Shown one piece after another: positions 1-50,082 of a stretch of 50,082 nt of DNA. The position numbers and the translations under genes were made by a program. Location: contig JAXGOY010000006.1 in the NCBI GenBank assembly GCA_040767225.1, positions 1-50,082 on the forward strand. Direction: 5' to 3'. The notes beneath the pieces are model-generated. The model was not told the origin of the DNA and searched no databases. It saw nothing but the letters and a program-made list of their open reading frames with translations. How positions within the stretch are numbered: position 1 is the first letter of the stretch; every line of letters begins with the position of its first letter. The DNA comes from Candidatus Dojkabacteria bacterium. Its GTDB lineage: Bacteria > Patescibacteriota > Dojkabacteria > SC72.

Positions 1-366
1 GAAAATGGTATAAAGAAACCTAGGTTGGATATGTTGTGTGCAGTACTTTCAAGGAGAGGTAATGTATATTTAGGAGATAAGGATGTGTTTGTTAATGTTG
101 TAGGAGGTATTACTGTTTCTGATCCTGCTGTTGATTTAGCAGTTTGTGCTGCAATTAAATCTGTTGTAAAAGATGAGGTACTTGATAAAAAGTATATTTA
201 CTTTGGAGAGGTTGGTCTTACAGGAGAGATTCGGGGTACATGGGGGCTTGATAGTGTAATGGCAGAGGCTTCAAGGGTAGGATATAAGGGCATTTATGTT
301 GGTAATGCAAAGATAAAGAAGAGTAGCATAGAGATAAAGGTTGTTGAAAACATAAGAAAACTTTAG
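1..366 (+). CDS. radA: DNA repair protein RadA/Sms, C-terminal fragment (5' end outside the window)
   Basis: The frame is open from nt 1 (ENGIKKPRLDM...), so the Met at 25 is internal. ...VFVNVVGGITVSDPAVDLAVCAAIKS...GEVGLTGEIR... looks like the Lon-protease-like C-terminal domain of RadA. Confidence 0.8.
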   Translation, partial: ENGIKKPRLDMLCAVLSRRGNVYLGDKDVFVNVVGGITVSDPAVDLAVCAAIKSVVKDEVLDKKYIYFGEVGLTGEIRGTWGLDSVMAEASRVGYKGIYVGNAKIKKSSIEIKVVENIRKL

Positions 367-507
367 CTAAATACAAACATCATCCACAAAAATCGTAACA
401 CACACTTTTAGTTATCTGTATCGTAACATTTTAAGGATTAAGAAACGAGAAGTACTATTGCTAGGAAAGAATCTGTATATGTTTATATGTGGATACTTCT
501 TATGGGG

Positions 508-537
508 TTGACATATCATATACACTAGGGTTATAAT
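508..537 (+). promoter_or_regulatory. Sigma-70-type promoter (consensus -35/-10)
   Basis: TTGACA at 508-513, an 18-nt spacer, and TATAAT at 532-537, read directly from the sequence. Confidence 0.55.
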
Positions 538-544
538 ATGTTGT

Positions 545-847
545 TCATTTAACATAGTATGTGGATATCTTAACTTTCTCCCTTTGTCTGGGGTGCCACA
601 AACACATCTGGGCAAAAGGAAAAGGTTAAGATATTTATATATTTATGATAGAATATTAAGGGGAAGCATCTATATGCTCGTCGGTTTTATCCATAAACAA
701 TAGTTAATGGATAATACCGGGGTCGGTTGGGGCAGTACCGATCCCCTTTTCTTTTTATTTGACTTCTTGTATGTAATTCAATATACTAAAAAAGTATTGG
801 GTTATTTGCCCAAAGTTTTATTATTAATTTCCCTGTTTTATACATTT
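545..847 (+). promoter_or_regulatory. Candidate structured 5' leader or small RNA upstream of rho
   Basis: It lies downstream of the consensus promoter. A long imperfect hairpin pairs about 565-590 with about 609-634 (ATATCTTAAC...GTTAAGATAT at its base). A short hairpin AGCAT-cta(t)-ATGCT lies near 664-677. An intrinsic terminator follows at 719-760, before the likely rho start at 848. Confidence 0.35.
719..760 (+). terminator. Rho-independent terminator or attenuator hairpin
   Basis: GGGGTCGGT (719-727) pairs with ACCGATCCC (737-745) in a 9-bp stem that includes one G-U pair. The loop is 9 nt and is followed by TTTTCTTTTTATTT. Confidence 0.55.
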
Positions 848-2113
848 ATGGTAAACAAAACAAAAAGCATTAAAGAGTATGAGGAAATGACTCTTGCTCA
901 GCTTCGTGTTGAAGCAAAGAAGCTTGGTTTAGAAGATTTTATGGAGCTTCAAAAAAGAGAGCTTATATTTGAAATATTAAAAAAGATAACTGCAGATGAG
1001 GGATATATCTTTGTAGAAGGTATATTAGATGTACAGAAAGATGGGACTCATGGAATACTGAGAACAGATGGGCTACTTCCTAGTGATAATGATGTATATA
1101 TTTCTGGGTCACAGATAAAGAAATTTAGTCTAAGGACAGGAGATGTCGTAACAGGACCTGCAAGACTGCCAAAAGATAAAGAGAAGTATTTGAGTCTGCT
1201 TAGAGTTGATACTGTTTATGGAAGACCTGCACTTGAAGCTGCGAATAGACCTCAGTTTATGAAAATGACCCCTATATTCCCTAATAGACAGATAAAGTTG
1301 GAAACTTCACCTGAGATTATATCTACAAGAATTATTGATCTTCTTGCTCCAATCGGGTTTGGTCAGAGATCTATGGTTGTATCTCCTCCTAAGGCAGGAA
1401 AAACATGGCTTCTTAAAGATATTGCAAATGGTATTGCACAGAATAATCCTAAAGCAAAGTTAATGGTTGTTTTAGTTGGTGAAAGGCCTGAAGAGGTTAC
1501 TGATATGAAAAGATTTGTAAAAGGAGAGGTTTATGCTTCTAACTTTGATGAATTGCCAGAGCATAACTGCAGAGTAGCAGAAATGGCTCTTCAAAAGGCT
1601 ATGTGTATGGTTGAGTGGGGGGAGGATGTGATTATTCTGATGGATAGCATAACAAGGTTAGCAAGGGCATATAATATTACAATGCCGACCTCTGGTAAAA
1701 CACTTTCAGGTGGTTTTGATCCTGTTGCTCTATATCCTCCTAAGAGATTCTTTGGTGCTGCAAGAAATTTTGAAGAAGGTGGAAGTCTTACGATTATTGC
1801 TACTGCTTTAGTAGATACAGGTAGTAGAATGGATGATTTAGTATATGAAGAGTTTAAGGGTACAGGAAATATGGAGCTTCATTTGGATAGGACACTTGCT
1901 AATAGAAGAATATATCCTGCAATAGATGTAACAAAATCAGGAACGAGAAATGAGGAGCTTTTGCTTAGCAAAGATGTCTTAAATCAATCATGGAGAATTA
2001 GAAGAATGCTTGAGATTCTTGACCAAAATGAGAATCCTACAGAGGTTCTAATTAGTCAGCTTAAGAAGACAAAATCCAACGAGGAGTTCCTTGCAACATT
2101 GCATGAGGCATAA
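848..2113 (+). CDS. rho: Transcription termination factor Rho
   Basis: The N-terminal motif ...[30 protein letters not shown] is present. The Walker A motif is PPKAGKT, and RecA-type motifs and the [12 protein letters not shown] motif are also present. The start is moved from 707 to the Met at 848 because the 707-847 extension reads through the terminator hairpin and is not Rho-like. A start at 887 is also possible. Confidence 0.9.
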
Positions 2114-2151
2114 TTTGATATAATATATCATTATTAGAGCCTTCTATATCT

Positions 2152-3510
2152 ATGGAAGTAAATAAACAGGAAAACAAAATTGGTGGATTGGGCTTTAGGG
2201 AGCTGGTATTAAGTTCCCTTGAAACGGACACAGAAAGTGCAGGAATACTCTTAGATAGTGATATTACCGATGATGGAGACTTAACTATTTTTCATAGATG
2301 GTTTAACTCTATTACAAAGAAATTTAATCCTCAAAAAAACTTTCTTGCTTTTATTATAGATTTTTTAGAATATCTATTTGCAAGATTAAGAGTGCTATGG
2401 GTTCTTATCTCTGTTTTCTTTGAAATAATTGGAGATAGTTTTGAGAGTCTTAAAGATGGTATTGTTAAAAAAATGTTTTGGGGAAGAGGTTCTTTTCTTA
2501 AATATGCAGTACAAATTGCTACTATAATAGTTGTAGTTATACTTAGCATATCATATGTATACAGGGCTCCTAGCATTATTAATGCAAATGAAGAAGAGCT
2601 AGACTATATATCTGTTGCTGAAGGGGATACCTTGGCAATGAATGCTACTCTTAATACTGCAATTCCTAAGGATAGGGAGAGAAGGGGTATAGAGGAGTAT
2701 ACTGTTATGAATGGAGATACTCTTAGTACAATTGCTGCTAAATATGAGGTTTCAGTACAGACAATAAAGTGGGCGAATAATTTAACATCTGATATGGTAA
2801 AACCAGGTCAGAAGCTTGAAATTCCTCTTACTGATGGAGTTTTAGTTACTGTTAAGAAAGGTGATACATTATCCTCTCTTGCTAAGAAGTATTCTGGAAA
2901 TGAGCAGGCTATTGCTGATTTTAATCTGTTAGACTATCCATTTATACTTTCAGAGGGTCAAAAACTTGTTATTCCCGAAGGAAAAATGCCTGCACCTCCT
3001 AAACCAGTGTATGCTGCTGCTCCAAAGACATATGTTTCAGGCTCTACAAGTTCTGTTAGGTCATATTCTGTTGGTGTAGCAGATCCATCAGTTGGGAGGT
3101 TTTTAGGATGGCCTGTTGCTGGGAAAAGTGCAAAGATAAGCCAGGGTTATAGGGGGAGTTTACATACAGGTATAGATATTGCTGATAAAAATTTGCCTAA
3201 TGTCTTAGCGGCTGCTAGTGGTACAGTTATCTTTGCTGGTTGTTCAAGTGTATGTCCTCCTTTGGGTTCAACATATGGAGGAAGGGAGTATGCTTGGTCT
3301 ATCCAGATAGATCATGGGAATGGATATACTACATGGTATGCACATTTAAAAAACATTTATGTCAGAAGTGGACAGACTGTAACGAAGGGACAGGCAATAG
3401 GGCAGATGGGTTCAACAGGAAGGTCTACTGGTCCTCACTTACACTTTGAGCTTAGGAAGGGTGTTAAATGGGGTACTCAGGTTAATCCTCGTTTGTACAC
3501 CACTTGGTAA
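2152..3510 (+). CDS. LysM-domain M23 family metallopeptidase (membrane anchored)
   Basis: There are two LysM repeats (YTVMNGDTLSTIAAKY..., VTVKKGDTLSSLAKKY...). The M23 motifs are HTGIDIA and GSTGRSTGPHLHFE. A hydrophobic segment lies near aa 115-135. Confidence 0.85.
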   Translation: MEVNKQENKIGGLGFRELVLSSLETDTESAGILLDSDITDDGDLTIFHRWFNSITKKFNPQKNFLAFIIDFLEYLFARLRVLWVLISVFFEIIGDSFESLKDGIVKKMFWGRGSFLKYAVQIATIIVVVILSISYVYRAPSIINANEEELDYISVAEGDTLAMNATLNTAIPKDRERRGIEEYTVMNGDTLSTIAAKYEVSVQTIKWANNLTSDMVKPGQKLEIPLTDGVLVTVKKGDTLSSLAKKYSGNEQAIADFNLLDYPFILSEGQKLVIPEGKMPAPPKPVYAAAPKTYVSGSTSSVRSYSVGVADPSVGRFLGWPVAGKSAKISQGYRGSLHTGIDIADKNLPNVLAAASGTVIFAGCSSVCPPLGSTYGGREYAWSIQIDHGNGYTTWYAHLKNIYVRSGQTVTKGQAIGQMGSTGRSTGPHLHFELRKGVKWGTQVNPRLYTTW

Positions 3511-3513
3511 TTT

Positions 3514-3586
3514 GGGCTCATAGTTCAGTTGGGAGAATATCGCATTCGCATTGCGAAGATCGCCGGTTCAACTCCGGCTGAGTCCA
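3514..3586 (+). tRNA. tRNA-Ala (anticodon CGC)
   Basis: Folded by hand into a cloverleaf. The acceptor stem is GGGCTCA/TGAGTCC with the Ala identity pair G3:U70. The anticodon stem is TCGCA/TGCGA with loop TTCGCAT. No CCA is encoded. Confidence 0.85.
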
Positions 3587-3602
3587 TGTATTTAAATATT
3601 TT

Positions 3603-3676
3603 GGGCCTGTAGCTCATCTGGCTAGAGCGTATCGCTGGCAGCGATAAGGTAAGGGGTTCAAGTCCCCTCAGGTCCA
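3603..3676 (+). tRNA. tRNA-Ala (anticodon GGC)
   Basis: The acceptor stem is GGGCCTG/CAGGTCC with G3:U70. The anticodon stem is TATCG/CGATA with loop CTGGCAG. The T-loop is GGTTCAAGTCC. No CCA is encoded. Confidence 0.85.
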
Positions 3677-3735
3677 CATTTTAATAATTGTGAAAATAGA
3701 ATATAATGAGGAAGTTAAATTAATATTTTTCATAT

Positions 3736-4971
3736 ATGCAAAAGAAAAATAATAAGATACTTCCTCTTTTAATTGTTATTTTGCTTCTTTCTGCTGTTTT
3801 AGTATTCCTAGTTATTAAATTAAATGGAGTTGATACTGGTGATACTAATGAACCAGATGAGGTAGAAACAATGTCTGGGGATTTTGATACTGATCTATTT
3901 AAAGCATCCTTTAGTGCTTCTAAGAATAAAAATGTAGTTGTTTCTCCTTTTAGTGTAAAGATGGCACTATCTATGGCAGCACAAGGAGCTAATGGGAAAA
4001 CTTTAGAAGAAATGAATAAAGTTATTGGTTTAGATGAGACATCTAATGAGTATTTTAGAAGATTAATAGAGGATGCAGCAAAAGATGGGGATATAACATT
4101 GAATATTGCAAATTCTGTATGGTTAAGACAAGGCTTGCAATTTAATCCAGCATATATGGACATTTTGGATAGCTATTATATGGCTCAAGCTTCTACATTA
4201 GATTTTGCTGAACCATCTTCAAAAGATACTATAAATAAGTGGGTTAGTGAAAAAACTAACGGTAAGATTGAAGAAATTGTAGATGAAATTAAGCCTTTAG
4301 ATATCGCATTTTTAATTAATGCAATATATTTTAATGCTAATTGGAGTACTCCATTTGAGCAAGGTCTTACAAGTAAAAAGGATTTTACACTTTTAGATGG
4401 TTCAAAAGTAAAAGCTGATTTAATGAGTAAAACAGCACATCTTTTGTATCAGGAAAACAATGAATTCCAAGCTGTAGAGCTCCCATATGGTGAAAATGAA
4501 AGATATGTGATGAGGGTATATCTTCCTAAAGAAGATGTAAAGTTTGACAAGTTTGTTAAGGGTATTGATAAAGAGAGTTTACAGCAGTGGGGTGGGGACT
4601 TCGGCTCAATGAAAGGTGTTCTAGAACTTCCTAAGTTTAAGACTGAATACTCAAATAGTATGAAGGACATATTAATCAGTATGGGTATTAAGGAGGCCTT
4701 TAACTCTAATAGTGCTGACTTCTCTAAGATGGTTACTGTTGAAGGACAAAATGTATATATTAGTGAGGTAATGCATAAGACATATATAGATGTAAATGAG
4801 AAAGGTACAGAAGCTGCAGCTGCTACATCTATTGAAATGTCAGCAACAAGTGCTCCTCAACCTGAAGAGATGTTCGAGATGATAGTTGACAGGCCTTTTG
4901 TATTTACAATTGATGATAAAGAGAGTGGAGAGACACTTTTCATTGGTGCTATAATTAATCCATTACAATAG
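3736..4971 (+). CDS. Serpin family protease inhibitor with N-terminal signal or membrane anchor
   Basis: Serpin motifs seen are SPFSVKMALSMAAQGANGKTLEEM, NAIYFNANW, the hinge EKGTEAAAATS and the C-terminal DRPFVFTI. The N-terminus ILPLLIVILLLSAVLVFLVI is hydrophobic. Confidence 0.85.
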   Translation: MQKKNNKILPLLIVILLLSAVLVFLVIKLNGVDTGDTNEPDEVETMSGDFDTDLFKASFSASKNKNVVVSPFSVKMALSMAAQGANGKTLEEMNKVIGLDETSNEYFRRLIEDAAKDGDITLNIANSVWLRQGLQFNPAYMDILDSYYMAQASTLDFAEPSSKDTINKWVSEKTNGKIEEIVDEIKPLDIAFLINAIYFNANWSTPFEQGLTSKKDFTLLDGSKVKADLMSKTAHLLYQENNEFQAVELPYGENERYVMRVYLPKEDVKFDKFVKGIDKESLQQWGGDFGSMKGVLELPKFKTEYSNSMKDILISMGIKEAFNSNSADFSKMVTVEGQNVYISEVMHKTYIDVNEKGTEAAAATSIEMSATSAPQPEEMFEMIVDRPFVFTIDDKESGETLFIGAIINPLQ

Positions 4972-5062
4972 TAGGTTTAATATATTTAAACAGTTGTGGT
5001 AATGTTTCACTCTTGTGTCAAACATTGTATTAATTATATATTTTAGAATATAATTAGTTATT

Positions 5063-7501
5063 ATGAAGAAAGAGTATAACCCAAAAGAATTTGAGAAAAA
5101 ATGGCAGGATAAATGGTTTGAAAGTGGTATATACGAAGCAAAAGATTTTGATAAAAGTAAGCCTAAGTATTATCTTTTAACTGAATTCCCATATCCATCT
5201 GGTCCTGGAATGCATATTGGGCATGCAAGAAACTATTCAATGATGGATGCAGTTGCAAGACTTAAAAGGATGAAGGGCTTTAATGTGATGTATCCAATAG
5301 GATGGGATGCATTTGGTCTTCCTACTGAAAACTATGCTATTAAAGTAAAAAGACCTCCACAGGAAATTACTAATGAGAATATTTCAAACTTTAAGAAACA
5401 GCTTAAAATGCTTGGTATATCATTTGATTGGAGCAGGGAGATAAACACTTCAGATCCGTCATATTATAAATGGACACAATGGATATTCTTAAAGCTTTTT
5501 GAAAAGGGACTTGCATACAAAAAGGAGATGCCTATTAACTGGTGTCCAAAATGCAAGATGGGTTGTGCAAATGAGGAGGTGATTAATTCTGTTCATGAGA
5601 GATGTGGCACAGTTGTTGAAAAAAGGAATTTAAATCAATGGGTGCTAAAGATTACAGAGTATGCAGATAGACTTGATAAAGATCTTGATTTAGTTGACTA
5701 TCCAGAGTCTGTTAAGGCTCTTCAAAGAAATTGGATAGGAAGAAAGAGCTGGTATGATATTAAATATAAGGTGGAGGGAAGTGATATTGTATTAACCGTA
5801 TCTACAACAAGACCTGATACTCAGTTTGGTTCTACATTTGTTGTTGTTGCTCCTGATAGTGAGGCATTAAAGCAGCTTATGTCTGTTATCCCTAAGGAAA
5901 AAATTGATGAGGTTAAGAAATATATTAATAGAAGTATGAGCAAAAGTGATGAGGAAAGAGAGAATAAAGATTCCGAAAAGAGTGGTGTGTTTACAGGACT
6001 TTACTGTGTAAATAGCATTACTAACAAAAGATTGCCAATATGGGTTGCAGACTTTGTATTGTCAACAGTTGGCAGTGGTGCAGTAGTTGGTGTTCCTGCT
6101 CATGATGAAAGAGACTTCCAGTTTGCTCAAAAGTATGGTCTTCCTGTTATTAGAGTTATTGAAGGAGAGAATGGCGATAGATCACCAATTGATACTTTGG
6201 ATAAGGTGTATACTGGTGAAGGAATTGTTTTTAATTCGGGCTTTTTAGATGGTCTTAGCACTCAAGAGGCTAGAGTGAAAGTAGGTGAGTTTATTAAAGA
6301 AAAAGAGATTGGAGATATGGTTGTAAGGTATCATCTTCATGATTGGATATTTTCTAGACAGCATTACTGGGGTGAACCAATTCCAATCATCCATTGTCCT
6401 AAATGCGGAATGGTTCCTGTTCCTGAAAGTGAACTTCCTGTTAAATTGCCTGAGGTAAAAAATTATGAGCCGACAGGTACAGGGCAGTCTCCTCTTGCAG
6501 TTATTCCTGAGTGGGTAAATGTTAAATGTCCAAAATGTGGAGGGGATGCAAAAAGAGAAACCGATACAATGCCTAATTGGGCAGGTTCAAGCTGGTACTA
6601 TCTGCGATATTGTGATCCAAAAAATGAAAAAGAGTTTGTGTCAAGGCAGCTTAGCGATTACTGGATGCCTGTGGATCATTACGAGGGTGGGCAAGAGCAT
6701 ATTACTTTGCATCTTCTTTATTCTAGATTCTGGCATAAGGTGCTGTATGACCTTGGGCTTGTTAGAGATATTGAACCTTACAAAGCAAGAAGTATCCATG
6801 GTGTAGTACTTGGAGAGGGTGGTAGCAAAATGTCAAAGTCTTTGGGCAATGTTGTTAATCCAGACACTCTTGTATCGGAGTATGGTGTAGATATTACTAA
6901 GGCATATCTTATGTTTATGGGTCCATATGAGGGAAATGTTCAGTGGAGTACAAGAACAATTCAAGGTGTTAGAAGGTTTGTTTCTAAGTATTATGTATTT
7001 TTAAATAGAGCATATGAGAGTAGGGTTGAAGAAAGCAGTAGGAGTGTAAAAGCAGCTGTTGAGAGATTGGTAGATAAAATTGAGAATGATATTTTAGATT
7101 TTAAGTTTAATACTGCAGTTGCTGCTCTTATGGAATTTTATAACTCATTTTCTAAAGAGAAATTTGATAACAAAGACCTAGAGAAATTAGTAATTGCTTG
7201 TGCACCAATACTTCCTCATATTTCAGAAGAAATATGGTGTAATACTATGGGGAAGAAATATTCAGTTCATACTCAGAAATGGCCAGAAATAGATAAGGAG
7301 CTTTTAGAAGATGAAAGAATAGAGATTCCTGTGCAGATAAATGGGAAGGTTAGGGGAAGGGTATCTGTATCAGAGAGTGATACACAGGAGCAGATAAGAG
7401 AAATAATCCTTTCTTCAAATACTCTAGGCCCTCTTTTATCAGGTAAACAAATTAAAAAATTTATTTATATTCCTCAAAGGATAGTAAGTATAGTTTTGTA
7501 A
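5063..7501 (+). CDS. leuS: Leucyl-tRNA synthetase
   Basis: Class I signatures HIGH (MHIGHARNY) and KMSKS are present, with the editing-domain motif TTRPDT and LeuS-type Zn-finger Cys pairs. Confidence 0.95.
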   Translation: MKKEYNPKEFEKKWQDKWFESGIYEAKDFDKSKPKYYLLTEFPYPSGPGMHIGHARNYSMMDAVARLKRMKGFNVMYPIGWDAFGLPTENYAIKVKRPPQEITNENISNFKKQLKMLGISFDWSREINTSDPSYYKWTQWIFLKLFEKGLAYKKEMPINWCPKCKMGCANEEVINSVHERCGTVVEKRNLNQWVLKITEYADRLDKDLDLVDYPESVKALQRNWIGRKSWYDIKYKVEGSDIVLTVSTTRPDTQFGSTFVVVAPDSEALKQLMSVIPKEKIDEVKKYINRSMSKSDEERENKDSEKSGVFTGLYCVNSITNKRLPIWVADFVLSTVGSGAVVGVPAHDERDFQFAQKYGLPVIRVIEGENGDRSPIDTLDKVYTGEGIVFNSGFLDGLSTQEARVKVGEFIKEKEIGDMVVRYHLHDWIFSRQHYWGEPIPIIHCPKCGMVPVPESELPVKLPEVKNYEPTGTGQSPLAVIPEWVNVKCPKCGGDAKRETDTMPNWAGSSWYYLRYCDPKNEKEFVSRQLSDYWMPVDHYEGGQEHITLHLLYSRFWHKVLYDLGLVRDIEPYKARSIHGVVLGEGGSKMSKSLGNVVNPDTLVSEYGVDITKAYLMFMGPYEGNVQWSTRTIQGVRRFVSKYYVFLNRAYESRVEESSRSVKAAVERLVDKIENDILDFKFNTAVAALMEFYNSFSKEKFDNKDLEKLVIACAPILPHISEEIWCNTMGKKYSVHTQKWPEIDKELLEDERIEIPVQINGKVRGRVSVSESDTQEQIREIILSSNTLGPLLSGKQIKKFIYIPQRIVSIVL

Positions 7502-7525
7502 GGGGTAAATATAGTCAAAAGTCAT

Positions 7526-7554
7526 TTGACAGGTGTATACATTTCTACTATTAT
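7526..7554 (+). promoter_or_regulatory. Candidate promoter of the giant-protein operon
   Basis: TTGACA at 7526-7531, a 17-nt spacer, and TATTAT at 7549-7554. Confidence 0.45.
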
Positions 7555-7619
7555 TATACTACAGATTTTAAGTACTTAAAAATATTGTTAATCCAAGATA
7601 AAAGTACTATCTGTTAGGT

Positions 7620-10600
7620 ATGAAAAAAATAAACTGCCCAAATTTAGCAAAAAACTTGTTCATTTTGCTGATTTTATCCTTAGTTTTTGCTGTATTTTTT
7701 AGAGGTTCTTTGTATGCCCTTTCGTCTGATAAAATTAACTTACAGGGTAAGATAGTAAGAAATGATACAGGCCATGAGGGTATGAATGTAATACCAGGTT
7801 CTCCTGCATGTGTTATTAATGGAGCAGGCAATGATACATGTGATTTTAGAGTATCTTACTATACGGCAATAACTGGTGGTACGCTTCTTTTGACAGAGGA
7901 TTTTGTTAATGTTGAGATTGGTCAGTTTGATGGTGTTTTTGAGCTTTCTTTGGGAAGCGGGACTATTACAACAACAGCGCAGTGCAGAGATGGTGCATGT
8001 AATTCTCCTTCCGAAGTTATATCTGAGTATGGTGATGTTTACATTGAGTTAAAATTTGCTCCTGATGGTATTAATCTTACAGAAACTTTTACAAGGATGC
8101 CTCTTGAGGCATCTCCATATGCAATATTTTCAAAGTTTGCAGAAGGGGCACATGATGCATTTAAGCTAAGTACTTCAATTAGTAATGGTTCATTGGAGAA
8201 TCCTTCTGCAGGTATGATTTATTTTGATACAGGTTCTTCTCAGCTTAAGGTTTACAATGGTGCAGAGTGGCAGGCATTGAGTGCGGGTAGTGCTTCATGT
8301 CTTTGGACTGATGCTGGTACATATTCATATTTAACTTCCACTACAGATGATCTTGTTCTTGGGGGGAGTACTGTTAATACTGGGAGATTTGTTTTTGATA
8401 TGGATGCAGGTAGCGGCAGTTATTTTGATGTGTTTAATGATGATCATTCAAATAAACTGTTTACTATTTTAGGCAGTGGAAATGTTGGTATTGGGACAGC
8501 AACTCCAGGAGCTAAATTGGAGGTAGGTGGTAGTGCTTCTACAATAACTAATTCAACAGGGAATTTAACAATATCTACGGGAGGAGGCAATGGGAATATA
8601 TTACTTATGCCTAATGGAACAGGTAATGTTGGTATCGGTACCACTAACCCTGATAGTCGTATGGAAATTGTTGCCCCTGCATATGATGGTACTGGACCCT
8701 CATCATTTGAAATTCAAAACTGGCTAAGACTAGTGCAATCGCCAGCCTCTGGACCAAGACCAATACTACAGGTTTATGGTTCATCTACATGGGGTAATGT
8801 TGTTCAATTTGGTAGTTCAATTACCGACTTCATGAGTTTATTAAGATTAAGAGATGAAAATGAAGGTTTGATTTTTGGATCAAACGCTGCTGGTTATGTT
8901 CATAGGCTTAGTACTTCTGGTCAAATTCTTAGCTTAAAGGCAGATAGAGTCAACTATGCCCCAACTTGGCCTATCTCCGTATTTAACATCAATACAGATC
9001 AACAGAATCCAGTTAATAGATTATTTGAAATTAATTTTCCACTTATTGTAAAAACTGCCGAAACAAGCGTCGCATCTTTTCGAGTTAGAGCAATTAATAG
9101 CCAAACTTCAGATCTGTTTCAGTGGCAAGATAACAACAGTAACTCTCTCGGTGTTATCAATATACAGGGTAATGTAGGTATAGGAACAACCTCTCCTACT
9201 CATAAACTAGAATTAGCTACTCATACAACTGCTGCTGGTGGTATAGGTTTTGGAACAGATGTAGAGCTATATCGTTCTGGTGCTAATATTCTTTCTTTAG
9301 CATCAGGTGATAATCTTAATTTAGTGTCTGGTAATGTACAGATAGGGAGTACAACGATATTAACTTCAGGTAGGTTAGTACAAGCAGCTAATGGATCAGC
9401 TTCTTCTCCTGCTTTTAGTTTTTCTGCTGATACAAATACAGGAATGTATGGGACAGGTTCTGATGTTTTAAGATTAGTAACAGCAGGAGCTGATAGAGTA
9501 ACTATAGATGCAAATGGTAATGTAGGTATAGGGACAACATCTCCATTTGCAGGTTTCCATGTTAACGGTATTCCTACATCTCCTAGGAAAATTGGTGCTA
9601 TTATTGGTGAAAGTTACCAAGTTAATGGAGTTGACTTTGCAGTATTGGGAAGTAATCAGGAAGCTGGACTGATTGTTTCTACTAGAAATAGCACTGTAAT
9701 TAATTTGGGTCCTAATTTATTAGGGACATATGGTAGAGTGGGGATTGCAAGTATCGCGGGAGGGCAAAGTGGAAGTGATAGAACAACAGCCGTTGCTGGT
9801 TTAGCTTTTAATACAGGTGGTGGAAATAGTACAGGGGGAATTATTGGTGGGTATTTCCTTTCTTCTACTAGCTCCACATCTGCTTTTACTGGTACAGAAT
9901 ACTTATATGGTGTACAAACCTCTGCTGATAGCAGGGCTGGAATACAAACTGTTTCATCTATTGTATATGGGATTTATAGTACAGCTTATGGAGCTGCTGA
10001 AAGAGGAGATACTACCTATGCAGGTTTTTTTAATGCTACAGGTGGATTAACAAATTATGGGATTTACTCAGCAGGAGGAAATAATTACTTTAATGGTAAT
10101 GTAGGGATAGGAACAACTTCTCCATCTAGTAAATTAGTAGTTAATACAGGAGGATATTCAACAATAAAATTACAATATAATGGGACACCTGTTGTAGATA
10201 TATTTAGTAATGTATCTTCTAACATATTTATTGGTCTTGATTCAGGATCTGCAATAACCTCTGGAACAGGAAATGTAGCATTAGGTGATAATGCATTATC
10301 TGCTACTACTATTGGAACAAGTAATACGGCAGTAGGGTATTTTGCATTAGATTCTAATGTTGCAAAGCAGGGAAGTACTGCAATAGGGTATCAGGCAATG
10401 GCGTATGCAGATAATACTACTACACAGGGACTCTCATATAATACTGCAGTAGGTTATCAGGCATTAGTAGGTAGTGCTACACCTTCCTCCAATACAGGAA
10501 TGTACAATACGGCAATAGGTCATCAGTCAATGACTACAAACACAACTGGATCATATAACTCTGCTCTTGGTGTTAATACTTTAATTAATAATACTATTGG

Positions 10601-13600
10601 TCAGTATAATGTAGCTGTAGGATACGGAGCACTGTTTACTAATGTAGCTAAGAATGCTTCTATTGCAATAGGCTATGAAGCTATGAGATATGCTGATAAT
10701 ACAACTACAACAGGTACAAGCGGGAATATAGCGGTAGGATATCAGGCATTAAAGGGCAGTACTACAGCTTCTAATAATACAGGAACAAATAATATTGCAA
10801 TGGGGTATCAATCAATGTATGGGAATACATCAGGATATGATAATGTCATGATAGGATCGTATGCTGGAAATGCTAATACAACTGGTATGCAGAATGTTGC
10901 AGTTGGAAGAGATGCTTTTAAATCAAATGTTGCAAAAAGTAATAATGTAGCAATAGGATATGGAGCTATGCTTTATGCATATAATTCTGCATCTGCAGGT
11001 AATTCATATAATACAGCACTTCGTTCGTATGCACTAAGAGGCATTACTACTGCTTCAAATAACTCTGTGACATATAATACTTCTATAGGAGGTCAATCTG
11101 GATATTCGATGACTTCAGGATCAAATAATGCTTTACTTGGGTATTATACTGGTTATGCTATTACTACTGGATCTAATAATAGTTTGTTTGGGTACAGTGC
11201 TGGTAGTAATTTAACAACGGGGAGTAATAATATAATTATTGGAGCTAATATTAATGCTGATTCTGCTACTGGTTCTAATCAGTTAAATATTGGTGGTGCA
11301 ATTAAAGGAGATTTAAGCACAGGGGATGTAAATATAACTCGTAATCTGGGTATTAATGGTGTTGCATACACTTGGCCTGGTTCAACTAATCCATATCCTT
11401 CTGCTACTATTAGTATATTAAATAATAATGGAAGCGGAGGATTATCATGGAGTACTTTTGCAGATTTGGGTCTTGTGTCTGGTACTGGTTCTGCAGGGCA
11501 GGTTTCATATTGGAGTGGTACAAATTCTATAACAGGGAGTGATAGTTTCTGGTGGGATTCAACAAATAACAGATTAGGGATTGGTACTAATACTCCTCAG
11601 GCTTCTATTGATATAGCGGGTGCTACCTCTACTATATCTAATGCTAGTGGGGATATTACAATTAGTCCTGCTTCTTTAATTTTATCGATTAATGGGAGAG
11701 TATATCAAACAGGTTTAGGTTATAGTACATATTTTGGACAATATGCAGGTAGAGTAGATGATCTAAGTGATAGGTATAATACTGGTATTGGGTATTCTTC
11801 ATTATATAATAATAGTACAGGGACAAAGAACGCAGCACTGGGATATTATTCGCTATATAGTAATACAGGGAGTTATAATACAGCAGTAGGGAGTAATGCA
11901 CTTCGTACAAATACAAGTGCATCATATAATACTGCAGTAGGGTATTATTCATTATATACTAATAGTACAGGGACATATAATACAGCCTTAGGATATTATT
12001 CATTATATAGTAATACAGGGAGTTATAACTCTTCTTTAGGAAGTTATTCTCTTTATTCTAATAGTTCAGGTACTAATAATACATCATTAGGATATTATTC
12101 TCTTTATTCAAATACAACAGGAAATTATAATGTAGCATTAGGATATCAAGCAGGTAGATATCAAGCTGATGGTAGTACAGCTCTTACAGATCCTGAGAAT
12201 AGTATATATATTGGATACAATGCTAAAGGTAAGGATAATAATGATAATAATTCAATAGTAATAGGATATAATGCAGTAGGATTAGGAGCTAATACAGTAG
12301 TATTGGGTAATGACAGTATAGTAACTACGGCATTAAAAGGTAATGTAGGTATTGGAACAACAAGCCCGGGATCAAAACTAGAAGTTGCAGGCGTTATGGC
12401 TGCTACTGGTATTAATGGTTTTATTTCTTCACCATATCAAATAGTAGCTCCCAAAGGATTAACAGGTATGGGCACAGGTGCCTTGATCTCGGTTGGAACT
12501 ACTGCAACAGGAACAAATCCAAGGAGTATAGCTGTTGATCCCAGTGGTCGTTTTGTCTATGTGACAAACTTTGGATCAAACAATGTTCAAGCCTACAGTA
12601 TCAACCAATCTACAGGTGCCTTGATCTCGGTTGGAACTACTGCAACAGGAACAAATCCAAGGAGTATAGCTGTTGATCCCAGTGGTCGTTTTGTCTATGT
12701 GACAAACTTTGGATCAAACAATGTTCAAGCCTACAGTATCAACCAATCTACAGGTGCCTTGATCTCGGTTGGAACTACTGCAACAGGAACAAATCCAAGG
12801 AGTATAGCTGTTGATCCCAGTGGTCGTTTTGTCTATGTGACAAACTTTGGATCAAACAATGTTCAAGCCTACAGTATCAACCAATCTACAGGTGCCTTGA
12901 TCTCGGTTGGAACTACTGCAACAGGAACAAATCCAAGGAGTATAGCTGTTGATCCCAGTGGTCGTTTTGTCTATGTGACAAACTTTGGATCAAACAATGT
13001 TCAAGCCTACAGTATCAACCAATCTACAGGTGCCTTGATCTCGGTTGGAACTACTGCAACAGGAACAAATCCAAGGAGTATAGCTGTTGATCCCAGTGGT
13101 CGTTTTGTCTATGTGACAAACTTTGGATCAAACAATGTTCAAGCCTACAGTATCAACCAATCTACAGGTGCCTTGATCTCGGTTGGAACTACTGCAACAG
13201 GAACAAATCCAAGGAGTATAGCTGTTGATCCCAGTGGTCGTTTTGTCTATGTGACAAACTTTGGATCAAACAATGTTCAAGCCTACAGTATCAACCAATC
13301 TACAGGTGCCTTGATCTCGGTTGGAACTACTGCAACAGGAACAAATCCGTTCGGTGTAGTTGTTGATCCCAGTGGTCGTTTTATCTATGTGATAAACTAT
13401 GAATTAAACAATGTTCAGGCCTACACTATTAATAATTTCTCCGCTGGCTCTGCCAACTTTGCGGGAGGTGTAGGAGCGATAGAAGAAATTAAAATTACAT
13501 CGAAAGAAGAGAATACTGTATTTACTGAAATTAAGACATTCAAAGGTTATGCTAACGAAACTTTTATTTCAATTAATCCATTTACAAAGGATAACACTGT

Positions 13601-15236
13601 GGGATCGGTACTTCGTATCTTTAGAAATGTTAACACAACAGGGGGTGTAGGAATAGATATCTTCAAAGGGGATAATACTCTTTCCGTAAATTCCCACTTG
13701 GGAGCAAATGGAGATACTTTTCTAAATGCAATCGTTGGCAATGTTGGTATTGGATTAACAAACCCTACATACCGCCTTCAATTACCTAATACTGCTAATA
13801 ATGCAGGAAAAGGACAAGCTAATGCATGGGTTACATATTCTGATATATCTTTAAAAGAAAATATACAGAATATAACTGGAGGATTAGATAAAATAATGGC
13901 ATTGAGAGGAGTTACCTTTGATTGGAAAGGACAAGGAGTAGCATCCTCAGGATTTATAGCTCAAGAGGTGGAATTAGTTATCCCTGATTTAGTATCTACA
14001 GATAGTAATGGTATTAAATCTTTGGATTATGGAAGATTTACACCATACTTAGTAGAAGCAATTAAAGAACAACAATTACAAATACAAACAGCATATAACA
14101 GGATTGAACAATTAGAAAATATAAATGAAAATAAAATAATAAGTATTACAACTCCAGGCTGGTATAGAATATCTAAACTAGATACGAATGATGATCATAG
14201 TAATATAAAAATAAATAATACAAGTGTAGGATCATCACAAAATCTAGTATTAAGCATAGACAGTACATTAAATAATCAAAATATTAATATAGTATCTAAT
14301 CTTACAACAGGAGAATATGATATTACTAAAGCAAGAATAAATAATGAGAATGGTATTAAATACTTAGAAATATATATACCAGAAGTAAATGAAAATAAAA
14401 TAAGTGTAAAAATAACTGAAAGTAGTAATTGGATAACTACTGATATTGTACAGATAACAGAAGAAGTTAATAATACACAAGAGTATGCATTAAATGGAAT
14501 ACTATTCGGTATTAGTGATAAATTGGAGGTAGAAGAAGATAATGTAAAGATAGCTGGGGACTTGCTATCACTCTCAGTTAATTCAAGTATAGGAGATAGT
14601 GCTAATAGATGGAATGATATATATGCAAAAGGAACAATAAGATTGGGAAGTGGTGCTGATGGAGAGGGAGCAATAAGATTTAATGTACAGACAAAAACTT
14701 TAGAGTTTAGTAATAACGGAGTTGAGTGGCTTTCAGTTGGGGATCTATCATCTCAGATGACTATATCTCCTGAGTATGCAGGAGCAATACTATTTGCAGA
14801 TGGAAGTGATAATTCTGGAATAATGACCTCTGATGCAGTAGAGGAAAGTGGTTCATTTAAGAACTATTATGAATGGGTATCCACTAAAGATACACCACAG
14901 GATTACGATATTCTTGTAAGAATTACTCTGCCTGCAGACTTCCTTGGCTGGAAGGAAGATGCAATATACTTAGACTTTATGACAGAAAACTCTGTAAGTA
15001 CTGATAATAACAGTGTAAACCTCTCCCTTATTGGTAATAGTGGTACTGATGTACAAATCACTGGGGGTATTAGCAAAATAGCTGGAGTATGGGAGAGAAT
15101 GAGTATTAAGGGAGCAGATATTACTCAATGCAATAGTGCAGGAGGAACATGTACACTTCGTATTTCCTTAACTTCAAGCATGGAGTACTTTACAAGAGTA
15201 GGAGATATAACTCTAAATTACAATAGATCTCTGTAA
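7620..15236 (+). CDS. Giant (2538 aa) secreted or surface protein, modular and tail-fibre/adhesin-like
   Basis: It has an N-terminal signal or anchor. The module-boundary motif GNVGIGTTSPxxKLEV recurs about 8 times. There are long Ser/Thr/Asn/Gly/Tyr-rich short repeats (xNTAxGYxAL), a 7-blade YVTN beta-propeller, a Peptidase_S74-like intramolecular chaperone domain, and a further C-terminal region of about 370 aa. Confidence 0.85.
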   Translation: MKKINCPNLAKNLFILLILSLVFAVFFRGSLYALSSDKINLQGKIVRNDTGHEGMNVIPGSPACVINGAGNDTCDFRVSYYTAITGGTLLLTEDFVNVEIGQFDGVFELSLGSGTITTTAQCRDGACNSPSEVISEYGDVYIELKFAPDGINLTETFTRMPLEASPYAIFSKFAEGAHDAFKLSTSISNGSLENPSAGMIYFDTGSSQLKVYNGAEWQALSAGSASCLWTDAGTYSYLTSTTDDLVLGGSTVNTGRFVFDMDAGSGSYFDVFNDDHSNKLFTILGSGNVGIGTATPGAKLEVGGSASTITNSTGNLTISTGGGNGNILLMPNGTGNVGIGTTNPDSRMEIVAPAYDGTGPSSFEIQNWLRLVQSPASGPRPILQVYGSSTWGNVVQFGSSITDFMSLLRLRDENEGLIFGSNAAGYVHRLSTSGQILSLKADRVNYAPTWPISVFNINTDQQNPVNRLFEINFPLIVKTAETSVASFRVRAINSQTSDLFQWQDNNSNSLGVINIQGNVGIGTTSPTHKLELATHTTAAGGIGFGTDVELYRSGANILSLASGDNLNLVSGNVQIGSTTILTSGRLVQAANGSASSPAFSFSADTNTGMYGTGSDVLRLVTAGADRVTIDANGNVGIGTTSPFAGFHVNGIPTSPRKIGAIIGESYQVNGVDFAVLGSNQEAGLIVSTRNSTVINLGPNLLGTYGRVGIASIAGGQSGSDRTTAVAGLAFNTGGGNSTGGIIGGYFLSSTSSTSAFTGTEYLYGVQTSADSRAGIQTVSSIVYGIYSTAYGAAERGDTTYAGFFNATGGLTNYGIYSAGGNNYFNGNVGIGTTSPSSKLVVNTGGYSTIKLQYNGTPVVDIFSNVSSNIFIGLDSGSAITSGTGNVALGDNALSATTIGTSNTAVGYFALDSNVAKQGSTAIGYQAMAYADNTTTQGLSYNTAVGYQALVGSATPSSNTGMYNTAIGHQSMTTNTTGSYNSALGVNTLINNTIGQYNVAVGYGALFTNVAKNASIAIGYEAMRYADNTTTTGTSGNIAVGYQALKGSTTASNNTGTNNIAMGYQSMYGNTSGYDNVMIGSYAGNANTTGMQNVAVGRDAFKSNVAKSNNVAIGYGAMLYAYNSASAGNSYNTALRSYALRGITTASNNSVTYNTSIGGQSGYSMTSGSNNALLGYYTGYAITTGSNNSLFGYSAGSNLTTGSNNIIIGANINADSATGSNQLNIGGAIKGDLSTGDVNITRNLGINGVAYTWPGSTNPYPSATISILNNNGSGGLSWSTFADLGLVSGTGSAGQVSYWSGTNSITGSDSFWWDSTNNRLGIGTNTPQASIDIAGATSTISNASGDITISPASLILSINGRVYQTGLGYSTYFGQYAGRVDDLSDRYNTGIGYSSLYNNSTGTKNAALGYYSLYSNTGSYNTAVGSNALRTNTSASYNTAVGYYSLYTNSTGTYNTALGYYSLYSNTGSYNSSLGSYSLYSNSSGTNNTSLGYYSLYSNTTGNYNVALGYQAGRYQADGSTALTDPENSIYIGYNAKGKDNNDNNSIVIGYNAVGLGANTVVLGNDSIVTTALKGNVGIGTTSPGSKLEVAGVMAATGINGFISSPYQIVAPKGLTGMGTGALISVGTTATGTNPRSIAVDPSGRFVYVTNFGSNNVQAYSINQSTGALISVGTTATGTNPRSIAVDPSGRFVYVTNFGSNNVQAYSINQSTGALISVGTTATGTNPRSIAVDPSGRFVYVTNFGSNNVQAYSINQSTGALISVGTTATGTNPRSIAVDPSGRFVYVTNFGSNNVQAYSINQSTGALISVGTTATGTNPRSIAVDPSGRFVYVTNFGSNNVQAYSINQSTGALISVGTTATGTNPRSIAVDPSGRFVYVTNFGSNNVQAYSINQSTGALISVGTTATGTNPFGVVVDPSGRFIYVINYELNNVQAYTINNFSAGSANFAGGVGAIEEIKITSKEENTVFTEIKTFKGYANETFISINPFTKDNTVGSVLRIFRNVNTTGGVGIDIFKGDNTLSVNSHLGANGDTFLNAIVGNVGIGLTNPTYRLQLPNTANNAGKGQANAWVTYSDISLKENIQNITGGLDKIMALRGVTFDWKGQGVASSGFIAQEVELVIPDLVSTDSNGIKSLDYGRFTPYLVEAIKEQQLQIQTAYNRIEQLENINENKIISITTPGWYRISKLDTNDDHSNIKINNTSVGSSQNLVLSIDSTLNNQNINIVSNLTTGEYDITKARINNENGIKYLEIYIPEVNENKISVKITESSNWITTDIVQITEEVNNTQEYALNGILFGISDKLEVEEDNVKIAGDLLSLSVNSSIGDSANRWNDIYAKGTIRLGSGADGEGAIRFNVQTKTLEFSNNGVEWLSVGDLSSQMTISPEYAGAILFADGSDNSGIMTSDAVEESGSFKNYYEWVSTKDTPQDYDILVRITLPADFLGWKEDAIYLDFMTENSVSTDNNSVNLSLIGNSGTDVQITGGISKIAGVWERMSIKGADITQCNSAGGTCTLRISLTSSMEYFTRVGDITLNYNRSL
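10230..12320 (+). repeat. Degenerate short coding repeats (about 14-15 aa, NTAxGYxAL/YSLYSN type), in two blocks of about 10230-11300 and 11780-12320
   Basis: The translated sequence shows periodic motifs such as YNTAVGYQAL, NIAVGYQAL, YNTAVGYYSLYTN and YNTALGYYSLYSN. Near-identical 40-nt segments occur around 11840-11880 and 11990-12030. They resemble the beta-helical head repeats of trimeric adhesins and tail fibres. Confidence 0.5.
12477..13442 (+). repeat. Seven tandem 138-bp (46-aa) YVTN beta-propeller blade repeats; the first six (12477-13304) are nucleotide-identical
   Basis: The unit GGTGCCTTGATCTCGG...CAACCAATCTACA recurs with a period of exactly 138 nt (starts 12477, 12615, 12753 and so on). 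It encodes GALISVGTTATGTNPRSIAVDPSGRFVYVTNFGSNNVQAYSINQST. The seventh copy (13305-13442) diverges after about 40 nt. Confidence 0.9.
13830..14130 (+). other. Peptidase_S74-like intramolecular chaperone auto-processing domain, located internally in the giant protein
   Basis: The sequence ...WVTYSDISLKENIQNITGGLDKIMALRGVTFDWK...GFIAQEVELVIPDLV...LDYGRFTPYLVEAIKEQQLQIQ matches the SDxxxK(x)NI ... GxIAQEV ... LxxAIKELxxxI pattern of phage tailspike and endosialidase C-terminal chaperone domains. Confidence 0.7.
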
Positions 15237-15237
15237 T

Positions 15238-18066
15238 ATGAAAAAAGAGAAAGAGAATGGTAAAACAAACAGGAGTGTTGCTAGGCATATACTGCATATC
15301 TTTGGTTTAATAGTATGTGCACTTTGTATATATATTCTTGTTATTTCTTTCTCAAAAAAAGAAAATGATAGTATAGTAAGAGCTGATAGTAATACATATT
15401 TTAGAAATGAAAATCCTAATTTTAATGTAGAGTTTATAAATGGGCAGTATATTAAATTTGAAACAGTATCTTCATATGTAAATCCCATAGAGCAAAAAGA
15501 GCCTACTGTATGGGAGAAGATAAAGGGTAAATTGCATATTAATCAAACAAAGAAAGGGGTACAGATATCACTTGTTGAAGTATCATATGACTCTGTGTTA
15601 GAGGAAATGAGTGGGAATAATGTAGGGGAGAGGGAGTTAAATAAAAGCATTAAGCTTGCAAAGATAGGCAGAGAACTTGATAGTGAGAGTGAAGTACCAA
15701 AAGATACTGTAATATCTAAGAATATATATGATGGAGTTGATATTCAGTATCAAATAATAAAGGGGAAAGGTCTTAAAGAAGAGATTGTTTTAAATGAGAT
15801 ACCTCAATATACAACTGAATGTGGCAAGGGAGAGTGTGTACTGCCTGTTAATAGATTTGTTTTTGAAATTGAAGTAGACGATGGCTTAACTATTAAAAAG
15901 AGTATTAGTGCAACTGATAAATATCCTAATGGAGTTGTATATATTGTTGATGGAAAGGGGAATTACTATGCCCACTTTCTTCCTGAATATGCAACTGATG
16001 CTGTTGGTATTAAAACAAGTAATGTTAAAGCTAGTATAGTAAAAAATGAAGATAAATATATATATGAGATAGTTTTAGACTCAAAGTGGCTGCTTGATAA
16101 AGATAGGGTGTTTCCAATAAAGATAGATCCAAGTATTGTTCATGATACACAGTTTGTGTTTGAGCAAGGGCAGTTTGATAGAGTTAAACTTAATGAGGTT
16201 ATGAATATACAGCTTGATAAGGCTTTGTCAGGGCAGTATACATCGCCTTCTGTTACTGTTGGAAGCAATGCTGTGGTTAAGGGTATTGAGTGGCAAAGTT
16301 TTGGTCAGGCAACTGAGGATAAGCAGGCTCCTTTTTCAAGATTAGATCTTGTAGTAGAAAACAACTTCGATAATGAGGGCTCTTTAGGGCTTGAGCAGGG
16401 AGAGAGCAGGCAGTTTACTGTAAACACTGATTCATCTGGATATGTAACTGTACAGTTTTGGTCTTACAAAAGGAGAATGTCTGAGGATAGTGAACTGTTT
16501 TCATCTAATTTAGGAAAACTCATAATTGAGAATGATAAATATGTATTTATTGATAGTAATAATATGTCCTATAATACCGAAATAGAAGTAGAGTATAACA
16601 GGTGGCAGTATATTACTATTGTCTTTGGTATAACAAACTCTAATGTAACAGTATATATTGATAGTAAAGAGTTTTCTGCTGATATGTCATACGGTTCTCA
16701 GAATAATTTAGGGAGTATACAACTTTTTGGAAGCGGGTATTTTGATGTTTTAAGAGTGTATGAAAGAATGCTTGCAAGTAATGAGGTTTTAAGTGATTCT
16801 GGATATTCTGATATATATTTTGAATATATGACAAGTAATGATAATATATCCTGGAGTAATTGGATATCAAAGTCACAGTATCCTATATCCTTAGCTTTTG
16901 AGAATGGGAATATGGATATAGTAGTAGATAGTGTTGATACTTCTAAGTACAATTTACTTTCACTTAAATTTCTTGCAAAAGAGGAAGGATATATAACTAT
17001 GGGTGGAAGTAAATTTAGTAATGGAATAGTTGATCAAGATATTCACAGCCTAGTAGATGCAGAAGGACAATTGGATAATACTGAGCAGATAAAGTATATT
17101 GATTTTGTATTTAAGCCCTCTAGTTTGCAGGATTCATGTCTACTTAGTGTTGGGGATGTGAATATTAAAGTACTGCAAACAGGAAAGGTAATAGTTTTGT
17201 ATGATGGTGAAAGCAACGAGTTGGCAGATTTATACATACCTCAAAGGAATAATTATCTTTCTATTTCTTTTTTAGACGATAAAACAGAAATATATTTAAA
17301 CGGCTGGCTTTCATTTAGTGGTGAGCCATATGTGTTAAATGCTAATGAGTACAAAATTGGTTTAGGATGTAGTGATATGCAGAATGCATTTGACGGTGAG
17401 ATTGAAAATGTAAGATACTCAGCTACTGCCCAAGATGAAGATGATATTTTAGAGTATCATACAATTGAAGAGAGAAAATATCCGCTTAAACCTATATTTA
17501 GAGCTACTTTGCAGAATAACAGTCAGATATTAAATGCTCAAAGCACCTCTTTTTCAATTACACAGCAGGCCTTTGGTGCTGATAATTATGTTGTAACTCT
17601 TAACAAAGGGGATACTATTGTTGTTTCGCAAGATGAGTATACAGCTTCTGGTGTTGTGAGCTTTGTTGATAATGATACAGGGCTTGTAACTGTAAATGAG
17701 TGGGATAGCAGCAGTACATTTCCTAATGAGGGGTTTAGTACATCTGCAGAGGTTCTTAAATGGCAAGAAGAATATATACCAATAGTGTTAAATAGCAGTT
17801 TAAATATACAGTACGGTGGTGACCTACAAATTAAGGATATGAGCTTAATATCTGCATTTGATAGTGGGGAGAGTATTAATATACAAGAAGGTAGCAAGTA
17901 TGTTAAATATAGGCTCATATTTATATCGAAATATCCTGATATCTCTGCATCTATCTCTAGTGTAACAATTAATATTGAAGAAAGTGGTCCACAGATGGAG
18001 CAGATAATGAGACATGGCAAGTGGTTTAATGAGAGTGGCAAACAGCCGTACTGGTGGGCTCAATAA
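15238..18066 (+). CDS. Large membrane-anchored protein with two LamG/concanavalin-A-like lectin domains
   Basis: The ATG lies 1 nt after the giant gene's TAA (TAATATG). There is an N-terminal TM segment (ILHIFGLIVCALCIYILVI). Two motifs are typical of Laminin_G_3-type domains: ...FDVLRVYERMLASNEV... and ...FDGEIENVRYSATAQDEDDILEY. Confidence 0.6.
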   Translation: MKKEKENGKTNRSVARHILHIFGLIVCALCIYILVISFSKKENDSIVRADSNTYFRNENPNFNVEFINGQYIKFETVSSYVNPIEQKEPTVWEKIKGKLHINQTKKGVQISLVEVSYDSVLEEMSGNNVGERELNKSIKLAKIGRELDSESEVPKDTVISKNIYDGVDIQYQIIKGKGLKEEIVLNEIPQYTTECGKGECVLPVNRFVFEIEVDDGLTIKKSISATDKYPNGVVYIVDGKGNYYAHFLPEYATDAVGIKTSNVKASIVKNEDKYIYEIVLDSKWLLDKDRVFPIKIDPSIVHDTQFVFEQGQFDRVKLNEVMNIQLDKALSGQYTSPSVTVGSNAVVKGIEWQSFGQATEDKQAPFSRLDLVVENNFDNEGSLGLEQGESRQFTVNTDSSGYVTVQFWSYKRRMSEDSELFSSNLGKLIIENDKYVFIDSNNMSYNTEIEVEYNRWQYITIVFGITNSNVTVYIDSKEFSADMSYGSQNNLGSIQLFGSGYFDVLRVYERMLASNEVLSDSGYSDIYFEYMTSNDNISWSNWISKSQYPISLAFENGNMDIVVDSVDTSKYNLLSLKFLAKEEGYITMGGSKFSNGIVDQDIHSLVDAEGQLDNTEQIKYIDFVFKPSSLQDSCLLSVGDVNIKVLQTGKVIVLYDGESNELADLYIPQRNNYLSISFLDDKTEIYLNGWLSFSGEPYVLNANEYKIGLGCSDMQNAFDGEIENVRYSATAQDEDDILEYHTIEERKYPLKPIFRATLQNNSQILNAQSTSFSITQQAFGADNYVVTLNKGDTIVVSQDEYTASGVVSFVDNDTGLVTVNEWDSSSTFPNEGFSTSAEVLKWQEEYIPIVLNSSLNIQYGGDLQIKDMSLISAFDSGESINIQEGSKYVKYRLIFISKYPDISASISSVTINIEESGPQMEQIMRHGKWFNESGKQPYWWAQ

Positions 18067-18083
18067 TGTGTTAAAATATTGAA

Positions 18084-18710
18084 ATGAGTGGCTTTAAAGA
18101 TGCATTAGGAGAGAATAAAAAGTTTCTGCTTTTAGCATTAGCACTTCTTGCTGTTTGTGCTTTAGTTGTTTTTTCCCTGCAGTCAGGAAAATATCCATCT
18201 GGGACACTAATTATTGATAAAGGAAAAACATATTCTGCAGCAGAAAGGGTCTTAGATGAGAAATATGATTACAGCATTATTGTTTCTACAGTATATGGAG
18301 ATATATTTATAGATTTGTATGAGAAAGAGGCTCCAGATAATGTTAATAGTTTACTGTTTTTGATTAGTAAAAGATATTATGAAGGGCTTACATTTCATAA
18401 AGTTGTCAAGGATTTTGTGATTCAAGCAGGGGATACAAAAGGAGATGGAAGTGGAGATCCTGGATATACAGTAAAGAAGGAGAATTTAGTAGATTTTAAT
18501 GATTATGATGTGGGAATGGCTAATGCATCTCAATTTTTCATAGTACTTCCTAATTCTAATAAACAAAAGTTTAATGGAGAGTATACTTTAGTTGGGAAAG
18601 TTACTAAGGGTTTTGCAGTTGTTGATTCTATTGCAAAGGTAGAAGTTAATGAAGACTATAAGCCTGTTAATGATGTAGTTATTAAAAGTATATTAATTCA
18701 AGAGGACTAA
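18084..18710 (+). CDS. Cyclophilin-type peptidyl-prolyl cis-trans isomerase, membrane anchored
   Basis: Cyclophilin motifs FHKVVKDFVIQAGD and GDGSGDPGY are present, with an N-terminal hydrophobic helix. Confidence 0.85.
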   Translation: MSGFKDALGENKKFLLLALALLAVCALVVFSLQSGKYPSGTLIIDKGKTYSAAERVLDEKYDYSIIVSTVYGDIFIDLYEKEAPDNVNSLLFLISKRYYEGLTFHKVVKDFVIQAGDTKGDGSGDPGYTVKKENLVDFNDYDVGMANASQFFIVLPNSNKQKFNGEYTLVGKVTKGFAVVDSIAKVEVNEDYKPVNDVVIKSILIQED

Positions 18711-18767
18711 AACTATAAGTCTTCGTACTTAAGAAATATTTAATCCCTATCATCTAAAATATTTTAG

Positions 18768-19496
18768 GTGGAGGGTCAAATAAAAGGAAAAAACATTTTC
18801 ATACTCCTTCTCTTTTTTCTGCTTGGGTTTTTCACACATGTAGCAGTAATTAATTGGGGGAATATAGATATTTCGCCAGTTATATCATCTCTAAACAAAG
18901 AGACTGTAATAGAAGAGGTTGTAGAAAGCGAAGAAATTGTAGATGAAGTATGTACTTCAGCTCAAGAGAATGAAGATAAGGTAAAGCAAAAAGAAGATCT
19001 CTGCCCTGTGCTTGTTGATATTAGCGGTGCAGTAGCTATGCCAGGGGTTTACTGCTTTGCAGATGGTGCATCTGTTATTGATGCTGTTAAGAGGGCTAAT
19101 GGATTTACTCAGGATGCGGGTTTTAAGTATATATCAATGAAAATGAACTTATCCTCTGTGATGAAGGATAATTCTAAGGTGTATATACCTTTTGAAAGTG
19201 ATTATGATTGTAATCTTCTAGCATTCAGTCTTCCTAAGGAGGTTGTGGATATTGTAGTTCCGCCTCAGGAAAGTGATGATGATAGTGAAGAAGAAGATGA
19301 TAGCACTCAAGAAGGTGGTTGTATAAGCATAAATAATGCTACTTTGCAGGAATTAGAGACTTTAAATGGGGTAGGGCCCTCCACTGCTCAAAAGATTATA
19401 GATGGCAGACCATATACTAAAATAGAGGATTTGCTTAATGTAAGTGGAATAGGTGAAGCTACACTTAACAAGTTTAAAGACAGTATATGTCTTTAA
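18768..19496 (+). CDS. comEA: Competence protein ComEA (SLBB domain plus helix-hairpin-helix DNA-binding domain)
   Basis: The C-terminal sequence INNATLQELETLNGVGPSTAQKIIDGRPYTKIEDLLNVSGIGEATLNKF is a tandem HhH. The SLBB-like segment is VDISGAVAMPGVY. The start is GTG and there is an N-terminal TM segment. Confidence 0.8.
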   Translation: MEGQIKGKNIFILLLFFLLGFFTHVAVINWGNIDISPVISSLNKETVIEEVVESEEIVDEVCTSAQENEDKVKQKEDLCPVLVDISGAVAMPGVYCFADGASVIDAVKRANGFTQDAGFKYISMKMNLSSVMKDNSKVYIPFESDYDCNLLAFSLPKEVVDIVVPPQESDDDSEEEDDSTQEGGCISINNATLQELETLNGVGPSTAQKIIDGRPYTKIEDLLNVSGIGEATLNKFKDSICL

Positions 19497-21001
19497 AACA
19501 GTTTAGACAAAGAATTACCTCTCTTTTACTGTTTTTCCTTGATTATCAGGCCTTGTTGCACTGTTTTACATTTCTTGTATTGTCAATTTCACTCTCTAAT
19601 TTTCTTGAAAAAGTCATTTTTGAAGAAAATTCTGTTTCAATTGGTTTAATTGCTAAAATCTTTCTTCCTGCCTTCTTTCTTTTTATTTTCTTCCTTGTTT
19701 CATATAACCTGCTTTGTCATGTACATATTTTTGTAACTGGGTTAAAAATATTGTTGTTATCCACTCTTTTGTTTCTTCCAATTTTTATCTTTCAATATCT
19801 TAAAATTTCAAAAGCAGTTCAAAAGGTCCAAAGTTTCACAGGTCTGAATGTATCCATAACAGGAGTTTTAATGTCTCAAGAGAAGGAGAATACATATATA
19901 ATTTCTCCTCAAGGAGGACAAGTGGGAGAACTAATCATTAAATTTGATCATATACCTGTTTTACATGCTGGTCAGAAGTGTAAAATTAAAGGAGAAGTTG
20001 TGCAACCTGAGAGTTTTGAAGACTTTGATTATAGAAGATATCTATTTAGAAAAGGAATATATGCAATACTGCAAGTTAAAGAGTATGAATGTAGTAATGG
20101 AGGAAATATTTTTTTTGAAGCAAGATATTCTCTTGAAAGAATTGTAGAAAAGTCTGTTCCAGAACCTGAAGCATCACTCTTAATTGGGATAATGTTTGGA
20201 AGCAAAAGGATATTTTTAAGTGAGTTTAATACAGCACTAAATAGTAGTGGTGTATCTCATGTTATCGCTGCATCTGGATATAATGTGGCTTTAGTAGCAC
20301 AAGGGGTAGATTTACTGTTTAAGAAGAAAAGAGGAAAGGGTGTAGTATTGATAAAGATCTGTTGTATATGGGGATTTTCAATGTTTTCAGGTCTTTCATC
20401 ATCATTAGTTAGAGCAGCTACAATGAGTACACTTTCTTTAATGGCTAATCTTTTTGGTAGAGAGAGTAATAGTGGTGCTACTGTAATATTTTGTGCTACC
20501 CTTCTTATCCTTTTAAACCCTTTCCTTATACATGATGTTGGTTTTCTTTTTTCTTTTGCATCTGTAATTGGTCTTATCTTTTTCCCAAAATGCTTTGAAA
20601 ATATTAAGTCTTCATTTTTAAAAGATAGTATTCTCCCATCTTTAACTTGTATTTTATTTACTATTCCCATTTCAATTGCATTCTTTGGAAAGGTATCTGT
20701 TATTTCTCTTCTTTCTAATATAGTAATTGTTCCTATAATCAGCAGTAGTATATTTTGGGGATTAGGTGCAACAGTAGTAAATATCTTTGTTCCTTTACAG
20801 ATTTTATATTTAATTCCATATATTCAATTAACTGTTTTTAAAAATCTTGTAATGATGTCTTCTAGTGTAGAAATGGTAGAACTGGGAATAAATGAAGGAG
20901 TATTTGCTGTAGCAGTATATTTATTATTATTTCTGTTTTGTTTGTATAACTACCCTATAGAGCCTTCCAATTATTATAGTTTACAGGCTAAAAAGATATG
21001 A
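19487..21001 (+). CDS. comEC: ComEC/Rec2 DNA internalisation channel (OB/DUF4131 plus competence membrane domain, no lactamase domain)
   Basis: It is polytopic and contains the motifs SGVSHVIAASGYNV and LIHDVGFLFSFASVIG. It overlaps comEA by 10 nt and ends in TGA. Confidence 0.8.
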   Translation: MSLKQFRQRITSLLLFFLDYQALLHCFTFLVLSISLSNFLEKVIFEENSVSIGLIAKIFLPAFFLFIFFLVSYNLLCHVHIFVTGLKILLLSTLLFLPIFIFQYLKISKAVQKVQSFTGLNVSITGVLMSQEKENTYIISPQGGQVGELIIKFDHIPVLHAGQKCKIKGEVVQPESFEDFDYRRYLFRKGIYAILQVKEYECSNGGNIFFEARYSLERIVEKSVPEPEASLLIGIMFGSKRIFLSEFNTALNSSGVSHVIAASGYNVALVAQGVDLLFKKKRGKGVVLIKICCIWGFSMFSGLSSSLVRAATMSTLSLMANLFGRESNSGATVIFCATLLILLNPFLIHDVGFLFSFASVIGLIFFPKCFENIKSSFLKDSILPSLTCILFTIPISIAFFGKVSVISLLSNIVIVPIISSSIFWGLGATVVNIFVPLQILYLIPYIQLTVFKNLVMMSSSVEMVELGINEGVFAVAVYLLLFLFCLYNYPIEPSNYYSLQAKKI

Positions 21002-21816
21002 ATTCTCATTTAATCCAAAATTTTATTTGGGTTTTTCTCTCTCTCATATATCTTTTTTGTGTTAAAGCTGAAAATGAGGTTGTATTCTTAAATGTAGGAC
21101 AGGGAGATTCAATTCTTGTTCAGTATGGTAGTACTCAGCTATTAATTGATGGTGGACCAGACTCTTCTGTTTTGTATGAGATTCAGAAATATATGCCAAT
21201 ATATGATAGGAATATAGAATATGTGCTTCTTACTCATCCTCATGATGATCATCTCTTAGGGCTTCTTGAAGTTCTGGATAAATACAGTGTTGGGGAGATT
21301 CTTTACTATCCAGTATGCTTTGAGAATGAAAACTATAAGTATTTGTTACAGAAATATGAGAATAAAAGAGAGGTTGGAAGAGGGGATACTATAAGACTGG
21401 GATATATAGAGGTTAATATATTATGGCCTATACTTAATAAAGAGGAAAGTAAAAACGGATGTGTTGAATCATATAATGGGAATATAAATAATGACTCCCT
21501 TGTTATTGAATTTGAATATTTGGGTAAAAGTTTTCTTCTCATGGGTGATGCAGAGCAGGAGGTTGAAAAAGTTCTTGTAGATAAGGGTTTTCTTCAATTT
21601 GGTAATAGTTATGATATATTAAAAGCAGGGCATCATTGTTCTAATACATCTAGTAGTGAAACCTTCGTAAAAGCAGTATCTCCTAAGTTAGTAATATGTT
21701 CTGCTGGGATAAATAATTCTTTCGGACATCCTGGGAGTGAAACACTGAAAACTTTCCAAAGGCTTAATGTTCAATATTTACTGACATATGAGAAAGGGGA
21801 TATACGGATAAAGTAG
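20998..21816 (+). CDS. MBL-fold metallo-hydrolase corresponding to the ComEC C-terminal beta-lactamase-like domain, encoded as a separate ORF
   Basis: Motifs LLTHPHDDHLLGL, GDAE and AGHH are present. The start overlaps the comEC stop (ATGA) in a different frame. Confidence 0.8.
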   Translation: MNSHLIQNFIWVFLSLIYLFCVKAENEVVFLNVGQGDSILVQYGSTQLLIDGGPDSSVLYEIQKYMPIYDRNIEYVLLTHPHDDHLLGLLEVLDKYSVGEILYYPVCFENENYKYLLQKYENKREVGRGDTIRLGYIEVNILWPILNKEESKNGCVESYNGNINNDSLVIEFEYLGKSFLLMGDAEQEVEKVLVDKGFLQFGNSYDILKAGHHCSNTSSSETFVKAVSPKLVICSAGINNSFGHPGSETLKTFQRLNVQYLLTYEKGDIRIK

Positions 21817-21845
21817 GTGGAATGTGATAAAATATATGAGGAGGT

Positions 21846-21919
21846 GTACTTGTAGCTCAATTGGATAGAGCATTGGTTTGCGGAACCAAAGGTTGACAGT
21901 TCAAATCTGTCCAAGTACA
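21846..21919 (+). tRNA. tRNA-Arg (anticodon GCG)
   Basis: Folded by hand. The acceptor stem is GTACTTG/CAAGTAC and the D stem GCTC/GAGC. The anticodon stem is TTGGT/ACCAA with loop TTGCGGA. The T arm is GACAG-TTCAAAT-CTGTC. Confidence 0.75.
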
Positions 21920-21922
21920 TAT

Positions 21923-21996
<74 letters not shown>

Positions 21997-22016
21997 TTTT
22001 TGATATATACTATACT

Positions 22017-23807
22017 ATGGATATACAACAGGAAATTACTGACAATCTTAAAGATATTGTAAACAGTATGGGGGCTTTAGGAGATACTGTTAAAGTTGAA
22101 ATTCCTGCACAATCTTCTTTTGGTGATATGACATCTAATATTGCAATGCAAATCTCAAAGCAGCTTAATGCTAATCCTGTTGATGTAGCAAAGGAAATTG
22201 TAAGAAGACTTCCCAAGAATGAGAATATTGAGAAGATAGAGGTAGTATCTCCTGGATTTATAAACTTCTTTTTTTCTGATAAATATCTTTTGGAGATTCT
22301 TAAAGAGGTAAATATAAACAAAGAATATTTTAATATTGATGTTCTTAAGGGTAAAAAGTATGTAGTTGAGTATACAGATCCTAATCCTTTTAAGATATTC
22401 CATATTGGGCATCTGTATACAAATATGGTAGGTGAATCTTTTGCAAGGCTTACAGAGGCGCTAGGAGCTTTAGTTATTCGTGCTAATTATCAGGGAGATG
22501 TTGGTCTTCATGTAGCTAAAACAATGTGGGGACTGGAAAAAATGCTTAAAGATGATGGTATTACATTTAATGATTTAGCAAAAAGACCACTAAATGAAAG
22601 GGTTAAGTATTTAGGTGATGCATATATGCTTGGTTTTAAGATGTATGATGATATTAAAGATAAGGAAGTTATTGATGATGTTAGAAACATTAACTACTAT
22701 ATATTTTCCTTGTATATTAAATCCCTTCCCAAAAGAGAGTTTTTTGATGAGTTAGATAAAAGACAGATTAAAGAAATGTACTTTGAGAGTAGAAAATGGT
22801 GTCTTGAGTCTTTTGAAGAGATTTACAAAAGAACAGGTACAAAGTTTGACAAGTACTATTTTGAAAGCCAGATGGGAGAAGATGCTATAAAGATAGTAAG
22901 GGAAAATATGAATGGGAAAGGTAAAAACATTTTTAAAGAGAGTGAAGGTTCAGTTATCTATGAAGGAGATCCTAAAAAGGGACTTCACACAAGGGTGTTT
23001 TTAAATAAAGAGGGGCTTCCAACATATGAGTCAAAGGAGATAGCATTGGCATTAAAGAAATATGAAGATTTTAAATTTGATAAATCTATTATAATAACTG
23101 CTAATGAACAAACTCCTTACTTTAATGTAGTTTTAGACGCACTTTCGCAGTTAGAGCCTTTGATTGCTAACAGTACTGTTCACTTTGGTCATGGTATGGT
23201 TAAACTTCCTGGAGCTGAGAAAATGTCAAGTAGAAAGGGTAAGATCATTGAAGGTGAGTGGTTACTAAATGAGGCGAAAAGAAAGGTTGAAGAAGTCATG
23301 AGAAAAAGTGAAAAGTGGAGTGAGAGTGAAATAGCTGATGTTAGTGATAAAATTGCAGTTGCAGCAATTAAATATTCTTTTCTTAAAGTTTCTGTTGGTA
23401 AGGATGTTATCTTTGATTTAAATAAAGCTACAAGTTTTGATGGAGACAGTGGTCCGTATCTTCTATATGTATATGCAAGATGCATTTCTATTTTAAGAGA
23501 GTATTCAAAAGAGATTCCTAATATTGATTTTAGTAGCATATCTAATCTAGATGTCTATACTAAAGAACTTTTAAGAGCAATTATCAAATATAAATATATT
23601 CTGCTATCATCTGCTACAAACTATACTCCTAACATACTTTGTTCATACCTGTTTGATTTAGGGCAGACCTTTAGCTCTTTTTATCAGAATGTAAAGGTGC
23701 TTGGTTCTAGTAATGAGGATTTTTTAATTAATGTTATAATATCGACCTCAAAAGTAATGAAGGAGGGATTAAATGCTTTGGGTATTGAGAGTGTAGACAG
23801 AATGTAA
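22017..23807 (+). CDS. argS: Arginyl-tRNA synthetase
   Basis: The class I HIGH motif (FHIGHLY) and an MSSRKG (KMSK-like) motif are present. The N-terminal Arg-tRNA-binding domain and the C-terminal DALR-type anticodon-binding region end in ...M. Confidence 0.9.
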   Translation: MDIQQEITDNLKDIVNSMGALGDTVKVEIPAQSSFGDMTSNIAMQISKQLNANPVDVAKEIVRRLPKNENIEKIEVVSPGFINFFFSDKYLLEILKEVNINKEYFNIDVLKGKKYVVEYTDPNPFKIFHIGHLYTNMVGESFARLTEALGALVIRANYQGDVGLHVAKTMWGLEKMLKDDGITFNDLAKRPLNERVKYLGDAYMLGFKMYDDIKDKEVIDDVRNINYYIFSLYIKSLPKREFFDELDKRQIKEMYFESRKWCLESFEEIYKRTGTKFDKYYFESQMGEDAIKIVRENMNGKGKNIFKESEGSVIYEGDPKKGLHTRVFLNKEGLPTYESKEIALALKKYEDFKFDKSIIITANEQTPYFNVVLDALSQLEPLIANSTVHFGHGMVKLPGAEKMSSRKGKIIEGEWLLNEAKRKVEEVMRKSEKWSESEIADVSDKIAVAAIKYSFLKVSVGKDVIFDLNKATSFDGDSGPYLLYVYARCISILREYSKEIPNIDFSSISNLDVYTKELLRAIIKYKYILLSSATNYTPNILCSYLFDLGQTFSSFYQNVKVLGSSNEDFLINVIISTSKVMKEGLNALGIESVDRM

Positions 23808-23810
23808 GGA

Positions 23811-23884
23811 CGGGGTGTAGTTCAGATGGCTAGAACGCTACGTTCGGGACGTAGAGGTCGTCCGTTCAAGTCGGATCACCCCGA
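23811..23884 (+). tRNA. tRNA-Pro (anticodon CGG)
   Basis: The acceptor stem CGGGGTG/CACCCCG has the C1:G72 pair typical of bacterial tRNA-Pro. The anticodon stem is CTACG/CGTAG with loop TTCGGGA. Confidence 0.8.
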
Positions 23885-23918
23885 TTATAGAGATTATGTA
23901 TTAAAGAAGATATTCTGA

Positions 23919-24495
23919 ATGAGAAAAAGAAATAACAAAAAAGATATTGCCGATGATGATATAGCTGAAATGGTAATTAAAGATCCGAATTCATATAAAT
24001 ATATCATTGAGAGATATGAGAAGAAACTTCTTGGATATATACGTAGAATTCTTTTTGTATCAAAAGAAGATGCAGAGGATATCCTTCAAGATGTCTTTAT
24101 TAAAGCATATAAAAATATTAATTCGTACGATAGCAAATACTCATTTTCAAGTTGGATATACAGGATAGCACACAATGAATCAGTATCTTTTTTAAGAAAG
24201 AAAAAAAAAGATAATAGAGTGTAATCAAGATGATGAAATATTTGACAGGATTAGCTCAGATGAGGATATTGAGGATGATTTTCTAAAAGATTTAAAGAAA
24301 AGAGAAGTTAGGAAATTGCTTACAAAATTAAATCCAAAGTACAGGGAGGTTTTGGTTTTAAGATACTTTGAGGATATGGAGTATAATCAGATATCTGATA
24401 TCTTACATACCTCAGTGGGAAATGTTTCTTCGTTGATAGGCAGAGGCAAGAAAGAATTTAAGATGTTAGTAGAAAGATATGGCAGGAATATCTAG
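23919..24495 (+). pseudogene. ECF-type sigma-70 family factor with its reading frame broken at an A9 tract (pseudogene, homopolymer error or slippage-dependent gene)
   Basis: ORF 23919-24224 encodes region 2 (...DILQDVFIKAYKNINSYD...FSSWIYRIAHNESVSFLRKKKK). The +1 frame from the A9 run (24201-24209) to the TAG at 24493-24495 encodes region 4 (...KYREVLVLRYFEDMEYNQISDILHTSVGNVSSLIGRGKKEF). Removing one A joins the two frames. Confidence 0.7.
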
Positions 24496-25198
24496 TAAAG
24501 TACTAGAAAAAATAGAAGATGAGAAGATAAAACCAATTGGTAAGTGGTCTTTCATACTCAAAGACTCTTTTGTATGGACCCTTTTTATTTTAAATATTAT
24601 TTTTGGATCAGTTGGTTTTGCAATTTCAATATATCTTTTTGAGGCAAGTGAAGTATTTGATTTAATTCTTCCTGTTAATGATTTAATGCAGGCTCTGATA
24701 CTAGCGATACCAGTAATATGGATAATTATTACAGTAATATTCTTGATAGTATCATTTGTTAATTTTAAATACCTAAAGGGAGGATATAGATTCTCCGCAT
24801 TTAAGGTGTTTATAATTAATATCCTTTGTATTCTTCTCTTAGGCTGGTTTCTTAATGAGTTAGGTATATCAGAGAGGATTAATGCTTTCTTTTCAGAAAA
24901 CATATCTACATATGAAGAAAATGTAGACCCTAGGTATAAAGTTTGGAATAGACCAGAAGAGGGATATATTGCTGGTGAAATAGTGGGAATTGACCATAAT
25001 ATTGTTAAAATCAAGGATTTGAGCGGTGATATATGGGATATAAATATTGAAAATGCAAATGTGAGAATGCCTGTTAATTTAAGAATAGGAGAAAAGATTA
25101 AAGCTAGAGGTAAGGCTCTTAATGATGGCATTTTTAATGCTAGTGATGTTCTTCCTTGGGAGGGAAGAAGAAGAAATCTGCAACAAAACCATATGTAG
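24479..25198 (+). CDS. Polytopic membrane protein; putative anti-sigma or sigma-associated factor by position only
   Basis: The ATG overlaps the end of the sigma-factor region 4 frame. There are several hydrophobic helices followed by a soluble C-terminal domain. No recognisable catalytic motif is present. Confidence 0.5.
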   Translation: MAGISSKVLEKIEDEKIKPIGKWSFILKDSFVWTLFILNIIFGSVGFAISIYLFEASEVFDLILPVNDLMQALILAIPVIWIIITVIFLIVSFVNFKYLKGGYRFSAFKVFIINILCILLLGWFLNELGISERINAFFSENISTYEENVDPRYKVWNRPEEGYIAGEIVGIDHNIVKIKDLSGDIWDINIENANVRMPVNLRIGEKIKARGKALNDGIFNASDVLPWEGRRRNLQQNHM

Positions 25199-25252
25199 TT
25201 GCGTAATACATATTAGAGATCTCCAAATATTTAATTTATTACTAATCAAAGC

Positions 25253-25663
25253 ATGAAGAGTAAACTAATAGCACTAGGGGCACTGGTTGTTGCACTTCTT
25301 GGAGTTATTGCTTTTACAACAAAGCAGGTAGATGCTTATAGAGGTGACTATACACAGGTAGGCCCAAATCATACTGAGGAAAGAGAAGCAGAGATGGATG
25401 CCATTTTTGCAAATCCAGAGAGCAGTTATGATGAATGGGTAGCTCTTATGACTGAGGATGGAAGAAAACCAGGAGTCGTTGATAAGATTTCTGAGGAAGA
25501 GTTTCCTGCTTTTGCACAGGCTCGTAAATTAGCCCAAGAGGGTGATATTGAAGGAGCAAATGCAATAAGGGAGGAGTTAGGTCTTGGCCAAGGTCAGAGG
25601 AGAGGTGGAGGTAATGGTAATGGTCAGGGATTAATGATGAGAGATGGTAGTTGTAATAGGTAA
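25253..25663 (+). CDS. Small secreted or anchored hypothetical protein with a Gly/Asn/Gln-rich C-terminus
   Basis: There is an N-terminal signal-like helix (LIALGALVVALLGVIAF), an acidic helical middle region and the C-terminal GQGQRRGGGNGNGQG. A terminator follows. Confidence 0.5.
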   Translation: MKSKLIALGALVVALLGVIAFTTKQVDAYRGDYTQVGPNHTEEREAEMDAIFANPESSYDEWVALMTEDGRKPGVVDKISEEEFPAFAQARKLAQEGDIEGANAIREELGLGQGQRRGGGNGNGQGLMMRDGSCNR

Positions 25664-25682
25664 TTGGAATTTGTAGGAAGTG

Positions 25683-25709
25683 AACCCCCTTATGGGGGTT
25701 TTCTTCTTT
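25683..25709. terminator. Bidirectional intrinsic terminator between convergent genes
   Basis: AACCCCC-TTAT-GGGGGTT forms a 7-bp stem followed by TTCTTCTTT on the plus strand. It lies between the 25253-25663 gene and the rlmN stop. Confidence 0.6.
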
Positions 25710-25730
25710 AGACAAAATTTTTATATCTAG

Positions 25731-26735
25731 TTAGCAGTTTCGTGCTTCCACTGCCAACTGTCCACATGCTCCTTTTATATCCTCTCCTAGTGATTTACGA
25801 ATTGTACATGTTACTCCATTTTCAAGAAGTATTCGTTGAAAGAGTAGTGCATTTCTTGATTTTTTAAATGGTAAACATTCATTTTCATTGTAATTTATAA
25901 GATTTACAAAAGCTAACCTATTTTTTAAAAGCTTTGCAAGCTCCTTTGCATTTTCAGTAAAATCATTAATGTCTCTTAACAGCACATACTCATATGTAAC
26001 TCTTTTGTTTGTTCTTTCGGTGTATTCATCGAGAAGTTTAAACAAATCCTGTAAAGAATTACTCTTGGATACTGTTGGCATTAACATATTCCTTAACTCC
26101 TGAGTAGGTGCATGGAGGCTAATTGCAAGCTTAACACCAAGCTTTTTGTTTAAAAAACTCCTTAGATTTTGTATATATCCTGAAGTAGATACTGTTACAC
26201 GCCTTCTTGAAAGTGCTAATTTCTCTTTGTCTGTAATACTAATTATGGATTGTGAAACATTTTCTAAGTTTAGCATTGGTTCACCCATACCCATGTACAC
26301 TATATTTGTTACTTTCTTGTTTTTAGTCTTTAATTCTCTTGCAAAATGAAGGACCTGATCCAATATCTGATATTGGTTTAAAGATTCTTTTAATCCCATT
26401 TGACCTGATGCACAAAATATACATCCTACAGGACATCCACTCATACAGCTTACACAAACTGTATTTCTCTCTTTTTCTTGTATTAATACACTTTCTATAT
26501 AATTTCCTAACTCTGTTTTAAAAAGAGCTTTTTTTGTTTTTCCATCATCAGATTGTGCTTCTGCTATAAAGGATAGTTGAGAGAAGGGGATTTCATCTTT
26601 TAATTTCTTTCTTAAATCAACTGGCCATGTAGTTAGTTCGTCCCATGAGGATATTAAGTTTTTGTAGTATTGGGTGTATAATTGAGTCCTTCTGTATAAA
26701 GGAAGATTGTATTTTTCAATAAACTGCTCAAACAT
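25731..26735 (-). CDS. rlmN: 23S rRNA/tRNA adenine-C2 methyltransferase RlmN (radical SAM)
   Basis: The radical-SAM cluster motif CPVGCIFCASG is present, along with GMGEPMLN and the C-terminal GEDIKGACGQL that carries the conserved catalytic Cys. Confidence 0.9.
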   Translation of the reverse strand: MFEQFIEKYNLPLYRRTQLYTQYYKNLISSWDELTTWPVDLRKKLKDEIPFSQLSFIAEAQSDDGKTKKALFKTELGNYIESVLIQEKERNTVCVSCMSGCPVGCIFCASGQMGLKESLNQYQILDQVLHFARELKTKNKKVTNIVYMGMGEPMLNLENVSQSIISITDKEKLALSRRRVTVSTSGYIQNLRSFLNKKLGVKLAISLHAPTQELRNMLMPTVSKSNSLQDLFKLLDEYTERTNKRVTYEYVLLRDINDFTENAKELAKLLKNRLAFVNLINYNENECLPFKKSRNALLFQRILLENGVTCTIRKSLGEDIKGACGQLAVEARNC

Positions 26736-26762
26736 ATATTTAAATTATATTTTAAATTACAA

Positions 26763-27245
26763 ATGACTGAAAGTGATAAATTAAATGATTATTTTGTTTA
26801 TGTGATTGCAGATGATGATAAAAGAAAAGTTGAGATGAATAAAATGGTAATGTCTGCTTTTGGTATTAATCCTGTGTGTGTTGAAAAAGACTTTTATGAT
26901 AATTTAATTGAGCATATTTATAATATACATGATGAAGGGAAATTCCCAATTATATTTCTTGATGATAACCTTGGTTTTGGAGAGAGAAGAGGAAGTGAAA
27001 TTGTTAAGCTTCTAAATGATGCTTTTAAGGATAAGGGTGGTATTCTTATACCTTCTTCAAGTAATTACAAGCAGCAGCTTGATGAATGGAAAGATATTCT
27101 AAATACTGATGTTTGGACTATTCCAGAGGAAGGAAAGCTTCCTATTGAATATTTCAGGGATGGTGATATTGAAAGATACTGCAATGAATATCTTGAGAAT
27201 TTTTCTAATGGAGAACAAAAGTCAGAATTAGGTAAAATTAATTAA
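26763..27245 (+). CDS. Stand-alone CheY-like receiver-domain-like protein (divergent)
   Basis: The secondary-structure-like pattern is VYVIADDD (acidic pocket), PIIFLDDNLG (Asp at the phospho-acceptor-like position) and ILIPSSS (Ser/Thr position). It is a paralog of the next ORF. Confidence 0.4.
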   Translation: MTESDKLNDYFVYVIADDDKRKVEMNKMVMSAFGINPVCVEKDFYDNLIEHIYNIHDEGKFPIIFLDDNLGFGERRGSEIVKLLNDAFKDKGGILIPSSSNYKQQLDEWKDILNTDVWTIPEEGKLPIEYFRDGDIERYCNEYLENFSNGEQKSELGKIN

Positions 27246-27255
27246 ATGTATAGAT

Positions 27256-27723
27256 ATGAATGATAACAAAAAAGTTTTTGATAAGTTTACAATAATTATT
27301 GTTGATGAAGATGAATTTATCGTTAAGGCAAGGACATTGTTACTGAAAGAAATGGGTATATCTCCTGTGTGTATATCATATGGGAATTTAAGACAAAAGA
27401 CTTCTGAAATGGTTTCTCTTGTTTATAACGAAGGCAAGTATCCTGTTATATTTCTAGGTGCACATGGCAGTCATTATTCAGAAACAAGTGATACATTGAT
27501 ATTAGAAGATCTTTTTAAGAATTTTGAGCAAGGTGGTATCATTATTCCTTCTTCTTTAAATTATTATGAGCAGATGAACGATTGGAGCTATTTTGTTCCT
27601 AAGGATGAGAAGAATTGGGTAATTCCTAAGACATATAATGTTAATCTTGAAGATGAGTGTAACGATTTTGTAAAAAATGTTTTACATGAGGGACAGGAGG
27701 GTATAGAATTTAAAAATATGTAA
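27256..27723 (+). CDS. Paralog of the preceding receiver-like protein; likely a pseudo-receiver
   Basis: It aligns by eye with 26763-27245 (GI.PVC..., EGK.P.IFL, GGI.IPSS.NY..Q...W). The FLDDNLG position reads FLGAHGS, so the acceptor Asp is absent. Confidence 0.4.
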   Translation: MNDNKKVFDKFTIIIVDEDEFIVKARTLLLKEMGISPVCISYGNLRQKTSEMVSLVYNEGKYPVIFLGAHGSHYSETSDTLILEDLFKNFEQGGIIIPSSLNYYEQMNDWSYFVPKDEKNWVIPKTYNVNLEDECNDFVKNVLHEGQEGIEFKNM

Positions 27724-27740
27724 TTTAAATATTACTGCCT

Positions 27741-29108
27741 ATGAGTATTCATTCTGAGTATATTGCTCCTAAGGGCTGGAAGCCTAAGAATCCTGATGAG
27801 GACTACCTTATTACAGAGCTTGATATAGAGCTTGCAGATGGTGTACCAGAGGATAAATTTGAGGAGGTGGCAGCAAGCTGTGCTGCTGAAAGCTCAACTG
27901 GTACATGGACTAAGGTTGATGAAGGGAAGCATTCTGGTACAAAGCTTGCTAAAAAGCTTAGAGCTGTTGCATATGATTTGGATCCTAAAACAAAGACATT
28001 TAAGATTGCATACAAAAAAGAAATATTTGAACCTAGCAATATGGCAGGTATATTTGCTGGAATTGCAGGAAATATTGATAGTATGAAGATGATTAAAGCA
28101 TTTAGATTGCTTGATGTAAGATTTCCCAAAAGCCTTGTTCAAAGTTTTCCTGGGCCACAGTTTGGTATTGATGGAGTTCGTGAATTTATGCAGATAGAGA
28201 GAGGACCTTTGCTTTGTACAGTCCCTAAGCCAAAGATAGGGAGAACTGCAAAAGAGCAGGCATATCTTGCTAAAATACTTTTTACTGCTGCAAATGGAGA
28301 GTTTCAGGGTATTAAGGATGATGAAAATCTTACAAGTTTGTATTTTAACAAATTTGAAGATAGATGTAAGCTTGTACATGAAGTACAAAGAGATGTTGAG
28401 CAGAAAAGCGGGAAGAGAAAGATGTATTTGTGTAATGTTACACACTCTGATATAGATGTAATGCTTGATAGGGCTGATATGATTAAGGAAAATGGAGGAA
28501 GATGGATGATGATGGATGTTATAGTTACTGGTTTTGCTGCTGTTCAAACTATGAGAAAGCATAATCCTGGGTTGGCAATACATGCACACAGGGCTATGCA
28601 TGGACTGCTTGATAGGGAATCAGGGGCTGGAGTGTATGATAAAGGGGTTATTGTGGATTTTTCGATGTCTATGGTGGTTATTGCTAAAATCATGCGTCTT
28701 TTGGGCGTAGATTCGCTTCATGGTGGTGCACCAAAGGGTAAGATGGAGAACTATAATGAGCCTATGCTTATACAGCAGGCACTTCAAGAGGATATTACAC
28801 CTGTAACTGATATGACACTTGGTCAGAACTGGTATGGAATGAAAGGAGTATGGCATACTGCATCAGGTGGTCTTCATCCTGGAACAATAGGGGAGTCAAT
28901 AACAAGACTTGGAGAAAACCTCATTGTACAAGCGGGAGGCGGTGTACTTGGTCATCCTTGGGGGATTGAAGCAGGTGTTGAGGCTATGGTACAGGCAAGA
29001 GATATTGCAATGCAAAAAGAGGATTTAAATAAATGGATAATAGAGCATCCTGATAGTGCACTTGCAAAGGCAGCACACTATTGGGGATTTGATCCTAAAT
29101 TTGTGTAA
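27741..29108 (+). CDS. rbcL: Ribulose-1,5-bisphosphate carboxylase/oxygenase large subunit, form II/III- or III-like
   Basis: Motifs seen are AAESSTGTWT, PKPKIGR, GIKDDEN (carbamylated Lys plus metal ligands), HAHRAMHG, SGGLHPG and AGGGVLGHPWG. No small-subunit gene is nearby. Confidence 0.9.
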   Translation: MSIHSEYIAPKGWKPKNPDEDYLITELDIELADGVPEDKFEEVAASCAAESSTGTWTKVDEGKHSGTKLAKKLRAVAYDLDPKTKTFKIAYKKEIFEPSNMAGIFAGIAGNIDSMKMIKAFRLLDVRFPKSLVQSFPGPQFGIDGVREFMQIERGPLLCTVPKPKIGRTAKEQAYLAKILFTAANGEFQGIKDDENLTSLYFNKFEDRCKLVHEVQRDVEQKSGKRKMYLCNVTHSDIDVMLDRADMIKENGGRWMMMDVIVTGFAAVQTMRKHNPGLAIHAHRAMHGLLDRESGAGVYDKGVIVDFSMSMVVIAKIMRLLGVDSLHGGAPKGKMENYNEPMLIQQALQEDITPVTDMTLGQNWYGMKGVWHTASGGLHPGTIGESITRLGENLIVQAGGGVLGHPWGIEAGVEAMVQARDIAMQKEDLNKWIIEHPDSALAKAAHYWGFDPKFV

Positions 29109-29136
29109 TATTGTTAAAGTAGTGTAAAATACCTGT

Positions 29137-30603
29137 ATGTCAAAGAAAGGAATAACAGCAAGAAGTCAGAACTATTCTCAATGGTATCTTGATGTAATAG
29201 AAAGGGCACAGCTGGCAGAGAATTCATCTGTAAAGGGATGTATGGTAATTAAACCGTATGGTTATGCAATATGGGAGAATATTCAAAAAAAGCTTGATAA
29301 AAGAATTAAGATAATGGGTGTTGATAATGCATACTTCCCTTTGTTTATTCCTCTTTCTTTTCTTTCAAAAGAAGCAAGTCATGTTAAGGGTTTTGCAAAA
29401 GAATGTGCTGTTGTAACACATTACAGACTTAAAGAAGCAGATGATGGCTCTGGTGTTATAGTAGATCCTGATGCGAAGTTAGAGGAGGATCTCATTGTAA
29501 GGCCTACATCAGAAACTATTATGTATGATACTTTCTCAAGATGGGTTACATCATGGAGAGATTTACCATTAAAGATAAATCAATGGGCAAATATTGTCAG
29601 ATGGGAGAAGAGAACAAGACCATTTTTAAGAACTACTGAATTTCTATGGCAGGAAGGTCATACTGTTCATTCAACACATGAAGAGGCATTACATCAGGTT
29701 AATGAAGCTTTTGATATGTATAGAGAATTTGCAAAAGATGTACTTGCAATTGATGTATATGGAGGCAGGAAATCAGAATCAGAGAAATTTGCAGGTGCAG
29801 TTAATACATATGGAGTTGAAGCTTTAATGCAAGATGGAAAAGCTCTGCAACTCGGCACTTCTCATGACTTAGGACAGAATTTCTCTAAGGTATTTAATAT
29901 CAAGTTTACTAACAAGGGTGGTGATATTGAGAATGCATGGCAGACGAGCTGGGGTGTGAGTACAAGAATGATTGGTGCAATAATTATGGCTCATAGTGAC
30001 GATTTAGGGCTTGTTCTTCCTCCTGTAATTGCACCTATAAGTGTAGTAATCATTCCAATATATACTGCAGAAAACAAAGAGGAGGTACTTAAGGTTAGTA
30101 AGGATGTTTTAGCTACTGTTCAAGCTATTGCAGGAAATGCAAAACTTGATGATAGAGAGTTTGTATCTGCTGGCTTTAAGTTTAATGAATGGGAGAAAAA
30201 GGGAGTACCGATTAGAATAGAAATAGGGGAAAGAGATTTAAAAAAGAATGTTGTTACAATGGTTAGAAGAGATACAAATGAGAGAAGCGAAGTAAGTATT
30301 GATAGTTTAAGTACACAAATCAGCATGACTCTTAATGATATTCAAGCTACTCTATTATCAAGATCAAAGCAGAGACTGGCTGAAAATACACATGAGATAT
30401 TATCATATGATGAATTTAAGAAGCAGTTGAAGGGTAATAAAGGTTTTATTAAGGCATATTGGTGCGGTAGAAAAGAGTGTGAAGATGCTATAAAATATGA
30501 GACAAAAGCAACAACCAGATGTTTTTCAAATGAAGGGAAGGGTAAGTGTATCTATTGCGGGGAAGAAAGTACACAGGAGTGGTTATTTGCAATTTCCTAT
30601 TAG
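29137..30603 (+). CDS. proS: Prolyl-tRNA synthetase, archaeal/eukaryote-like type (no INS editing domain, C-terminal Zn-binding domain ending in Tyr)
   Basis: The N-terminal YSQWYLDVIERAQLAENSSVKGCMVIKPYGYAIWE is present, with class II motifs (RPTSET, FLWQEGHT, GTSHDLGQNFS). The C-terminus is CxxC...FAISY. Confidence 0.9.
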   Translation: MSKKGITARSQNYSQWYLDVIERAQLAENSSVKGCMVIKPYGYAIWENIQKKLDKRIKIMGVDNAYFPLFIPLSFLSKEASHVKGFAKECAVVTHYRLKEADDGSGVIVDPDAKLEEDLIVRPTSETIMYDTFSRWVTSWRDLPLKINQWANIVRWEKRTRPFLRTTEFLWQEGHTVHSTHEEALHQVNEAFDMYREFAKDVLAIDVYGGRKSESEKFAGAVNTYGVEALMQDGKALQLGTSHDLGQNFSKVFNIKFTNKGGDIENAWQTSWGVSTRMIGAIIMAHSDDLGLVLPPVIAPISVVIIPIYTAENKEEVLKVSKDVLATVQAIAGNAKLDDREFVSAGFKFNEWEKKGVPIRIEIGERDLKKNVVTMVRRDTNERSEVSIDSLSTQISMTLNDIQATLLSRSKQRLAENTHEILSYDEFKKQLKGNKGFIKAYWCGRKECEDAIKYETKATTRCFSNEGKGKCIYCGEESTQEWLFAISY

Positions 30604-30795
30604 TGAAACATAGTGAAGTTTTAGGAAGGCCTCTTTTAAAGTTTCGTTTCAAATGAGTGAACTTCAAAAAGAGAAATTTTGAACAACTAAAAAATTTTGT
30701 ATTGTTATTATGTTGTTTTTAAAGGTTGGAATATTTTACACCGTGTATTTTTAGTTTTGTATGAGAGCTGGGGTATGCAATAAGGTATGGAAGTT

Positions 30796-33660
30796 TCACT
30801 CTCTAAATTTCTTTTTCAGCCACTGCCCTGTATAGCTCTGAGAATTTTCAACTATATCCGTTACGGACCCCTGTGCCACTATTTTTCCTCCTTGATTTCC
30901 TCCTTCAGGTCCAAGGTCAACAATCCAGTCTGCAAATTTTATTACATCTAAGTTATGTTCTATTACAATTATTGTGTTTCCTTTCTCAACTAATTTTTTT
31001 AGAAGCGTAAGAAGCTTATCTATATCATAGAAGTGAAGTCCTGTAGTGGGTTCATCAAGAATATATACTGTATGTCCTCTAGTTTGTTTAGAAAGTTCCT
31101 TTGCTAATTTTATTCTTTGTGATTCTCCTCCAGAAAGTGTTAATGCTGACTGTCCAAGCTTAATATATCCAAGTCCAACATCCTGCAGAATTCCCAATTT
31201 GTTTTTAATGTAAGGGATATCATTGAACATAGATGATGCCTGATCTACTGTCATATCAAGGACTTCTGATATATTTTTTCCTTTATAATCTATTGTAAGA
31301 ACATCCTCGTTATATCTTTTTCCGTTGCATTTATCACATGTAATGTACATATCTGGAAGAAATTGCATTTCTATTTTAATTACACCATCTCCTTTGCATT
31401 TCTCACATCTTCCTCCTTTTACATTGAAACTAAATCTCCCAGGTTTATATCCTCTTGCTCTTGCTTCTTGTGTTTGAGCAAAAAGATCCCTAATGTATGT
31501 AAAAAGACCTGTATATGTTGCAGGATTGGACCTTGGAGTCTTTCCTATTGGTTTTTGATCTATTCCTATTACTTTATCTATATATTCTAGTCCCTTTATA
31601 TCATCATATATTCCTTCAATCTGTCTTCCATTCATCTTTCTATTCATTAAAGCAGGGTATAGAGTATCATTTATTAACGAAGACTTCCCGCTTCCTGATA
31701 CTCCTGTTATGCATGTTAATGTGTTAAGAGGTATTTCTAGAGTTATGTTCTTTAAATTATTTGTTTTTACTCCAGTTATTGATATCTTTTTGTTTTCTCT
31801 AACATTTAAGTTTAAATTCATATTAATATTTTGTCCTACTTTTAGCTTTCCTGAGAGATATTTTCCTGTTAAAGAGTTTGCTTTCTTAATATCTTCAAAC
31901 TTTCCTTGAGCAACTACCTTGCCTCCATTTTCGCCTGCTTTTGGACCAATATCTACTATCCAATCAGCTCTTTCCATTGTTTCTTTGTCATGTTCTACTA
32001 TTATTACACTATTTCCAGTATCTCTAAGAGATTCTATTGATGTCAGCAGCTTATCTATATCTCTTGGGTGCAGACCAATTGATGGTTCATCTAGTACATA
32101 CAGTACTCCTGTAAGTCCCGTTCCTATTTGAGAAGCCAATCTTATCCTTTGAGATTCTCCTCCTGATAGTGTACTTGCTCTTCTTGAAAGAGATATATAT
32201 TTTAATCCGACATCAACTAAAAACTGTAATCTGCTATTTATATCTTTAATAATTGGTTTAGCAATTTCTGCTTTGTTTCCTTGTAAGTGTAAAGTGTTTA
32301 AGTACTCTTCAAGCTCATCTACAGGAAGATTAGTCATATCAATAATGTTAAATTTTCCAATTTTAACAGCTAAAGAATAAGGTTTAAGTCTATTTCCATT
32401 ACACTCATCACATATTTTCTCTGTCATGTACTTTTCTATTTCAAACTTTCTAAATTCTGAATTTGTTTCTTTGTACAATCTTTCCAGTTCAGGTATTACT
32501 CCTTCATACTGTGCATCATACATTCTTTCCCTTCCAAATCTGTTTGTATATTGTATCCTGTAGTATTCTTTTGCTCCTTTACCATAAAATATGAGATCAA
32601 ATATCTCTTGAGGATATCTTGATATTGGTGTGTTAAGATCAAAGTGATGCACTCTGGCAACCTCTTGCAGGACTCTTGTTGTCAATGAGTCTTTTGTTGT
32701 TCTGTTTCCCCATGGAAATATTCCTCCTTCTTTAATGGTTAGATTGGGATTATATATTTTTGATATATCTATCTCATTTATTACTCCAAGTCCTGAGCAT
32801 TTTGGACATGCACCCTCTGGTGCATTGAAAGAGAATGATGCAGGAGTTATCTTTGGATATGATATCTGACATTTAGGGCATGTGTTCTTTTCAGAGAAGA
32901 AATATTCTTTTTTACCTACAAGAATCTTCATCTCTCCATCTGAGAGTGATGATGCAAGTTCTAAGGAATCTATTACTCTTTTTCTAAACTCCTCTTTATT
33001 TTCTTTAAGCATATCAAAGCTTAATCTATCTACTATCAAATCTATGCTGTGTTTTACATCAGGATTTATTCTTAAATCTTCTACATCATCTAAGTGATAG
33101 ATATCTCCATCAATGATTACTCTTGAGAATCCTTTTGAATGAAGTTTAGAAAGCATTGCCTTGTACTCTCCTTTTCTGTTTTTTATTAGAGGTGAAAGAA
33201 TTTGGAAGTTTTCTTTCTCTTTACTTACGATATTTACAATCTGAGTATATATTTCAGGTATGTTTTGTTGTACAATCTTGCCCCCACACACGGGACAGTA
33301 TGCTTGTCCGATATGTCCGAATAAAAGCCTTAGGTATCCATATATCTCAGTTATTGTTCCTACTGTTGATCGAGGGTTTGTTCCTGTACTTTTCTGATCA
33401 ATGGATATAGCTGGAGACAGTCCTGTTATTGAATCAACATCAGGTTTGTGCATAACTCCTAAAAATTGTCTTGCATACGATGAAAGAGACTCTACATATC
33501 TTCTTTGTCCTTCTGCATATAGTGTATCAAAAGCAAGTGATGATTTCCCGCTTCCTGATACCCCTGTTAATACAACAAGTTTGTTTTTAGGAATTTTAAG
33601 GGAGATATCTTTCAGATTGTGCTCTTTTGCTCCTTTTATGTCTATATATTCATTGTTCAT
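30796..33660 (-). CDS. uvrA: Excinuclease ABC subunit A
   Basis: Two ABC ATPase modules are present ([10 protein letters not shown] twice, LSGGESQR twice) with Zn-finger Cys clusters, in 954 aa. Confidence 0.95.
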
Positions 33661-33740
33661 ACGATCTTAATTATACCATGAAAAGCAACTTTCTTTATAT
33701 TTCTTAAAAACAGATTTTACTTATGATATATCAATATTAA

Positions 33741-33749
33741 TGGTATAAT
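33741..33749 (+). promoter_or_regulatory. Extended -10 element (TGgTATAAT) upstream of tRNA-Arg(CCT)
   Basis: TGGTATAAT at 33741-33749 lies 8 nt upstream of the mature tRNA 5' end. Confidence 0.45.
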
Positions 33750-33757
33750 TGGAACAT

Positions 33758-33833
33758 GCACCCGTAGCTCAACATTGGATAGAGCAACGCACTCCTAACG
33801 CGTAGGTTGCTGGTTCGACTCCGGTCGGGTGCA
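33758..33833 (+). tRNA. tRNA-Arg (anticodon CCT)
   Basis: The acceptor stem GCACCCG/CGGGTGC is identical to that of tRNA-Arg(TCG). The anticodon loop is CTCCTAA. The anticodon stem ACGCA/CGCGT has one A-C mismatch. The T-loop is GGTTCGACTCC. Confidence 0.7.
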
Positions 33834-33862
33834 CATATGTATGTTTAAATAGGGAATGAATT

Positions 33863-35476
33863 ATGAATAAAAAGATTACAGTAGATGAAATTAAACCACC
33901 TGATAGAAAGGATGGCTATCCTTCTCAGACACCAAAATGGCTAAGAAGGATTTTAGAATTTATACCAGGTTTTGTTGTTTGGTTCTTTGTTCTTTCCCCC
34001 CTTATATTTGCAATACTAGGGTGGGAGCAGATCTTTGTCTTCTATATCTCCTATCTTATAATCTACTGGGTGTATAGGGGAATTAAATTCGTTGTTGGTG
34101 TTGGTATTGGGGTAAATAGAATGAAAAAAGATATGGATACAGACTTTCTTTCAATGTGTAAAGAGGTAAATGAGAAAAGATTTAATGAGTTAGAGTATAT
34201 ATATTTATGTCCTGTATACAAAGAAGGGCTTGACATCTTAGAGCCGTCATTTGAGGCATGGAGTAAAAGCGATATTGGTGCTGATAGGATACATGTTGTT
34301 GTTGCAATGGAGGAAAAGACTGCAGAAAATCTTCAGATACCAAATTTTAATAAACTTAAGAAGAAGTATGGTAAGAAATTTGCTAGTATGCAGTATTATA
34401 TTCATCCTTCTGGCATAGAAGGAGAGGCTGCAGGTGTTAAAGGTGCCAATATCAATTGGGCCGCTAGAAAATTTGTTGAAAAGCTGGAAAAAGAGGGTAA
34501 AGATATTCATAACTATATGCTTATTACCTGTGATTGTGATTTAAGGCCCCATCCTAAATATCTATCGGCTGTTACTTATAAATATCTAACTGTTGATTTG
34601 CCTGATCAGAAGTATTATACAAGTGCTGTTTATACATTAAATAACAACATATGGAGAGTCCCTGTTTTAATAAGGGTGCAATCTACTATGTTAACTTTAG
34701 TTACACTGCATAACTGGACTACTGAGAAGTATGAGACAATACCATTTTCAAGTGGGATATTCAGTTCAAAGGCATCTTTCTCATCATATGTAGTTAATCT
34801 TAAAACACTAAAGGATGTATATTATTGGGATCCTGAATTGGGTATTGATGATACAACATTCTTCTGGAATGCTGTTATCAGATTTAAAGGTGAGTTTAAA
34901 GGCGAGGAGGTTTATCTTCCTAGTAGTAGTGATGCAGTTGAGAATGAGACTATACTGAAGTCTTACAAAGCATTTTATAGACAGCAGCATAGATGGGGAT
35001 GGGGTATAGTTATTTTTCCTACAACTATAGCGGCTTTAATATATTCTAAAGATATTCCGCTTAATTGGAAATTGCATATGATATTTGCTATTGTTAAAAA
35101 CTATATTTTGTTCTTTACAGTAGTCTATCTCATGACAGTAGGTCTTGATTTACTTGGTGTTTTTAGTAAGAAGTTTACCTATAGCTCTGCATCATACAAT
35201 TTGCCTCAGGCAATGAGTTTTCTACTTGGTTCTTTATTAATATGTAATTTATTTTTAATATATTACAGAAGAAAGCTGATACCTATTCCTAAAGACTGGC
35301 CTTGGTGGAGAAACCTGCTTGATTGTGGTGAGATTGCTCTTATTGCTGTACAGATGCTTACATTTGGATTTATTCCATATCTTCAGGCACATACAGAAAT
35401 GATGCTTGGAAAAGGCTTTAGAAAGAACTTCTATGCTACAGAGAAAGTACAAATTAAAAATAATTCAAAGAGTTAG
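33863..35476 (+). CDS. Processive family-2 glycosyltransferase (cellulose/chitin-synthase-like), polytopic membrane protein
   Basis: The D,D,D,Q(R/Q)xRW signature is present as ITCDCDL..., ...IDDT... and RQQHRWGWG. There are N- and C-terminal TM clusters. Confidence 0.7.
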   Translation: MNKKITVDEIKPPDRKDGYPSQTPKWLRRILEFIPGFVVWFFVLSPLIFAILGWEQIFVFYISYLIIYWVYRGIKFVVGVGIGVNRMKKDMDTDFLSMCKEVNEKRFNELEYIYLCPVYKEGLDILEPSFEAWSKSDIGADRIHVVVAMEEKTAENLQIPNFNKLKKKYGKKFASMQYYIHPSGIEGEAAGVKGANINWAARKFVEKLEKEGKDIHNYMLITCDCDLRPHPKYLSAVTYKYLTVDLPDQKYYTSAVYTLNNNIWRVPVLIRVQSTMLTLVTLHNWTTEKYETIPFSSGIFSSKASFSSYVVNLKTLKDVYYWDPELGIDDTTFFWNAVIRFKGEFKGEEVYLPSSSDAVENETILKSYKAFYRQQHRWGWGIVIFPTTIAALIYSKDIPLNWKLHMIFAIVKNYILFFTVVYLMTVGLDLLGVFSKKFTYSSASYNLPQAMSFLLGSLLICNLFLIYYRRKLIPIPKDWPWWRNLLDCGEIALIAVQMLTFGFIPYLQAHTEMMLGKGFRKNFYATEKVQIKNNSKS

Positions 35477-37053
35477 TGTATTGTATATGAGTTTATTATG
35501 ATGCTATGCAGACCTGCTTGTTCAATAGGGGAAACGGATAGTGTAACAATTTTTTCTCCATTAGATGATACTGCTTGTATTAATGCTAAGTTTGTATCCT
35601 GTAAGACCTTGGTTTTATTATCTCCATCTATATCACAAATGTACATAGTGTTGTCCTCTATATATGAAATATTTAGAGAATTAAATAACCAGTGAATATT
35701 AACTGCATTACTATCTATACTCTTTATTAATTTAGCACCAATATCTACTGTATGATCACCTTCTTCTTTCTTAAATGTGAATACACTAAATCCTTCCTGA
35801 TCTTTAAAGATAAACTTCATATTATTAGGAGAGAATTCTATTAGTTCAGATACATATGGAGATACTAAGTAATATTTTTTAAGTTCAATATCATACCAAT
35901 ATGATGCTAAACTTGTTTTAATGTATATTCCTTTAGCATCTTGATTTACTATAAAATTCTTAATCTCACCAACTGTTTTTGTACTCTCGGGGGAATTTGT
36001 AAAAGGTAGATATTTTCCACTCCCAGTATCTTTCTGATATCTCATAATATAGTCTTGATTCTTTTGGAAGAATAAATCTGAAAGTATTATCTTTGATTCA
36101 GATCCATCCATCTGTGATTGGGTTAGAAGATATCCATTAATATTATTATCTGTTATATATTCAGGGTTTGTCTCTATTTTATAGAAAAAACCTTGTCTAT
36201 CTGTACTCCATATATACCCATTTTGAGGAGTTTTCTTAATTAACAAATATCGTGTTTGTTTATTAATATCAAGTGCAATTATGTCTGTATCAGATTCAAA
36301 CATAAGATACTGACTATTTTGAGCCCAGCTCATTTTGTATGATGTAAGGTCATTAATATTAAGTACTGTTAAAGTATCAAGTGTAGTACCCTTAGTTGCA
36401 TCTAGTATATAGCTGGTTGTGTTATCTGTACTAACAATTGTTAAGACTCCTAATGTGCCATTTGGAGCAAGGAGGATTTCTACCATTGGTTCTTGTATAG
36501 AATCAAAGGTTAGAATAACTCTTGGATTAGTAGATATGTTCCAAAATGGAGTATTAACATCAAATCTGTATAATGTGTACCTATAGGTTAAAACTTCAGG
36601 TATGTATTCATTAACGAGAATGTATATGTAATCCCTATTATTGCTTAGCCAGCTATTTATATATTTTCTGTCCTGTAAAGAGAAGATTTCTTCTTGAGCT
36701 ATCTCTTTCTTTATAAGCCATGGATATACAGGAGTAGATTTCTGTTCTTTAATCTCAACATCCTTTTTCCACTCAACATATCCATTTTTCTTAACTAACA
36801 CACTATGTATTCCTACTGGTAGACTTACACTTTTTGAAGTTCTTCCTTCTTTCTCTCCATTAACATAAAGATCTGCAAGAGAAGGAGATGATTGTACAGT
36901 TAAAACACCTGTTTTTACTAACAGCTGATTAGAGTCGCCAAGCCTCCATCCATTTGCATATAAATATATTGCTACAGCCCCAGTATATACAAATAATGAA
37001 GCTAGTATTGATATTAAAGAAAAGAGTTTTCTGTTGTAACCATTCTTCTCCAT
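35473..37053 (-). CDS. PEGA-domain protein with a probable C-terminal beta-propeller, membrane anchored
   Basis: An N-terminal TM segment is followed by the PEGA-like segment VQSSPSLADLYVNGEKEGRTSKSVSLPVGIHSVLVKKNGYVEWKKDVEI. The remainder is beta-rich and repetitive. The 3' end overlaps the GT2 gene by 4 nt in convergent orientation. Confidence 0.6.
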   Translation of the reverse strand: MEKNGYNRKLFSLISILASLFVYTGAVAIYLYANGWRLGDSNQLLVKTGVLTVQSSPSLADLYVNGEKEGRTSKSVSLPVGIHSVLVKKNGYVEWKKDVEIKEQKSTPVYPWLIKKEIAQEEIFSLQDRKYINSWLSNNRDYIYILVNEYIPEVLTYRYTLYRFDVNTPFWNISTNPRVILTFDSIQEPMVEILLAPNGTLGVLTIVSTDNTTSYILDATKGTTLDTLTVLNINDLTSYKMSWAQNSQYLMFESDTDIIALDINKQTRYLLIKKTPQNGYIWSTDRQGFFYKIETNPEYITDNNINGYLLTQSQMDGSESKIILSDLFFQKNQDYIMRYQKDTGSGKYLPFTNSPESTKTVGEIKNFIVNQDAKGIYIKTSLASYWYDIELKKYYLVSPYVSELIEFSPNNMKFIFKDQEGFSVFTFKKEEGDHTVDIGAKLIKSIDSNAVNIHWLFNSLNISYIEDNTMYICDIDGDNKTKVLQDTNLALIQAVSSNGEKIVTLSVSPIEQAGLHSIIINSYTIH

Positions 37054-37106
37054 GACAAATTTAGTATATCATATCTAGAACTTAATTTTATTGATATAAT
37101 TGGGTT

Positions 37107-38123
37107 ATGTTAGGAAAGAAACTAGGAATAGATCTAGGAACAGCTAATTCTGTAGTGTTTGTACAAGGCGAAGGTATTGCCTTTGTTGAGCCTACTGTTG
37201 TAGCAATTGATGTAAACACATTTAAGGTAATTGCTGTTGGATCTGAAGCTAAAAAAATGATTGGTAAAACACCTGAGAATATTATTGCAAAGAGGCCTTT
37301 AAAAAATGGAGTTATTGCTGATTCAAGAATTACAGAAGCATTGCTTAAATATTTTTTTAATAAAGCATTAGGAAAGTCTAGGTTCTTTAAGCCCGATGTT
37401 GTTATTAGTGTTCCTGCAGGGATTACAACAGTAGAGCAGAGGGCTGTAATAAAGGCTGCAAATAATGCTGGTGCAAGAGAAATTACAATGCTTCCTGAGC
37501 CTCTTTTAGCTGCATTGGGTGCAGGTTTACCTATTGAGACCTCATCGGGGAACATGATTGTAAATTTAGGAGGTGGTACAGCAGAGGTTGCAGTAATATC
37601 TCTTGATGGGATAGTGGAGTATGACTCTTTAAGAATTGCAGGAGATGCAATAAATGAAGCAATAATTAACTATATGAAGAAGAAAAAAGGTATTTTAATA
37701 GGTGAGCAGACTGCAGAAAATATTAAGATAAGGGTAGGATCAGCAATAGAAATAAAAGATCCAAAGAGTATGGAGGTAAGAGGAAGAGATTTTGGTGCAG
37801 GTTTGCCTAAGGCAATAACAGTGGACTCTAATGATGTAGCAACTGCTGTAAAAAGGCCTTTATTAAGCATTATTAATAGTATTAAAGGAGTTCTTGAAAG
37901 AACGCCTCCTGAGCTTTCTGCTGATATTATGGATAGGGGAATGGCAATGACTGGTGGAACATCTAAACTTAGGAATTTAGATAAGTTATTTATAAAAGCT
38001 ATTGGTGTTCCAGCATATGTTGCAGATGAGCCTATGTATTGTGTTGCAAAAGGAACAGGTATTGCGTTAGAGTTAATGGCAGAAGGGGAAAGAAAATTTA
38101 GTTTTAATAGAGCAATTACTTAA
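37107..38123 (+). CDS. mreB: Rod-shape determining actin homolog MreB
   Basis: Motifs LGIDLGTANSVVFV, VISVPAGITTVEQRAV, NLGGGTAEVAVISL and MTGGTSKLRNLDKL are present. Confidence 0.92.
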   Translation: MLGKKLGIDLGTANSVVFVQGEGIAFVEPTVVAIDVNTFKVIAVGSEAKKMIGKTPENIIAKRPLKNGVIADSRITEALLKYFFNKALGKSRFFKPDVVISVPAGITTVEQRAVIKAANNAGAREITMLPEPLLAALGAGLPIETSSGNMIVNLGGGTAEVAVISLDGIVEYDSLRIAGDAINEAIINYMKKKKGILIGEQTAENIKIRVGSAIEIKDPKSMEVRGRDFGAGLPKAITVDSNDVATAVKRPLLSIINSIKGVLERTPPELSADIMDRGMAMTGGTSKLRNLDKLFIKAIGVPAYVADEPMYCVAKGTGIALELMAEGERKFSFNRAIT

Positions 38124-39287
38124 ATGAGTATTTTTTCTAAAACAGGAAAACAAGAGATGAAATTAAGTGAGGTTGTTTCCTTGATGTCAAAGTTAAGACT
38201 CCCCATATCTCTTGTCTTTACACCTGTTAATTTAAAGGAAGAGAAAGAAAAATTTTTAAATTCTGATTTGTATGAGCCTGTATTTAAGTATAGGGGGGTA
38301 AGAAATAATAATGAAGAAATATTAAAAAAGCTTTCTTCTTTAAAGCTGATTACTGATGTGGATCCAAGAATCTCCGACTTCTATATTCAACTAATTGCTT
38401 CAAAAAATGATTCTAATATTCTTATGAATGCAGTAGGAAATAACGAGCTTGTAACAGAGATGTCATATAAAAAGTATGGAGTACCAACTCCACTGCTTTT
38501 TAGAAATGCATCAAGAATTTTGAGAGGAAATACTAGTGGCTACAATACAATTAAGTCTCCTGTTATTAAAGAAAGTGATATTTTCCATTATGAAAAAATA
38601 AGAGAGGTTTTTAATCTTGTCTTTGAGCATTTTGGTTTGAATGATTGGCAGGTTCAAGCTTCATCTAAAATACAGAAAAATGGTGTTAAGGTGGGAGTAA
38701 AAAGTAAATGGGTTATTATGGATCCTAATATAGAGAGGTCTAAATTTAAGTTAAAAAAGACCTTAGTACATGAGGTTGGTACACATGTTTTTAGGTCTGT
38801 AAATGGACTGAATACTAAAATTGAAGCACTTTCAAAACCTAATCTACCAAAATATCTTGATATTGAGGAAGGTTTAGCCATATGGAATGAGTCTGATATG
38901 AACCTTCTTACATTAAAGAATTTTAAAAAGAGTGCTTCTTTTGTTTATGCAATATATATTGGTGAACAGTTGTCATTTAGGCAGTTGTATAATGCACTTT
39001 TAGCTGTTTTCCCTAAAAATACAGCATTTAATATTACATATAGGGTAAAAAGAGGGCTAGGGGATACAAGTTATCCAGGAACATATACAAAAGATATTGT
39101 TTATTTCAGGGGGTTTAAAAAGGTTAAGAAAGCATTAGAAAAAGACAAATCATTATATGAAAAACTTTATGCTGGTAAAATAGATCTTAAACAGTGTGAA
39201 TGGGTAGATGATGGCCTTATACCAAAAGCTAAAATAGTTCCATCTAAGCAGGAGTGGAATGATTTATTTAGGAAGGTGGGAATTTAA
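38124..39287 (+). CDS. DUF1704 / 'QEGLA-motif' / MATCAP-like putative metallocarboxypeptidase
   Basis: The ATG immediately follows the mreB TAA. HEVGTH (nt 38769-38786) and IEEGLAIWNE (EEGLA at 38865-38879) match the HExxxH...(Q/E)EGLA signature of the DUF1704 family. Confidence 0.7.
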   Translation: MSIFSKTGKQEMKLSEVVSLMSKLRLPISLVFTPVNLKEEKEKFLNSDLYEPVFKYRGVRNNNEEILKKLSSLKLITDVDPRISDFYIQLIASKNDSNILMNAVGNNELVTEMSYKKYGVPTPLLFRNASRILRGNTSGYNTIKSPVIKESDIFHYEKIREVFNLVFEHFGLNDWQVQASSKIQKNGVKVGVKSKWVIMDPNIERSKFKLKKTLVHEVGTHVFRSVNGLNTKIEALSKPNLPKYLDIEEGLAIWNESDMNLLTLKNFKKSASFVYAIYIGEQLSFRQLYNALLAVFPKNTAFNITYRVKRGLGDTSYPGTYTKDIVYFRGFKKVKKALEKDKSLYEKLYAGKIDLKQCEWVDDGLIPKAKIVPSKQEWNDLFRKVGI

Positions 39288-40228
39288 TCACTAAAGGCTG
39301 TAATTATGGCTTCAGCAATGTTAACTGGCTCTCCTTTTATTTTTGTCTCATATGCCTTAAATCCAGGATGTAAACTTATTTCCTGTAGTAATGGCTTTCC
39401 ATGCATTTCCATAATGTCAACGGCAATAAAATCTGCTTCTAAAATGCGTGTAACATTCTGCACAAAATTTTTAATCTCCTCTTCGGGATTGTTGTACATA
39501 GAATAAATTCCCTTACTCACGGTCATGAAACTTTTGTCTTTTCTTCTTTTCCATCCTCCTATGATTTCTCCTTTTTTTACAAACACTCTCATATCTGTAT
39601 CACTATCCGATAACTCTTGTATAAACATATTAGAAAGGTCTAAGTTTTTAATGTTATCTTTCTTAAAATCATCTGGAGTATCAATTTTGAAGATATTCTT
39701 TTTTATTAGCTCTTTTCCGTTTATCTCTTCAATTCTATTTTCTCCAGTACAGCTTTTAAGTATTAATGGATATGAATTAAGGATATCTCTTGGAGCCAAA
39801 TAGTTACCATCTGTTCTGTAATATGAGTTAAAGTAGGGGATATTATTTTGATGACAAAACAATGCTAGTGCAATTTTGTTGTAATATGGAAGTTTTTTAA
39901 TAGTTTTACTGTTTTGTACTAATATTTTGTTTTCTGGGTTGTTTATATTATGTTGATCAGTATATTCCACAATGTATCTTTTAAGCTGATATTGTGATTC
40001 GTTATGTAAATCATGTCCTCTGAATATGATATGACTGTATTTTCGTATATCTTCTCCTTTTACTTTTATTACTGTTTCACCATCGATAAATTCAAATTCA
40101 AGCTCATCAAAGTAGGCTAGAGTATGGGGGATATTTTTTTTATTCAATTCTTCCATTATTCTAATATCAGCACTTGCAATTTTTTCTTGTGTTATTCTTT
40201 GTCTTTTATCAAGTATTAAATATCTCAT
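39284..40228 (-). CDS. ATP-grasp ligase D, divergent RimK-like
   Basis: DMRVFVKKGEIIGGWKRR and FIAVDIMEMHGKPLLQEISLHPGF resemble the RimK-type ATP-grasp core. The start overlaps the stop of ligase C (TAATG). Confidence 0.55.
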   Translation of the reverse strand: MRYLILDKRQRITQEKIASADIRIMEELNKKNIPHTLAYFDELEFEFIDGETVIKVKGEDIRKYSHIIFRGHDLHNESQYQLKRYIVEYTDQHNINNPENKILVQNSKTIKKLPYYNKIALALFCHQNNIPYFNSYYRTDGNYLAPRDILNSYPLILKSCTGENRIEEINGKELIKKNIFKIDTPDDFKKDNIKNLDLSNMFIQELSDSDTDMRVFVKKGEIIGGWKRRKDKSFMTVSKGIYSMYNNPEEEIKNFVQNVTRILEADFIAVDIMEMHGKPLLQEISLHPGFKAYETKIKGEPVNIAEAIITAFSD

Positions 40229-41925
40229 TATTTTAATATTTTTATCTTATCTATTAATTTTTTCTTTTTGTATCTCTTTACAATCTTCATATTCTCTTTA
40301 TCATTGCTTAAATCTTTTGTAATACATAGTAGATTAATGTAATCAAATCCAAGACCATGTTCTATTACTTCGTTCCAGTTTCTGTAGTGTAGAATAATGG
40401 TGTCTAGGTAAGCATTACATTTAATTGCTTCTGTAGCTCTCCATCTTGTTAAGTTTCTGTTTACTTCTATACCATTGATTAAGTACCTATCATCAATTAA
40501 CTCTCCTACATTTTCATTTTCTTTGATAATGTTCTTTTTTCTAAGCAGAGTTGATACATCATTATTACTTTGTCCTACTACAACAAACCTTTTACATTTG
40601 TTTTCCTTAAGAAGCTCATCTATGTATATATCTGCAACATATCCACGCTGAGTACCTAGTACTGGATACATATTAAGATATGTTTCAGGCATTGTATTTA
40701 CTTCAAGTATTGCTCCATTACTCTTTGTGAGTGGCTTAGATATATCTTTACACATAATATCAACGCCAAGTGTAAATGCATGCATTGATGTAGCTATAGT
40801 TTCAACAATGCTCTTTATTTCCTTACATACACTATCAGTAAAATCTTGTGTAATACCTCCCTGACTCATACTTGCGACCTTTCTTACATAAACTCTTTGT
40901 CCTTTCTCAGGGATTGAGTCTAATGTAAGATTTTGCTGTGTAAGGTACTTTATTAATGGTTCATCAATCTTTATAGGCTTTAAAATATGTGCAGGATTTT
41001 TAATATCTCTTCTTGGATCTGAATTTTCCTGCTCAATTAGTTCTTTAATACTTTTGCTTCCATCTCCAGTCACAAAAGCAGGGATTCTCTTTGTTGCAAT
41101 TTGAAGCTTTCCATTTATAACAAGGAGCCTGTAATCTTCTCCGTATACCTGCTCTTGAATCATTATTTTTTCTTGCCATGCCTGTCTTACTCTGGTATCT
41201 ATTGCAGCTTTTGCATAATCAAAAGCATCTTGCGCCTTTTGAATAGTATCTATTCCTACAGTAACACCCTTGCCAGCTGTTAAGCCTGTTGGTTTTATAA
41301 CTACAGGTTTTTCATATTTATCCCAGACCTTTTTAATATATGATTTATTTGGGAGTAATTCCCATTTAGGAAGTGTCATACCAAGTCTTTGTAAAAAAGT
41401 ATTAGTTATCCATTTATCCCTTTGTAATTTCTGTGCTATATATGCATCTTTTGTTGAAGATGCAGAGCATGTTATCTGTGATCCTCTCCCGCATCCTAAA
41501 GTGAAGTATCTATTTGCTCCTTTGCCTATTTCTTCTTTTTCTGTAATCATTTCAGCAGATTCAATAATTGAAGGGGTTATTTCAATATTATTTTTCATAC
41601 AAGACTGAAGAAGCGAAATAGTAGACATTGATTTAATTCTTTTATTAATCAAAACATTTATAATTGATTCTTTTGCTTGGTTTAAAGTAATCTCTTGTTT
41701 TGAAAGTTTCTGCAATGTTTCTGCAGATTCTCTCCATAGAAATGGAAGTTTTGAAGATATTGTTAAAAGAGAAGGAGAGATAGTGTATTCATTTATAAAG
41801 ATAGTATGCAGAGATGAAATTGTATCAAGAAGTTCAGTTATATCTCCAATGTTGTTTCCATTTAAAGAAATTTTAACTCTTGATATCTCAGATTCTAGAT
41901 TTAGCCCTTGTATAGTTTGAATCAT
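40228..41925 (-). CDS. ATP-grasp ligase C, similar to the cyanophycin synthetase N and G domains, with a truncated and degenerate M-domain remnant
   Basis: CphA-like strings are LGCGRGSQITCSASSTKDAYIAQKLQRDKWITNTFLQRLGMTLP, VVIKPTGLTAGKGV, DYRLLVINGKLQIATKRIPAFVTGDGSKSIKELIEQENSDPRR and ILEVNTMPE. Where CphA has (I/V)xVTGTNGKTT this protein has FVVVGQSNNDVST. Confidence 0.65.
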   Translation of the reverse strand: MIQTIQGLNLESEISRVKISLNGNNIGDITELLDTISSLHTIFINEYTISPSLLTISSKLPFLWRESAETLQKLSKQEITLNQAKESIINVLINKRIKSMSTISLLQSCMKNNIEITPSIIESAEMITEKEEIGKGANRYFTLGCGRGSQITCSASSTKDAYIAQKLQRDKWITNTFLQRLGMTLPKWELLPNKSYIKKVWDKYEKPVVIKPTGLTAGKGVTVGIDTIQKAQDAFDYAKAAIDTRVRQAWQEKIMIQEQVYGEDYRLLVINGKLQIATKRIPAFVTGDGSKSIKELIEQENSDPRRDIKNPAHILKPIKIDEPLIKYLTQQNLTLDSIPEKGQRVYVRKVASMSQGGITQDFTDSVCKEIKSIVETIATSMHAFTLGVDIMCKDISKPLTKSNGAILEVNTMPETYLNMYPVLGTQRGYVADIYIDELLKENKCKRFVVVGQSNNDVSTLLRKKNIIKENENVGELIDDRYLINGIEVNRNLTRWRATEAIKCNAYLDTIILHYRNWNEVIEHGLGFDYINLLCITKDLSNDKENMKIVKRYKKKKLIDKIKILK

Positions 41926-41932
41926 GCTGTTA

Positions 41933-42907
41933 TTAAATCATTTTAGATATGTACTCTTGAATTGGAATTGCAACTCTAACTACCTCGCCTTCGTCAACTT
42001 TGTAGTGAAGTCTTAGGCCAGGATTATAATTTATTTCATTTACAGCACATTTCACAGGTTTTGTTATATCCTGGGTAATTATATCAACACCTCCAAACTT
42101 TGCTCCTATTGCATGTACTGCATTTACAGCAATATCTTTGTAATATTGATGTGTTTGTGAGGCACACTCCTGAGTAGTTCCTCCTGTTGTAAGATTGCAG
42201 TTGTATCTAAGTATTACCTCTTCATTTTCTTTAGGAATATATTTAAGACTTATACCCTTGTTCTCAAGTCTTTGATATACCTCATTATCAATGCGAATTG
42301 GCTTCATTAAATTCTTTTTTCTTTCTATATTTTTCTTTTTTATCAATGTTTGTATATTATCTTTTCCATTGCCAACTACAAAAGCAGGTTTTCTTCTTAC
42401 AATACCAATTACTCGATTCCCAAGTACTAGAAGTCTATAATTATCACCTTCTACAAACTCCTCACCAATTACTTTATGACTTCCCTTTGATGCACGGAGT
42501 GCTGAATTAAAGGCATTAATAACCTGTTTTTTATTTTGTGGAAGTAGTGATACACCAATTCCACCTAACTGTTGTGAAGGCTTAATTACAATATTTTTAT
42601 ATTCCTTAAAAAACCTTAACGCCTCATCTTTATTGTTTAGTGTAACTTGCTTAGGAACTGGAATGCTAAAGGAAGAAAGTATTTTATTTGTAAGATTCTT
42701 TCTTTTTGCTATTGTTGTACTTGGTGTATTTGTAAGTGGAGTAGCAGTATTAATTATATACCAGTGTTTATTTTCATTTTCAAACTTTGCAAGAAGACCA
42801 TGTACTAAAACAGTATATTTTATATTTAACTCATCTGCTGCTTCTAAATAGTAAGCAAGATGTACATTTCCTGCTTCTTTTAAGTATTGTTCGTATGATT
42901 TTGTCAT
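41933..42907 (-). CDS. ATP-grasp ligase B, cyanophycin synthetase G-domain-like only
   Basis: TATPLTNTPSTTIAKRKNLTNKILSSFSIPVP, VIKPSQQLGGIGV, NYRLLVLGNRVIGIVRRKPAFVVGNGKDNIQTLIKKKN and EINYNPGLRLHYKVDEGEVVRVAIPIQEYI are present. The protein ends where the CphA G domain ends. Confidence 0.65.
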   Translation of the reverse strand: MTKSYEQYLKEAGNVHLAYYLEAADELNIKYTVLVHGLLAKFENENKHWYIINTATPLTNTPSTTIAKRKNLTNKILSSFSIPVPKQVTLNNKDEALRFFKEYKNIVIKPSQQLGGIGVSLLPQNKKQVINAFNSALRASKGSHKVIGEEFVEGDNYRLLVLGNRVIGIVRRKPAFVVGNGKDNIQTLIKKKNIERKKNLMKPIRIDNEVYQRLENKGISLKYIPKENEEVILRYNCNLTTGGTTQECASQTHQYYKDIAVNAVHAIGAKFGGVDIITQDITKPVKCAVNEINYNPGLRLHYKVDEGEVVRVAIPIQEYISKMI

Positions 42908-42921
42908 ATGTTTAGTATATA

Positions 42922-44400
42922 TTAAAATGTATTGGTTGTATCTATTAGGTAACCTGTAAGATCGGTCTTACCAATAATTACTGGCTGAGAGATATCAGAG
43001 ATTTCTGTTGATATGAACTCTGTAATTTTTATCTGATCTTCTATCTTTATAGGGATATCAAATACAGGTCTTACTTTTATTTCTCCATTTTCTACAATTT
43101 TTGCAAGTCTTTTTATACTGCTATTCTTTATTATTTCTTCCTCATTTTTATCAATAAAGTCCTGAGCATCTTTAAGACTTTCAAATTTCTTAGGTATTCC
43201 ATATTTTTCAAACTGTTTATGGTCATTAAAATATCCAATTCTGTTAGCAAGTTTTGAATCAATTCTTGATGTAAGAACTCCTGTATCCATATATGCTTTT
43301 ACAAGCTCTCTTTTACTATCTTTGTATTTTTCAAGTTTAGACCTGTCTGCCTTTTTGTCGTATACATATATTCTTTCAACAATATTAAGAACCTTTCTTC
43401 CGCTTATTGCTTCTATACTTTCTTCTACTTCACCTCCAAAGAGGCTTTTTGCCACTCTTATTCCATGTTTTATACCTTTTATTTTTACATCTTTAACTTT
43501 TTCTAATCTCCATCTCAATCCTGCTTGATTTGCGACCTGAATACCAAGTCCTGGTCTTGCATTTACTTCAAATACGACAGGGCCTTTATCAGCGTCAAGT
43601 GCAATATCTACACCTACATACCCTAAACCTGTCACTTTTTGACATTTTAGGGCTATCTCAAGTAATGTATTCCATTGAGGTATCTGTATACCACTTAAAG
43701 GTTTGTTTTCTTTTAAATCTAATGTTGAATCTATTACTTCATATGTATCACTAATTAAAGAATTAGGCTTCATATGCATAGAGTAGGTGGTTATTCCTGT
43801 TCCTATATCTATTCCTGTACATATTGCGCCTGCATGAAGATTAGCAGTACCATTTGATCTTTTTGTTGGTAATCGTAGCATTGCCATAATGGGAACAAGA
43901 TTAAAGCAGATTATTCTTACATCGGGAACTCCTTTATATGAATATTGCTTAAGTAGTGGGTCTGTCTTTATTCTTTCCTCTATTATTGCGATATCATTTC
44001 CAAAACCCATAGAGAATCTTCCTTCTAATATGCTCTCTATATGAAGTATGATATCCCTTTGTGTCATTACTGTTCCATTAGGTCTTATCCATTCATATTT
44101 TCCTTTTTTCTTGCCATAGAATACAATTATTCCATTTCCTCCTGTCCCTGCATTTGGTTTTATAACAAAGCTTTTGGGAAGACTATCCCAATCAAGGAAT
44201 TCAAGCTGTTTTTTTGTTCTTATTAACTTATATACCTCAGGTGTTTGTATAAGCTCCTTTTTAAGAACTCTTTTAGTGTATATTTTATTATCTGCAATAG
44301 CCTTGGCAGATTGAGAGTTAAATGGCCTTACATATTCCTGATTTCTTCTATTTAGGCCAAGAACTTCCTTCTTTAATTTTATTGGATTATTACTTTTCAT
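42922..44400 (-). CDS. ATP-grasp ligase A, alpha-L-glutamate-ligase-like (RimK-related), fused to a C-terminal retropepsin-like domain
   Basis: LGLNRRNQEYV, ADNKIYTKRVL, VIKPNAGTGGNGI, VRIICFNLVPIMAMLRLPTKRSNGTANLHAGAICTGIDIGTG and GLGYVGVDIALDADKGPVVFEVNARPGLGIQVAN match the 'alpha-L-glutamate ligase-like' family as I recall it. The C-terminal roughly 150 aa carry KAYMDTGVLTSRID and ...PVIIGKTDLTGYLIDT, as in RimK-associated retropepsin-like ('Zn_protease') proteins. Confidence 0.7.
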   Translation of the reverse strand: MKSNNPIKLKKEVLGLNRRNQEYVRPFNSQSAKAIADNKIYTKRVLKKELIQTPEVYKLIRTKKQLEFLDWDSLPKSFVIKPNAGTGGNGIIVFYGKKKGKYEWIRPNGTVMTQRDIILHIESILEGRFSMGFGNDIAIIEERIKTDPLLKQYSYKGVPDVRIICFNLVPIMAMLRLPTKRSNGTANLHAGAICTGIDIGTGITTYSMHMKPNSLISDTYEVIDSTLDLKENKPLSGIQIPQWNTLLEIALKCQKVTGLGYVGVDIALDADKGPVVFEVNARPGLGIQVANQAGLRWRLEKVKDVKIKGIKHGIRVAKSLFGGEVEESIEAISGRKVLNIVERIYVYDKKADRSKLEKYKDSKRELVKAYMDTGVLTSRIDSKLANRIGYFNDHKQFEKYGIPKKFESLKDAQDFIDKNEEEIIKNSSIKRLAKIVENGEIKVRPVFDIPIKIEDQIKITEFISTEISDISQPVIIGKTDLTGYLIDTTNTF

Positions 44401-45055
44401 CCTCTCTTGTAGTAAATCTAAATCTAAAAAGATCCTTTATTCTTAATCCTTTAAAAGTACCAAGTAAAATATTAAATAGTGTTAGGAGAGGAATAATCCA
44501 TAGATTGTTTAATATGTAGTTAGAGATAATGTCCCTTGTTATTACAAACCATCCTGCAATTGCAACTAATATTGTTCCCAGTAGTGTAACAACAGATGTT
44601 TTTATTGACTTCTTAATATATTGTCTTATAAAGAAATCTGATAGTGTAGCTATACATATAAAGGCAAGAGGTGGAATGTTTGACATATTTTCTAAACCTA
44701 AGCCAAAGGTGTCTACTATTACAAAGAAGAGAACTAATACCATTGATAAAATAGTATAATTTGCAGCTATTCTTGTTATATAGTGCATTCTTACTCTTCT
44801 TAATACAGAGTATGAAAGAAGGGAAGTTAGTATAACAACAAAAGTAATTGCTAAACCATATTTTAATCCAGTATATGAATATGCTATAGCTAATATTATT
44901 GGTGCATATATTCCATATGTCTTACTTCCTACTATATATCTTGCAATACTTACAATTGTAGAAACAATACAAACAGATATTAAAAGTTCTAATACAGTCT
45001 GAGATACCCCATGATCAACAATCCATTGTGTAAAAGCTACAGAATTATTATTCAT
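44390..45055 (-). CDS. 7TM membrane protein related to the 7TM module usually fused to inactive transglutaminases (7TM_transglut-like)
   Basis: It is polytopic. ARYIVGSKTYGIYAPIILAIAY and the C-terminal LLGTFKGLRIKDLFRFRF match the GxxTFGxFxP...GRYTGLRLxELxRFR pattern of that family as I recall it. The 3' end overlaps the ligase A start by 11 nt. Confidence 0.6.
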   Translation of the reverse strand: MNNNSVAFTQWIVDHGVSQTVLELLISVCIVSTIVSIARYIVGSKTYGIYAPIILAIAYSYTGLKYGLAITFVVILTSLLSYSVLRRVRMHYITRIAANYTILSMVLVLFFVIVDTFGLGLENMSNIPPLAFICIATLSDFFIRQYIKKSIKTSVVTLLGTILVAIAGWFVITRDIISNYILNNLWIIPLLTLFNILLGTFKGLRIKDLFRFRFTTREDEK

Positions 45056-45089
45056 ATCCTTAATATTTTAAAGTTAAAGTTTATGCATA

Positions 45090-45119
45090 ATTATACTTTG
45101 TAAAGCATATTATTGTCGA
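45090..45119 (-). promoter_or_regulatory. Candidate promoter of the 7TM/ATP-grasp operon
   Basis: On the minus strand, TCGACA (45119-45114) is followed by an 18-nt spacer and TATAAT (45095-45090). Its -35 box overlaps the -35-like TTGTCG of the divergent plus-strand promoter. Confidence 0.4.
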
Positions 45120-45138
45120 ATGATATGAGTGGTATAAT
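45113..45138 (+). promoter_or_regulatory. Candidate promoter of the XRE-family gene (extended -10)
   Basis: TGgTATAAT lies at 45130-45138, and TTGTCG at 45113-45118 with a short spacer. It is followed by a leader of about 115 nt that contains two TGCAACCC direct repeats (45164-45171 and 45205-45212). Confidence 0.4.
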
Positions 45139-45258
45139 GAAAAACAGAGTATTTTGGGTAAAATGCAACCCCTAGTTTACATAAAGCAACTGTAAGCTGG
45201 TGGTTGCAACCCTGCAATACAGATAAAATTGGGCATTAAATTTAATATATAAATTAAT

Positions 45259-46653
45259 ATGAGCTTAAGTAAAAACTTAGAGTACCTAAGAAAAAGCAAG
45301 AAAATGTCTCAAGAAGATCTTGCTTTTAAATTAGGTGTGTCAAGGCAGGCAGTATCTAAATGGGAATCTGGTGCTGCATATCCTGAAACAGAGAAAATAA
45401 TTGCAATATGTAAGCTTTTTGATTGTTCACTTGATGAACTTATGAAAGATGATATTGCAGAGTTAAGAGAAGATGAGAAGAGAAGATATACATTTAATGA
45501 CTTAATTGAAGAGGTCTCATCTCTTTTACAAAAGACTGTAGACATATTTAATCAAATGGATAGAAAAACAAGATTTAGATTTTTCTTTGAGCTTGTAGTA
45601 GCATGTGTTGTTATTTTCTTTGTTGTAAAGATACCTTTTAATTATATTGCTTCACTTGGTTACAATGTGTTTTTTGCAATAGGGGGAGATACAGCTCAAG
45701 TACTTAAAGCTATATGGAGATTTTTAGTAGATATTACATATTTTATTACTTCATTACTAATATTTATTTCTGTTTATAAAGCAAAATTTCTTAATATTGC
45801 GAATTTTAGTAAGAAGTCTACCCAAACCCAAATAGAAGGAGAGAAAGAAGAAAAGGAGGAAGGTAATAAAGAAGAGAAAATTGTTAGACATGATTTTGGT
45901 GTATTTTCTTTTTTAGGAAAAGTATTTGTTTTTTGTTTAAAGGTTTTTGTAGCATTTTTATCTCTCTTTATACTTTTCTATATGCTTGTTGCCGTTGCAG
46001 GCTTAGTGATTGTTATATCTTGGATGTTTGATGGTGTGTTTCTTTTTAGTTTAGTTCTTTTTGCATTATCATTTATTCTTCTTTCTACTATTATCATTTA
46101 TGTAATTTACAATTTTATAATTAATAGAAGAAGTAAGTGGAAAAAGGTTTTTACATTTCTTTTAATATCCTTTATTGGTCTTGGTGTAAGTATGGGAGTA
46201 GGGGCTATTGAAATGAAAGAGTTTACATTTACTAGTTCTCCTCGTCAGGATATAGTTCTGGATAAAAAGAGTGAGACTTTTGAGATGACAGATTCTTTAA
46301 TAATTGAAAATTATGGGTATGAGATTGTATATATTGAAGATGAGAAGATGCAGGATATGGTAAGGGTAGAAGTTGCATATTACGATGGTTTTGAGGATGT
46401 AGAAATAGTTCAAAATGGAAACAGTATATTTATTAATTCAAGGCAAGAAAACTTTTCTATTCCTAAAATTTATGAGATGTTAATAAAAGATTTAAAGGAG
46501 AAGGAAATTCATGTTGATTACCGCTATCTTTCAGATCTTTATGTAACAGTGTATACAAGCAAAGAGAATATTGAGAAGATACAGAACAATATTGAGCAAC
46601 AGCAGACAAAAGATGAGTATGATGTTGGTGTACTAGAAGAAAAGCCACTTTAA
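45259..46653 (+). CDS. XRE-family helix-turn-helix protein fused to a multi-pass membrane region and an extracytoplasmic C-terminal domain
   Basis: The N-terminal LRKSKKMSQEDLAFKLGVSRQAVSKWESGAAYPETEKIIAICKLFDCSLDELM is an HTH_3. It is followed by several hydrophobic helices, an acidic EGEKEEKEEGNKEEK linker and a C-terminal domain of about 150 aa. Confidence 0.75.
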   Translation: MSLSKNLEYLRKSKKMSQEDLAFKLGVSRQAVSKWESGAAYPETEKIIAICKLFDCSLDELMKDDIAELREDEKRRYTFNDLIEEVSSLLQKTVDIFNQMDRKTRFRFFFELVVACVVIFFVVKIPFNYIASLGYNVFFAIGGDTAQVLKAIWRFLVDITYFITSLLIFISVYKAKFLNIANFSKKSTQTQIEGEKEEKEEGNKEEKIVRHDFGVFSFLGKVFVFCLKVFVAFLSLFILFYMLVAVAGLVIVISWMFDGVFLFSLVLFALSFILLSTIIIYVIYNFIINRRSKWKKVFTFLLISFIGLGVSMGVGAIEMKEFTFTSSPRQDIVLDKKSETFEMTDSLIIENYGYEIVYIEDEKMQDMVRVEVAYYDGFEDVEIVQNGNSIFINSRQENFSIPKIYEMLIKDLKEKEIHVDYRYLSDLYVTVYTSKENIEKIQNNIEQQQTKDEYDVGVLEEKPL

Positions 46654-46674
46654 TGTGGCCTTTCTTTTATTTCT
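46641..46674. terminator. Probable bidirectional terminator between the XRE-family gene and rplL
   Basis: GCCAC (46644-46648) pairs with GTGGC (46655-46659) and has flanking A/T extensions. T-rich tracts lie on both strands. The plus-strand TAA stop sits in the loop. Confidence 0.4.
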
Positions 46675-46688
46675 TAGAACAGAGGTAT

Positions 46689-47093
46689 TTATTCAAGCTC
46701 TACTTTTGCACCTGCTTCTTCAAATTTAGCCTTAATAGCCTCTGCATCTTCTTTCTTTACTCCTTCTTTTACAACCTTAGGAGCAGCTTCTACAAGGTCC
46801 TTAGCCTCTTTAAGACCAAGTTCTGTAATTTCCCTTACAACTTTAATTACACCTATTTTGTTTGCACCTGCATCTTTGAGGACAATATTGAATACAGATT
46901 TCTCAACTTCCTCTGGTGCTGCTTCTGCTGCTGGAGCTGCTACTGCAACTGGTGCTGCTGCACTAACTCCAAATTTGTCTTCCATTACTTTAACTAAGTC
47001 TGCAAGTTCTAAAACAGTCATTTTTTCGACTATTTCAATAACTTTCTGTGCATTCTCACTTAATTTTGGAAGATCTTTTTTCTCTTCTGCCAT
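46689..47093 (-). CDS. rplL: 50S ribosomal protein L7/L12
   Basis: ...[21 protein letters not shown]..., the Ala/Pro hinge and ...[22 protein letters not shown]...AGAKVELE are present. Confidence 0.95.
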
Positions 47094-47113
47094 TTTAATA
47101 TATGTTAAATAAT

Positions 47114-47644
47114 TTAATTAATATTAGCTTTCTTTTCAGAAATACCATTCAAAAGAATAGTAAAGCCCCTTATATTTCCAGTAATTGCATTCATAAATCC
47201 TGTTAATGGTGCATTCATTGTTCCTACGAGTCTTGAAAGTAGCACTTCTCTTGAAGGTATGTCTGCCAATTGCATAACTCTTTCATCTGTTAAAAACTCC
47301 TCTTGATATACTCCACATTTAGGATTTAATAACTCCATTTCTTTCTGTATCTTCTTTATTAATTTTGCAGGTTGTGTAGGATCTTCTTGAAAGGATATTA
47401 CTCCAGTAGCTCCATCAAATTCTTGTAACTGTAATGGTTGATTGCTTTCTTGTAATGCAATTTTAAATATATTGTTTTTAACTACAGTATAGCTGGAGTT
47501 TACATTTCTTAAATCTCTTTTGAGTGTAGTTATAGTTGCTGTATCTATTTTATCTGAGCTTACTAAGATATATCCAGAACTATTTTTTATCATTTCTTTA
47601 TATATCTTAAGTAACTCTTCTTTTTGTGTACGAGTTTTAGACAT
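47114..47644 (-). CDS. rplJ: 50S ribosomal protein L10
   Basis: It occupies the conserved position upstream of rplL and has an L10-like N-terminus ([44 protein letters not shown]). Confidence 0.9.
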
Positions 47645-47733
47645 CTGTATATTTATTTAATTAATTTTTGAATTAATATTTATCTCACATGGATTTATCT
47701 TTGTACCATGTTTCTTTGATAAATATGTTCAGG

Positions 47734-47762
47734 ATTATATATTACAAATGAAGGGAGGTCAA
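47734..47762 (-). promoter_or_regulatory. Candidate rplJL promoter
   Basis: On the minus strand, TTGACC (47762-47757) is followed by a 17-nt spacer and TATAAT (47739-47734). The downstream leader contains an ACATGG...CCATGT hairpin. Confidence 0.45.
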
Positions 47763-47783
47763 GAGAGGATGGAATAGTGATAC

Positions 47784-48053
47784 TTATTTAGTATATACAT
47801 ATACTAATTTTGGTAATCTACCATCCTCTCTTGTTGACAGACTAAAGTTATTATATGGAGTTAAATTTCTATAACCTCCCAAGCCAATTAACTTGAGATA
47901 TTCCTCATATGCATCATAGACTTTCTCAGGGTCTATGGTTTTGAAAAAACTTTTAAGATTAACTGCTGGACATTTTTCCCCATCAAGAGGACATTCATTC
48001 ATATTACAGAAGTCACAAGGAAATTGCTTATGTCTTTCCTCTTTCTTATACAT
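47784..48053 (-). CDS. Small Cys-rich hypothetical protein (89 aa from the second Met)
   Basis: AAGGAG lies 6 nt upstream of the ATG at 48053-48051, so the start is moved from 48080. The Cys motif is CDFCNMNECPLDGEKC. I recognise no family. Confidence 0.5.
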   Translation of the reverse strand: MYKKEERHKQFPCDFCNMNECPLDGEKCPAVNLKSFFKTIDPEKVYDAYEEYLKLIGLGGYRNLTPYNNFSLSTREDGRLPKLVYVYTK

Positions 48054-48111
48054 TTTTTCTCCTTTTTTTCTTAAGAGCAAAAATAGACAAATATTAGTCT
48101 GTCAAGTAATT

Positions 48112-48120
48112 ATTATACCA
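48112..48120 (-). promoter_or_regulatory. Extended -10 element (TGgTATAAT) upstream of the small Cys-rich ORF
   Basis: The plus-strand sequence ATTATACCA at 48112-48120 is TGGTATAAT on the minus strand. Confidence 0.4.
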
Positions 48121-48184
48121 TAAAAACATCTGTTTATTAAGTACTAACAGTACTTTTATTAACAAATATGGAGAGTAGGAATAG

Positions 48185-48874
48185 TTATTCTTCCTTTTTA
48201 TAATCTATCTTAAAGCTAGGACCCATTGTAGGAGCAATATGTAATCTCTTTATTACTTGGTTATATGGTTTTCCTAATACTTCCTCTATTGCTGACACTG
48301 CACTATGTAGATTTTCTGCTAACTTCTCATCATCCATATCTAACTTTCCTATTTTAATATGTATTACACCAGATGAGTCACAAGCAAATGTTTGTTTACC
48401 TTTTTTGTATTCTTTAATAGCTGAAGTAATATCATCTGTTACTGTGCCATTCTTAGGATTAGGCATTAAACCCTTAGGACCTAACTCTTTTCCTAGTACT
48501 GCAATCTTAGGCATTACCGCGGGAGTAGCAATTGCAACATCAAAAGAAATCTTTCCATCTTTAATATCTTTAATTAAAGAATCCAATCCTACAATATCAG
48601 CACCAGCCTCTTTTGCTTCTTTTTCTTTATCAGGAGTTACAAATGCAGCTACTGTAACACTTTTATCGCTTACAGAGTAGGGGAATGATACTGCACCTTT
48701 AATTGATTTAGGATCTCTATCTTTTGGGATTATAATATCAAAATGTGCCTCTAGGCTGCCTACAAACTTACTGTAAGAAGTTTTTTTTGCCATTTTAATA
48801 CCTTCTTGTACAGAGTATGATTTGGTTCTATCTAAATCTTTACTTACTTTTATATATTTCTTTCCTCTTTTCAT
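48185..48874 (-). CDS. rplA: 50S ribosomal protein L1
   Basis: L1 motifs ...KFVGSLEAHFDI..., ...GLMPNPKNGTVT... and ...IHIKIGKLDM... are present. Confidence 0.95.
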   Translation of the reverse strand: MKRGKKYIKVSKDLDRTKSYSVQEGIKMAKKTSYSKFVGSLEAHFDIIIPKDRDPKSIKGAVSFPYSVSDKSVTVAAFVTPDKEKEAKEAGADIVGLDSLIKDIKDGKISFDVAIATPAVMPKIAVLGKELGPKGLMPNPKNGTVTDDITSAIKEYKKGKQTFACDSSGVIHIKIGKLDMDDEKLAENLHSAVSAIEEVLGKPYNQVIKRLHIAPTMGPSFKIDYKKEE

Positions 48875-48892
48875 TATTTTAATATTTATACA

Positions 48893-49318
48893 TTATATTT
48901 CTGTTTCAATACCCATTTGTTTTGCAGTACCTGCAATTATTTTTGCTGCTTGCTCTGGGTCTGTTGTATTTAAATCAGGCATTTTAATTTCAACAATCTT
49001 TTGAATCTGCTCTTTTGTTAGTTTTCCTACCTTATTGAGATTAGGTCTTTCAGACCCTTTCTTTATTTTTAACTCCCTTCTTATTAATTCAGAAGTGGGA
49101 GGAGTTTTAGTTATAAAGTCAAAAGATCTATCATCATATATTGTAATTACAACAGGTGTTAATATTCCTTGCCCTTCTCTTGTTCTTTCATTGAACTGAG
49201 AACAAAACTCTTGTGTAGATATTCCATATGGTGCAAGTGTAGGCCCTATTGGAGGAGCTGGTGTTGCCTGTCCTGCAGGTATTGTTATCTTAATTATTGC
49301 TTTTATTGGTTTTGCCAT
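48893..49318 (-). CDS. rplK: 50S ribosomal protein L11
   Basis: IPAGQATPAPPIGPTLAPYGI...FCSQFNERT...KTPPTSELI is present. Confidence 0.95.
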   Translation of the reverse strand: MAKPIKAIIKITIPAGQATPAPPIGPTLAPYGISTQEFCSQFNERTREGQGILTPVVITIYDDRSFDFITKTPPTSELIRRELKIKKGSERPNLNKVGKLTKEQIQKIVEIKMPDLNTTDPEQAAKIIAGTAKQMGIETEI

Positions 49319-49333
49319 GTGGTTAATAAAATA

Positions 49334-49888
49334 TTAAAGTTTAGTAATCTGTGAGAAGTCTAATTCTACAGGAGCTTCTCTTCCAAGGAAAGATATTAAA
49401 ACTTTTACTTTTCCCTTTGTATTATCAATTTCTTGTATACTACCTATGAAATCAGCAAAGGCCCCATCTGTAATCTTCACAGCTTCTCCTACACTAAAAG
49501 AACTTTGATATGAAGGCTGTTCAACCTCCATAAACTTCATTATTGCTTTTACTTCACTTTCAGGTAAGGGTCTTGGATATTTATCTGTCTTTACAAATCC
49601 TCTTACACCTTCTGTATTTTTTACTATATCCCATGTTTGAGGAGTAAGCTCCATTTTAATGAGAACATAGCCTGGAAAAAGCTTATCATCCATAATATCC
49701 TGCTTTCCCTTCTTAACAATAATTTTCTTTTGTGTTGGTATGAGGATATCTAAAATTTTATCCTGCATACCAGTAGCTTCTATTCTTTGCTGAAGCTCTT
49801 TTTTTATACTATTTTCATATCCTGTTCTAATGTTTAATACATACCACTTAGCATTAGGATTTGTTTTTTCTTTTTTGTCTTTGACCAT
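49334..49888 (-). CDS. nusG: Transcription antitermination factor NusG
   Basis: The NGN domain (KWYVLNIRTGYENSIKKEL...FPGYVLIKM) and the KOW motif (GEAVKITDGAFADFIGSIQEID) are present. Confidence 0.92.
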   Translation of the reverse strand: MVKDKKEKTNPNAKWYVLNIRTGYENSIKKELQQRIEATGMQDKILDILIPTQKKIIVKKGKQDIMDDKLFPGYVLIKMELTPQTWDIVKNTEGVRGFVKTDKYPRPLPESEVKAIMKFMEVEQPSYQSSFSVGEAVKITDGAFADFIGSIQEIDNTKGKVKVLISFLGREAPVELDFSQITKL

Positions 49889-49899
49889 TTATATTTTAA

Positions 49900-50076
49900 T
49901 TATATCTTAAGGAACTGTGCTAATCCCCACTGAAAGAGTACATCTGCTCCTAGAATTATGAGTGCGATTATACCACAAAAGATTAATGTATATGCAGTAA
50001 GTGTAATTAACTCTTTAAAAGTTAATCTCTTTGTCTGCTTATATTCATTTATTATATCTTTAAATATGTTTTTCAT
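49900..50076 (-). CDS. secE: Preprotein translocase subunit SecE (58 aa, below the ORF-track cutoff)
   Basis: Manual translation gives MKNIFKDIINEYKQTKRLTFKELITLTAYTLIFCGIIALIILGADVLFQWGLAQFLKY*. This is a single TM helix after a basic N-terminus, in the conserved position upstream of nusG. Confidence 0.65.
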   Translation of the reverse strand: MKNIFKDIINEYKQTKRLTFKELITLTAYTLIFCGIIALIILGADVLFQWGLAQFLKI

Positions 50077-50082
50077 ATATAT

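Follow-up and report, generated by a model that had tools for sequence, protein, structure and literature searches.

Known amplified propellers and related surface proteins

Approximately 10,000 'highly repetitive' β-propellers, including two Lactonase-like (PF10282) families, were reported by Pereira & Lupas 2022 (PMC9218822), where nucleotide-identical blades are treated as an assembly problem. In recently amplified propellers such as WRAP of Nostoc punctiforme (Npun_R6612; PMC9218822; Afanasieva et al. 2019, PMC6805158), the blades are identical or nearly so, in nucleotide sequence as well, a single blade is the unit of amplification, and an element at one edge remains distinct and is conserved among homologous proteins. 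The array described here, which was found in a contig from a Candidatus Dojkabacteria bacterium (the window, 50,082 bp), resembles the WRAP-type propellers in all of these respects. It differs from them in that the identity is absolute over six blades, in that the propeller forms a cassette inside a 2538 aa Patescibacteria fibre and not a terminal domain, and in that the older element has been kept in the C-terminal portion of the last blade, not in the first strand. The array is an extreme but recognisable case of a known process, namely the re-making of a propeller from a single blade, and does not reveal a new principle.

Three further groups of proteins share part of the organization seen here. 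The first is represented by PDB entry 1L0Q, the YVTN β-propeller of the surface-layer protein from Methanosarcina mazei. The array resembles 1L0Q as a seven-bladed YVTN-type propeller in an extracellular surface protein, with a match to the TIGR02276 repeat, and 1L0Q has the highest sequence identity among the top structural matches to the array (33 %, Foldseek E value 7e-21). However, the blades of 1L0Q are diverged and are followed by PKD domains in an S-layer protein, without a fibre or S74 context. The second group, 6-phosphogluconolactonases YbhE/Pgl (1RI6 and 6NAU), has the same Pfam family, PF10282, and the same fold, but the array falls short of the equivalog cut-offs for these enzymes, shares only about 22 % identity with them and is found in an extracellular, modular context.

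The third group consists of phage fibres and tailspikes of the endosialidase K1F and T5 L-shaped fibre types, in which an S74 chaperone is located C-terminally. Peptidase_S74 is the intramolecular chaperone of endosialidases and tail fibres, and in S74 fibres the specificity module directly precedes the chaperone. The protein that includes the array likewise has a Peptidase_S74 domain and PHROG fibre matches, with a putative specificity module close upstream of the chaperone, and the same cassette is present in a verified phage. Unlike the phage genes, the gene in the window is chromosomal and keeps its place throughout a bacterial genus, with leuS on one side and a cyclophilin/comEA/comEC block on the other, and about 410 conserved residues lie downstream of S74.

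The tandem array

The window is an entire contig (C16) of a 664,569 bp genome that is in 19 contigs and is 90.8 % complete. The bin is a mixture of two related strains, with contig pairs at 92–96 % identity. In a position-by-position comparison, the perfect period-138 tract extends over 12474–13348 on the forward strand, a length of 875 bp or 6.34 units, and each base equals the base 138 positions further on, unbroken over 737 positions. TRF reports a period of 138, 6.9 copies, 98 % matches and a score of 1814. The initial annotation recorded six perfect tandem copies of a 138 bp unit followed by a diverged seventh, and both statements hold. Six units, encoding 46 aa blades 1–6, have no mismatches whether the register is set at 12474–13301 or at 12477–13304, and each unit encodes TGALISVGTTATGTNPRSIAVDPSGRFVYVTNFGSNNVQAYSINQS. 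The seventh unit, at 13302–13439 (+), begins with 47 nt of the repeat and then includes 20 mismatches, all of them after 13348. The 138 bp windows adjoining the array on each side are unrelated to the unit (93–97 mismatches), and no further copy of the unit was found elsewhere in the 664,569 bp genome. A perfect six-unit array cannot have come about by chance.

The array is in frame in a 2538 aa ORF (7620–15236, +), where it covers residues 1619–1941. Relative to the unit, blade 7 has changes in 16 codons (4 synonymous, 12 non-synonymous), leaving 34 of 46 amino acids identical (74 %). The substitutions are at positions 17–20 (RSIA to FGVV), at positions 33–35 (FGS to YEL), at a few core positions and in the exit motif (45–46), and they cluster at this motif and at the blade positions with the highest variability in the family (17–18 and 33–35). 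Fifteen of the 21 blade pairs are 100 % identical and the mean blade identity is 0.93. The array is a highly repetitive β-propeller as defined by Pereira & Lupas 2022 (PMC9218822), i.e. at least two consecutive blades with a median blade-to-blade identity of >60 %. Purifying selection was considered as the source of the blade identity and ruled out, because the synonymous sites are identical too.

A second young array is present in the same genome at C1:94709–97852. It consists of about nine in-frame copies of a 342 bp unit at 98–99 % identity, in another surface-type protein; it is 3.1 kb long and its 1–2 % differences between copies were kept by the assembly.

Fold and family of the domain

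The domain matches PF10282 (Lactonase, 7-bladed β-propeller) with 220.1 bits (cut-off 21.7, E value 6.4e-65). The YVTN repeat model TIGR02276 gave 57.7 bits (cut-off 27.85) on the excised domain, and 26.6 bits, slightly below the cut-off, when applied to the whole 2538 aa protein. The AlphaFold2 model, built for aa 1600–1960 with an alignment of 11 homologous cassettes, has a pLDDT of 90.6 and a pTM of 0.88 and includes 28 strands in seven four-stranded sheets, a closed seven-bladed fold in the prediction. The top PDB matches in Foldseek, 6nau, 1ri6 and 1l0q, are all seven-bladed (E values around 5e-21, TM scores 0.71–0.77). The earlier assignment to the YVTN propellers is therefore supported, as is, at the level of a predicted model, the earlier proposal that seven blades close the fold; the array is best described as a Lactonase/YVTN-type seven-bladed propeller that is predicted to close.

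In the model, each 46 aa unit opens with the outer strand D, which completes the preceding blade, and continues with strands A, B and C of the next one. With every unit starting in this way, the last blade would receive its strand D from unit 1, as a one-strand 'velcro' closure.

The domain might be read as an enzyme (6-phosphogluconolactonase or another lactonase) in place of a binding module, since the leading Pfam and NCBIfam names, like the top structural matches, point to 6-phosphogluconolactonase-like proteins. However, it scored below both 6-phosphogluconolactonase equivalog cut-offs, with 206–211 bits for NF008258 (cut-off 370) and 67–81 bits for NF050136 (cut-off 500), and that enzyme identity was rejected. 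In Foldseek, the S-layer YVTN propeller 1l0q is closer in sequence (33 % identity) than the solved enzymes 6nau and 1ri6 (about 22 %), the domain is part of an extracellular fibre that also has an S74 domain and matches to phage structural proteins, and six identical blades leave no asymmetric active site. An enzymatic role appears unlikely on these comparisons, and the reading of the domain as an enzyme and not a binding module is highly improbable.

Organization of the host protein

The ORF at 7620–15236 (+) encodes, according to ORF, Pfam and PHROG analyses, an N-terminal signal/anchor, fibre-like repeats, the propeller cassette, an S74 domain and a conserved C-terminus. PHROG matches to tail spike, tail fibre and virion structural proteins are distributed along aa 899–2172, and those to phrog_5481 (tail fibre) and phrog_33119 (long tail fibre distal subunit) cover aa 1841–2172. 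The Peptidase_S74 domain (aa 2074–2125; 13839–13994, +) was identified with 51.9 bits against a Pfam cut-off of 22, and the approximately 410 conserved residues that follow it are atypical. A downstream ORF of 942 aa (15238–18066, +) starts 1 nt past the stop codon of the giant ORF and has no family matches.

The motif GNVGIGTTxP is found at eight junctions, at aa 288, 336, 518, 634, 827, 1318, 1575 and 2041. The cassette lies in the module between the last two of these. The motif at aa 1575 (NVGIGTTSP; 12342–12368, +) is the last of seven before the cassette, and that at aa 2041 (NVGIGLTNP; 13740–13766, +) ends the cassette-bearing module, with GC3 back to 0.17 beyond it. The propeller itself is a discrete cassette of 339 aa (aa 1605–1943; 12432–13448, +) that is predicted to be seven-bladed and has boundaries common to its relatives, with the entry motif SSPYQIVAP...GTGAL (general form SSPYQxVxP) and the exit motif INNFSAG; the 339 aa are counted from PYQIVAP to NNFSAG. 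It ends about 130 aa upstream of the S74 chaperone domain.

The gene is chromosomal, with rho, an M23/LysM peptidase gene, a serpin gene and leuS upstream, and the genes for the 942 aa protein and a cyclophilin, comEA, comEC and argS downstream. Named relatives are metagenome-assembled genomes of Candidatus Dojkabacteria or Patescibacteria, and syntenic orthologues of 2372–2618 aa are present in the genus. The N-terminal part (aa 1–352; 7620–8675, +) is 88 % identical to the same-genus orthologue G003, and the C-terminal part (aa 2021–2538; 13680–15233, +) is 92 % identical to G003 and 51–66 % identical to the other orthologues. The central approximately 1670 aa cannot be aligned with G003, and the breakpoints are within about 20 aa of the junction motifs at aa 336 and aa 2041. 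Judged from these alignments, the giant protein is a mosaic with an apparently exchangeable central part.

Distribution of the cassette

The propeller cassette is absent from all ten orthologous loci and from 58 of 60 related genomes, the two matches among the 60 being distant (25–41 % identity), and on this evidence the cassette is a lineage-specific module. The same ends, 344–354 aa apart, were found in at least six long proteins (P0082, P0084, P0085, P0093, P0110 and P0225), and an S74 domain is also present in cassette relatives P0072, P0074, P0082 and P0112. P0084 is on a 58 kb contig with phage-like gene content. In a scan of IMG/VR, 46 loci encode the cassette, at no more than 67 % identity over the full length, and the closest relatives (65–67 %) are on IMG/VR contigs. 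One IMG/VR record, L059, is a true phage, with TerL, portal, head protease and major head protein genes in a PHROG scan, and its 481 aa cassette protein is encoded between the portal and head-morphogenesis genes. Phage nature was verified for this record only; the Terminase_6N profile had no match in six IMG/VR records.

The family has 53,373 members (E<1e-3) in a library of 1.84 billion representatives, where nothing was closer than 66–67 %, and no closer sequence was found in an index of 5.8 billion proteins. A 32-mer taken from the unit had no exact match in the metagenome-contig or genome-contig collections. The whole-protein cluster is a singleton (one member from one contig), and a search sized for fragments found no near-identical fragment ORFs, the best match being 58 %.

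GC3 is 0.316 in the non-redundant cassette and 0.166 in the remainder of the ORF (P=0.001). Relative to the other genes in the window (0.246), the difference has a P value of 0.10. A foreign origin of the cassette is only suggested by these values. As the cassette is absent from the orthologues and differs in GC3 from the ORF around it, homogenisation may have preceded the import of the cassette from a phage or from another Patescibacteria fibre gene, via module exchange at the junction motifs. Consistent with such an import, the central 1670 aa have been exchanged in comparison with G003 and the breakpoints are close to GNVGIGTTxP motifs, GC3 falls at the 13740 junction, and the closest relatives, at 65–67 %, include one verified phage. 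However, no donor closer than 67 % was present in any collection searched, the GC3 of the cassette is not distinguishable from that of the other window genes, and a perfect array, because it is unstable, must be young wherever it arose. We regard import in an already homogenised state as possible but rather unlikely.

Evolution of the blades

Blades were compared among 18 cassettes, each with seven blades. Within a cassette, mean blade identity is 0.43–0.83 for the relatives and 0.93 for the array in the window. When blades from different cassettes are compared, identity is 0.506 for equal positions and 0.494 for unequal ones. Blades therefore cluster by protein and not by position, which is the pattern that Pereira & Lupas take as the sign of independent amplification. 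TRF applied to the 46 IMG/VR loci detected many arrays with a period of 138–144 or double that (276–288), with approximately 6.4–6.9 blade copies and 70–88 % nucleotide matches, none of them near 98–100 %. An identical blade pair was found in only 4 others among 245 relatives, and P0011, one of these four, has three near-identical consecutive blades.

An attempt to find the ancestral blade that was amplified was unsuccessful. The identity of the unit to blades 1–7 of the closest cassettes is flat, at 0.57–0.72, with no positional signal, and this was counted as evidence for concerted evolution. The lack of positional orthology together with high identity within cassettes points to repeated re-amplification or homogenisation with seven blades kept. 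These comparisons show a cassette family that evolves in concert while the blade number stays at seven, and the array in the window is the youngest extreme of a continuum.

The initial annotation had also offered very recent in situ amplification or concerted evolution as an explanation. The blades are best explained by recent amplification or concerted evolution, because the synonymous sites are identical and because the blades of the relatives are alike but have no positional orthology. The amplification need not have taken place in situ, since no orthologue has the cassette and the GC3 of the cassette departs from that of the surrounding ORF.

The highest-entropy blade positions in the family are 15, 17 and 33–36, which, with strand positions taken from the AlphaFold2 model, lie in the D-A and B-C loops. 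By the general convention for propellers, these loops form the top face.

Copy number

A perfect tract of 875 bp exceeds the length of short reads, and the array could be an assembly artefact, with a true locus that has fewer, more or slightly different copies. The six perfect units would then be the product of a de Bruijn-graph loop walked as often as the estimated coverage suggested, or of consensus polishing that evened out near-identical copies. Contigs of the relatives have SPAdes-style NODE names, and the bin mixes strains. Moreover, protein clusters, the 32-mer and the fragment-ORF search all indicate that the sequence is known from one assembly only, and nucleotide-identical blades are the subject of a caution in PMC9218822.

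We note that the count of six and the identity of 100 % are not independent observations, because a graph assembler that passes n times through a loop necessarily writes out n identical copies. However, an arbitrary loop count would rarely give precisely seven blades and a length of 339 aa as in related cassettes, and the array as assembled folds as a closed propeller in the AlphaFold2 prediction. The same assembly also preserved differences of 1–2 % in a 3.1 kb array with a period of 342 bp. Finally, neither collapse nor polishing can make blades that are 60–85 % alike identical, and a very recent amplification is therefore implied either way. We consider an artefact unlikely. A copy number of 6+1 is probably correct, since the cassette, at 339 aa, matches the 344–354 aa of its seven-bladed relatives.

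An 875 bp perfect in-frame repeat is also an ideal substrate for gain and loss of units, the genome encodes recA, the host protein is a surface fibre, and a second young in-frame array is present in another surface-type protein. The array might then be a contingency locus, in which RecA-dependent in-frame gain or loss of 138 bp units switches the propeller, within the population, between closing and non-closing or altered forms. Against this, all of the relatives hold approximately seven blades, which argues that the number is under selection and is not exploited for switching. Contingency switching at this locus is quite improbable.

Proposed origin and role

Most probably, the array is genuine: a seven-bladed Lactonase/YVTN propeller cassette, homogenised very recently, in a tail-fibre-like surface protein. 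One 46 aa blade would have replaced blades 1–6 together with the initial third of blade 7, through tandem amplification and/or through unequal recombination or gene conversion between blades that were already similar, while the C-terminal two thirds of blade 7, with the exit motif, would have retained the older sequence. Recombination is the mechanism that we infer for the homogenisation. Unequal exchange or conversion between similar blades seems to fit better than a single duplication phase, which is inadequate because the perfect tract is 6.34 units long. The cassette is self-contained, is of a kind also seen in phage structural and fibre proteins, and lies within the exchangeable core of a signal-anchored giant protein.

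Because specificity modules precede S74 in such fibres and the propeller ends about 130 aa before it, we read the propeller as a putative binding head for a ligand or receptor at the distal end of a surface fibre, a reading that draws on position and family context. The variable positions are on the putative top face, and the same specificity residues would therefore now be present on six blades. Homogenisation would in this case have reset the specificity and made it multivalent, with one putative binding pocket repeated six times. In a more far-reaching scenario, homogenisation would reprogram the tip of a symbiont or phage-type fibre: one blade with a new pocket sweeps through the propeller by RecA-driven unequal exchange and turns an asymmetric binding face, in a single step, into a six-fold multivalent lectin, a copy-number contingency switch within the population follows, and the lost positional orthology is the footprint of many such sweeps in phages and Patescibacteria. 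We consider this scenario improbable.

If the assembly is right, the array is among the cleanest natural snapshots of a propeller that has just been re-amplified, with zero substitutions in 828 bp and a last blade whose older sequence records what was replaced. It is also informative in its setting, as a phage-type, putative binding cassette within the exchangeable part of a giant surface fibre from an ultra-small Patescibacteria cell, and the family context indicates that such resets recur while the blade number remains seven. The domain is a natural test case for the folding and binding of fully symmetric propellers, and for how episymbionts and their phages may renew surface specificities.

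Mosaic structure of the giant protein

The tail-fibre-like surface protein encoded at 7620-15236 (2538 aa) is a mosaic. Relative to the syntenic orthologue in a genome of the same genus (G003), only aa 1-352 (88 % identical) and aa 2021-2538 (92 %) are conserved, and the central ~1670 aa have been replaced. The protein contains eight copies of the junction motif GNVGIGTTxP, at aa 288, 336, 518, 634, 827, 1318, 1575 and 2041, and the breakpoints between conserved and replaced segments lie within ~20 aa of these motifs. In the C-terminal region (13839-15233), the Peptidase_S74 domain is internal and is followed by ~410 residues with no family match. No other part of the protein is as well conserved among the orthologues as these residues (51-92 %).

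A 942 aa ORF (15238-18066) that starts 1 nt past the stop codon of the giant ORF had no match in Pfam, NCBIfam or PHROG. It is also retained downstream of the orthologues of the giant ORF in G003 and in a further genome, G002.

Other features of the genome

A second young tandem array, located outside the window at C1:94709-97852 (coding strand, minus), lies within another surface-type protein. It has a period of 342 bp and ~9 copies that share 98-99 % nucleotide identity, with small indels between them. The 114 aa repeat unit (VTKTPSVSVVPETGGNVTFTFTVKNTS...) is DUF11/CARDB-like.

The bin mixes two related populations, because two pairs of contigs overlap, namely C3:12324-19412 with C18:963-8111 (7.2 kb, 92 % identity) and C7:1-5588 with C17:4804-10369 (5.6 kb, 96 % identity). 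The GC content of the 4.8 kb contig C11 is 0.49, compared to ~0.32 in the rest of the genome.

Propeller cassettes in IMG/VR loci

In L044 (UViG_3300027736_000041, 4843-8124), TRF detected three consecutive arrays with a period of 138 and 6.9 copies each (80-82 % nucleotide matches), which correspond to three tandem seven-bladed propellers within one protein. The array in another IMG/VR locus, L050, has 13.5 copies (TRF). L059 (UViG_3300045995_000467) is a genuine phage. Its 481 aa protein (gene at 5929-7371) contains the same seven-blade cassette as the giant protein (55 % identity), entry motif included, and the gene is flanked by portal and head-morphogenesis genes, placing it inside the head module and not among the tail genes.

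Follow-up and report, generated by a model that had tools for sequence, protein, structure and literature searches.

The gene directly downstream of mreB in the analysed stretch of Candidatus Dojkabacteria (WS6) DNA encodes a genuine member of the MATCAP/DUF1704 family that has kept the residues for metal binding and catalysis. We consider the protein a cytoplasmic zinc carboxypeptidase that probably works together with the neighboring ATP-grasp ligase system as its partner for C-terminal trimming or turnover. Four independent lines support this link, i.e., the adjacency of both units within Dojkabacteria, its retention in a sister clade, gene fusions, and the co-induction of related genes in Photobacterium. 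The placement behind mreB is in our reading an expression arrangement and no evidence for MreB as a substrate. In the following, "the window" denotes the whole analysed stretch of 50,082 nucleotides.

Results

Gene arrangement

The mreB gene (37107-38123, forward strand, 338 aa) ends with a TAA at 38121-38123, directly followed by the ATG (38124) of the MATCAP ORF (38124-39287, forward strand, 387 aa). The TAA of the latter (39285-39287) overlaps the stop codon (39284-39286) of the ligase D gene on the reverse strand, such that both genes share 4 nt via the palindrome TTAA. These junctions as well as the HEVGTH...EEGLA signature had been given by the original prediction and are all confirmed on the sequence. 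The M1 start of the MATCAP ORF is further backed by an N-terminal motif (M-x-I-F-x-K) conserved in about 80 orthologues. Divergent from mreB and separated from it by a 53-nt spacer lies the gene of a PEGA-domain protein (35473-37053, reverse strand, 526 aa; PF08308, E=5e-12).

The ligase operon on the reverse strand starts with the gene of a 7TM membrane protein (44390-45055, 221 aa), followed by the ATP-grasp ligases A (42922-44400, 492 aa), B (41933-42907, 324 aa), C (40228-41925, 565 aa) and D (39284-40228, 314 aa). A candidate sigma-70-like promoter (TCGACA-18 nt-TATAAT, 11/12) is located at 45090-45119 on the same strand, i.e., 35 nt upstream of the 7TM start. It is the best promoter match of the region and rests on a consensus scan in which promoter-like sites are not enriched overall. 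Terminator-like sites are likewise not in excess, i.e., the scan reports 3 compared to 3.9 expected from shuffled sequence.

In this Dojkabacteria genome, neighboring genes typically lie 10-30 nt apart or overlap at their stop codons. The unrelated convergent GT2/PEGA pair, for instance, overlaps or abuts in 18/18 loci including the window (35473-35476). Since it overlaps likewise, the MATCAP/ligase stop overlap is not distinctive, and we rejected it as a special regulatory device. That is, the gene order around MATCAP is strongly conserved, while the exact junctions are typical of a compact genome.

The MATCAP-like peptidase

The membership of the ORF in MATCAP/DUF1704, which the original prediction had proposed, is backed by profile, sequence and structure comparison. 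PF08014 scores 106.5 bits (cut-off 27), with residues 49-362 covering profile positions 9-329 of 365, and phmmer matches human MATCAP (7z5g) at E=2.9e-10 with HEVGTH/HEIGTH and EEGLA aligned. For the AF2 model of the 387-aa protein (pLDDT 95.7), the five best Foldseek matches in the PDB are all human MATCAP with 7z5g on top (E=2e-11 to 8e-11, probability 1.00, TM-scores 0.52/0.60); the next-best non-MATCAP match has an E-value of 7e-3.

HEVGTH spans residues 216-221 and EEGLA residues 248-252. H216, E217, H221 and E249 are the predicted metal-binding and catalytic residues, with E249 of the EEG(L)A motif aligning as the third metal ligand. All four are invariant across 46 diverse homologues, as is G250, such that the expected metal-binding His/Glu residues are retained in the alignment.

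Components of the ligase operon

Ligase A combines an ATPgrasp_ST domain (about residues 1-305) with a retropepsin-like domain (about residues 350-492, positions 42925-43353) that carries a DTG motif, found as MDTGVLTS in the translation. Its PF14397 score of 218.8 bits clearly exceeds the cut-off of 31.4, while TIGR02291 stays with 286.3 bits slightly below its cut-off of 314.2. The retropepsin models RloA3 and RloA2 match residues 365-492 at E=5e-5 and E=9e-4, respectively. The C-terminal part of ligase A also matches RimK models, as does ligase D (PF08443, E=2e-08; TIGR00768, E=2e-10), with scores far below the RimK family cut-offs in both cases.

For ligases B and C, the closest similarity is to the G domain of cyanophycin synthetase. 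Ligase C reaches 255.7 bits for PRK14016 (E=8.6e-76), compared to a cut-off of 877, with residues 137-537 aligned to profile positions 181-573 of 871, and has the cyanophycin synthase 7lg5 as its best PDB match (E=4e-43, residues 141-490). Thus, only the G-domain region aligns and the Mur-ligase-like M domain is missing. Ligase B is similar to the cyanophycin synthetase G domain as well as to GshB (TIGR02068, E=1.7e-62; PDB 7lgm, E=8e-37).

The 7TM protein matches only the C-terminal half of RloB, which holds the 7TM part (PF14402 7TM_transglut, E=1.2e-17, positions 52-245; NF052267 RloB, E=2e-9, profile positions 311-504 of 508). Positions 44390-44400 (11 nt) belong to both its gene and the ligase-retropepsin gene, which run in the same direction, an arrangement kept in relatives. 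With -11 to 14 nt between the operon genes, there is no space for a precursor-peptide ORF, and no small ORF of this kind was found inside the operon. In one relative (L082), a glutamate dehydrogenase gene is inserted within the operon. Judged by these domain matches, the ligase system can be described as an expanded Rlo-like module that comprises a 7TM protein, an RloC-type ATP-grasp-retropepsin fusion, two cyanophycin-G-like ligases and one RimK-like ligase.

Conservation in Dojkabacteria and neighboring lineages

Dojkabacteria loci were collected by a profile scan of genome contigs based on a 16-sequence alignment, which returned Dojkabacteria only, while distant MATCAP relatives were drawn from a representatives search, single look-ups and a metagenome scan. 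We found mreB, MATCAP and the convergent operon of four ATP-grasps and the 7TM gene in essentially all 80 species genomes sampled, and in every Dojkabacteria locus with enough flank MATCAP is convergent to the five-gene operon. Ligase D is the orthologous neighbor of MATCAP in 71 loci, in 46 of which both stops are at most 10 nt apart.

This adjacency alone is weak evidence, because the whole region is syntenic across Dojkabacteria (uvrA to rplJL, with the block from RuBisCO to rplJL). Such synteny, together with the dense packing described above, would also be expected if the peptidase were a general housekeeping carboxypeptidase, i.e., an enzyme of peptide recycling or of C-terminal protein processing, for which both adjacencies are by-products of a small, gene-dense and rarely rearranging genome. 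The sister clade (36% identity) speaks against this view. There, the peptidase has ATPgrasp_ST and 7TM genes as neighbors but no mreB: one locus (L173) holds all five operon orthologues rearranged around the peptidase, another (L175) only the core pair of ATPgrasp_ST and 7TM genes. That is, the peptidase stays with ligase genes after rearrangement.

Other lineages kept mreB. At 40-44% identity, the mreB-MATCAP pairing is found in L086, L174, L176 and L177, and L086 and L087 even show the trio of PEGA, mreB and MATCAP with different upstream genes, while the ligase genes are 7 kb away. For L172, no ligase near MATCAP was seen within its 10.9-kb contig. Both cases count against the ligase link. 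The trio would fit an envelope or cell-shape module of PEGA protein, MreB and a Wzy-like protein, in which the peptidase processes an envelope-related peptide independently of the ligases, whose adjacency would then be inherited synteny. In line with this, 5 basal Dojkabacteria loci as well as L177 have a gene of a Wzy_C-like membrane protein between mreB and MATCAP, and a Legionella QEGLA protein, i.e., a member of a proteobacterial subfamily of PF08014, adjoins murI. We nevertheless regard the envelope module as unlikely, given that the PEGA gene is on the opposite strand, that neither an obvious signal-peptide-like hydrophobic N-terminus nor a TM segment was seen in the MATCAP protein (N-terminus judged by eye), and that neither the sister clade without mreB nor the ATPgrasp_ST::MATCAP fusions described below agree with it.

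Fusions and distant relatives

Outside these lineages, MATCAP is found fused to the same RloC-type ATP-grasp, usually beside a 7TM_transglut gene. Five such ATPgrasp_ST::MATCAP fusions of about 780 aa (P0141, P0154, P0171, P0188, P0219) were identified in other phyla. Within the metagenome set, 18/80 loci encode the fusion, 10 of them with 7TM_transglut immediately upstream. In L088, two further ATP-grasps, a PKD-7TM_transglut protein and the ATPgrasp_ST::MATCAP fusion are encoded in a single operon. Recurrent fusions of this kind are inexplicable by synteny. A further hint comes from Photobacterium damselae, where the QEGLA protein RS17025 and the adjoining ATP-grasp 'GshB' RS17020 are induced 27-fold and 38-fold, respectively, at low salinity (PMC10308900).

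The remaining 62 metagenome relatives are stand-alone proteins. No ATPgrasp_ST was detected within 10 kb of them using HMMs built from the Dojkabacteria ligases, and only 2-4 have RimK-like neighbors. Thus, only part of the family shows a link to ligases. Neighboring PTH2 and RIO1 genes suggest that these relatives are mostly archaeal. Stand-alone relatives reside in housekeeping contexts (RsmB/F, RNase HII, PTH2, CorA, M48), which again favors a general carboxypeptidase. For the window protein, we rate such a role as rather unlikely in view of the fusions, the rearranged sister-clade loci and the Photobacterium co-induction. The co-occurrence of DUF1704 and ATP-grasp proteins, whose recurrence in related genomes was to be checked, is thus observed at three levels, i.e., as conserved adjacency, in the sister clade and as fusions in other phyla, and the proposed tie of the peptidase to ATP-grasp "writer" enzymes holds.

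The link to mreB

The mreB product is a genuine MreB, with 428 bits for PF06723, 429.8 bits for PRK13927 (cut-off 293) and 420.6 bits for TIGR00904 (cut-off 365.75). The gene is not followed by mreC or mreD. The PEGA gene adjoins mreB in Dojkabacteria loci as well as in L086/L087. Downstream, MATCAP is co-directional with mreB, and the gap between them is at most 40 nt in 67/79 relatives and exactly 0 in only a few. The mreB-DUF1704 adjacency recurs within Dojkabacteria as well as in the four lineages named above, and co-transcription of both genes, as originally proposed, is very likely.

In eukaryotes, MATCAP and TTL form a pair of eraser and writer. Based on this parallel, MreB was proposed to undergo cycles of ligation and trimming. 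In its widest form, this would be a bacterial counterpart of the tubulin code in which the four ATP-grasp ligases extend MreB, or a partner from the shape or envelope machinery, by C-terminal amino acids, while the two peptidases, among them the MATCAP-like enzyme, remove them. Beside the tight coupling in most Dojkabacteria genomes, the pairing kept in the more distant lineages (in L086 despite changed flanks) and the cell-shape defects of P. aeruginosa rlo mutants (PMC12239564) are in line with this idea.

The MreB tails are not. Among 79 orthologues, the C-termini vary and have a basic or neutral character (e.g., ...FNRDFRR, ...FNKSIT), with R (40), T (15), N (9) and S (8) as the most frequent terminal residues, i.e., they are unlike the known substrates of RimK, TTLL or MATCAP. 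Furthermore, mreB is absent from the peptidase-ligase loci outside Dojkabacteria and their nearest relatives (L088, L173, L175, 0/80 metagenome loci), such that the mreB link does not reach beyond this group, while the ligase link does. A Wzy_C-like gene splits mreB from the peptidase gene in the loci named above, and in 33/79 genomes mreB is preceded by a class-Ib tRNA synthetase gene at an equally tight spacing. No poly-acidic C-terminal tail was found among the window proteins. We consider a writer/eraser cycle on MreB or such a partner very improbable.

Discussion

Taken together, the original interpretation holds for the MATCAP identity, for the tie to the ATP-grasp enzymes and, very likely, for the co-transcription with mreB, but not for MreB as the substrate. 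Its own fallback, namely that the peptidase trims the product of the ligase operon, is the better-supported reading. Following this reading, the ligases would activate carboxylates in an ATP-dependent manner and add amino acids, by homology probably acidic ones (Glu, Asp), giving an oligo- or poly-amino-acid chain that may be free or attached to a primer. Two activities would shorten this chain again, namely the retropepsin domain and the MATCAP-like enzyme, which would release single residues from the C-terminal end. The peptidase gene is embedded in the mreB transcription unit and tail-to-tail with the ligase operon, which we read as an expression arrangement of a compact genome. The hydrolase would be made alongside a constitutive growth gene and would thereby keep the ligase products in check.

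The trimming of an acidic chain is consistent with the similarity of ligases B and C to the cyanophycin synthetase G domain, the RimK likeness of A and D, and the glutamate dehydrogenase gene within the L082 operon. It also agrees with the activity of TMCP1 and TMCP2, members of the MATCAP family that shorten acidic tails from the C-terminus and have deglutamylase activity (PMC10499314). In P. aeruginosa, deletion of rloB or rloC rescues strains lacking the RloA peptidases (PMC12239564), which implies that the ligase product has to be processed.

The class-wide placement of the peptidase in the mreB transcription unit is real and lineage-specific, and may tie the peptidase to growth without MreB being its substrate. 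Better supported than a tubulin code on MreB is the idea that the eukaryotic pairing of TTL writer and MATCAP eraser descends from a prokaryotic ligase-peptidase module, which was already functionally coupled given the existence of ATPgrasp_ST::MATCAP fusions. This suggests that the writer/eraser logic of the tubulin code predates eukaryotes.

To our knowledge, MATCAP-family enzymes have been studied only as trimmers of tubulin tails. Our literature search on prokaryotic MATCAP relatives, on DUF1704 with ATP-grasp and on Dojkabacteria MreB yielded nothing relevant, the 2009 amidoligase survey being left aside. The locus and the fusion proteins together suggest trimming of a ligase product as a concrete, testable candidate function for bacterial DUF1704 proteins.

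Comparison with known systems

Human MATCAP/TMCP1 (KIAA0895L) and TMCP2 (KIAA0895) share family (PF08014) and fold with the window protein. HExxxH and EEG(L)A of human MATCAP align residue-for-residue, and a KRG..DTS.PG..KD.VY block is in common, although the identity is only 17-18% over the structural alignment. In contrast to the human enzyme with TTL/TTLL as partners, the window protein is found in an organism without tubulin and next to RimK-, RloC- and cyanophycin-like ATP-grasps.

The proteobacterial QEGLA proteins (TIGR02421) also belong to PF08014. With 123.7 bits compared to a cut-off of 338.65, the window protein is related to this subfamily but not a member, and the QEGLA proteins examined branch outside the clade that holds it. 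They have an FGase-like domain, fused or adjoining, or murI as a neighbor.

The G domain of cyanophycin synthetase CphA1 extends the C-terminal carboxylate of a poly-amino-acid. It is the closest known counterpart of ligases B and C, and a hydrolase is encoded nearby as well. Both ligases differ by the missing M domain and by NCBIfam scores of 210-256 bits compared to cut-offs of 850-877, and the hydrolase is a metallopeptidase while cyanophycinase is a serine enzyme.

RimK adds poly-alpha-glutamate tails to ribosomal protein S6, and RimB trims them. The window resembles this system in pairing an ATP-grasp ligase with a dedicated peptidase that would shorten an added C-terminal tail, but its RimK scores are far below the family cut-offs and no S6 gene is nearby. 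We also considered ribosomal protein L7/L12, which is encoded beside the ligase operon in all lineages, as a substrate. Since its C-terminus varies (VELA, VELE, VELK and others) without a conserved Glu, this candidate was dropped.

In Pseudomonas, Rlo-type systems play a role in cell shape, osmotic tolerance and antibiotic resistance. As in the window, the RloABC operon of P. aeruginosa (PMC12239564) unites a 7TM_transglut-family protein, an ATPgrasp_ST/TIGR02291-type ATP-grasp and a retropepsin-like peptidase. RloB has a transglutaminase-like domain that the 7TM protein of the window lacks, and RloA is a separate, secreted protein with signal peptide, whereas the retropepsin-like domain is here fused to the C-terminus of a cytoplasmic ligase. 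Moreover, the window adds three ATP-grasp ligases and a MATCAP-family metallopeptidase, and the host belongs to Patescibacteria rather than Proteobacteria. With this locus and the fusions found elsewhere, MATCAP-like carboxypeptidases emerge as recurrent partners of RloC-type ligases, i.e., a second class of processing enzyme is added to the Rlo picture.

Identity and junctions of the peptidase gene

With regard to the 387-aa ORF directly behind mreB (window 38124-39287, + strand), a profile search yielded a PF08014 score of 106.5 bits (gathering score 27), which confirms the product as a true MATCAP/DUF1704 family member, as proposed in the original prediction. Using phmmer, it matches human MATCAP (PDB 7z5g) with E=2.9e-10, aligning HEVGTH with HEIGTH and EEGLA with EEGLA, and both proteins share a KRG..DTS.PG..KD.VY block. 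The expected metal-binding His/Glu residues H216, E217, H221 and E249, as well as G250, are invariant among 46 aligned homologues down to 25% identity. Human MATCAP also provides the five best PDB matches of the AlphaFold2 model (mean pLDDT 95.7; E=2e-11 to 8e-11, TM-scores 0.52/0.60), with the ranking continuing at E=7e-3. Assignment to the proteobacterial QEGLA equivalog was rejected (123.7 bits vs. a cut-off of 338.65).

Re-reading the window sequence reproduced the predicted gene coordinates exactly. The TAA of mreB (37107-38123, +), whose product scores above the curated MreB cut-offs, is followed at once by the peptidase's ATG at 38124, and the peptidase's terminal TAA overlaps the stop of ligase D (39284-40228, -) inside the palindrome TTAA. 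Since an N-terminal M-x-I-F-x-K motif common to ~80 orthologues aligns to this ATG, the start abutting the mreB stop is the real one. Tight junctions including stop/stop overlap are a habit of this genome: the stop codons of the unrelated convergent GT2 (+)/PEGA (-) pair overlap by 4 nt (35473-35476), and this pair overlaps or abuts in 18/18 loci having both genes. The divergent PEGA/mreB spacer measures only 53 nt (37054-37106) and contains a perfect TATAAT (37094-37099) ending 7 nt before the mreB ATG, a position pointing to an mreB transcript with little or no leader.

Conservation within Dojkabacteria

Close homologues of the peptidase are annotated as Candidatus Dojkabacteria (WS6, Patescibacteria). 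Among 80 species-representative genomes (peptidase 50-93% identical to the window protein), all loci with enough flank show the order PEGA(-) / mreB(+) MATCAP(+) / ligase D(-) C(-) B(-) A(-) 7TM(-), usually with rplL-rplJ beyond the 7TM gene. Recurrence of the mreB-DUF1704 adjacency is borne out by a gap of <=40 nt in 67/79 loci; peptidase and ligase D stops lie <=10 nt apart in 46/71. Five basal genomes carry a 410-500 aa gene between mreB and the peptidase gene, which matches Wzy_C in L082, the one scanned, and is similar by blastp in the other four. A class-Ib aminoacyl-tRNA synthetase gene lies <=40 nt upstream of mreB in 33/79 genomes. Synteny across Dojkabacteria extends over the whole block, from RuBisCO, proS and uvrA to rplJL, and therefore gene order inside this group is weak evidence on its own.

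The RuBisCO large-chain homologue itself (27741-29108, PF00016, E=6e-59) is likewise syntenic. Elsewhere in the window, we observe a full-length serpin (3736-4971, PF00079, 359 bits) in a small bacterial genome, a giant 2538-aa ORF directly followed by a 942-aa ORF without Pfam match (together 7620-18066), and a 101-aa ORF (23919-24224) matching sigma-70 region 2 only, possibly a sigma factor gene that was truncated or split.

The convergent ATP-grasp operon

Profile and PDB matches were used to assign the five proteins of the minus-strand ligase operon (45055 down to 39284). For the 221-aa 7TM protein (PF14402), similarity to RloB is limited to the 7TM half. Ligase A (492 aa) combines an RloC-type ATP-grasp (PF14397, 219 bits; TIGR02291, 286 bits, slightly below its cut-off) with a C-terminal retropepsin-like domain bearing a DTG motif. 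Two further ligases (324 and 565 aa) are closest to the ATP-grasp G domain of cyanophycin synthetase (PDB E-values 8e-37 and 4e-43, respectively), and the 314-aa ligase is RimK-like.

In most Dojkabacteria, rplL precedes the operon start by ~110-200 nt and has the same orientation, so transcription of the rplJL operon could continue into the ligase genes. In the window, where rplL and rplJ occupy 46689-47644, an XRE-type HTH gene (45259-46653, +) sits in between. The 7TM gene adjoins rplJL even in a sister clade with inverted rplJL (L004, L005, L173, L175-L177 compared). Extra plus-strand genes separate peptidase gene and ligase operon in L048 (11177-14990), L052 (11215-19455) and L047 (9247-12000); genes inserted there in some Dojkabacteria include a 763-aa 7TM-type histidine kinase.

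The mreB link versus the ligase link

Searching 1.84 billion representative proteins, we obtained 1809 peptidase relatives. In lineages at 40-44% identity (L086/L087, L174, L176, L177), mreB again precedes the peptidase gene and ATP-grasp genes are nearby; in L086, the ligases lie 7 kb away, and L177 shows the string tRNA synthetase, mreB, Wzy_C, MATCAP. The key discriminator between both links is the sister clade at 36% identity. Here, orthologues of all five operon genes are rearranged around the peptidase gene in L173, L175 retains only ATPgrasp_ST and 7TM of the operon genes beside it, and mreB is absent from both peptidase loci. Because this mreB-less clade is sister to the mreB-linked one in a rough neighbour-joining tree, the ligase link appears to be the older state, with the mreB link acquired later. 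We rate it as quite unlikely that the peptidase belongs to a ligase-independent envelope and shape module. L172 (3962-10334, 37% identity) has a MATCAP-like gene 1.7-4 kb upstream of ftsQ-ftsA-ftsZ on the same strand; neither mreB nor a ligase partner, i.e., no ATP-grasp gene, occurs within this 10.9-kb contig.

The original prediction considered MreB as substrate of a ligation and trimming cycle. Beyond the mreB-peptidase adjacency, which is confined to one lineage, we found nothing in its favour. The C-terminal tail of MreB is not conserved (of 79 orthologues, 40 end in R, 15 in T, 9 in N and 8 in S) and is basic or neutral (...FNRDFRR, ...FNKSIT, ...FNRAIT), in contrast to the acidic tails on which RimK, TTLL and MATCAP enzymes act (PMC10499314). 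We thus consider MreB or a partner a very improbable substrate. No window protein has a poly-acidic C-terminal tail. L7/L12, encoded beside the ligase operon, was rejected as substrate, its C-terminal Glu not being conserved.

Fusions and family-wide context

Several relatives of ~780 aa carry an ATPgrasp_ST domain at the N-terminus fused to a MATCAP domain at the C-terminus. In a metagenome scan seeded with distant peptidase relatives, such fusions make up 18/80 loci, ten of them with a (PKD-)7TM_transglut gene immediately upstream, and mreB adjoins the peptidase gene in 0/80. A single operon in L088 joins two further ATP-grasps, PKD-7TM_transglut and the fusion. Since the RloC-type ligase is fused to a retropepsin in some lineages and to a MATCAP domain in others, there is strong evidence from domain architecture that both peptidases would serve this ligase. 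Independent literature support for peptidase-ligase coupling is provided by Photobacterium damselae, where low salinity induces a QEGLA protein 27-fold, the adjacent ATP-grasp annotated as 'GshB' 38-fold, and rimK alongside (PMC10308900).

The remaining 62/80 loci are stand-alone genes with housekeeping neighbours (RsmB/F methyltransferase, RNase HII, PTH2, CorA, M48). PTH2 and RIO1 neighbours suggest that they are mostly archaeal; none has ATPgrasp_ST within 10 kb, and RimK-like neighbours are few. The proteobacterial QEGLA proteins examined accompany either an FGase-like domain (PF05013) or murI: the Vibrio sp. HDW18 protein is fused to this domain (L169, 5119-7110), the gene on S. meliloti pSymB follows and overlaps an FGase gene (L170, 4421-7161), and that of Legionella adelaidensis adjoins murI (L171, 5782-7943). 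Given these other contexts, the family is not exclusively ligase-linked. The stand-alone relatives speak for a general housekeeping role, which we nevertheless rate as unlikely for the window peptidase. Glutamate or acidic-peptide chemistry is the theme recurring across the family's contexts. In L082, a basal Dojkabacteria relative, a glutamate dehydrogenase gene (15565-16809, -; ELFV_dehydrog, E=1e-77) lies inside the ATP-grasp operon, which hints at glutamate as ligase substrate.

Proposed function and relation to known systems

We favour, with moderate confidence, that the peptidase is a trimming or recycling partner of the ATP-grasp ligase system. By homology, the four ligases, with the 7TM protein organising them at the membrane, would produce an acidic oligo- or poly-amino-acid chain, free or on a primer. 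This chain would be shortened or recycled by the retropepsin domain of ligase A and by the MATCAP-like zinc carboxypeptidase, the latter acting from the C-terminus. The peptidase gene very likely shares a transcription unit with mreB and faces the ligase operon tail to tail; this location might ensure a constitutive hydrolase supply with a growth gene. Such a supply would fit the genetics of P. aeruginosa, where unprocessed ligase product is harmful and deletion of rloB or rloC rescues the loss of the RloA retropepsins (PMC12239564).

Already known are the gene family, as named by annotation pipelines, and the Rlo core. What appears new is that the peptidase gene is part of the mreB unit throughout the class, that MATCAP-family peptidases repeatedly pair with RloC-type ligases, also as fusions, and that Dojkabacteria universally possess an expanded cytoplasmic variant with four ligases and two peptidases. 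Compared to rloABC of P. aeruginosa, the window operon is an enlarged variant.

Follow-up and report, generated by a model that had tools for sequence, protein, structure and literature searches.

A cluster of five minus-strand genes in a Dojkabacteria genome probably encodes, together with an adjoining carboxypeptidase gene, a chromosomal, membrane-associated writer-eraser system that forms peptide bonds independently of the ribosome and would both build and trim a chain rich in aspartate and glutamate. Sequence comparison indicates that the cluster is most likely an undescribed, enlarged form of the Rlo/RimK-RimB type of system. The gene set, folds, intact catalytic motifs, fusions and conservation behind this reading were observed directly. 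Positions refer to the window, the whole stretch of 50,082 nucleotides analysed here.

Organization and conservation of the gene cluster

ORF calls and junctions read from the sequence agreed on the five-gene cluster at 39284-45055 described in the initial annotation (Table 1). Its junctions were likewise exact, with an 11-nt overlap of g1 and g2, gaps of 14 nt between g2 and g3 and of 7 nt between g3 and g4, and a TAATG junction of g4 and g5 that direct reading gave as a 1-nt overlap. This spacing suggests that g1 to g5 form one translationally coupled operon. The top-scoring sigma-70-like candidate site within 36900-45400 lies ~35 nt upstream of g1, in a region where such sites were in total fewer than the shuffled expectation. 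An opposite-strand glycosyltransferase and hydrolase pair splits g4 from g5 in distant Dojkabacteria, which means that strict co-transcription of the five does not hold throughout the group.

Table 1 Features of the ligase cluster and its flanking genes.
Feature	Position	Strand	Description
mreB paralogue	37107..38123	+	MreB_Mbl 2e-128; directly abuts MATCAP-like gene
MATCAP/QEGLA-type metallocarboxypeptidase gene	38124..39287	+	PF08014; convergent with g5, 4-nt overlap
g5	39284-40228	-	314 aa ORF
g4	40228-41925	-	565 aa ORF
g4 M stub	about 40231-40605	-	Truncated, inactive; degenerate P-loop
g4 G domain	about 40606-41520	-	CphA2-like architecture
g4 N domain	about 41521-41925	-	CphA2-like architecture
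g3	41933-42907	-	324 aa ORF
g2	42922-44400	-	492 aa ORF
g2 retropepsin-like domain	42925..43383	-	Residues about 340-492; RimB/RloA-like, Pfam Zn_protease; profile matches
g2 catalytic D372-T373-G374	43279-43287	-	Motif conservation
g2 ATP-grasp domain	43492..44349	-	Residues 18-303; PF14397
g1	44390-45055	-	221 aa ORF
Best sigma-70-like promoter match	45090..45119 (45119-45090)	-	TCGACA-18-TATAAT; 11/12 consensus positions, consensus match only

The cluster's gene order recurred, unscrambled, in Dojkabacteria, where over 20 distinct loci share it at protein identities of 45-100%, and this recurrence, with long ORFs in DNA of 31% G+C, indicates that the gene set is not a chance pattern. In 57 of 59 metagenomic loci of other Patescibacteria we found a core pair, in which the 7TM gene lies directly upstream of a gene for a ligase-retropepsin fusion, with between zero and four additional ligases beside it. 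The arrangement, which the initial annotation did not recognise, is most likely an undescribed enlarged form, but it does not stand alone, as it elaborates a core of two genes that occurs Patescibacteria-wide with differing numbers of ligases. On sequence comparison, the window's version of it is a Dojkabacteria-specific elaboration, kept to about 45% identity. CphA-G-like ligases were seen again in three independent lineages (L017, L021 and L057), and one related cluster (L071) has a full-length CphA1-like gene with Mur_ligase_M and Mur_ligase_C domains.

Natural fusions connect the components further. Among the 77 representative homologues nearest to g2, 34 have the ligase fused to a MATCAP domain, usually with a retropepsin-like domain too, and we also found a ligase-retropepsin-second ATP-grasp fusion (P0398) and two 7TM-ATPgrasp_ST fusions (P0466 and P0499). 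These Rosetta-stone fusions tie the 7TM, ligase, retropepsin and MATCAP parts together. The MATCAP-like gene adjoins the cluster in every Dojkabacteria locus compared and occurs as a separate gene within the clusters L017, L021, L043 and L071; synteny and fusion proteins together show that it belongs to the system, which extends beyond the originally annotated interval. Its product matched PF08014 (2e-30), TIGR02421 (9.9e-36) and the human MATCAP structure 7z5g (2.9e-10), with HEVGTH/EEGLA aligned with HEIGTH/EEGLA, and HExxxH plus EEGLA were intact in 25 of 29 MATCAP-like ORFs. Membership of the neighbouring mreB paralogue is doubtful: its position next to the cluster is conserved in Dojkabacteria only, and a second mreB lies elsewhere on the contig (L001), alongside mreC and a PBP gene.

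Protein families and catalytic residues

Profile HMM and fold searches placed the ligases in ATP-grasp, CphA and RimK families, and all five proteins took the identities first proposed for them. The 7TM assignment of g1 came from PF14402 (7TM_transglut, 1.2e-17); g1 aligned only to the C-terminal 7TM part of the RloB model (311-504 of 508), and by its domain-model matches it consists of the 7TM module with no transglutaminase domain. It has at least five strong hydrophobic segments, and g1-type 7TM proteins share a conserved cytoplasmic C-terminal motif, GLRxK(E/D)YFRF.

The glutamate-ligase-like ATP-grasp domain of g2 matched PF14397 (ATPgrasp_ST, 1e-64) and TIGR02291 (2.4e-85, although at 286 bits against a cutoff of 314), and its top Foldseek matches were RimK (5zct, 4.6e-10), ArgX/LysX and Ddl. 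K81, D160, R162, D265 and E278 were invariant across 78 diverse homologues, and N280 nearly so. The proposed retropepsin-like C-terminal domain is real: it matched RloA3/RloA2 retropepsin models at 5e-5 and, in profile comparison with structures, 9g59 (6.5e-5), 9g58 (8.9e-5) and 2pma (1.6e-3), the first two of which were deposited as putative ATP-dependent zinc protease domain proteins, that is, the Pfam Zn_protease/RimB-like family. PF05618 was matched by 11 of 13 members with the domain (best 4.7e-7), there were also matches to aspartyl-protease families, and among 55 sequences D372 and T373 of the DTG motif were invariant and G374 was present in at least 90%. These matches identify g2 as a fusion of an RloC-like ATP-grasp ligase with a retropepsin domain of the RimB/RloA-like type. 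A signal peptide is absent from g2, and the enzyme to which the domain is joined is cytoplasmic.

The ligases g3 and g4 are both cyanophycin synthetase relatives. The stand-alone CphA G-domain-type g3 matched TIGR02068 over positions 165-469 (1.7e-62) and the CphA1 structure 7lgm (8e-37), and residues K109, G115/116/118, R158, R172, N238, D275, E291, N293 and R299 were invariant in 16 orthologues. R172, N238 and R299 are counterparts of R323, N394 and R458, through which the G domain of TeCphA1 adds Asp to the chain C-terminus (PMC9427784), so g3 retains the aspartate-recognition residues of CphA1. The cyanophycin synthetase model covered g4 over positions 125-573 (about 1e-72), consistent with CphA N and G domains followed by a dead M stub, where alignment revealed the Mur-ligase P-loop GTNGKT to be replaced by GQSNNDVS. 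Although the sequence of g4 matches both CphA1 and CphA2, the fold closest to its AF2 model (pLDDT 91, pTM 0.89) is that of CphA2 (7ta5, 2.9e-39, TMq 0.70 and TMt 0.68 over 600 columns). ATP-grasp residues K211, R266, D389, E408 and N410 and the incoming-substrate site residues S352 and Y416 were invariant in g4; in place of TeCphA1 R458 it has an invariant Tyr, as in StCphA2 (PGVYMH vs PETYLN). At the position of the acidic residue (Su E215/St D212) that holds cyanophycin's Arg side chain, g3 has Thr and g4 a variable Asn or Lys, so that their acceptor would not be the one used by any CphA characterised to date. The models of the GshAB ATP-grasp module (5.8e-52 and 2.3e-48 for g3 and g4) and of NAGGN synthetase (4.4e-36 and 1.5e-32) also score well for both ligases; these enzymes make small molecules, an observation that counts against our best explanation.

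The RimK-like g5 (PF08443, 2e-8) is a divergent RimK/LysX-like ATP-grasp protein with family profile matches to RimK (5zct, 3e-6) and LysX, and the homologue search returned g5 homologues in Dojkabacteria/WS6 only. K158, D212, R214, D271 and E283 were invariant in 38 sequences, but 33 of these have Ser and 5 have Gly at position 285, such that E-x-S replaces the canonical E-x-N Mg-binding motif. Catalytic residues are intact in g2, g3 and g4, while g5 is without one Mg ligand and, given the missing Asn, could be non-catalytic.

Relation to known systems and alternative readings

The initial annotation correctly linked the cluster to a triad of RimK-related ligase, 7TM protein and retropepsin, but the triad is no longer anonymous, having been named RloABC in P. 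aeruginosa in 2025 (PMC12239564). Poly-Glu is cut by RloA in vitro, and a triple rloA mutant is suppressed by deletion of rloB or rloC (PMC12239564). RimK produces poly-alpha-Glu and RimB cleaves poly-Glu (PMC12239564), and the MATCAP/TMCP family shortens poly-Glu chains (PMC10499314). As in RimK-RimB, the present cluster joins its protease to a cytoplasmic ligase, whereas RloA is secreted.

A cyanophycin-like storage or osmotic-buffer polymer is an unlikely alternative, in which g3 and g4 would produce an intracellular poly-Asp-based polymer, branched or mixed, g3 adding Asp and g4 polymerising pre-formed dipeptide units, with g2 and g5 supplying side-chain or building-block ligations once done by the lost M domain and the retropepsin and MATCAP-like enzymes standing in for cyanophycinase in mobilisation. 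The CphA2 fold of g4 across its N, G and truncated M domains, its StCphA2-like Tyr, the complete set of Asp-recognition residues in g3 and the full-length CphA1-type gene of L071 agree with such a polymer, as does the induction by low salinity, in Photobacterium damselae, of rimK and of two paired genes annotated as glutathione synthase GshB and QEGLA motif protein (PMC10308900), which fits polymerisation of osmolyte amino acids. Yet the Arg-side-chain residue is not conserved in g3 or g4, g4 reaches only 242-256 bits on CphA models with cutoffs of 850 and 877, most related clusters lack a CphA-like gene, and storage granules would leave the universal 7TM partner unexplained. We give a similarly low probability to C-terminal tagging of a specific protein (for example a ribosomal protein, the MreB paralogue or the 7TM protein itself) in a cycle of the RimK-S6, LysX-LysW or TTL-tubulin type, with the two peptidases erasing the tag. 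Ligase-plus-peptidase tagging systems in prokaryotes were predicted earlier (PMC3495828). Protein C-termini are the substrates of RimK, LysX and ArgX, which are the closest solved folds to g2 and the nearest relatives of g5 in sequence; MATCAP is a carboxypeptidase of protein tails, and 9 of 78 g2 homologues weakly matched the TTL family. The Dojkabacteria cluster also follows rplJ-rplL and abuts the mreB paralogue, but in other lineages the cluster lies between ruvC and ruvA, and no candidate target gene is kept in it across lineages. Moreover, the MreB paralogue ends in ...FSFNRAIT with no acidic C-terminal tail, the 7TM tails vary and have Lys or another non-acidic residue at their ends, and CphA-type ligases, to our knowledge, act only on free polymer chains.

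Very unlikely, in our assessment, is a small peptide metabolite (a glutathione- or NAGGN-like osmolyte or thiol, or a poly-glutamylated cofactor) or an envelope precursor decorated with extra amino acids (on peptidoglycan or a glycopolymer), with the 7TM protein as flippase or transporter. Such products would accord with the GshAB and NAGGN synthetase matches, with the Pfam name of the g2 family, 'sugar-transfer associated', which reflects glycosyltransferase neighbourhoods, with glycosyltransferase, PEGA, Wzy_C and PBP genes near several loci, and with the cell-shape and beta-lactam phenotypes of Pseudomonas Rlo mutants. These envelope neighbours are not conserved across lineages, however, the CphA N domain and M stub retained in g4 are typical of polymerases, and many genomes fuse the core ligase to two peptidases with poly-Glu-acting relatives, which makes a di- or tripeptide metabolite hard to reconcile.

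Proposed mechanism

For the writer-eraser system that we favour, stepwise, template-independent synthesis of a peptide or polymer is the most reasonable mechanism. Each of the four ATP-grasp ligases would activate the C-terminal carboxylate of the growing chain by converting it to an acyl phosphate, and would then attach an amino acid or small peptide unit, with g2 acting as an RloC/RimK-like, g3 as a CphA1-type G-domain (with Asp-binding residues), g4 as a CphA2-like polymerase-type and g5 as a RimK/LysX-like enzyme. Jointly they may make, on the cytoplasmic side of the membrane, an oligo- or polypeptide that is acidic and rich in Asp/Glu; here the acidic chain, the ligase order, the acceptor and the role of the 7TM protein are inferred, the acidic nature of the chain from relatives. 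Two cytoplasmic peptidases would trim or process it, the retropepsin-like domain of g2 as an endopeptidase, like its poly-Glu-cleaving relatives RimB and RloA, and the MATCAP-like metallocarboxypeptidase as an exopeptidase, like its eukaryotic relatives that shorten poly-Glu. As the partner that g2 obligately has, the 7TM protein most likely anchors this ligase to the membrane, and it may either pass the product outward or regulate synthesis; the cytoplasmic location of the peptidases is hard to square with simple 'make and export'. Analogy with Pseudomonas Rlo suggests that the physiological role of the system may lie in envelope or osmotic homeostasis.

Operon architecture and genomic setting

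The five minus-strand genes g1 to g5 form a variant of the Rlo-type system, the Pseudomonas triad of retropepsin-like protease RloA, 7TM/transglutaminase protein RloB and ATP-grasp ligase RloC, and the observation is real and conserved. ORF calling recovered all five genes at 39284-45055 with the lengths implied by the initial annotation, and the tight packing it had described was confirmed at all four junctions. Its five domain calls, a 7TM protein, a glutamate-ligase-like protein with a retropepsin-like domain, two derivatives of cyanophycin synthetase (CphA) and a RimK-like ligase, proved correct in family HMM, fold and profile searches. From their spacing and conservation, g1 to g5 are predicted to be co-transcribed. 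The best sigma-70-like site of 36900-45400, a consensus match only, lies ~35 nt 5' of g1. A small precursor-peptide gene within the operon was considered and rejected, as the junctions leave no space and the only ORFs in the 200-nt leader are 20-40 codons long and unconserved.

Coordinates and junctions of the operon, its neighbours and other features. Positions are those of the window unless a locus is named (L, numbered homologous genomic or metagenomic loci).
Feature	Coordinates	Strand	Description	Basis
g1	44390-45055	minus	221 aa	ORF calling
Junction g1/g2		minus	11-nt overlap	direct sequence reading
g2	42922-44400	minus	492 aa	ORF calling
Junction g2/g3		minus	14-nt gap	direct sequence reading
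g3	41933-42907	minus	324 aa	ORF calling
Junction g3/g4		minus	7-nt gap	direct sequence reading
g4	40228-41925	minus	565 aa	ORF calling
Junction g4/g5		minus	TAATG	direct sequence reading
g5	39284-40228	minus	314 aa	ORF calling
MATCAP gene	38124-39287	plus	convergent with g5, 4-nt overlap	
mreB paralogue	37107-38123	plus	abuts MATCAP gene with zero spacer (pair 37107-39287)	
HTH_3 protein gene	45259-46653	plus	HTH_3 (Xre-type) protein of 464 aa, several hydrophobic segments; between rplL and operon	
Serpin gene	3736-4971	plus	full-length serpin	PF00079 3.1e-107
2538-aa protein gene	7620-18066	plus	beta-propeller/NHL/lactonase repeats and Peptidase_S74 intramolecular-chaperone domain	
RuBisCO gene	27741-29108	plus	large-subunit homologue	PF00016 5.7e-59
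Second mreB	L001 1419-2474		with mreC and PBP genes, elsewhere on the same contig	
C45 hydrolase gene	L013 12549-13526	same as g3/g4	C45-family autoproteolytic acyltransferase/hydrolase	NF040521 5.5e-37
DUF3541 protein gene	L020 13672-14607		separately encoded	
Split g5	L002 12016-12959		120-aa and 192-aa ORFs, near-identical contig	
Richest related cluster	L071 8336-17777	one strand	7TM, ligase-retropepsin fusion, two RimK-like, CphA1-type, ATP-grasp_3 and MATCAP genes, contiguous	

The window (G+C ~31%) is chromosomal DNA of Candidatus Dojkabacteria (WS6, Patescibacteria/CPR), an origin also given by the source names of homologues and loci, in which housekeeping genes flank the operon (rho, leuS, argS, proS, uvrA, comEC, a form II/III-like RuBisCO gene and rplKAJL-nusG-secE). 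Form II/III-like RuBisCO has already been reported for WS6/Dojkabacteria, consistent with the homologue found here (PMC5113843). A tie to the ribosomal-protein operon rplKAJL was rejected, as this neighbourhood occurred in Dojkabacteria only and the cluster lay between ruvC and ruvA in other lineages. Three such loci (L017, L020 and L021) had it between yebC-ruvC(-galT) and ruvA-ruvB, and tyrS and a class A PBP gene followed the cluster in L017 and L019. The divergent HTH_3 membrane protein was likewise rejected as regulator of the operon, being present only on near-identical contigs of the closest relatives and missing in L008-L016; in other Dojkabacteria, the operon comes directly after rplJ-rplL. 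Elsewhere in the window, a full-length serpin gene in this CPR genome had as neighbours two tRNA-Ala genes and the gene of an M23/LysM peptidase. The gene for the 2538-aa repeat protein was followed by one whose 942-aa product had no match in Pfam, and the two proteins may belong to an apparatus for attachment or at the cell surface.

Membrane partner and ligase-retropepsin fusion

The g1 product is a membrane module of the 7TM_transglut type (PF14402, 1.2e-17) and aligned to positions 311-504 of the RloB model, the 7TM part, only (36.7 bits, cutoff 900), and domain HMMs did not find the transglutaminase domain of RloB in g1.

The g2 product has two domains, an N-terminal ATP-grasp domain of the ATPgrasp_ST/TIGR02291 clade (ATPgrasp_ST, 1e-64) and a retropepsin-like domain at residues ~340-492. 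TIGR02291 (alpha-L-glutamate ligase-like) was the top model (2.4e-85, 286.3 bits against a curated cutoff of 314.2, covering 282 of 317 positions), and the best fold matches of the AF2 model (pLDDT 81) were RimK, ArgX/LysX and Ddl. Across 78 homologues, catalytic residues K81, D160, R162, D265 and E278 were invariant and N280 was at least 90% conserved.

In the retropepsin-like domain, D372 and T373 were invariant and G374 at least 90% conserved among 55 homologues, and the motif xIIG(R/K)xxL is kept; the family expectation is D-T/S-G with a C-terminal beta-sheet bearing I-I-G-R-x-x-L. A profile of the domain matched PDB entries 9g59 (6.5e-5), 9g58 (8.9e-5) and 2pma, the first two deposited as putative ATP-dependent zinc protease domain proteins, which is the Pfam Zn_protease/RimB-like family; a PDB search with the single sequence of the g2 domain gave no match, and structures of this family were recovered by the profile only. 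Pfam Zn_protease (PF05618, "RimB-like" in newer precomputed annotation) matched 11 of 13 domain-family members (best E-value 4.7e-7), with g2 of the window alone scoring 18.7, under the Pfam cutoff of 27, and generic aspartyl-protease families also matched the domain family. No signal peptide was found in g2. Because RimK-type ligases are oligomeric, a homodimer of the g2 retropepsin domain with a two-Asp active site is plausible.

Accessory ligases

The g3 product covers only the G domain of cyanophycin synthetase (1.7e-62; CphA1 7lgm, 8e-37), and its catalytic set (K109, R158, D275, E291, N293) was invariant in the orthologue alignment. Residues of reference CphA enzymes (prefixed St, Su or Te) were transferred to g3 and g4 via HMMER alignments (PMC9427784, PMC10273328). 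We found that R172, N238 and R299 of g3, all invariant, correspond to the Asp-holding residues R323, N394 and R458 of TeCphA1, and the unit that g3 adds onto the C-terminus of a chain is probably Asp or one of its close analogues.

The g4 product has an N + G + truncated inactive M architecture, in which the C-terminal ~125 residues are a Mur-ligase remnant with the P-loop GTNGKT replaced by GQSNNDVS. Its AF2 model (pLDDT 91, pTM 0.89) had CphA2 of Gloeothece citriformis as top Foldseek match (7ta5, 2.9e-39, TMq 0.70, TMt 0.68, ~600 columns), followed by CphA1 structures. The catalytic set of g4 (K211, R266, D389, E408, N410) was invariant. TeCphA1 R323 is kept, N394 is replaced by an invariant Ser and R458 by an invariant Tyr; a Tyr occupies the R458 position in StCphA2 as well (PGVYMH), an enzyme whose substrate is a dipeptide instead of Asp (PMC10273328). 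From the cyanophycin/beta-Asp-Arg-binding set of StCphA2, R308, D362, R389 and S395 are retained (R266, D321, R348 and S354 of g4), with departures at D212 (variable Asn/Lys), N393 (invariant Ser) and T163 (variable T/A/S). The acid that makes the salt bridge to cyanophycin Arg (Su E215 / St D212) is Thr in g3. By these residues, the unit condensed by g4 is probably a different and perhaps larger one.

The g5 product is a divergent RimK/LysX-like ATP-grasp protein (PF08443, 2e-8; family profile to RimK 5zct, 3e-6). K158, D212, R214, D271 and E283 were invariant in its family, and the Asn of the E-x-N motif was Ser in 33 of 38 members and Gly in the other 5, which leaves its predicted catalytic activity uncertain. 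The initial annotation had asked whether ATP-grasp catalytic residues are lost in most copies; the sets are intact in g2, g3 and g4, and g5 is without the E-x-N Asn. All four ligases scored under the RimK family cutoff (TIGR00768, 143.4 bits; g2 48.9, g3 61.7, g4 37.5, g5 40.3), and g3 (211.6 bits) and g4 (242-256 bits) scored under those of CphA1 models TIGR02068 and PRK14016 (850 and 877).

A MATCAP-like carboxypeptidase gene in the system

The convergent gene next to g5 encodes a PF08014 (MATCAP/DUF1704) protein (2e-30, 106.5 bits against a gathering cutoff of 27). Its score for TIGR02421 (QEGLA; 9.9e-36, 123.7 bits) is under the equivalog cutoff of 338.65, therefore it is a member of the PF08014 superfamily outside the proteobacterial equivalog. 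In an alignment with human MATCAP (structure 7z5g), HEVGTH and EEGLA of this protein fall on the corresponding motifs. Members of the MATCAP/TMCP family remove C-terminal Tyr and Glu and shorten poly-Glu chains (PMC10499314).

This gene is part of the system, because it is adjacent to the operon in Dojkabacteria, is fused to g2-type ligases and occurs as a separate gene in related clusters. It adjoined the operon at every Dojkabacteria locus with enough sequence. In a search of 1.8 billion representative proteins with g2 as query, the nearest 77 full-length representatives were taken for Pfam analysis, and 34 of them carried a fused MATCAP domain, typically as an ~800-aa protein of ATPgrasp_ST, Zn_protease and MATCAP domains; the annotation of one fused homologue (P0409) gives a Parcubacteria group bacterium as its source. 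Fusions of ligase, retropepsin and a second ATP-grasp domain, and of 7TM protein and ligase, also appeared in this search. Separate MATCAP genes were present in the related clusters L017, L021, L043 and L071.

The mreB paralogue beside the MATCAP gene is kept across Dojkabacteria, and the contig holds a second mreB. In Photobacterium damselae at low salinity, a "glutathione synthase GshB" gene and the adjacent QEGLA (MATCAP-family) gene were up 38-fold and 27-fold (A0J47_RS17020, RS17025) and rimK was up 52-fold (PMC10308900), a hint that pairs of ligase and MATCAP-type genes are hypo-osmotically responsive in Proteobacteria too.

Distribution and synteny

A single-protein scan of the genome collection recovered Dojkabacteria only; the wider reach came from the representative search and a profile-based metagenome scan, followed by seed-based ORF classification within loci. 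The initial annotation had called for a neighbourhood survey, and would have been refuted by a gene order unique to this contig and scrambled in close relatives. Instead, the order of 7TM gene, g2, g3, g4 and g5 facing the MATCAP gene and mreB was kept across Dojkabacteria down to 43-61% identity, and the core was found in other Patescibacteria, with the 7TM gene followed by the ligase-retropepsin gene in 57 of 59 non-Dojkabacteria loci with upstream sequence. Contiguous downstream ligases were counted in the 41 non-Dojkabacteria loci whose downstream sequence extended for 3.5 kb or more: 20 had none, 12 had one, six had two, two had three and one had four, counts that are minimum values because highly divergent ligases may escape a seed-based classification. 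CphA-G-like ligases occurred in separate lineages (three in L017, others in L021, L057 and further loci), and L071 encodes a full-length CphA1-type protein of 853 aa with Mur_ligase_M and Mur_ligase_C domains. The core pair is thus widespread and ligase number variable, and therefore the window operon elaborates a Patescibacteria-wide core in a ligase-rich form that is specific to its lineage.

Variants were seen at several loci. In the distant Dojkabacteria L013 and L014, a C45 Ntn-hydrolase gene lies between g3 and g4 (identified in L013, with a matching gap in L014) and may provide the system with a third hydrolase. In L013, L014 and L015, two genes on the opposite strand, for a glycosyltransferase and a hydrolase, separate g4 from g5, with g5 still beside the MATCAP gene. 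Recurrent cluster ORFs of ~590-604 aa (L040, L042, L053, L058, L072, L075) encode RimK-like ligases that are extended at the C-terminus; in L058, this extension resembles the DUF3541 protein of L020. In addition to the split g5 of L002, g4 was split into 347-aa and 213-aa ORFs in L025, and L009 gave only partial matches for g3, g4, MATCAP and mreB; these may reflect frameshifts or pseudogenes, assembly error or masked stretches.

Comparison with known systems

The comparative-genomics source for the ligase/7TM/retropepsin triad is reportedly Iyer et al. 2009, as cited in later papers. The triad is the rlo operon of Pseudomonas, in which the secreted, redundant RloA proteases are required under hypo-osmotic stress and cleave poly-Glu reporters in vitro, and deletion of either rloB or rloC acts as a suppressor of the triple protease mutant (Lormand et al., mBio 2025, PMC12239564). 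The window system resembles RloABC in its probable RloC-clade ATP-grasp domain, its adjacent 7TM_transglut partner and a DTG retropepsin-like peptidase related to RloA. It differs in that RloB has a periplasmic inactive transglutaminase domain, absent from g1, and that RloA is a stand-alone secreted protein with a signal peptide, whereas here the protease is fused to a cytoplasmic ligase. Three ATP-grasp ligases and a MATCAP-like carboxypeptidase are added, and the host belongs to Patescibacteria whereas Rlo hosts are mostly Proteobacteria, with g2 (286 bits) under the TIGR02291 cutoff of 314.

Cytoplasmic RimK and RimB form a complex in which RimK adds poly-alpha-Glu and RimB trims it (PMC12239564). 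This pairing of alpha-L-glutamate ligase and bound trimming retropepsin, known from RimABK and S6 poly-glutamylation, is found in g2 as one polypeptide, and among solved structures RimK matches g2 and the g5 family best. However, RimK-RimB has no 7TM partner, CphA-like ligase or MATCAP-like enzyme, S6 is not implicated here, and g2 and g5 score far under the RimK family cutoff. With its fused cytoplasmic protease, g2 is thus a probable RloC-clade ligase in a RimK-RimB arrangement, the protease being covalently attached.

Among CphA enzymes, g4 shares with CphA2 (7ta5, 8fxh) its architecture, fold (TM ~0.7) and the Tyr at CphA1 R458, but is only ~20-23% identical, is ~70 residues shorter and does not keep N393 or the Arg-binding D212; CphA2 is described as cyanobacterial and acting alone on beta-Asp-Arg (PMC10273328), whereas g4 sits in a Dojkabacteria ligase/peptidase cluster. 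With the CphA1 G domain (7lg5, 7lgm, 7wae), g3 shares the catalytic set and all three Asp-recognition residues, but it is without N and M domains, has Thr for the cyanophycin Arg-binding Glu and reaches 211 bits against 850. The MATCAP-like enzyme resembles MATCAP/TMCP (KIAA0895L) in its PF08014 fold, its HExxxH...EEGLA zinc site and its partnership with C-terminus-extending ATP-grasp ligases, fused in many relatives, and tubulin tyrosination/glutamylation by TTL/TTLL and MATCAP follows the same writer-eraser logic. The window enzyme is bacterial, however, with no tubulin and a partner ligase probably of the RloC clade, some members of which show weak TTL similarity. Prokaryotic peptide-tagging systems of ATP-grasp ligase and peptidase comparable to TTL have been proposed from comparative genomics (PMC3495828). 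In the incompletely covered literature (cyanophycin and CPR; DUF1704/QEGLA), we found no description of Patescibacteria clusters with CphA-like or MATCAP genes, though one may exist.

Proposed mechanism and alternatives

Six co-located genes are kept together in Dojkabacteria and subsets recur in other Patescibacteria; they encode three ligases with intact catalytic sets, an ambiguous fourth (g5), and two peptidases whose active sites are both conserved. The fusions show that the ligase, both peptidases and the C-terminus of the 7TM protein are in one (cytoplasmic) compartment. We consider it probable, if far from certain, that the system is a membrane-associated writer and eraser of an acidic peptide made without ribosomes. 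The ligases would extend a carboxylate-terminated chain in ATP-dependent steps, and this chain would be acidic because relatives of every component act on Glu/Asp chains and g3 retains an Asp pocket. The peptidases would limit or recycle the chain, and the 7TM protein would dock the ligase and either export the product or regulate its synthesis. By analogy with Rlo, the role may be in envelope or osmotic homeostasis. The interpretation in the initial annotation, stepwise template-independent synthesis at the membrane with processing by a built-in aspartic peptidase, thus stands in part: family placements and conservation speak for it, and it has to take in the MATCAP gene, the CPR-wide core and the update from Rlo and RimB.

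The product could instead be an intracellular cyanophycin-like polymer, which we regard as unlikely; the residues of g3 and g4 noted above lead us to infer that the chain they handle is not Arg-decorated cyanophycin. We give the same low weight to C-terminal tagging of a specific protein, for which the obvious targets were negative: the C-terminal tails of 7TM orthologues share GLRxKEYFRF but have variable, non-acidic ends, and the MreB paralogue, a neighbour in Dojkabacteria only, has a non-acidic C-terminus (...FSFNRAIT). Synthesis of a small peptide metabolite or decoration of an envelope precursor by these enzymes seems quite improbable.

Beyond the writer-eraser reading, a bolder proposal is conceivable but doubtful. 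Patescibacteria would make a new ribosome-independent poly-amino-acid (a cyanophycin-like hetero- or branched polymer of Asp/Glu, or a long tail), built by up to five stand-alone ATP-grasp ligases in series at the 7TM partner and remodelled by a dedicated retropepsin and a MATCAP-type carboxypeptidase. The eukaryotic tubulin-tail code of TTL/TTLL and MATCAP would then have its prokaryotic forerunners in the ligase-MATCAP fusions.

Significance

The Rlo triad was linked in 2025 to osmotic tolerance, beta-lactam sensitivity, biofilm formation and cell shape in Pseudomonas (PMC12239564), and the Patescibacteria version offers a new handle on the product of the Rlo ligase and the role of the 7TM protein. 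In natural fusions, the ligase shares a single cytoplasmic polypeptide with the endopeptidase and the exopeptidase. Specificity residues can be recognised in the accessory ligases, of which one is a CphA G domain of the Asp type and another resembles CphA2. Being compact, the gene set could be expressed as a block; it is experimentally tractable and could reveal the product of an Rlo-type ligase. The fusions also physically tie a bacterial ligase clade to MATCAP, whose eukaryotic family erases tubulin tyrosination and glutamylation. Patescibacteria are generally said to have small, streamlined genomes, and the core pair recurs across many of their divergent contigs; that it is kept despite this streamlining suggests that it is important for their envelope or physiology.

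Follow-up and report, generated by a model that had tools for sequence, protein, structure and literature searches.

Two cyanophycin synthetase-like ATP-grasp ligases encoded in a conserved operon of Candidatus Dojkabacteria

Introduction

In the cyanophycin synthetase CphA1, aspartate is added by the G domain. The M domain is Mur-ligase-like, carries the P-loop GTNGKT with Lys499, and adds arginine. In CphA2 this domain is truncated and inactive and forms the dimer interface, yet the enzyme makes cyanophycin from beta-Asp-Arg dipeptides (PMC10273328). CphA2 has been described as cyanobacterial (PMC10206079). The same ATP-grasp subgroup includes the modules of GshF (3LN6/3LN7) and of the N-acetylglutaminylglutamine synthetase Ngg, which are fused to GshA or GNAT domains.

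ATP-grasp ligases also occur together with peptidases. The RloABC system of Pseudomonas aeruginosa combines an RloC-type ATP-grasp, an RloB-type seven-transmembrane (7TM) protein with a periplasmic inactive transglutaminase domain and an RloA/RimB-type retropepsin secreted with a signal peptide, next to a QEGLA/MATCAP gene (PMC11957051). RloB is reported almost only in Proteobacteria, the Pseudomonas operon is tied to osmotic stress tolerance, and RimB trims the poly-Glu tails made by RimK (PMC11957051).

Here we describe two relatives of these enzymes, ligases B and C, in a 50,082-nucleotide stretch (the window) of contig JAXGOY010000006.1 from Candidatus Dojkabacteria, a candidate-phylum bacterium with a tiny genome. 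A sequence-only reading had proposed both as CphA-derived ligases without a functional M domain; the two open reading frames are present on the minus strand where it had placed them (Table 1).

Table 1 Features of the ligase cluster and its surroundings, in window coordinates.
Feature	Position	Strand	Basis
MATCAP/QEGLA-family metallopeptidase, convergent to the operon	38124..39287	plus	PF08014 106 bits; TIGR02421 124 bits
Divergent RimK-like ATP-grasp ligase, 314 aa	39284..40228	minus	PF08443 34.5 bits; TIGR00768 40 bits, below cut-off
Ligase C, 565 aa: CphA-type N domain, ATP-grasp G domain, vestigial M domain	40228..41925	minus	ORF, NCBIfam, AF2, Foldseek
Ligase C, vestigial M stub, residues 445-565, Rossmann-like alpha/beta, without Walker loop	40231..40593	minus	Alignment to CphA1 M-domain start
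Ligase C, former M-domain P-loop site, VVVGQSNNDVST, residues 448-459	40549..40584	minus	Aligned to VTGTNGKTT of CphA1
Ligase C, G (ATP-grasp) domain, residues 140-440	40606..41508	minus	Residue mapping on TeCphA1 7wac and StCphA2 8fxh; family invariants
Ligase C, N domain, about residues 1-125	41551..41925	minus	Within whole-chain structural alignment to CphA2/CphA1
Ligase B, 324 aa: stand-alone CphA-G/GshF-type ATP-grasp domain	41933..42907	minus	Profiles, PDB matches, AF2, Foldseek
RloC-like ATP-grasp (ATPgrasp_ST/TIGR02291, residues about 10-303) with RimB/RloA-like retropepsin (about 365-492, DTG at 372)	42922..44400	minus	Pfam 219 bits; RloA3/RloA2 matches on C-terminal part
7TM membrane protein, RloB-type 7TM module without transglutaminase-like domain	44390..45055	minus	PF14402 65 bits
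Candidate operon promoter, TCGACA-18-TATAAT, 11/12 sigma-70-like consensus	45090..45119	minus	Best match, 35 nt upstream of 7TM start

Results and discussion

Placement of ligases B and C among ATP-grasp enzymes

Against the NCBIfam cyanophycin synthetase models, ligase C scores 242-256 bits and ligase B 210-212 bits, neither reaching the curated cut-offs (850 for TIGR02068, 877 for NF010623); the top match of ligase C is NF010623 (256 bits; protein 137-537, profile 181-573 of 871), and ligase B aligns with TIGR02068 at 212 bits (protein 21-319, profile 165-469). The best sequence matches in the PDB are CphA1 7lg5 (E 4e-43) and CphA2 8fxh (E 4e-42) for ligase C, and CphA1 7lgm (E 8e-37) for ligase B. 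These matches are far beyond chance, and the three CphA motif strings quoted in the sequence-only reading all occur in both proteins.

We compared the AF2 models (pLDDT 90 and pTM 0.88 for ligase C; pLDDT 87 for ligase B) with known structures by Foldseek. The top match of ligase C is CphA2 7ta5 over the whole chain (E 2.6e-38, TM 0.71/0.69, about 598 columns), and its fold alignments to CphA2 and CphA1 (about 600 columns) take in the N, G and truncated M parts. For ligase B it is TeCphA1 7wae (TMq 0.78), with GshF 3ln6 close behind. Generic kinship with Ddl, RimK or GshB was an alternative to a CphA relationship: Foldseek (TM 0.7-0.78 and E 1e-24 to 1e-38 for CphA, about 1e-9 to 1e-12 for Ddl/RimK) supports the CphA-G/GshF subgroup for the two ligases.

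The second and third profile matches of B and C are GshF (165-177 bits) and Ngg (113-125 bits), and for ligase B the CphA and GshF ATP-grasp modules lie close together (212 vs 177 bits; Foldseek E 6e-25 vs 2.4e-24). Both proteins could then be single-turnover ligases for a small di- or tripeptide metabolite such as an osmolyte or a thiol, comparable to glutathione for GshF or N-acetylglutaminylglutamine amide for Ngg, a role that the osmotic stress link of the related Pseudomonas operon would suit (PMC11957051). We regard this as quite unlikely: the GshA or GNAT partner domain is absent from both ligases, the two operon peptidases are of kinds acting on peptide chains, and ligase C keeps a conserved N domain and M scaffold typical of polymerases. 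GshF has neither of these CphA-specific parts, and Foldseek aligns it over only about 380 columns. Within the GshF and Ngg models, the matches of B and C are confined to the ATP-grasp portion.

In a neighbour-joining tree of 212 G domains, whose deeper nodes have bootstrap values of at most 25, ligase C and a sister group form a clade (bootstrap 99) apart from that of StCphA2. All named homologs come from Candidatus Dojkabacteria/WS6. Ligase C thus appears to belong to a separate, Dojkabacteria-only clade and is probably not a CphA2. The two ligases had been called paralogs that may differ in amino-acid or primer specificity. They are 29% identical and unpaired in the tree, and therefore not recent paralogs; their substrate pockets do differ (see below). 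The proposed descent from a full-length CphA is borne out by ligase C to the extent that its C-terminal stub is a real M remnant. For ligase B such descent cannot be demonstrated: GshF is almost as near a relative of this protein's G domain as CphA is, and bootstrap values at the deep nodes of the tree do not exceed 25.

The truncated M domain of ligase C

Ligase B stops, as had been noticed, at the end of the G domain (residue 318, against residue 477 of SuCphA1), and has no N or M parts. Ligase C runs about 120 residues further, and this extension can be aligned with the first ~125 residues of the M domain in CphA1; the chain ends about 270 residues short of the CphA1 terminus and 55-100 short of that of CphA2. 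Compared with CphA1 (7LG5, 7WAC), a functional M domain is thus absent from both. In ligase C the Walker loop GTNGKT is replaced by GQSNND, with D456 opposite the essential Lys499, so the nucleotide-binding loop is indeed destroyed; column counts give GQ(S/T)xxD(I/L)PTLLR as the family motif at this site. The GLGF of the CphA1 M-domain core is kept, G524, G526 and F527 being invariant, and the mean identity of the stub across the ligase C family (55%) is as high as that of the N domain (54%).

We considered whether this region might be an unrelated intact domain. Since the whole-chain fold match spans N, G and truncated M, GLGF aligns and the P-loop is lost, the evidence supports a true M-domain remnant. 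A dead M stump is already known as an architecture: cyanobacterial CphA2 (7TA5, 8FXH/8FXI) has the same succession of N, ATP-grasp G and truncated inactive M. By analogy with CphA2, the conserved stump of ligase C may serve oligomerisation. The loss of M had been taken to imply an unbranched backbone; this does not follow by itself, because CphA2 makes cyanophycin with a dead M (PMC10273328). Moreover, the conserved operon also encodes the RloC-like and RimK-like ATP-grasp ligases, a pair of peptidases and a 7TM protein, through which branching or other steps might be provided in trans.

Active sites and substrate pockets

Catalytic residues were mapped onto TeCphA1 with the functional residue list of PMC9427784. 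K220, K261, R309, R323, E450 and N452 correspond to K171, K211, R266, R280, E408 and N410 of ligase C, all invariant across 47 homologs, the most distant at about 53% identity, and likewise in the sister group at about 40%. In ligase B the ATP/Mg and acyl-phosphate set (K70, K109, R158, R172, E291, N293) is invariant in 44 homologs, as are N238, G297 and R299 across its family. By alignment, both ligases keep the ATP/Mg-binding residues of the CphA1 G domain and those that stabilise the acyl-phosphate formed on a C-terminal carboxylate.

The pockets differ, with the proviso that residue-based calls of specificity in ATP-grasp enzymes are unreliable. Ligase B retains the aspartate pocket of CphA1 (R323 as R172, N394 as N238, G456 as G297, R458 as R299); in GshF, the places of G456 and R458 are both taken by Met. 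Ligase C has changed it (N394 to S352, G456 to E414, R458 to Y416); the new residues are invariant, within motifs (ASMSQGG, PExYLN) that are invariant in and unique to ligase C. The acid that holds the arginine side chain of the cyanophycin primer (E215 in TeCphA1, D212 in StCphA2; PMC10273328) is replaced by K166 in ligase C (K/N in the family) and by an invariant T65 in ligase B. His267, a P-loop(G) residue with an important part in CphA1 catalysis, is gone from both as well, giving A217 in ligase C (Ala/Gly in the family) and G115 in ligase B; GshF also lacks it. Gly456 contributes its backbone to the oxyanion site of CphA1 and, in CphA2, to binding of the terminal carboxylate; the invariant Glu that ligase C has instead could indicate altered chemistry or, going further, a function in regulation.

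Given these substitutions (G456 to Glu, R458 to Tyr, H267 to Ala/Gly, N394 to Ser), one protein, most likely ligase C with its altered oxyanion and nucleophile site, might be a non-catalytic scaffold or regulator of the other ligases. This seems highly improbable to us, as the ATP, Mg and acyl-phosphate residues are invariant over the ranges given above and there is no variation at the altered positions either, a pattern to be expected of a newly acquired specificity and not of decay.

Alternatively, ligase C could be a divergent CphA2 that re-polymerises scavenged or recycled beta-Asp-Arg into cyanophycin, assisted by ligase B. Besides their common layout and the top structural match to 7ta5, Y416 matches Y457 of StCphA2, the RKVA..S.GG loop is shared, and of the substrate-binding residues probed by mutagenesis in CphA2, R308 (R266), D362 (D321) and S395 (S354) are kept, as is the R389 equivalent (PMC10273328). 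However, D212, N393 and G455 have become K166, S352 and E414; D212, an essential residue of GcCphA2, salt-bridges the primer arginine, and StCphA2 carrying N393A has no activity (PMC10273328). The separate clade, the earlier end of the chain and the CphA model score (256 bits, against 335 for a true CphA2) also speak against it. Furthermore, the operon of ligase C is of the Rlo/RimK/MATCAP type and encodes another ligase of the G type, away from cyanophycin genes (cyanophycinase/cphB and CphA1 were not found in the window or in the fetched loci of relatives) and outside the cyanobacteria from which CphA2 is described. Altogether, we consider a divergent CphA2 very unlikely.

Gene neighbourhood

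The operon genes are separated by 7-14 nt or overlap, the RimK-like start codon sharing 1 nt with the ligase C stop codon. The 492-aa RloC-like neighbour scores 286 bits against TIGR02291 (cut-off 314), and its retropepsin DTG is kept in four of five loci. The 221-aa 7TM protein matches only positions 311-504 of the 508 in the RloB model. In the MATCAP-like protein, the HEVGTH and EEGLA motifs are intact and align with HEIGTH and EEGLA of human MATCAP (7z5g). The neighbourhood resembles the Pseudomonas system in its RloC-like ATP-grasp, RloB-type 7TM module, RloA/RimB-type retropepsin and QEGLA/MATCAP gene, with differences: the retropepsin is not secreted but joined to the cytoplasmic ligase, the 7TM protein has no transglutaminase-like domain, and three extra ligases (B, C and RimK-like) are present.

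Relatives whose ligase C is as little as 42% identical have exactly the order 7TM, RloC/retropepsin, B, C, RimK-like with convergent MATCAP; the sister lineage keeps these genes clustered too, in a different arrangement. These six genes, for four ligases, two peptidases and one membrane protein, stay together throughout the class Dojkabacteria. The operon is apparently transcribed: the cluster and the junctions between its genes are covered by contigs from rRNA-depleted metatranscriptomes of two studies, a type of contig that can include DNA and gives no strand. The candidate promoter is a consensus match only, of a kind not enriched over shuffled sequences.

The cluster adjoins rplJ-rplL even where its orientation differs among relatives, and the C-terminal tails of the 7TM proteins are short and often acidic (encoded SEEEEEEEREEE in the sister lineage). 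The ligases might accordingly extend a protein C-terminus, as RimK does on S6 and tubulin ligases on tubulin, with the retropepsin and the MATCAP-like carboxypeptidase removing the tail and the 7TM cytoplasmic tail or a ribosomal protein as target. The cluster encodes a ligase resembling RimK, a retropepsin resembling RimB/RloA and a homolog of MATCAP, the tubulin detyrosinase, and RimB acts on RimK-made tails (PMC11957051). Yet the 7TM tails are not consistently acidic, the L7/L12 C-termini among the loci compared follow no consistent pattern, CphA-type enzymes are known on free polymers and not on proteins, and ligase C keeps the N domain, which tethers the free polymer in CphA1. We hold protein-tail extension to be unlikely.

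Proposed function

The reading that we tentatively favour is that B and C are two different, catalytically competent ATP-grasp peptide-bond ligases which, together with the RloC-like and RimK-like enzymes, carry out a ribosome-independent assembly whose product is not canonical cyanophycin. The operon product is probably a peptide, oligo- or poly-amino acid other than cyanophycin. In such a pathway ligase C would be a polymerase-like chain extender; its nucleophile, as in CphA2, would not be a simple free amino acid bound through the alpha-carboxylate. Ligase B would add an acidic or ordinary alpha-amino acid. The RloC-like and RimK-like ligases may add further residues, possibly at side chains or the terminus, and so make up in trans for the lost M activity; trimming of the product would fall to the retropepsin fusion and to the MATCAP-like carboxypeptidase, and the 7TM protein would anchor, export or sense it at the membrane.

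A more specific version, which we put forward as speculative and rather doubtful, makes the operon a split, trans-acting relative of cyanophycin synthetase: ligase C would polymerise a backbone or preformed unit, and ligase B with the RimK-like and RloC-like enzymes would add further or side-chain residues. The outcome would be a new sort of poly-amino acid, branched or mixed, which is passed on to the 7TM protein and cut back by the two peptidases. If a split synthetase were indeed encoded here, its polymer would serve the whole class Dojkabacteria as an envelope or storage component, and the operon would offer a first biochemical handle on the products of Rlo/QEGLA-type operons in Proteobacteria.

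Finally, related proteins elsewhere carry tandem G-like ligases fused to CapA (a poly-glutamate capsule protein), acylphosphatase or adenylation domains, so multi-ligase arrays of the G-type domain are a recurrent design.

Identity of ligases B and C

Both ligases match cyanophycin synthetase (CphA) best, in NCBIfam and in the PDB. Ligase C scores 256 bits over profile positions 181-573 of 871 in the NCBIfam CphA model and matches CphA1 (E 4e-43) and CphA2 (E 4e-42) in the PDB; ligase B scores 212 bits over positions 165-469, its top PDB match being CphA1 (E 8e-37). In the profile ranking of either protein CphA comes first, then the ATP-grasp modules of GshF and Ngg, with Ddl, RimK and GshB far weaker.

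The AlphaFold2 model of ligase C (47 homologs; pLDDT 90, pTM 0.88) finds Gloeothece CphA2 7ta5 as its top Foldseek match in the PDB (E 2.6e-38, TM 0.71/0.69), over ~598 columns that span the two chains from end to end; next come CphA1 and StCphA2, and the GshF alignment is restricted to the G domain. Ligase C therefore consists of N, G and a truncated M domain. For ligase B (pLDDT 87) the top match is substrate-bound TeCphA1 (TMq 0.78), with GshF nearly equal (E 2.4e-24), then Ddl, RimK and PsnB at ~1e-11. A generic ATP-grasp ligase is ruled out for both proteins: Ddl and RimK matches are at least 12 orders of magnitude weaker than those of CphA and GshF.

The sequence-only reading was right in every observed detail. 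Ligase B terminates at the end of the G domain. Ligase C runs ~120 residues past it, this extension aligning with the start of the CphA1 M domain, and its P-loop is destroyed: VVVGQSNNDVST (nt 40549-40584) aligns on VTGTNGKTT, with Asp456 facing the essential Lys499. The interpretation drawn from it is supported in part. A dead M stump is not new: the truncated-M architecture is already known from CphA2, which still produces cyanophycin, from beta-Asp-Arg (PMC10273328).

Active-site residues

Residues were mapped through HMMER alignments onto functionally tested positions of TeCphA1 (PMC9427784) and StCphA2 (PMC10273328). The ATP-phosphate lysines, the two gamma-phosphate/acyl-phosphate arginines and the Mg ligands are kept in both ligases, and are invariant within each family (K171, K211, R266, R280, E408 and N410 in C; K70, K109, R158, R172, E291 and N293 in B). 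His267 of the CphA1 P-loop(G) has no equivalent in B or C in these alignments. The acid that contacts the arginine in the terminal cyanophycin unit (E215/D212) is absent as well: C has K/N there, and B has T.

Ligase B retains the aspartate-pocket residues of CphA1 (N238, G297 and R299; motif EINYNPGLRLH). In ligase C the replacements are invariant: N394 becomes S352, G456 becomes E414 and R458 becomes Y416, within the pocket motifs ASMSQGG and EVNTMPExYLN. CphA2 has this tyrosine too (PGVYMH); the serine and glutamate are nearly unique among 212 related domains. N393A kills StCphA2 activity and D212 is essential in GcCphA2 (PMC10273328). Ligase C falls short of CphA2 at these positions, since both equivalents are replaced. 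The ligase C lineage is probably distinct from CphA2.

The vestigial M domain of ligase C

The C-terminal region of ligase C could in principle be an unrelated intact domain, or a decaying remnant. The former is ruled out by its alignment with the start of the CphA M domain, in sequence and in fold; the latter by conservation equal to that of the N domain (mean identity in the C family 55% for the stump, 54% for N and 67% for G), with G451, L461, G524, G526 and F527 invariant. The invariant GLGF of the stump aligns with GLGF of CphA1, and the former P-loop site carries a family-specific motif, GQ(S/T)xxD(I/L)PTLLR. Aligned over full length, C stops 55-100 residues short of the end of CphA2 proteins and ~270 short of that of CphA1. 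Judged by its conservation, the stump is under selection. Its role would most simply be structural, by analogy with CphA2, whose M domain forms the dimer interface (PMC10273328).

Another CphA-like clade (P0323, P0328 and P0358; ~665 aa, 583 bits in the CphA model) also has a truncated M domain and a degenerate P-loop (VTGLGNTT, VTGTGDRR), an apparent further loss of M activity, separate from CphA2 and ligase C. M would then have been lost several times independently: in CphA2, in this clade and in the C family.

Phylogeny and distribution

Full-length homologs of C, recovered by an exhaustive profile search, fall into about nine clusters at 50% identity. Four more clusters form the sister group of C, whose proteins (515-543 aa) share its pocket motifs and have a more degenerate C-terminus; beyond this group, profile scores fall to multi-domain proteins and CphA1. 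A neighbour-joining tree of 212 G-type domains gives bootstrap values of 90 for the C family, 99 for C with its sister group and 100 for the B family; only such shallow clades are supported, and no placement of B or C relative to CphA1, CphA2 and GshF is drawn from deep nodes. B and C share 29% identity, a mutual distance no smaller than that to CphA1, and true CphA2 scores 335 bits in the CphA model, versus 256 for C.

Every named homolog of either ligase is from Candidatus Dojkabacteria (candidate division WS6). Metagenomes of wastewater, anaerobic-digester and biogas origin contain DNA of nearly identical sequence. A genome-collection scan with the sister-group alignment returned one Dojkabacteria locus and no wider distribution.

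The uncurated multi-domain relatives (P0253, P0255, P0256, P0258, P0259 and P0260) include fusions of two to three CphA-G-like ATP-grasp domains to acylphosphatase; P0253 is fused to CapA/PGA_cap and also bears an M stub. Other fusions carry adenylation or LPG_synthase_C domains. Because such domains are repeatedly joined in twos and threes to CapA, acylphosphatase, adenylation or aminoacyl-transferase-like partners, ligase arrays look like a recurrent peptide-building design.

Operon context

Five closely packed minus-strand genes (39284-45055) are separated by 7-14 nt or overlap by 1-11 nt, with a metallopeptidase gene convergent on them. The operon, ~7 kb, sits between ribosomal-protein genes and mreB.

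Features of the ligase operon and of other parts of the window
Feature	Position	Strand	Remarks
MATCAP/QEGLA metallopeptidase, 387 aa	38124-39287	+	HEVGTH and EEGLA motifs intact
314-aa protein	39284-40228	-	Divergent RimK-like ATP-grasp
Ligase C, 565 aa	40228-41925	-	N + G + truncated M
Ligase B, 324 aa	41933-42907	-	CphA-G/GshF-type ATP-grasp
492-aa protein	42922-44400	-	RloC-type ATP-grasp fused to RimB/RloA-like retropepsin, DTG motif; TIGR02291 286 bits (cut-off 314)
7TM membrane protein, 221 aa	44390-45055	-	7TM module of RloB without the transglutaminase-like domain
Xre-type HTH fused to long multi-pass membrane region	45259-46653		Divergent to the operon
M23/LysM peptidase	2152-3510		Adjoins serpin gene
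Serpin, full-length	3736-4971		PF00079 359 bits
2538-aa protein, then 942-aa ORF	7620-18066		Beta-propeller/NHL/lactonase repeats and S74 intramolecular-chaperone domain; the ORF has no Pfam match
RuBisCO large-subunit homolog	27741-29108		PF00016 200 bits, PF02788 91 bits; neighbours are ProRS and small ORFs without Pfam match

The six genes keep the same order in relatives whose ligase C is 59%, 53% and 42% identical. In the sister lineage they are rearranged and still clustered (7TM, RloC, B, RimK-like, MATCAP, C-like), and every Dojkabacteria lineage sampled retains the operon with four ATP-spending ligases. The Xre-HTH/membrane gene is present in the relative loci L001 and L002 and missing or replaced in L004 and L006, which places it outside the module core. 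The RloC-like/retropepsin fusion of L004 (5418-6935) lacks the D(T/S)G motif; its protease half may be inactive.

Contigs of rRNA-depleted metatranscriptomes from two studies cover the cluster. Subject to the reservations that apply to contigs in general, they also span the RimK-like/C, C/B/RloC and RloC/7TM junctions. In two RNA runs (X27 and X31), contigs connect 40273 with 38310 via a hairpin-like filler of 29 nt (AAACACTTAATTAAAGTGTTTATTACAAA). Since this joint is absent from four DNA runs, it probably reflects chimeric assembly or a rare variant among strains.

A defence-system reading of the cluster finds no support: the PADLOC defence-system models gave no match to the six proteins.

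In this module, genes of the RloB/RloC/retropepsin/QEGLA type adjoin B and C, which links CphA-type enzymes with the Rlo system known from Pseudomonas and Vibrio. Pseudomonas mutants without the Rlo retropepsins have defects that are suppressed when RloB or RloC is lost (PMC11957051), suggesting that the ligase and its 7TM partner yield a product in need of processing by the proteases. Nothing in the literature searched describes the C lineage or its pocket, the pairing with a stand-alone G-domain ligase, or an operon context of the Rlo/RimK/MATCAP type, and we found nothing there on Dojkabacteria CphA-like enzymes or bacterial QEGLA/MATCAP homologs. The 7TM/ATP-grasp/retropepsin neighbourhood is probably treated in the 2009 amidoligase paper of Iyer and Aravind.

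Proposed function

Ligases B and C are best read as two non-redundant, active ligases in a module of four ligases, two peptidases and one membrane protein. Cyanophycin is disfavoured as product because cyanophycin-specific contacts are lost (the primer-arginine acid in both, the Asn/Gly/Arg triad in C), and further because no cyanophycin genes lie nearby. The N domain, the putatively oligomerising M stump and the CphA2-like aromatic residue kept by ligase C suggest a chain-extending enzyme with a non-standard nucleophile; ligase B looks like an amino-acid-adding enzyme. Among the possible products, a free poly- or oligo-amino acid ranks first, a small peptide metabolite second and a protein tail third.

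At its C-terminus the 7TM protein has a predicted cytoplasmic tail (44390-44410, the 3' end of its gene) that is short and often acidic, ending in TTREDEK in the window, in NTKEDDK in L001 and, in the sister lineage (L007, ~3300-3336), encoded as SEEEEEEEREEE. Such tails recall the Glu-rich C-termini that prime RimK and tubulin ligases. Ribosomal protein L7/L12 finds no support as tailing target, its C-termini having no consistent pattern.

The genomes of candidate-phyla-radiation bacteria are very small and encode little biosynthesis. A costly operon kept despite so tiny a genome points to an important cell product. B and C represent two CphA-G lineages with clearly altered pockets, and are candidate new amino-acid polymerases or ligases.

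Rest of the window

G+C across the window is 30-38%. Its other genes (Rho, LeuRS, ArgRS, ProRS, ComEA/EC, RuBisCO-like, UvrA, MreB, rplKAJL) make up a set typical of candidate-phyla-radiation bacteria. The serpin is encoded in a small-genome bacterium, and the 2538-aa and 942-aa ORFs are probably a giant surface protein pair.
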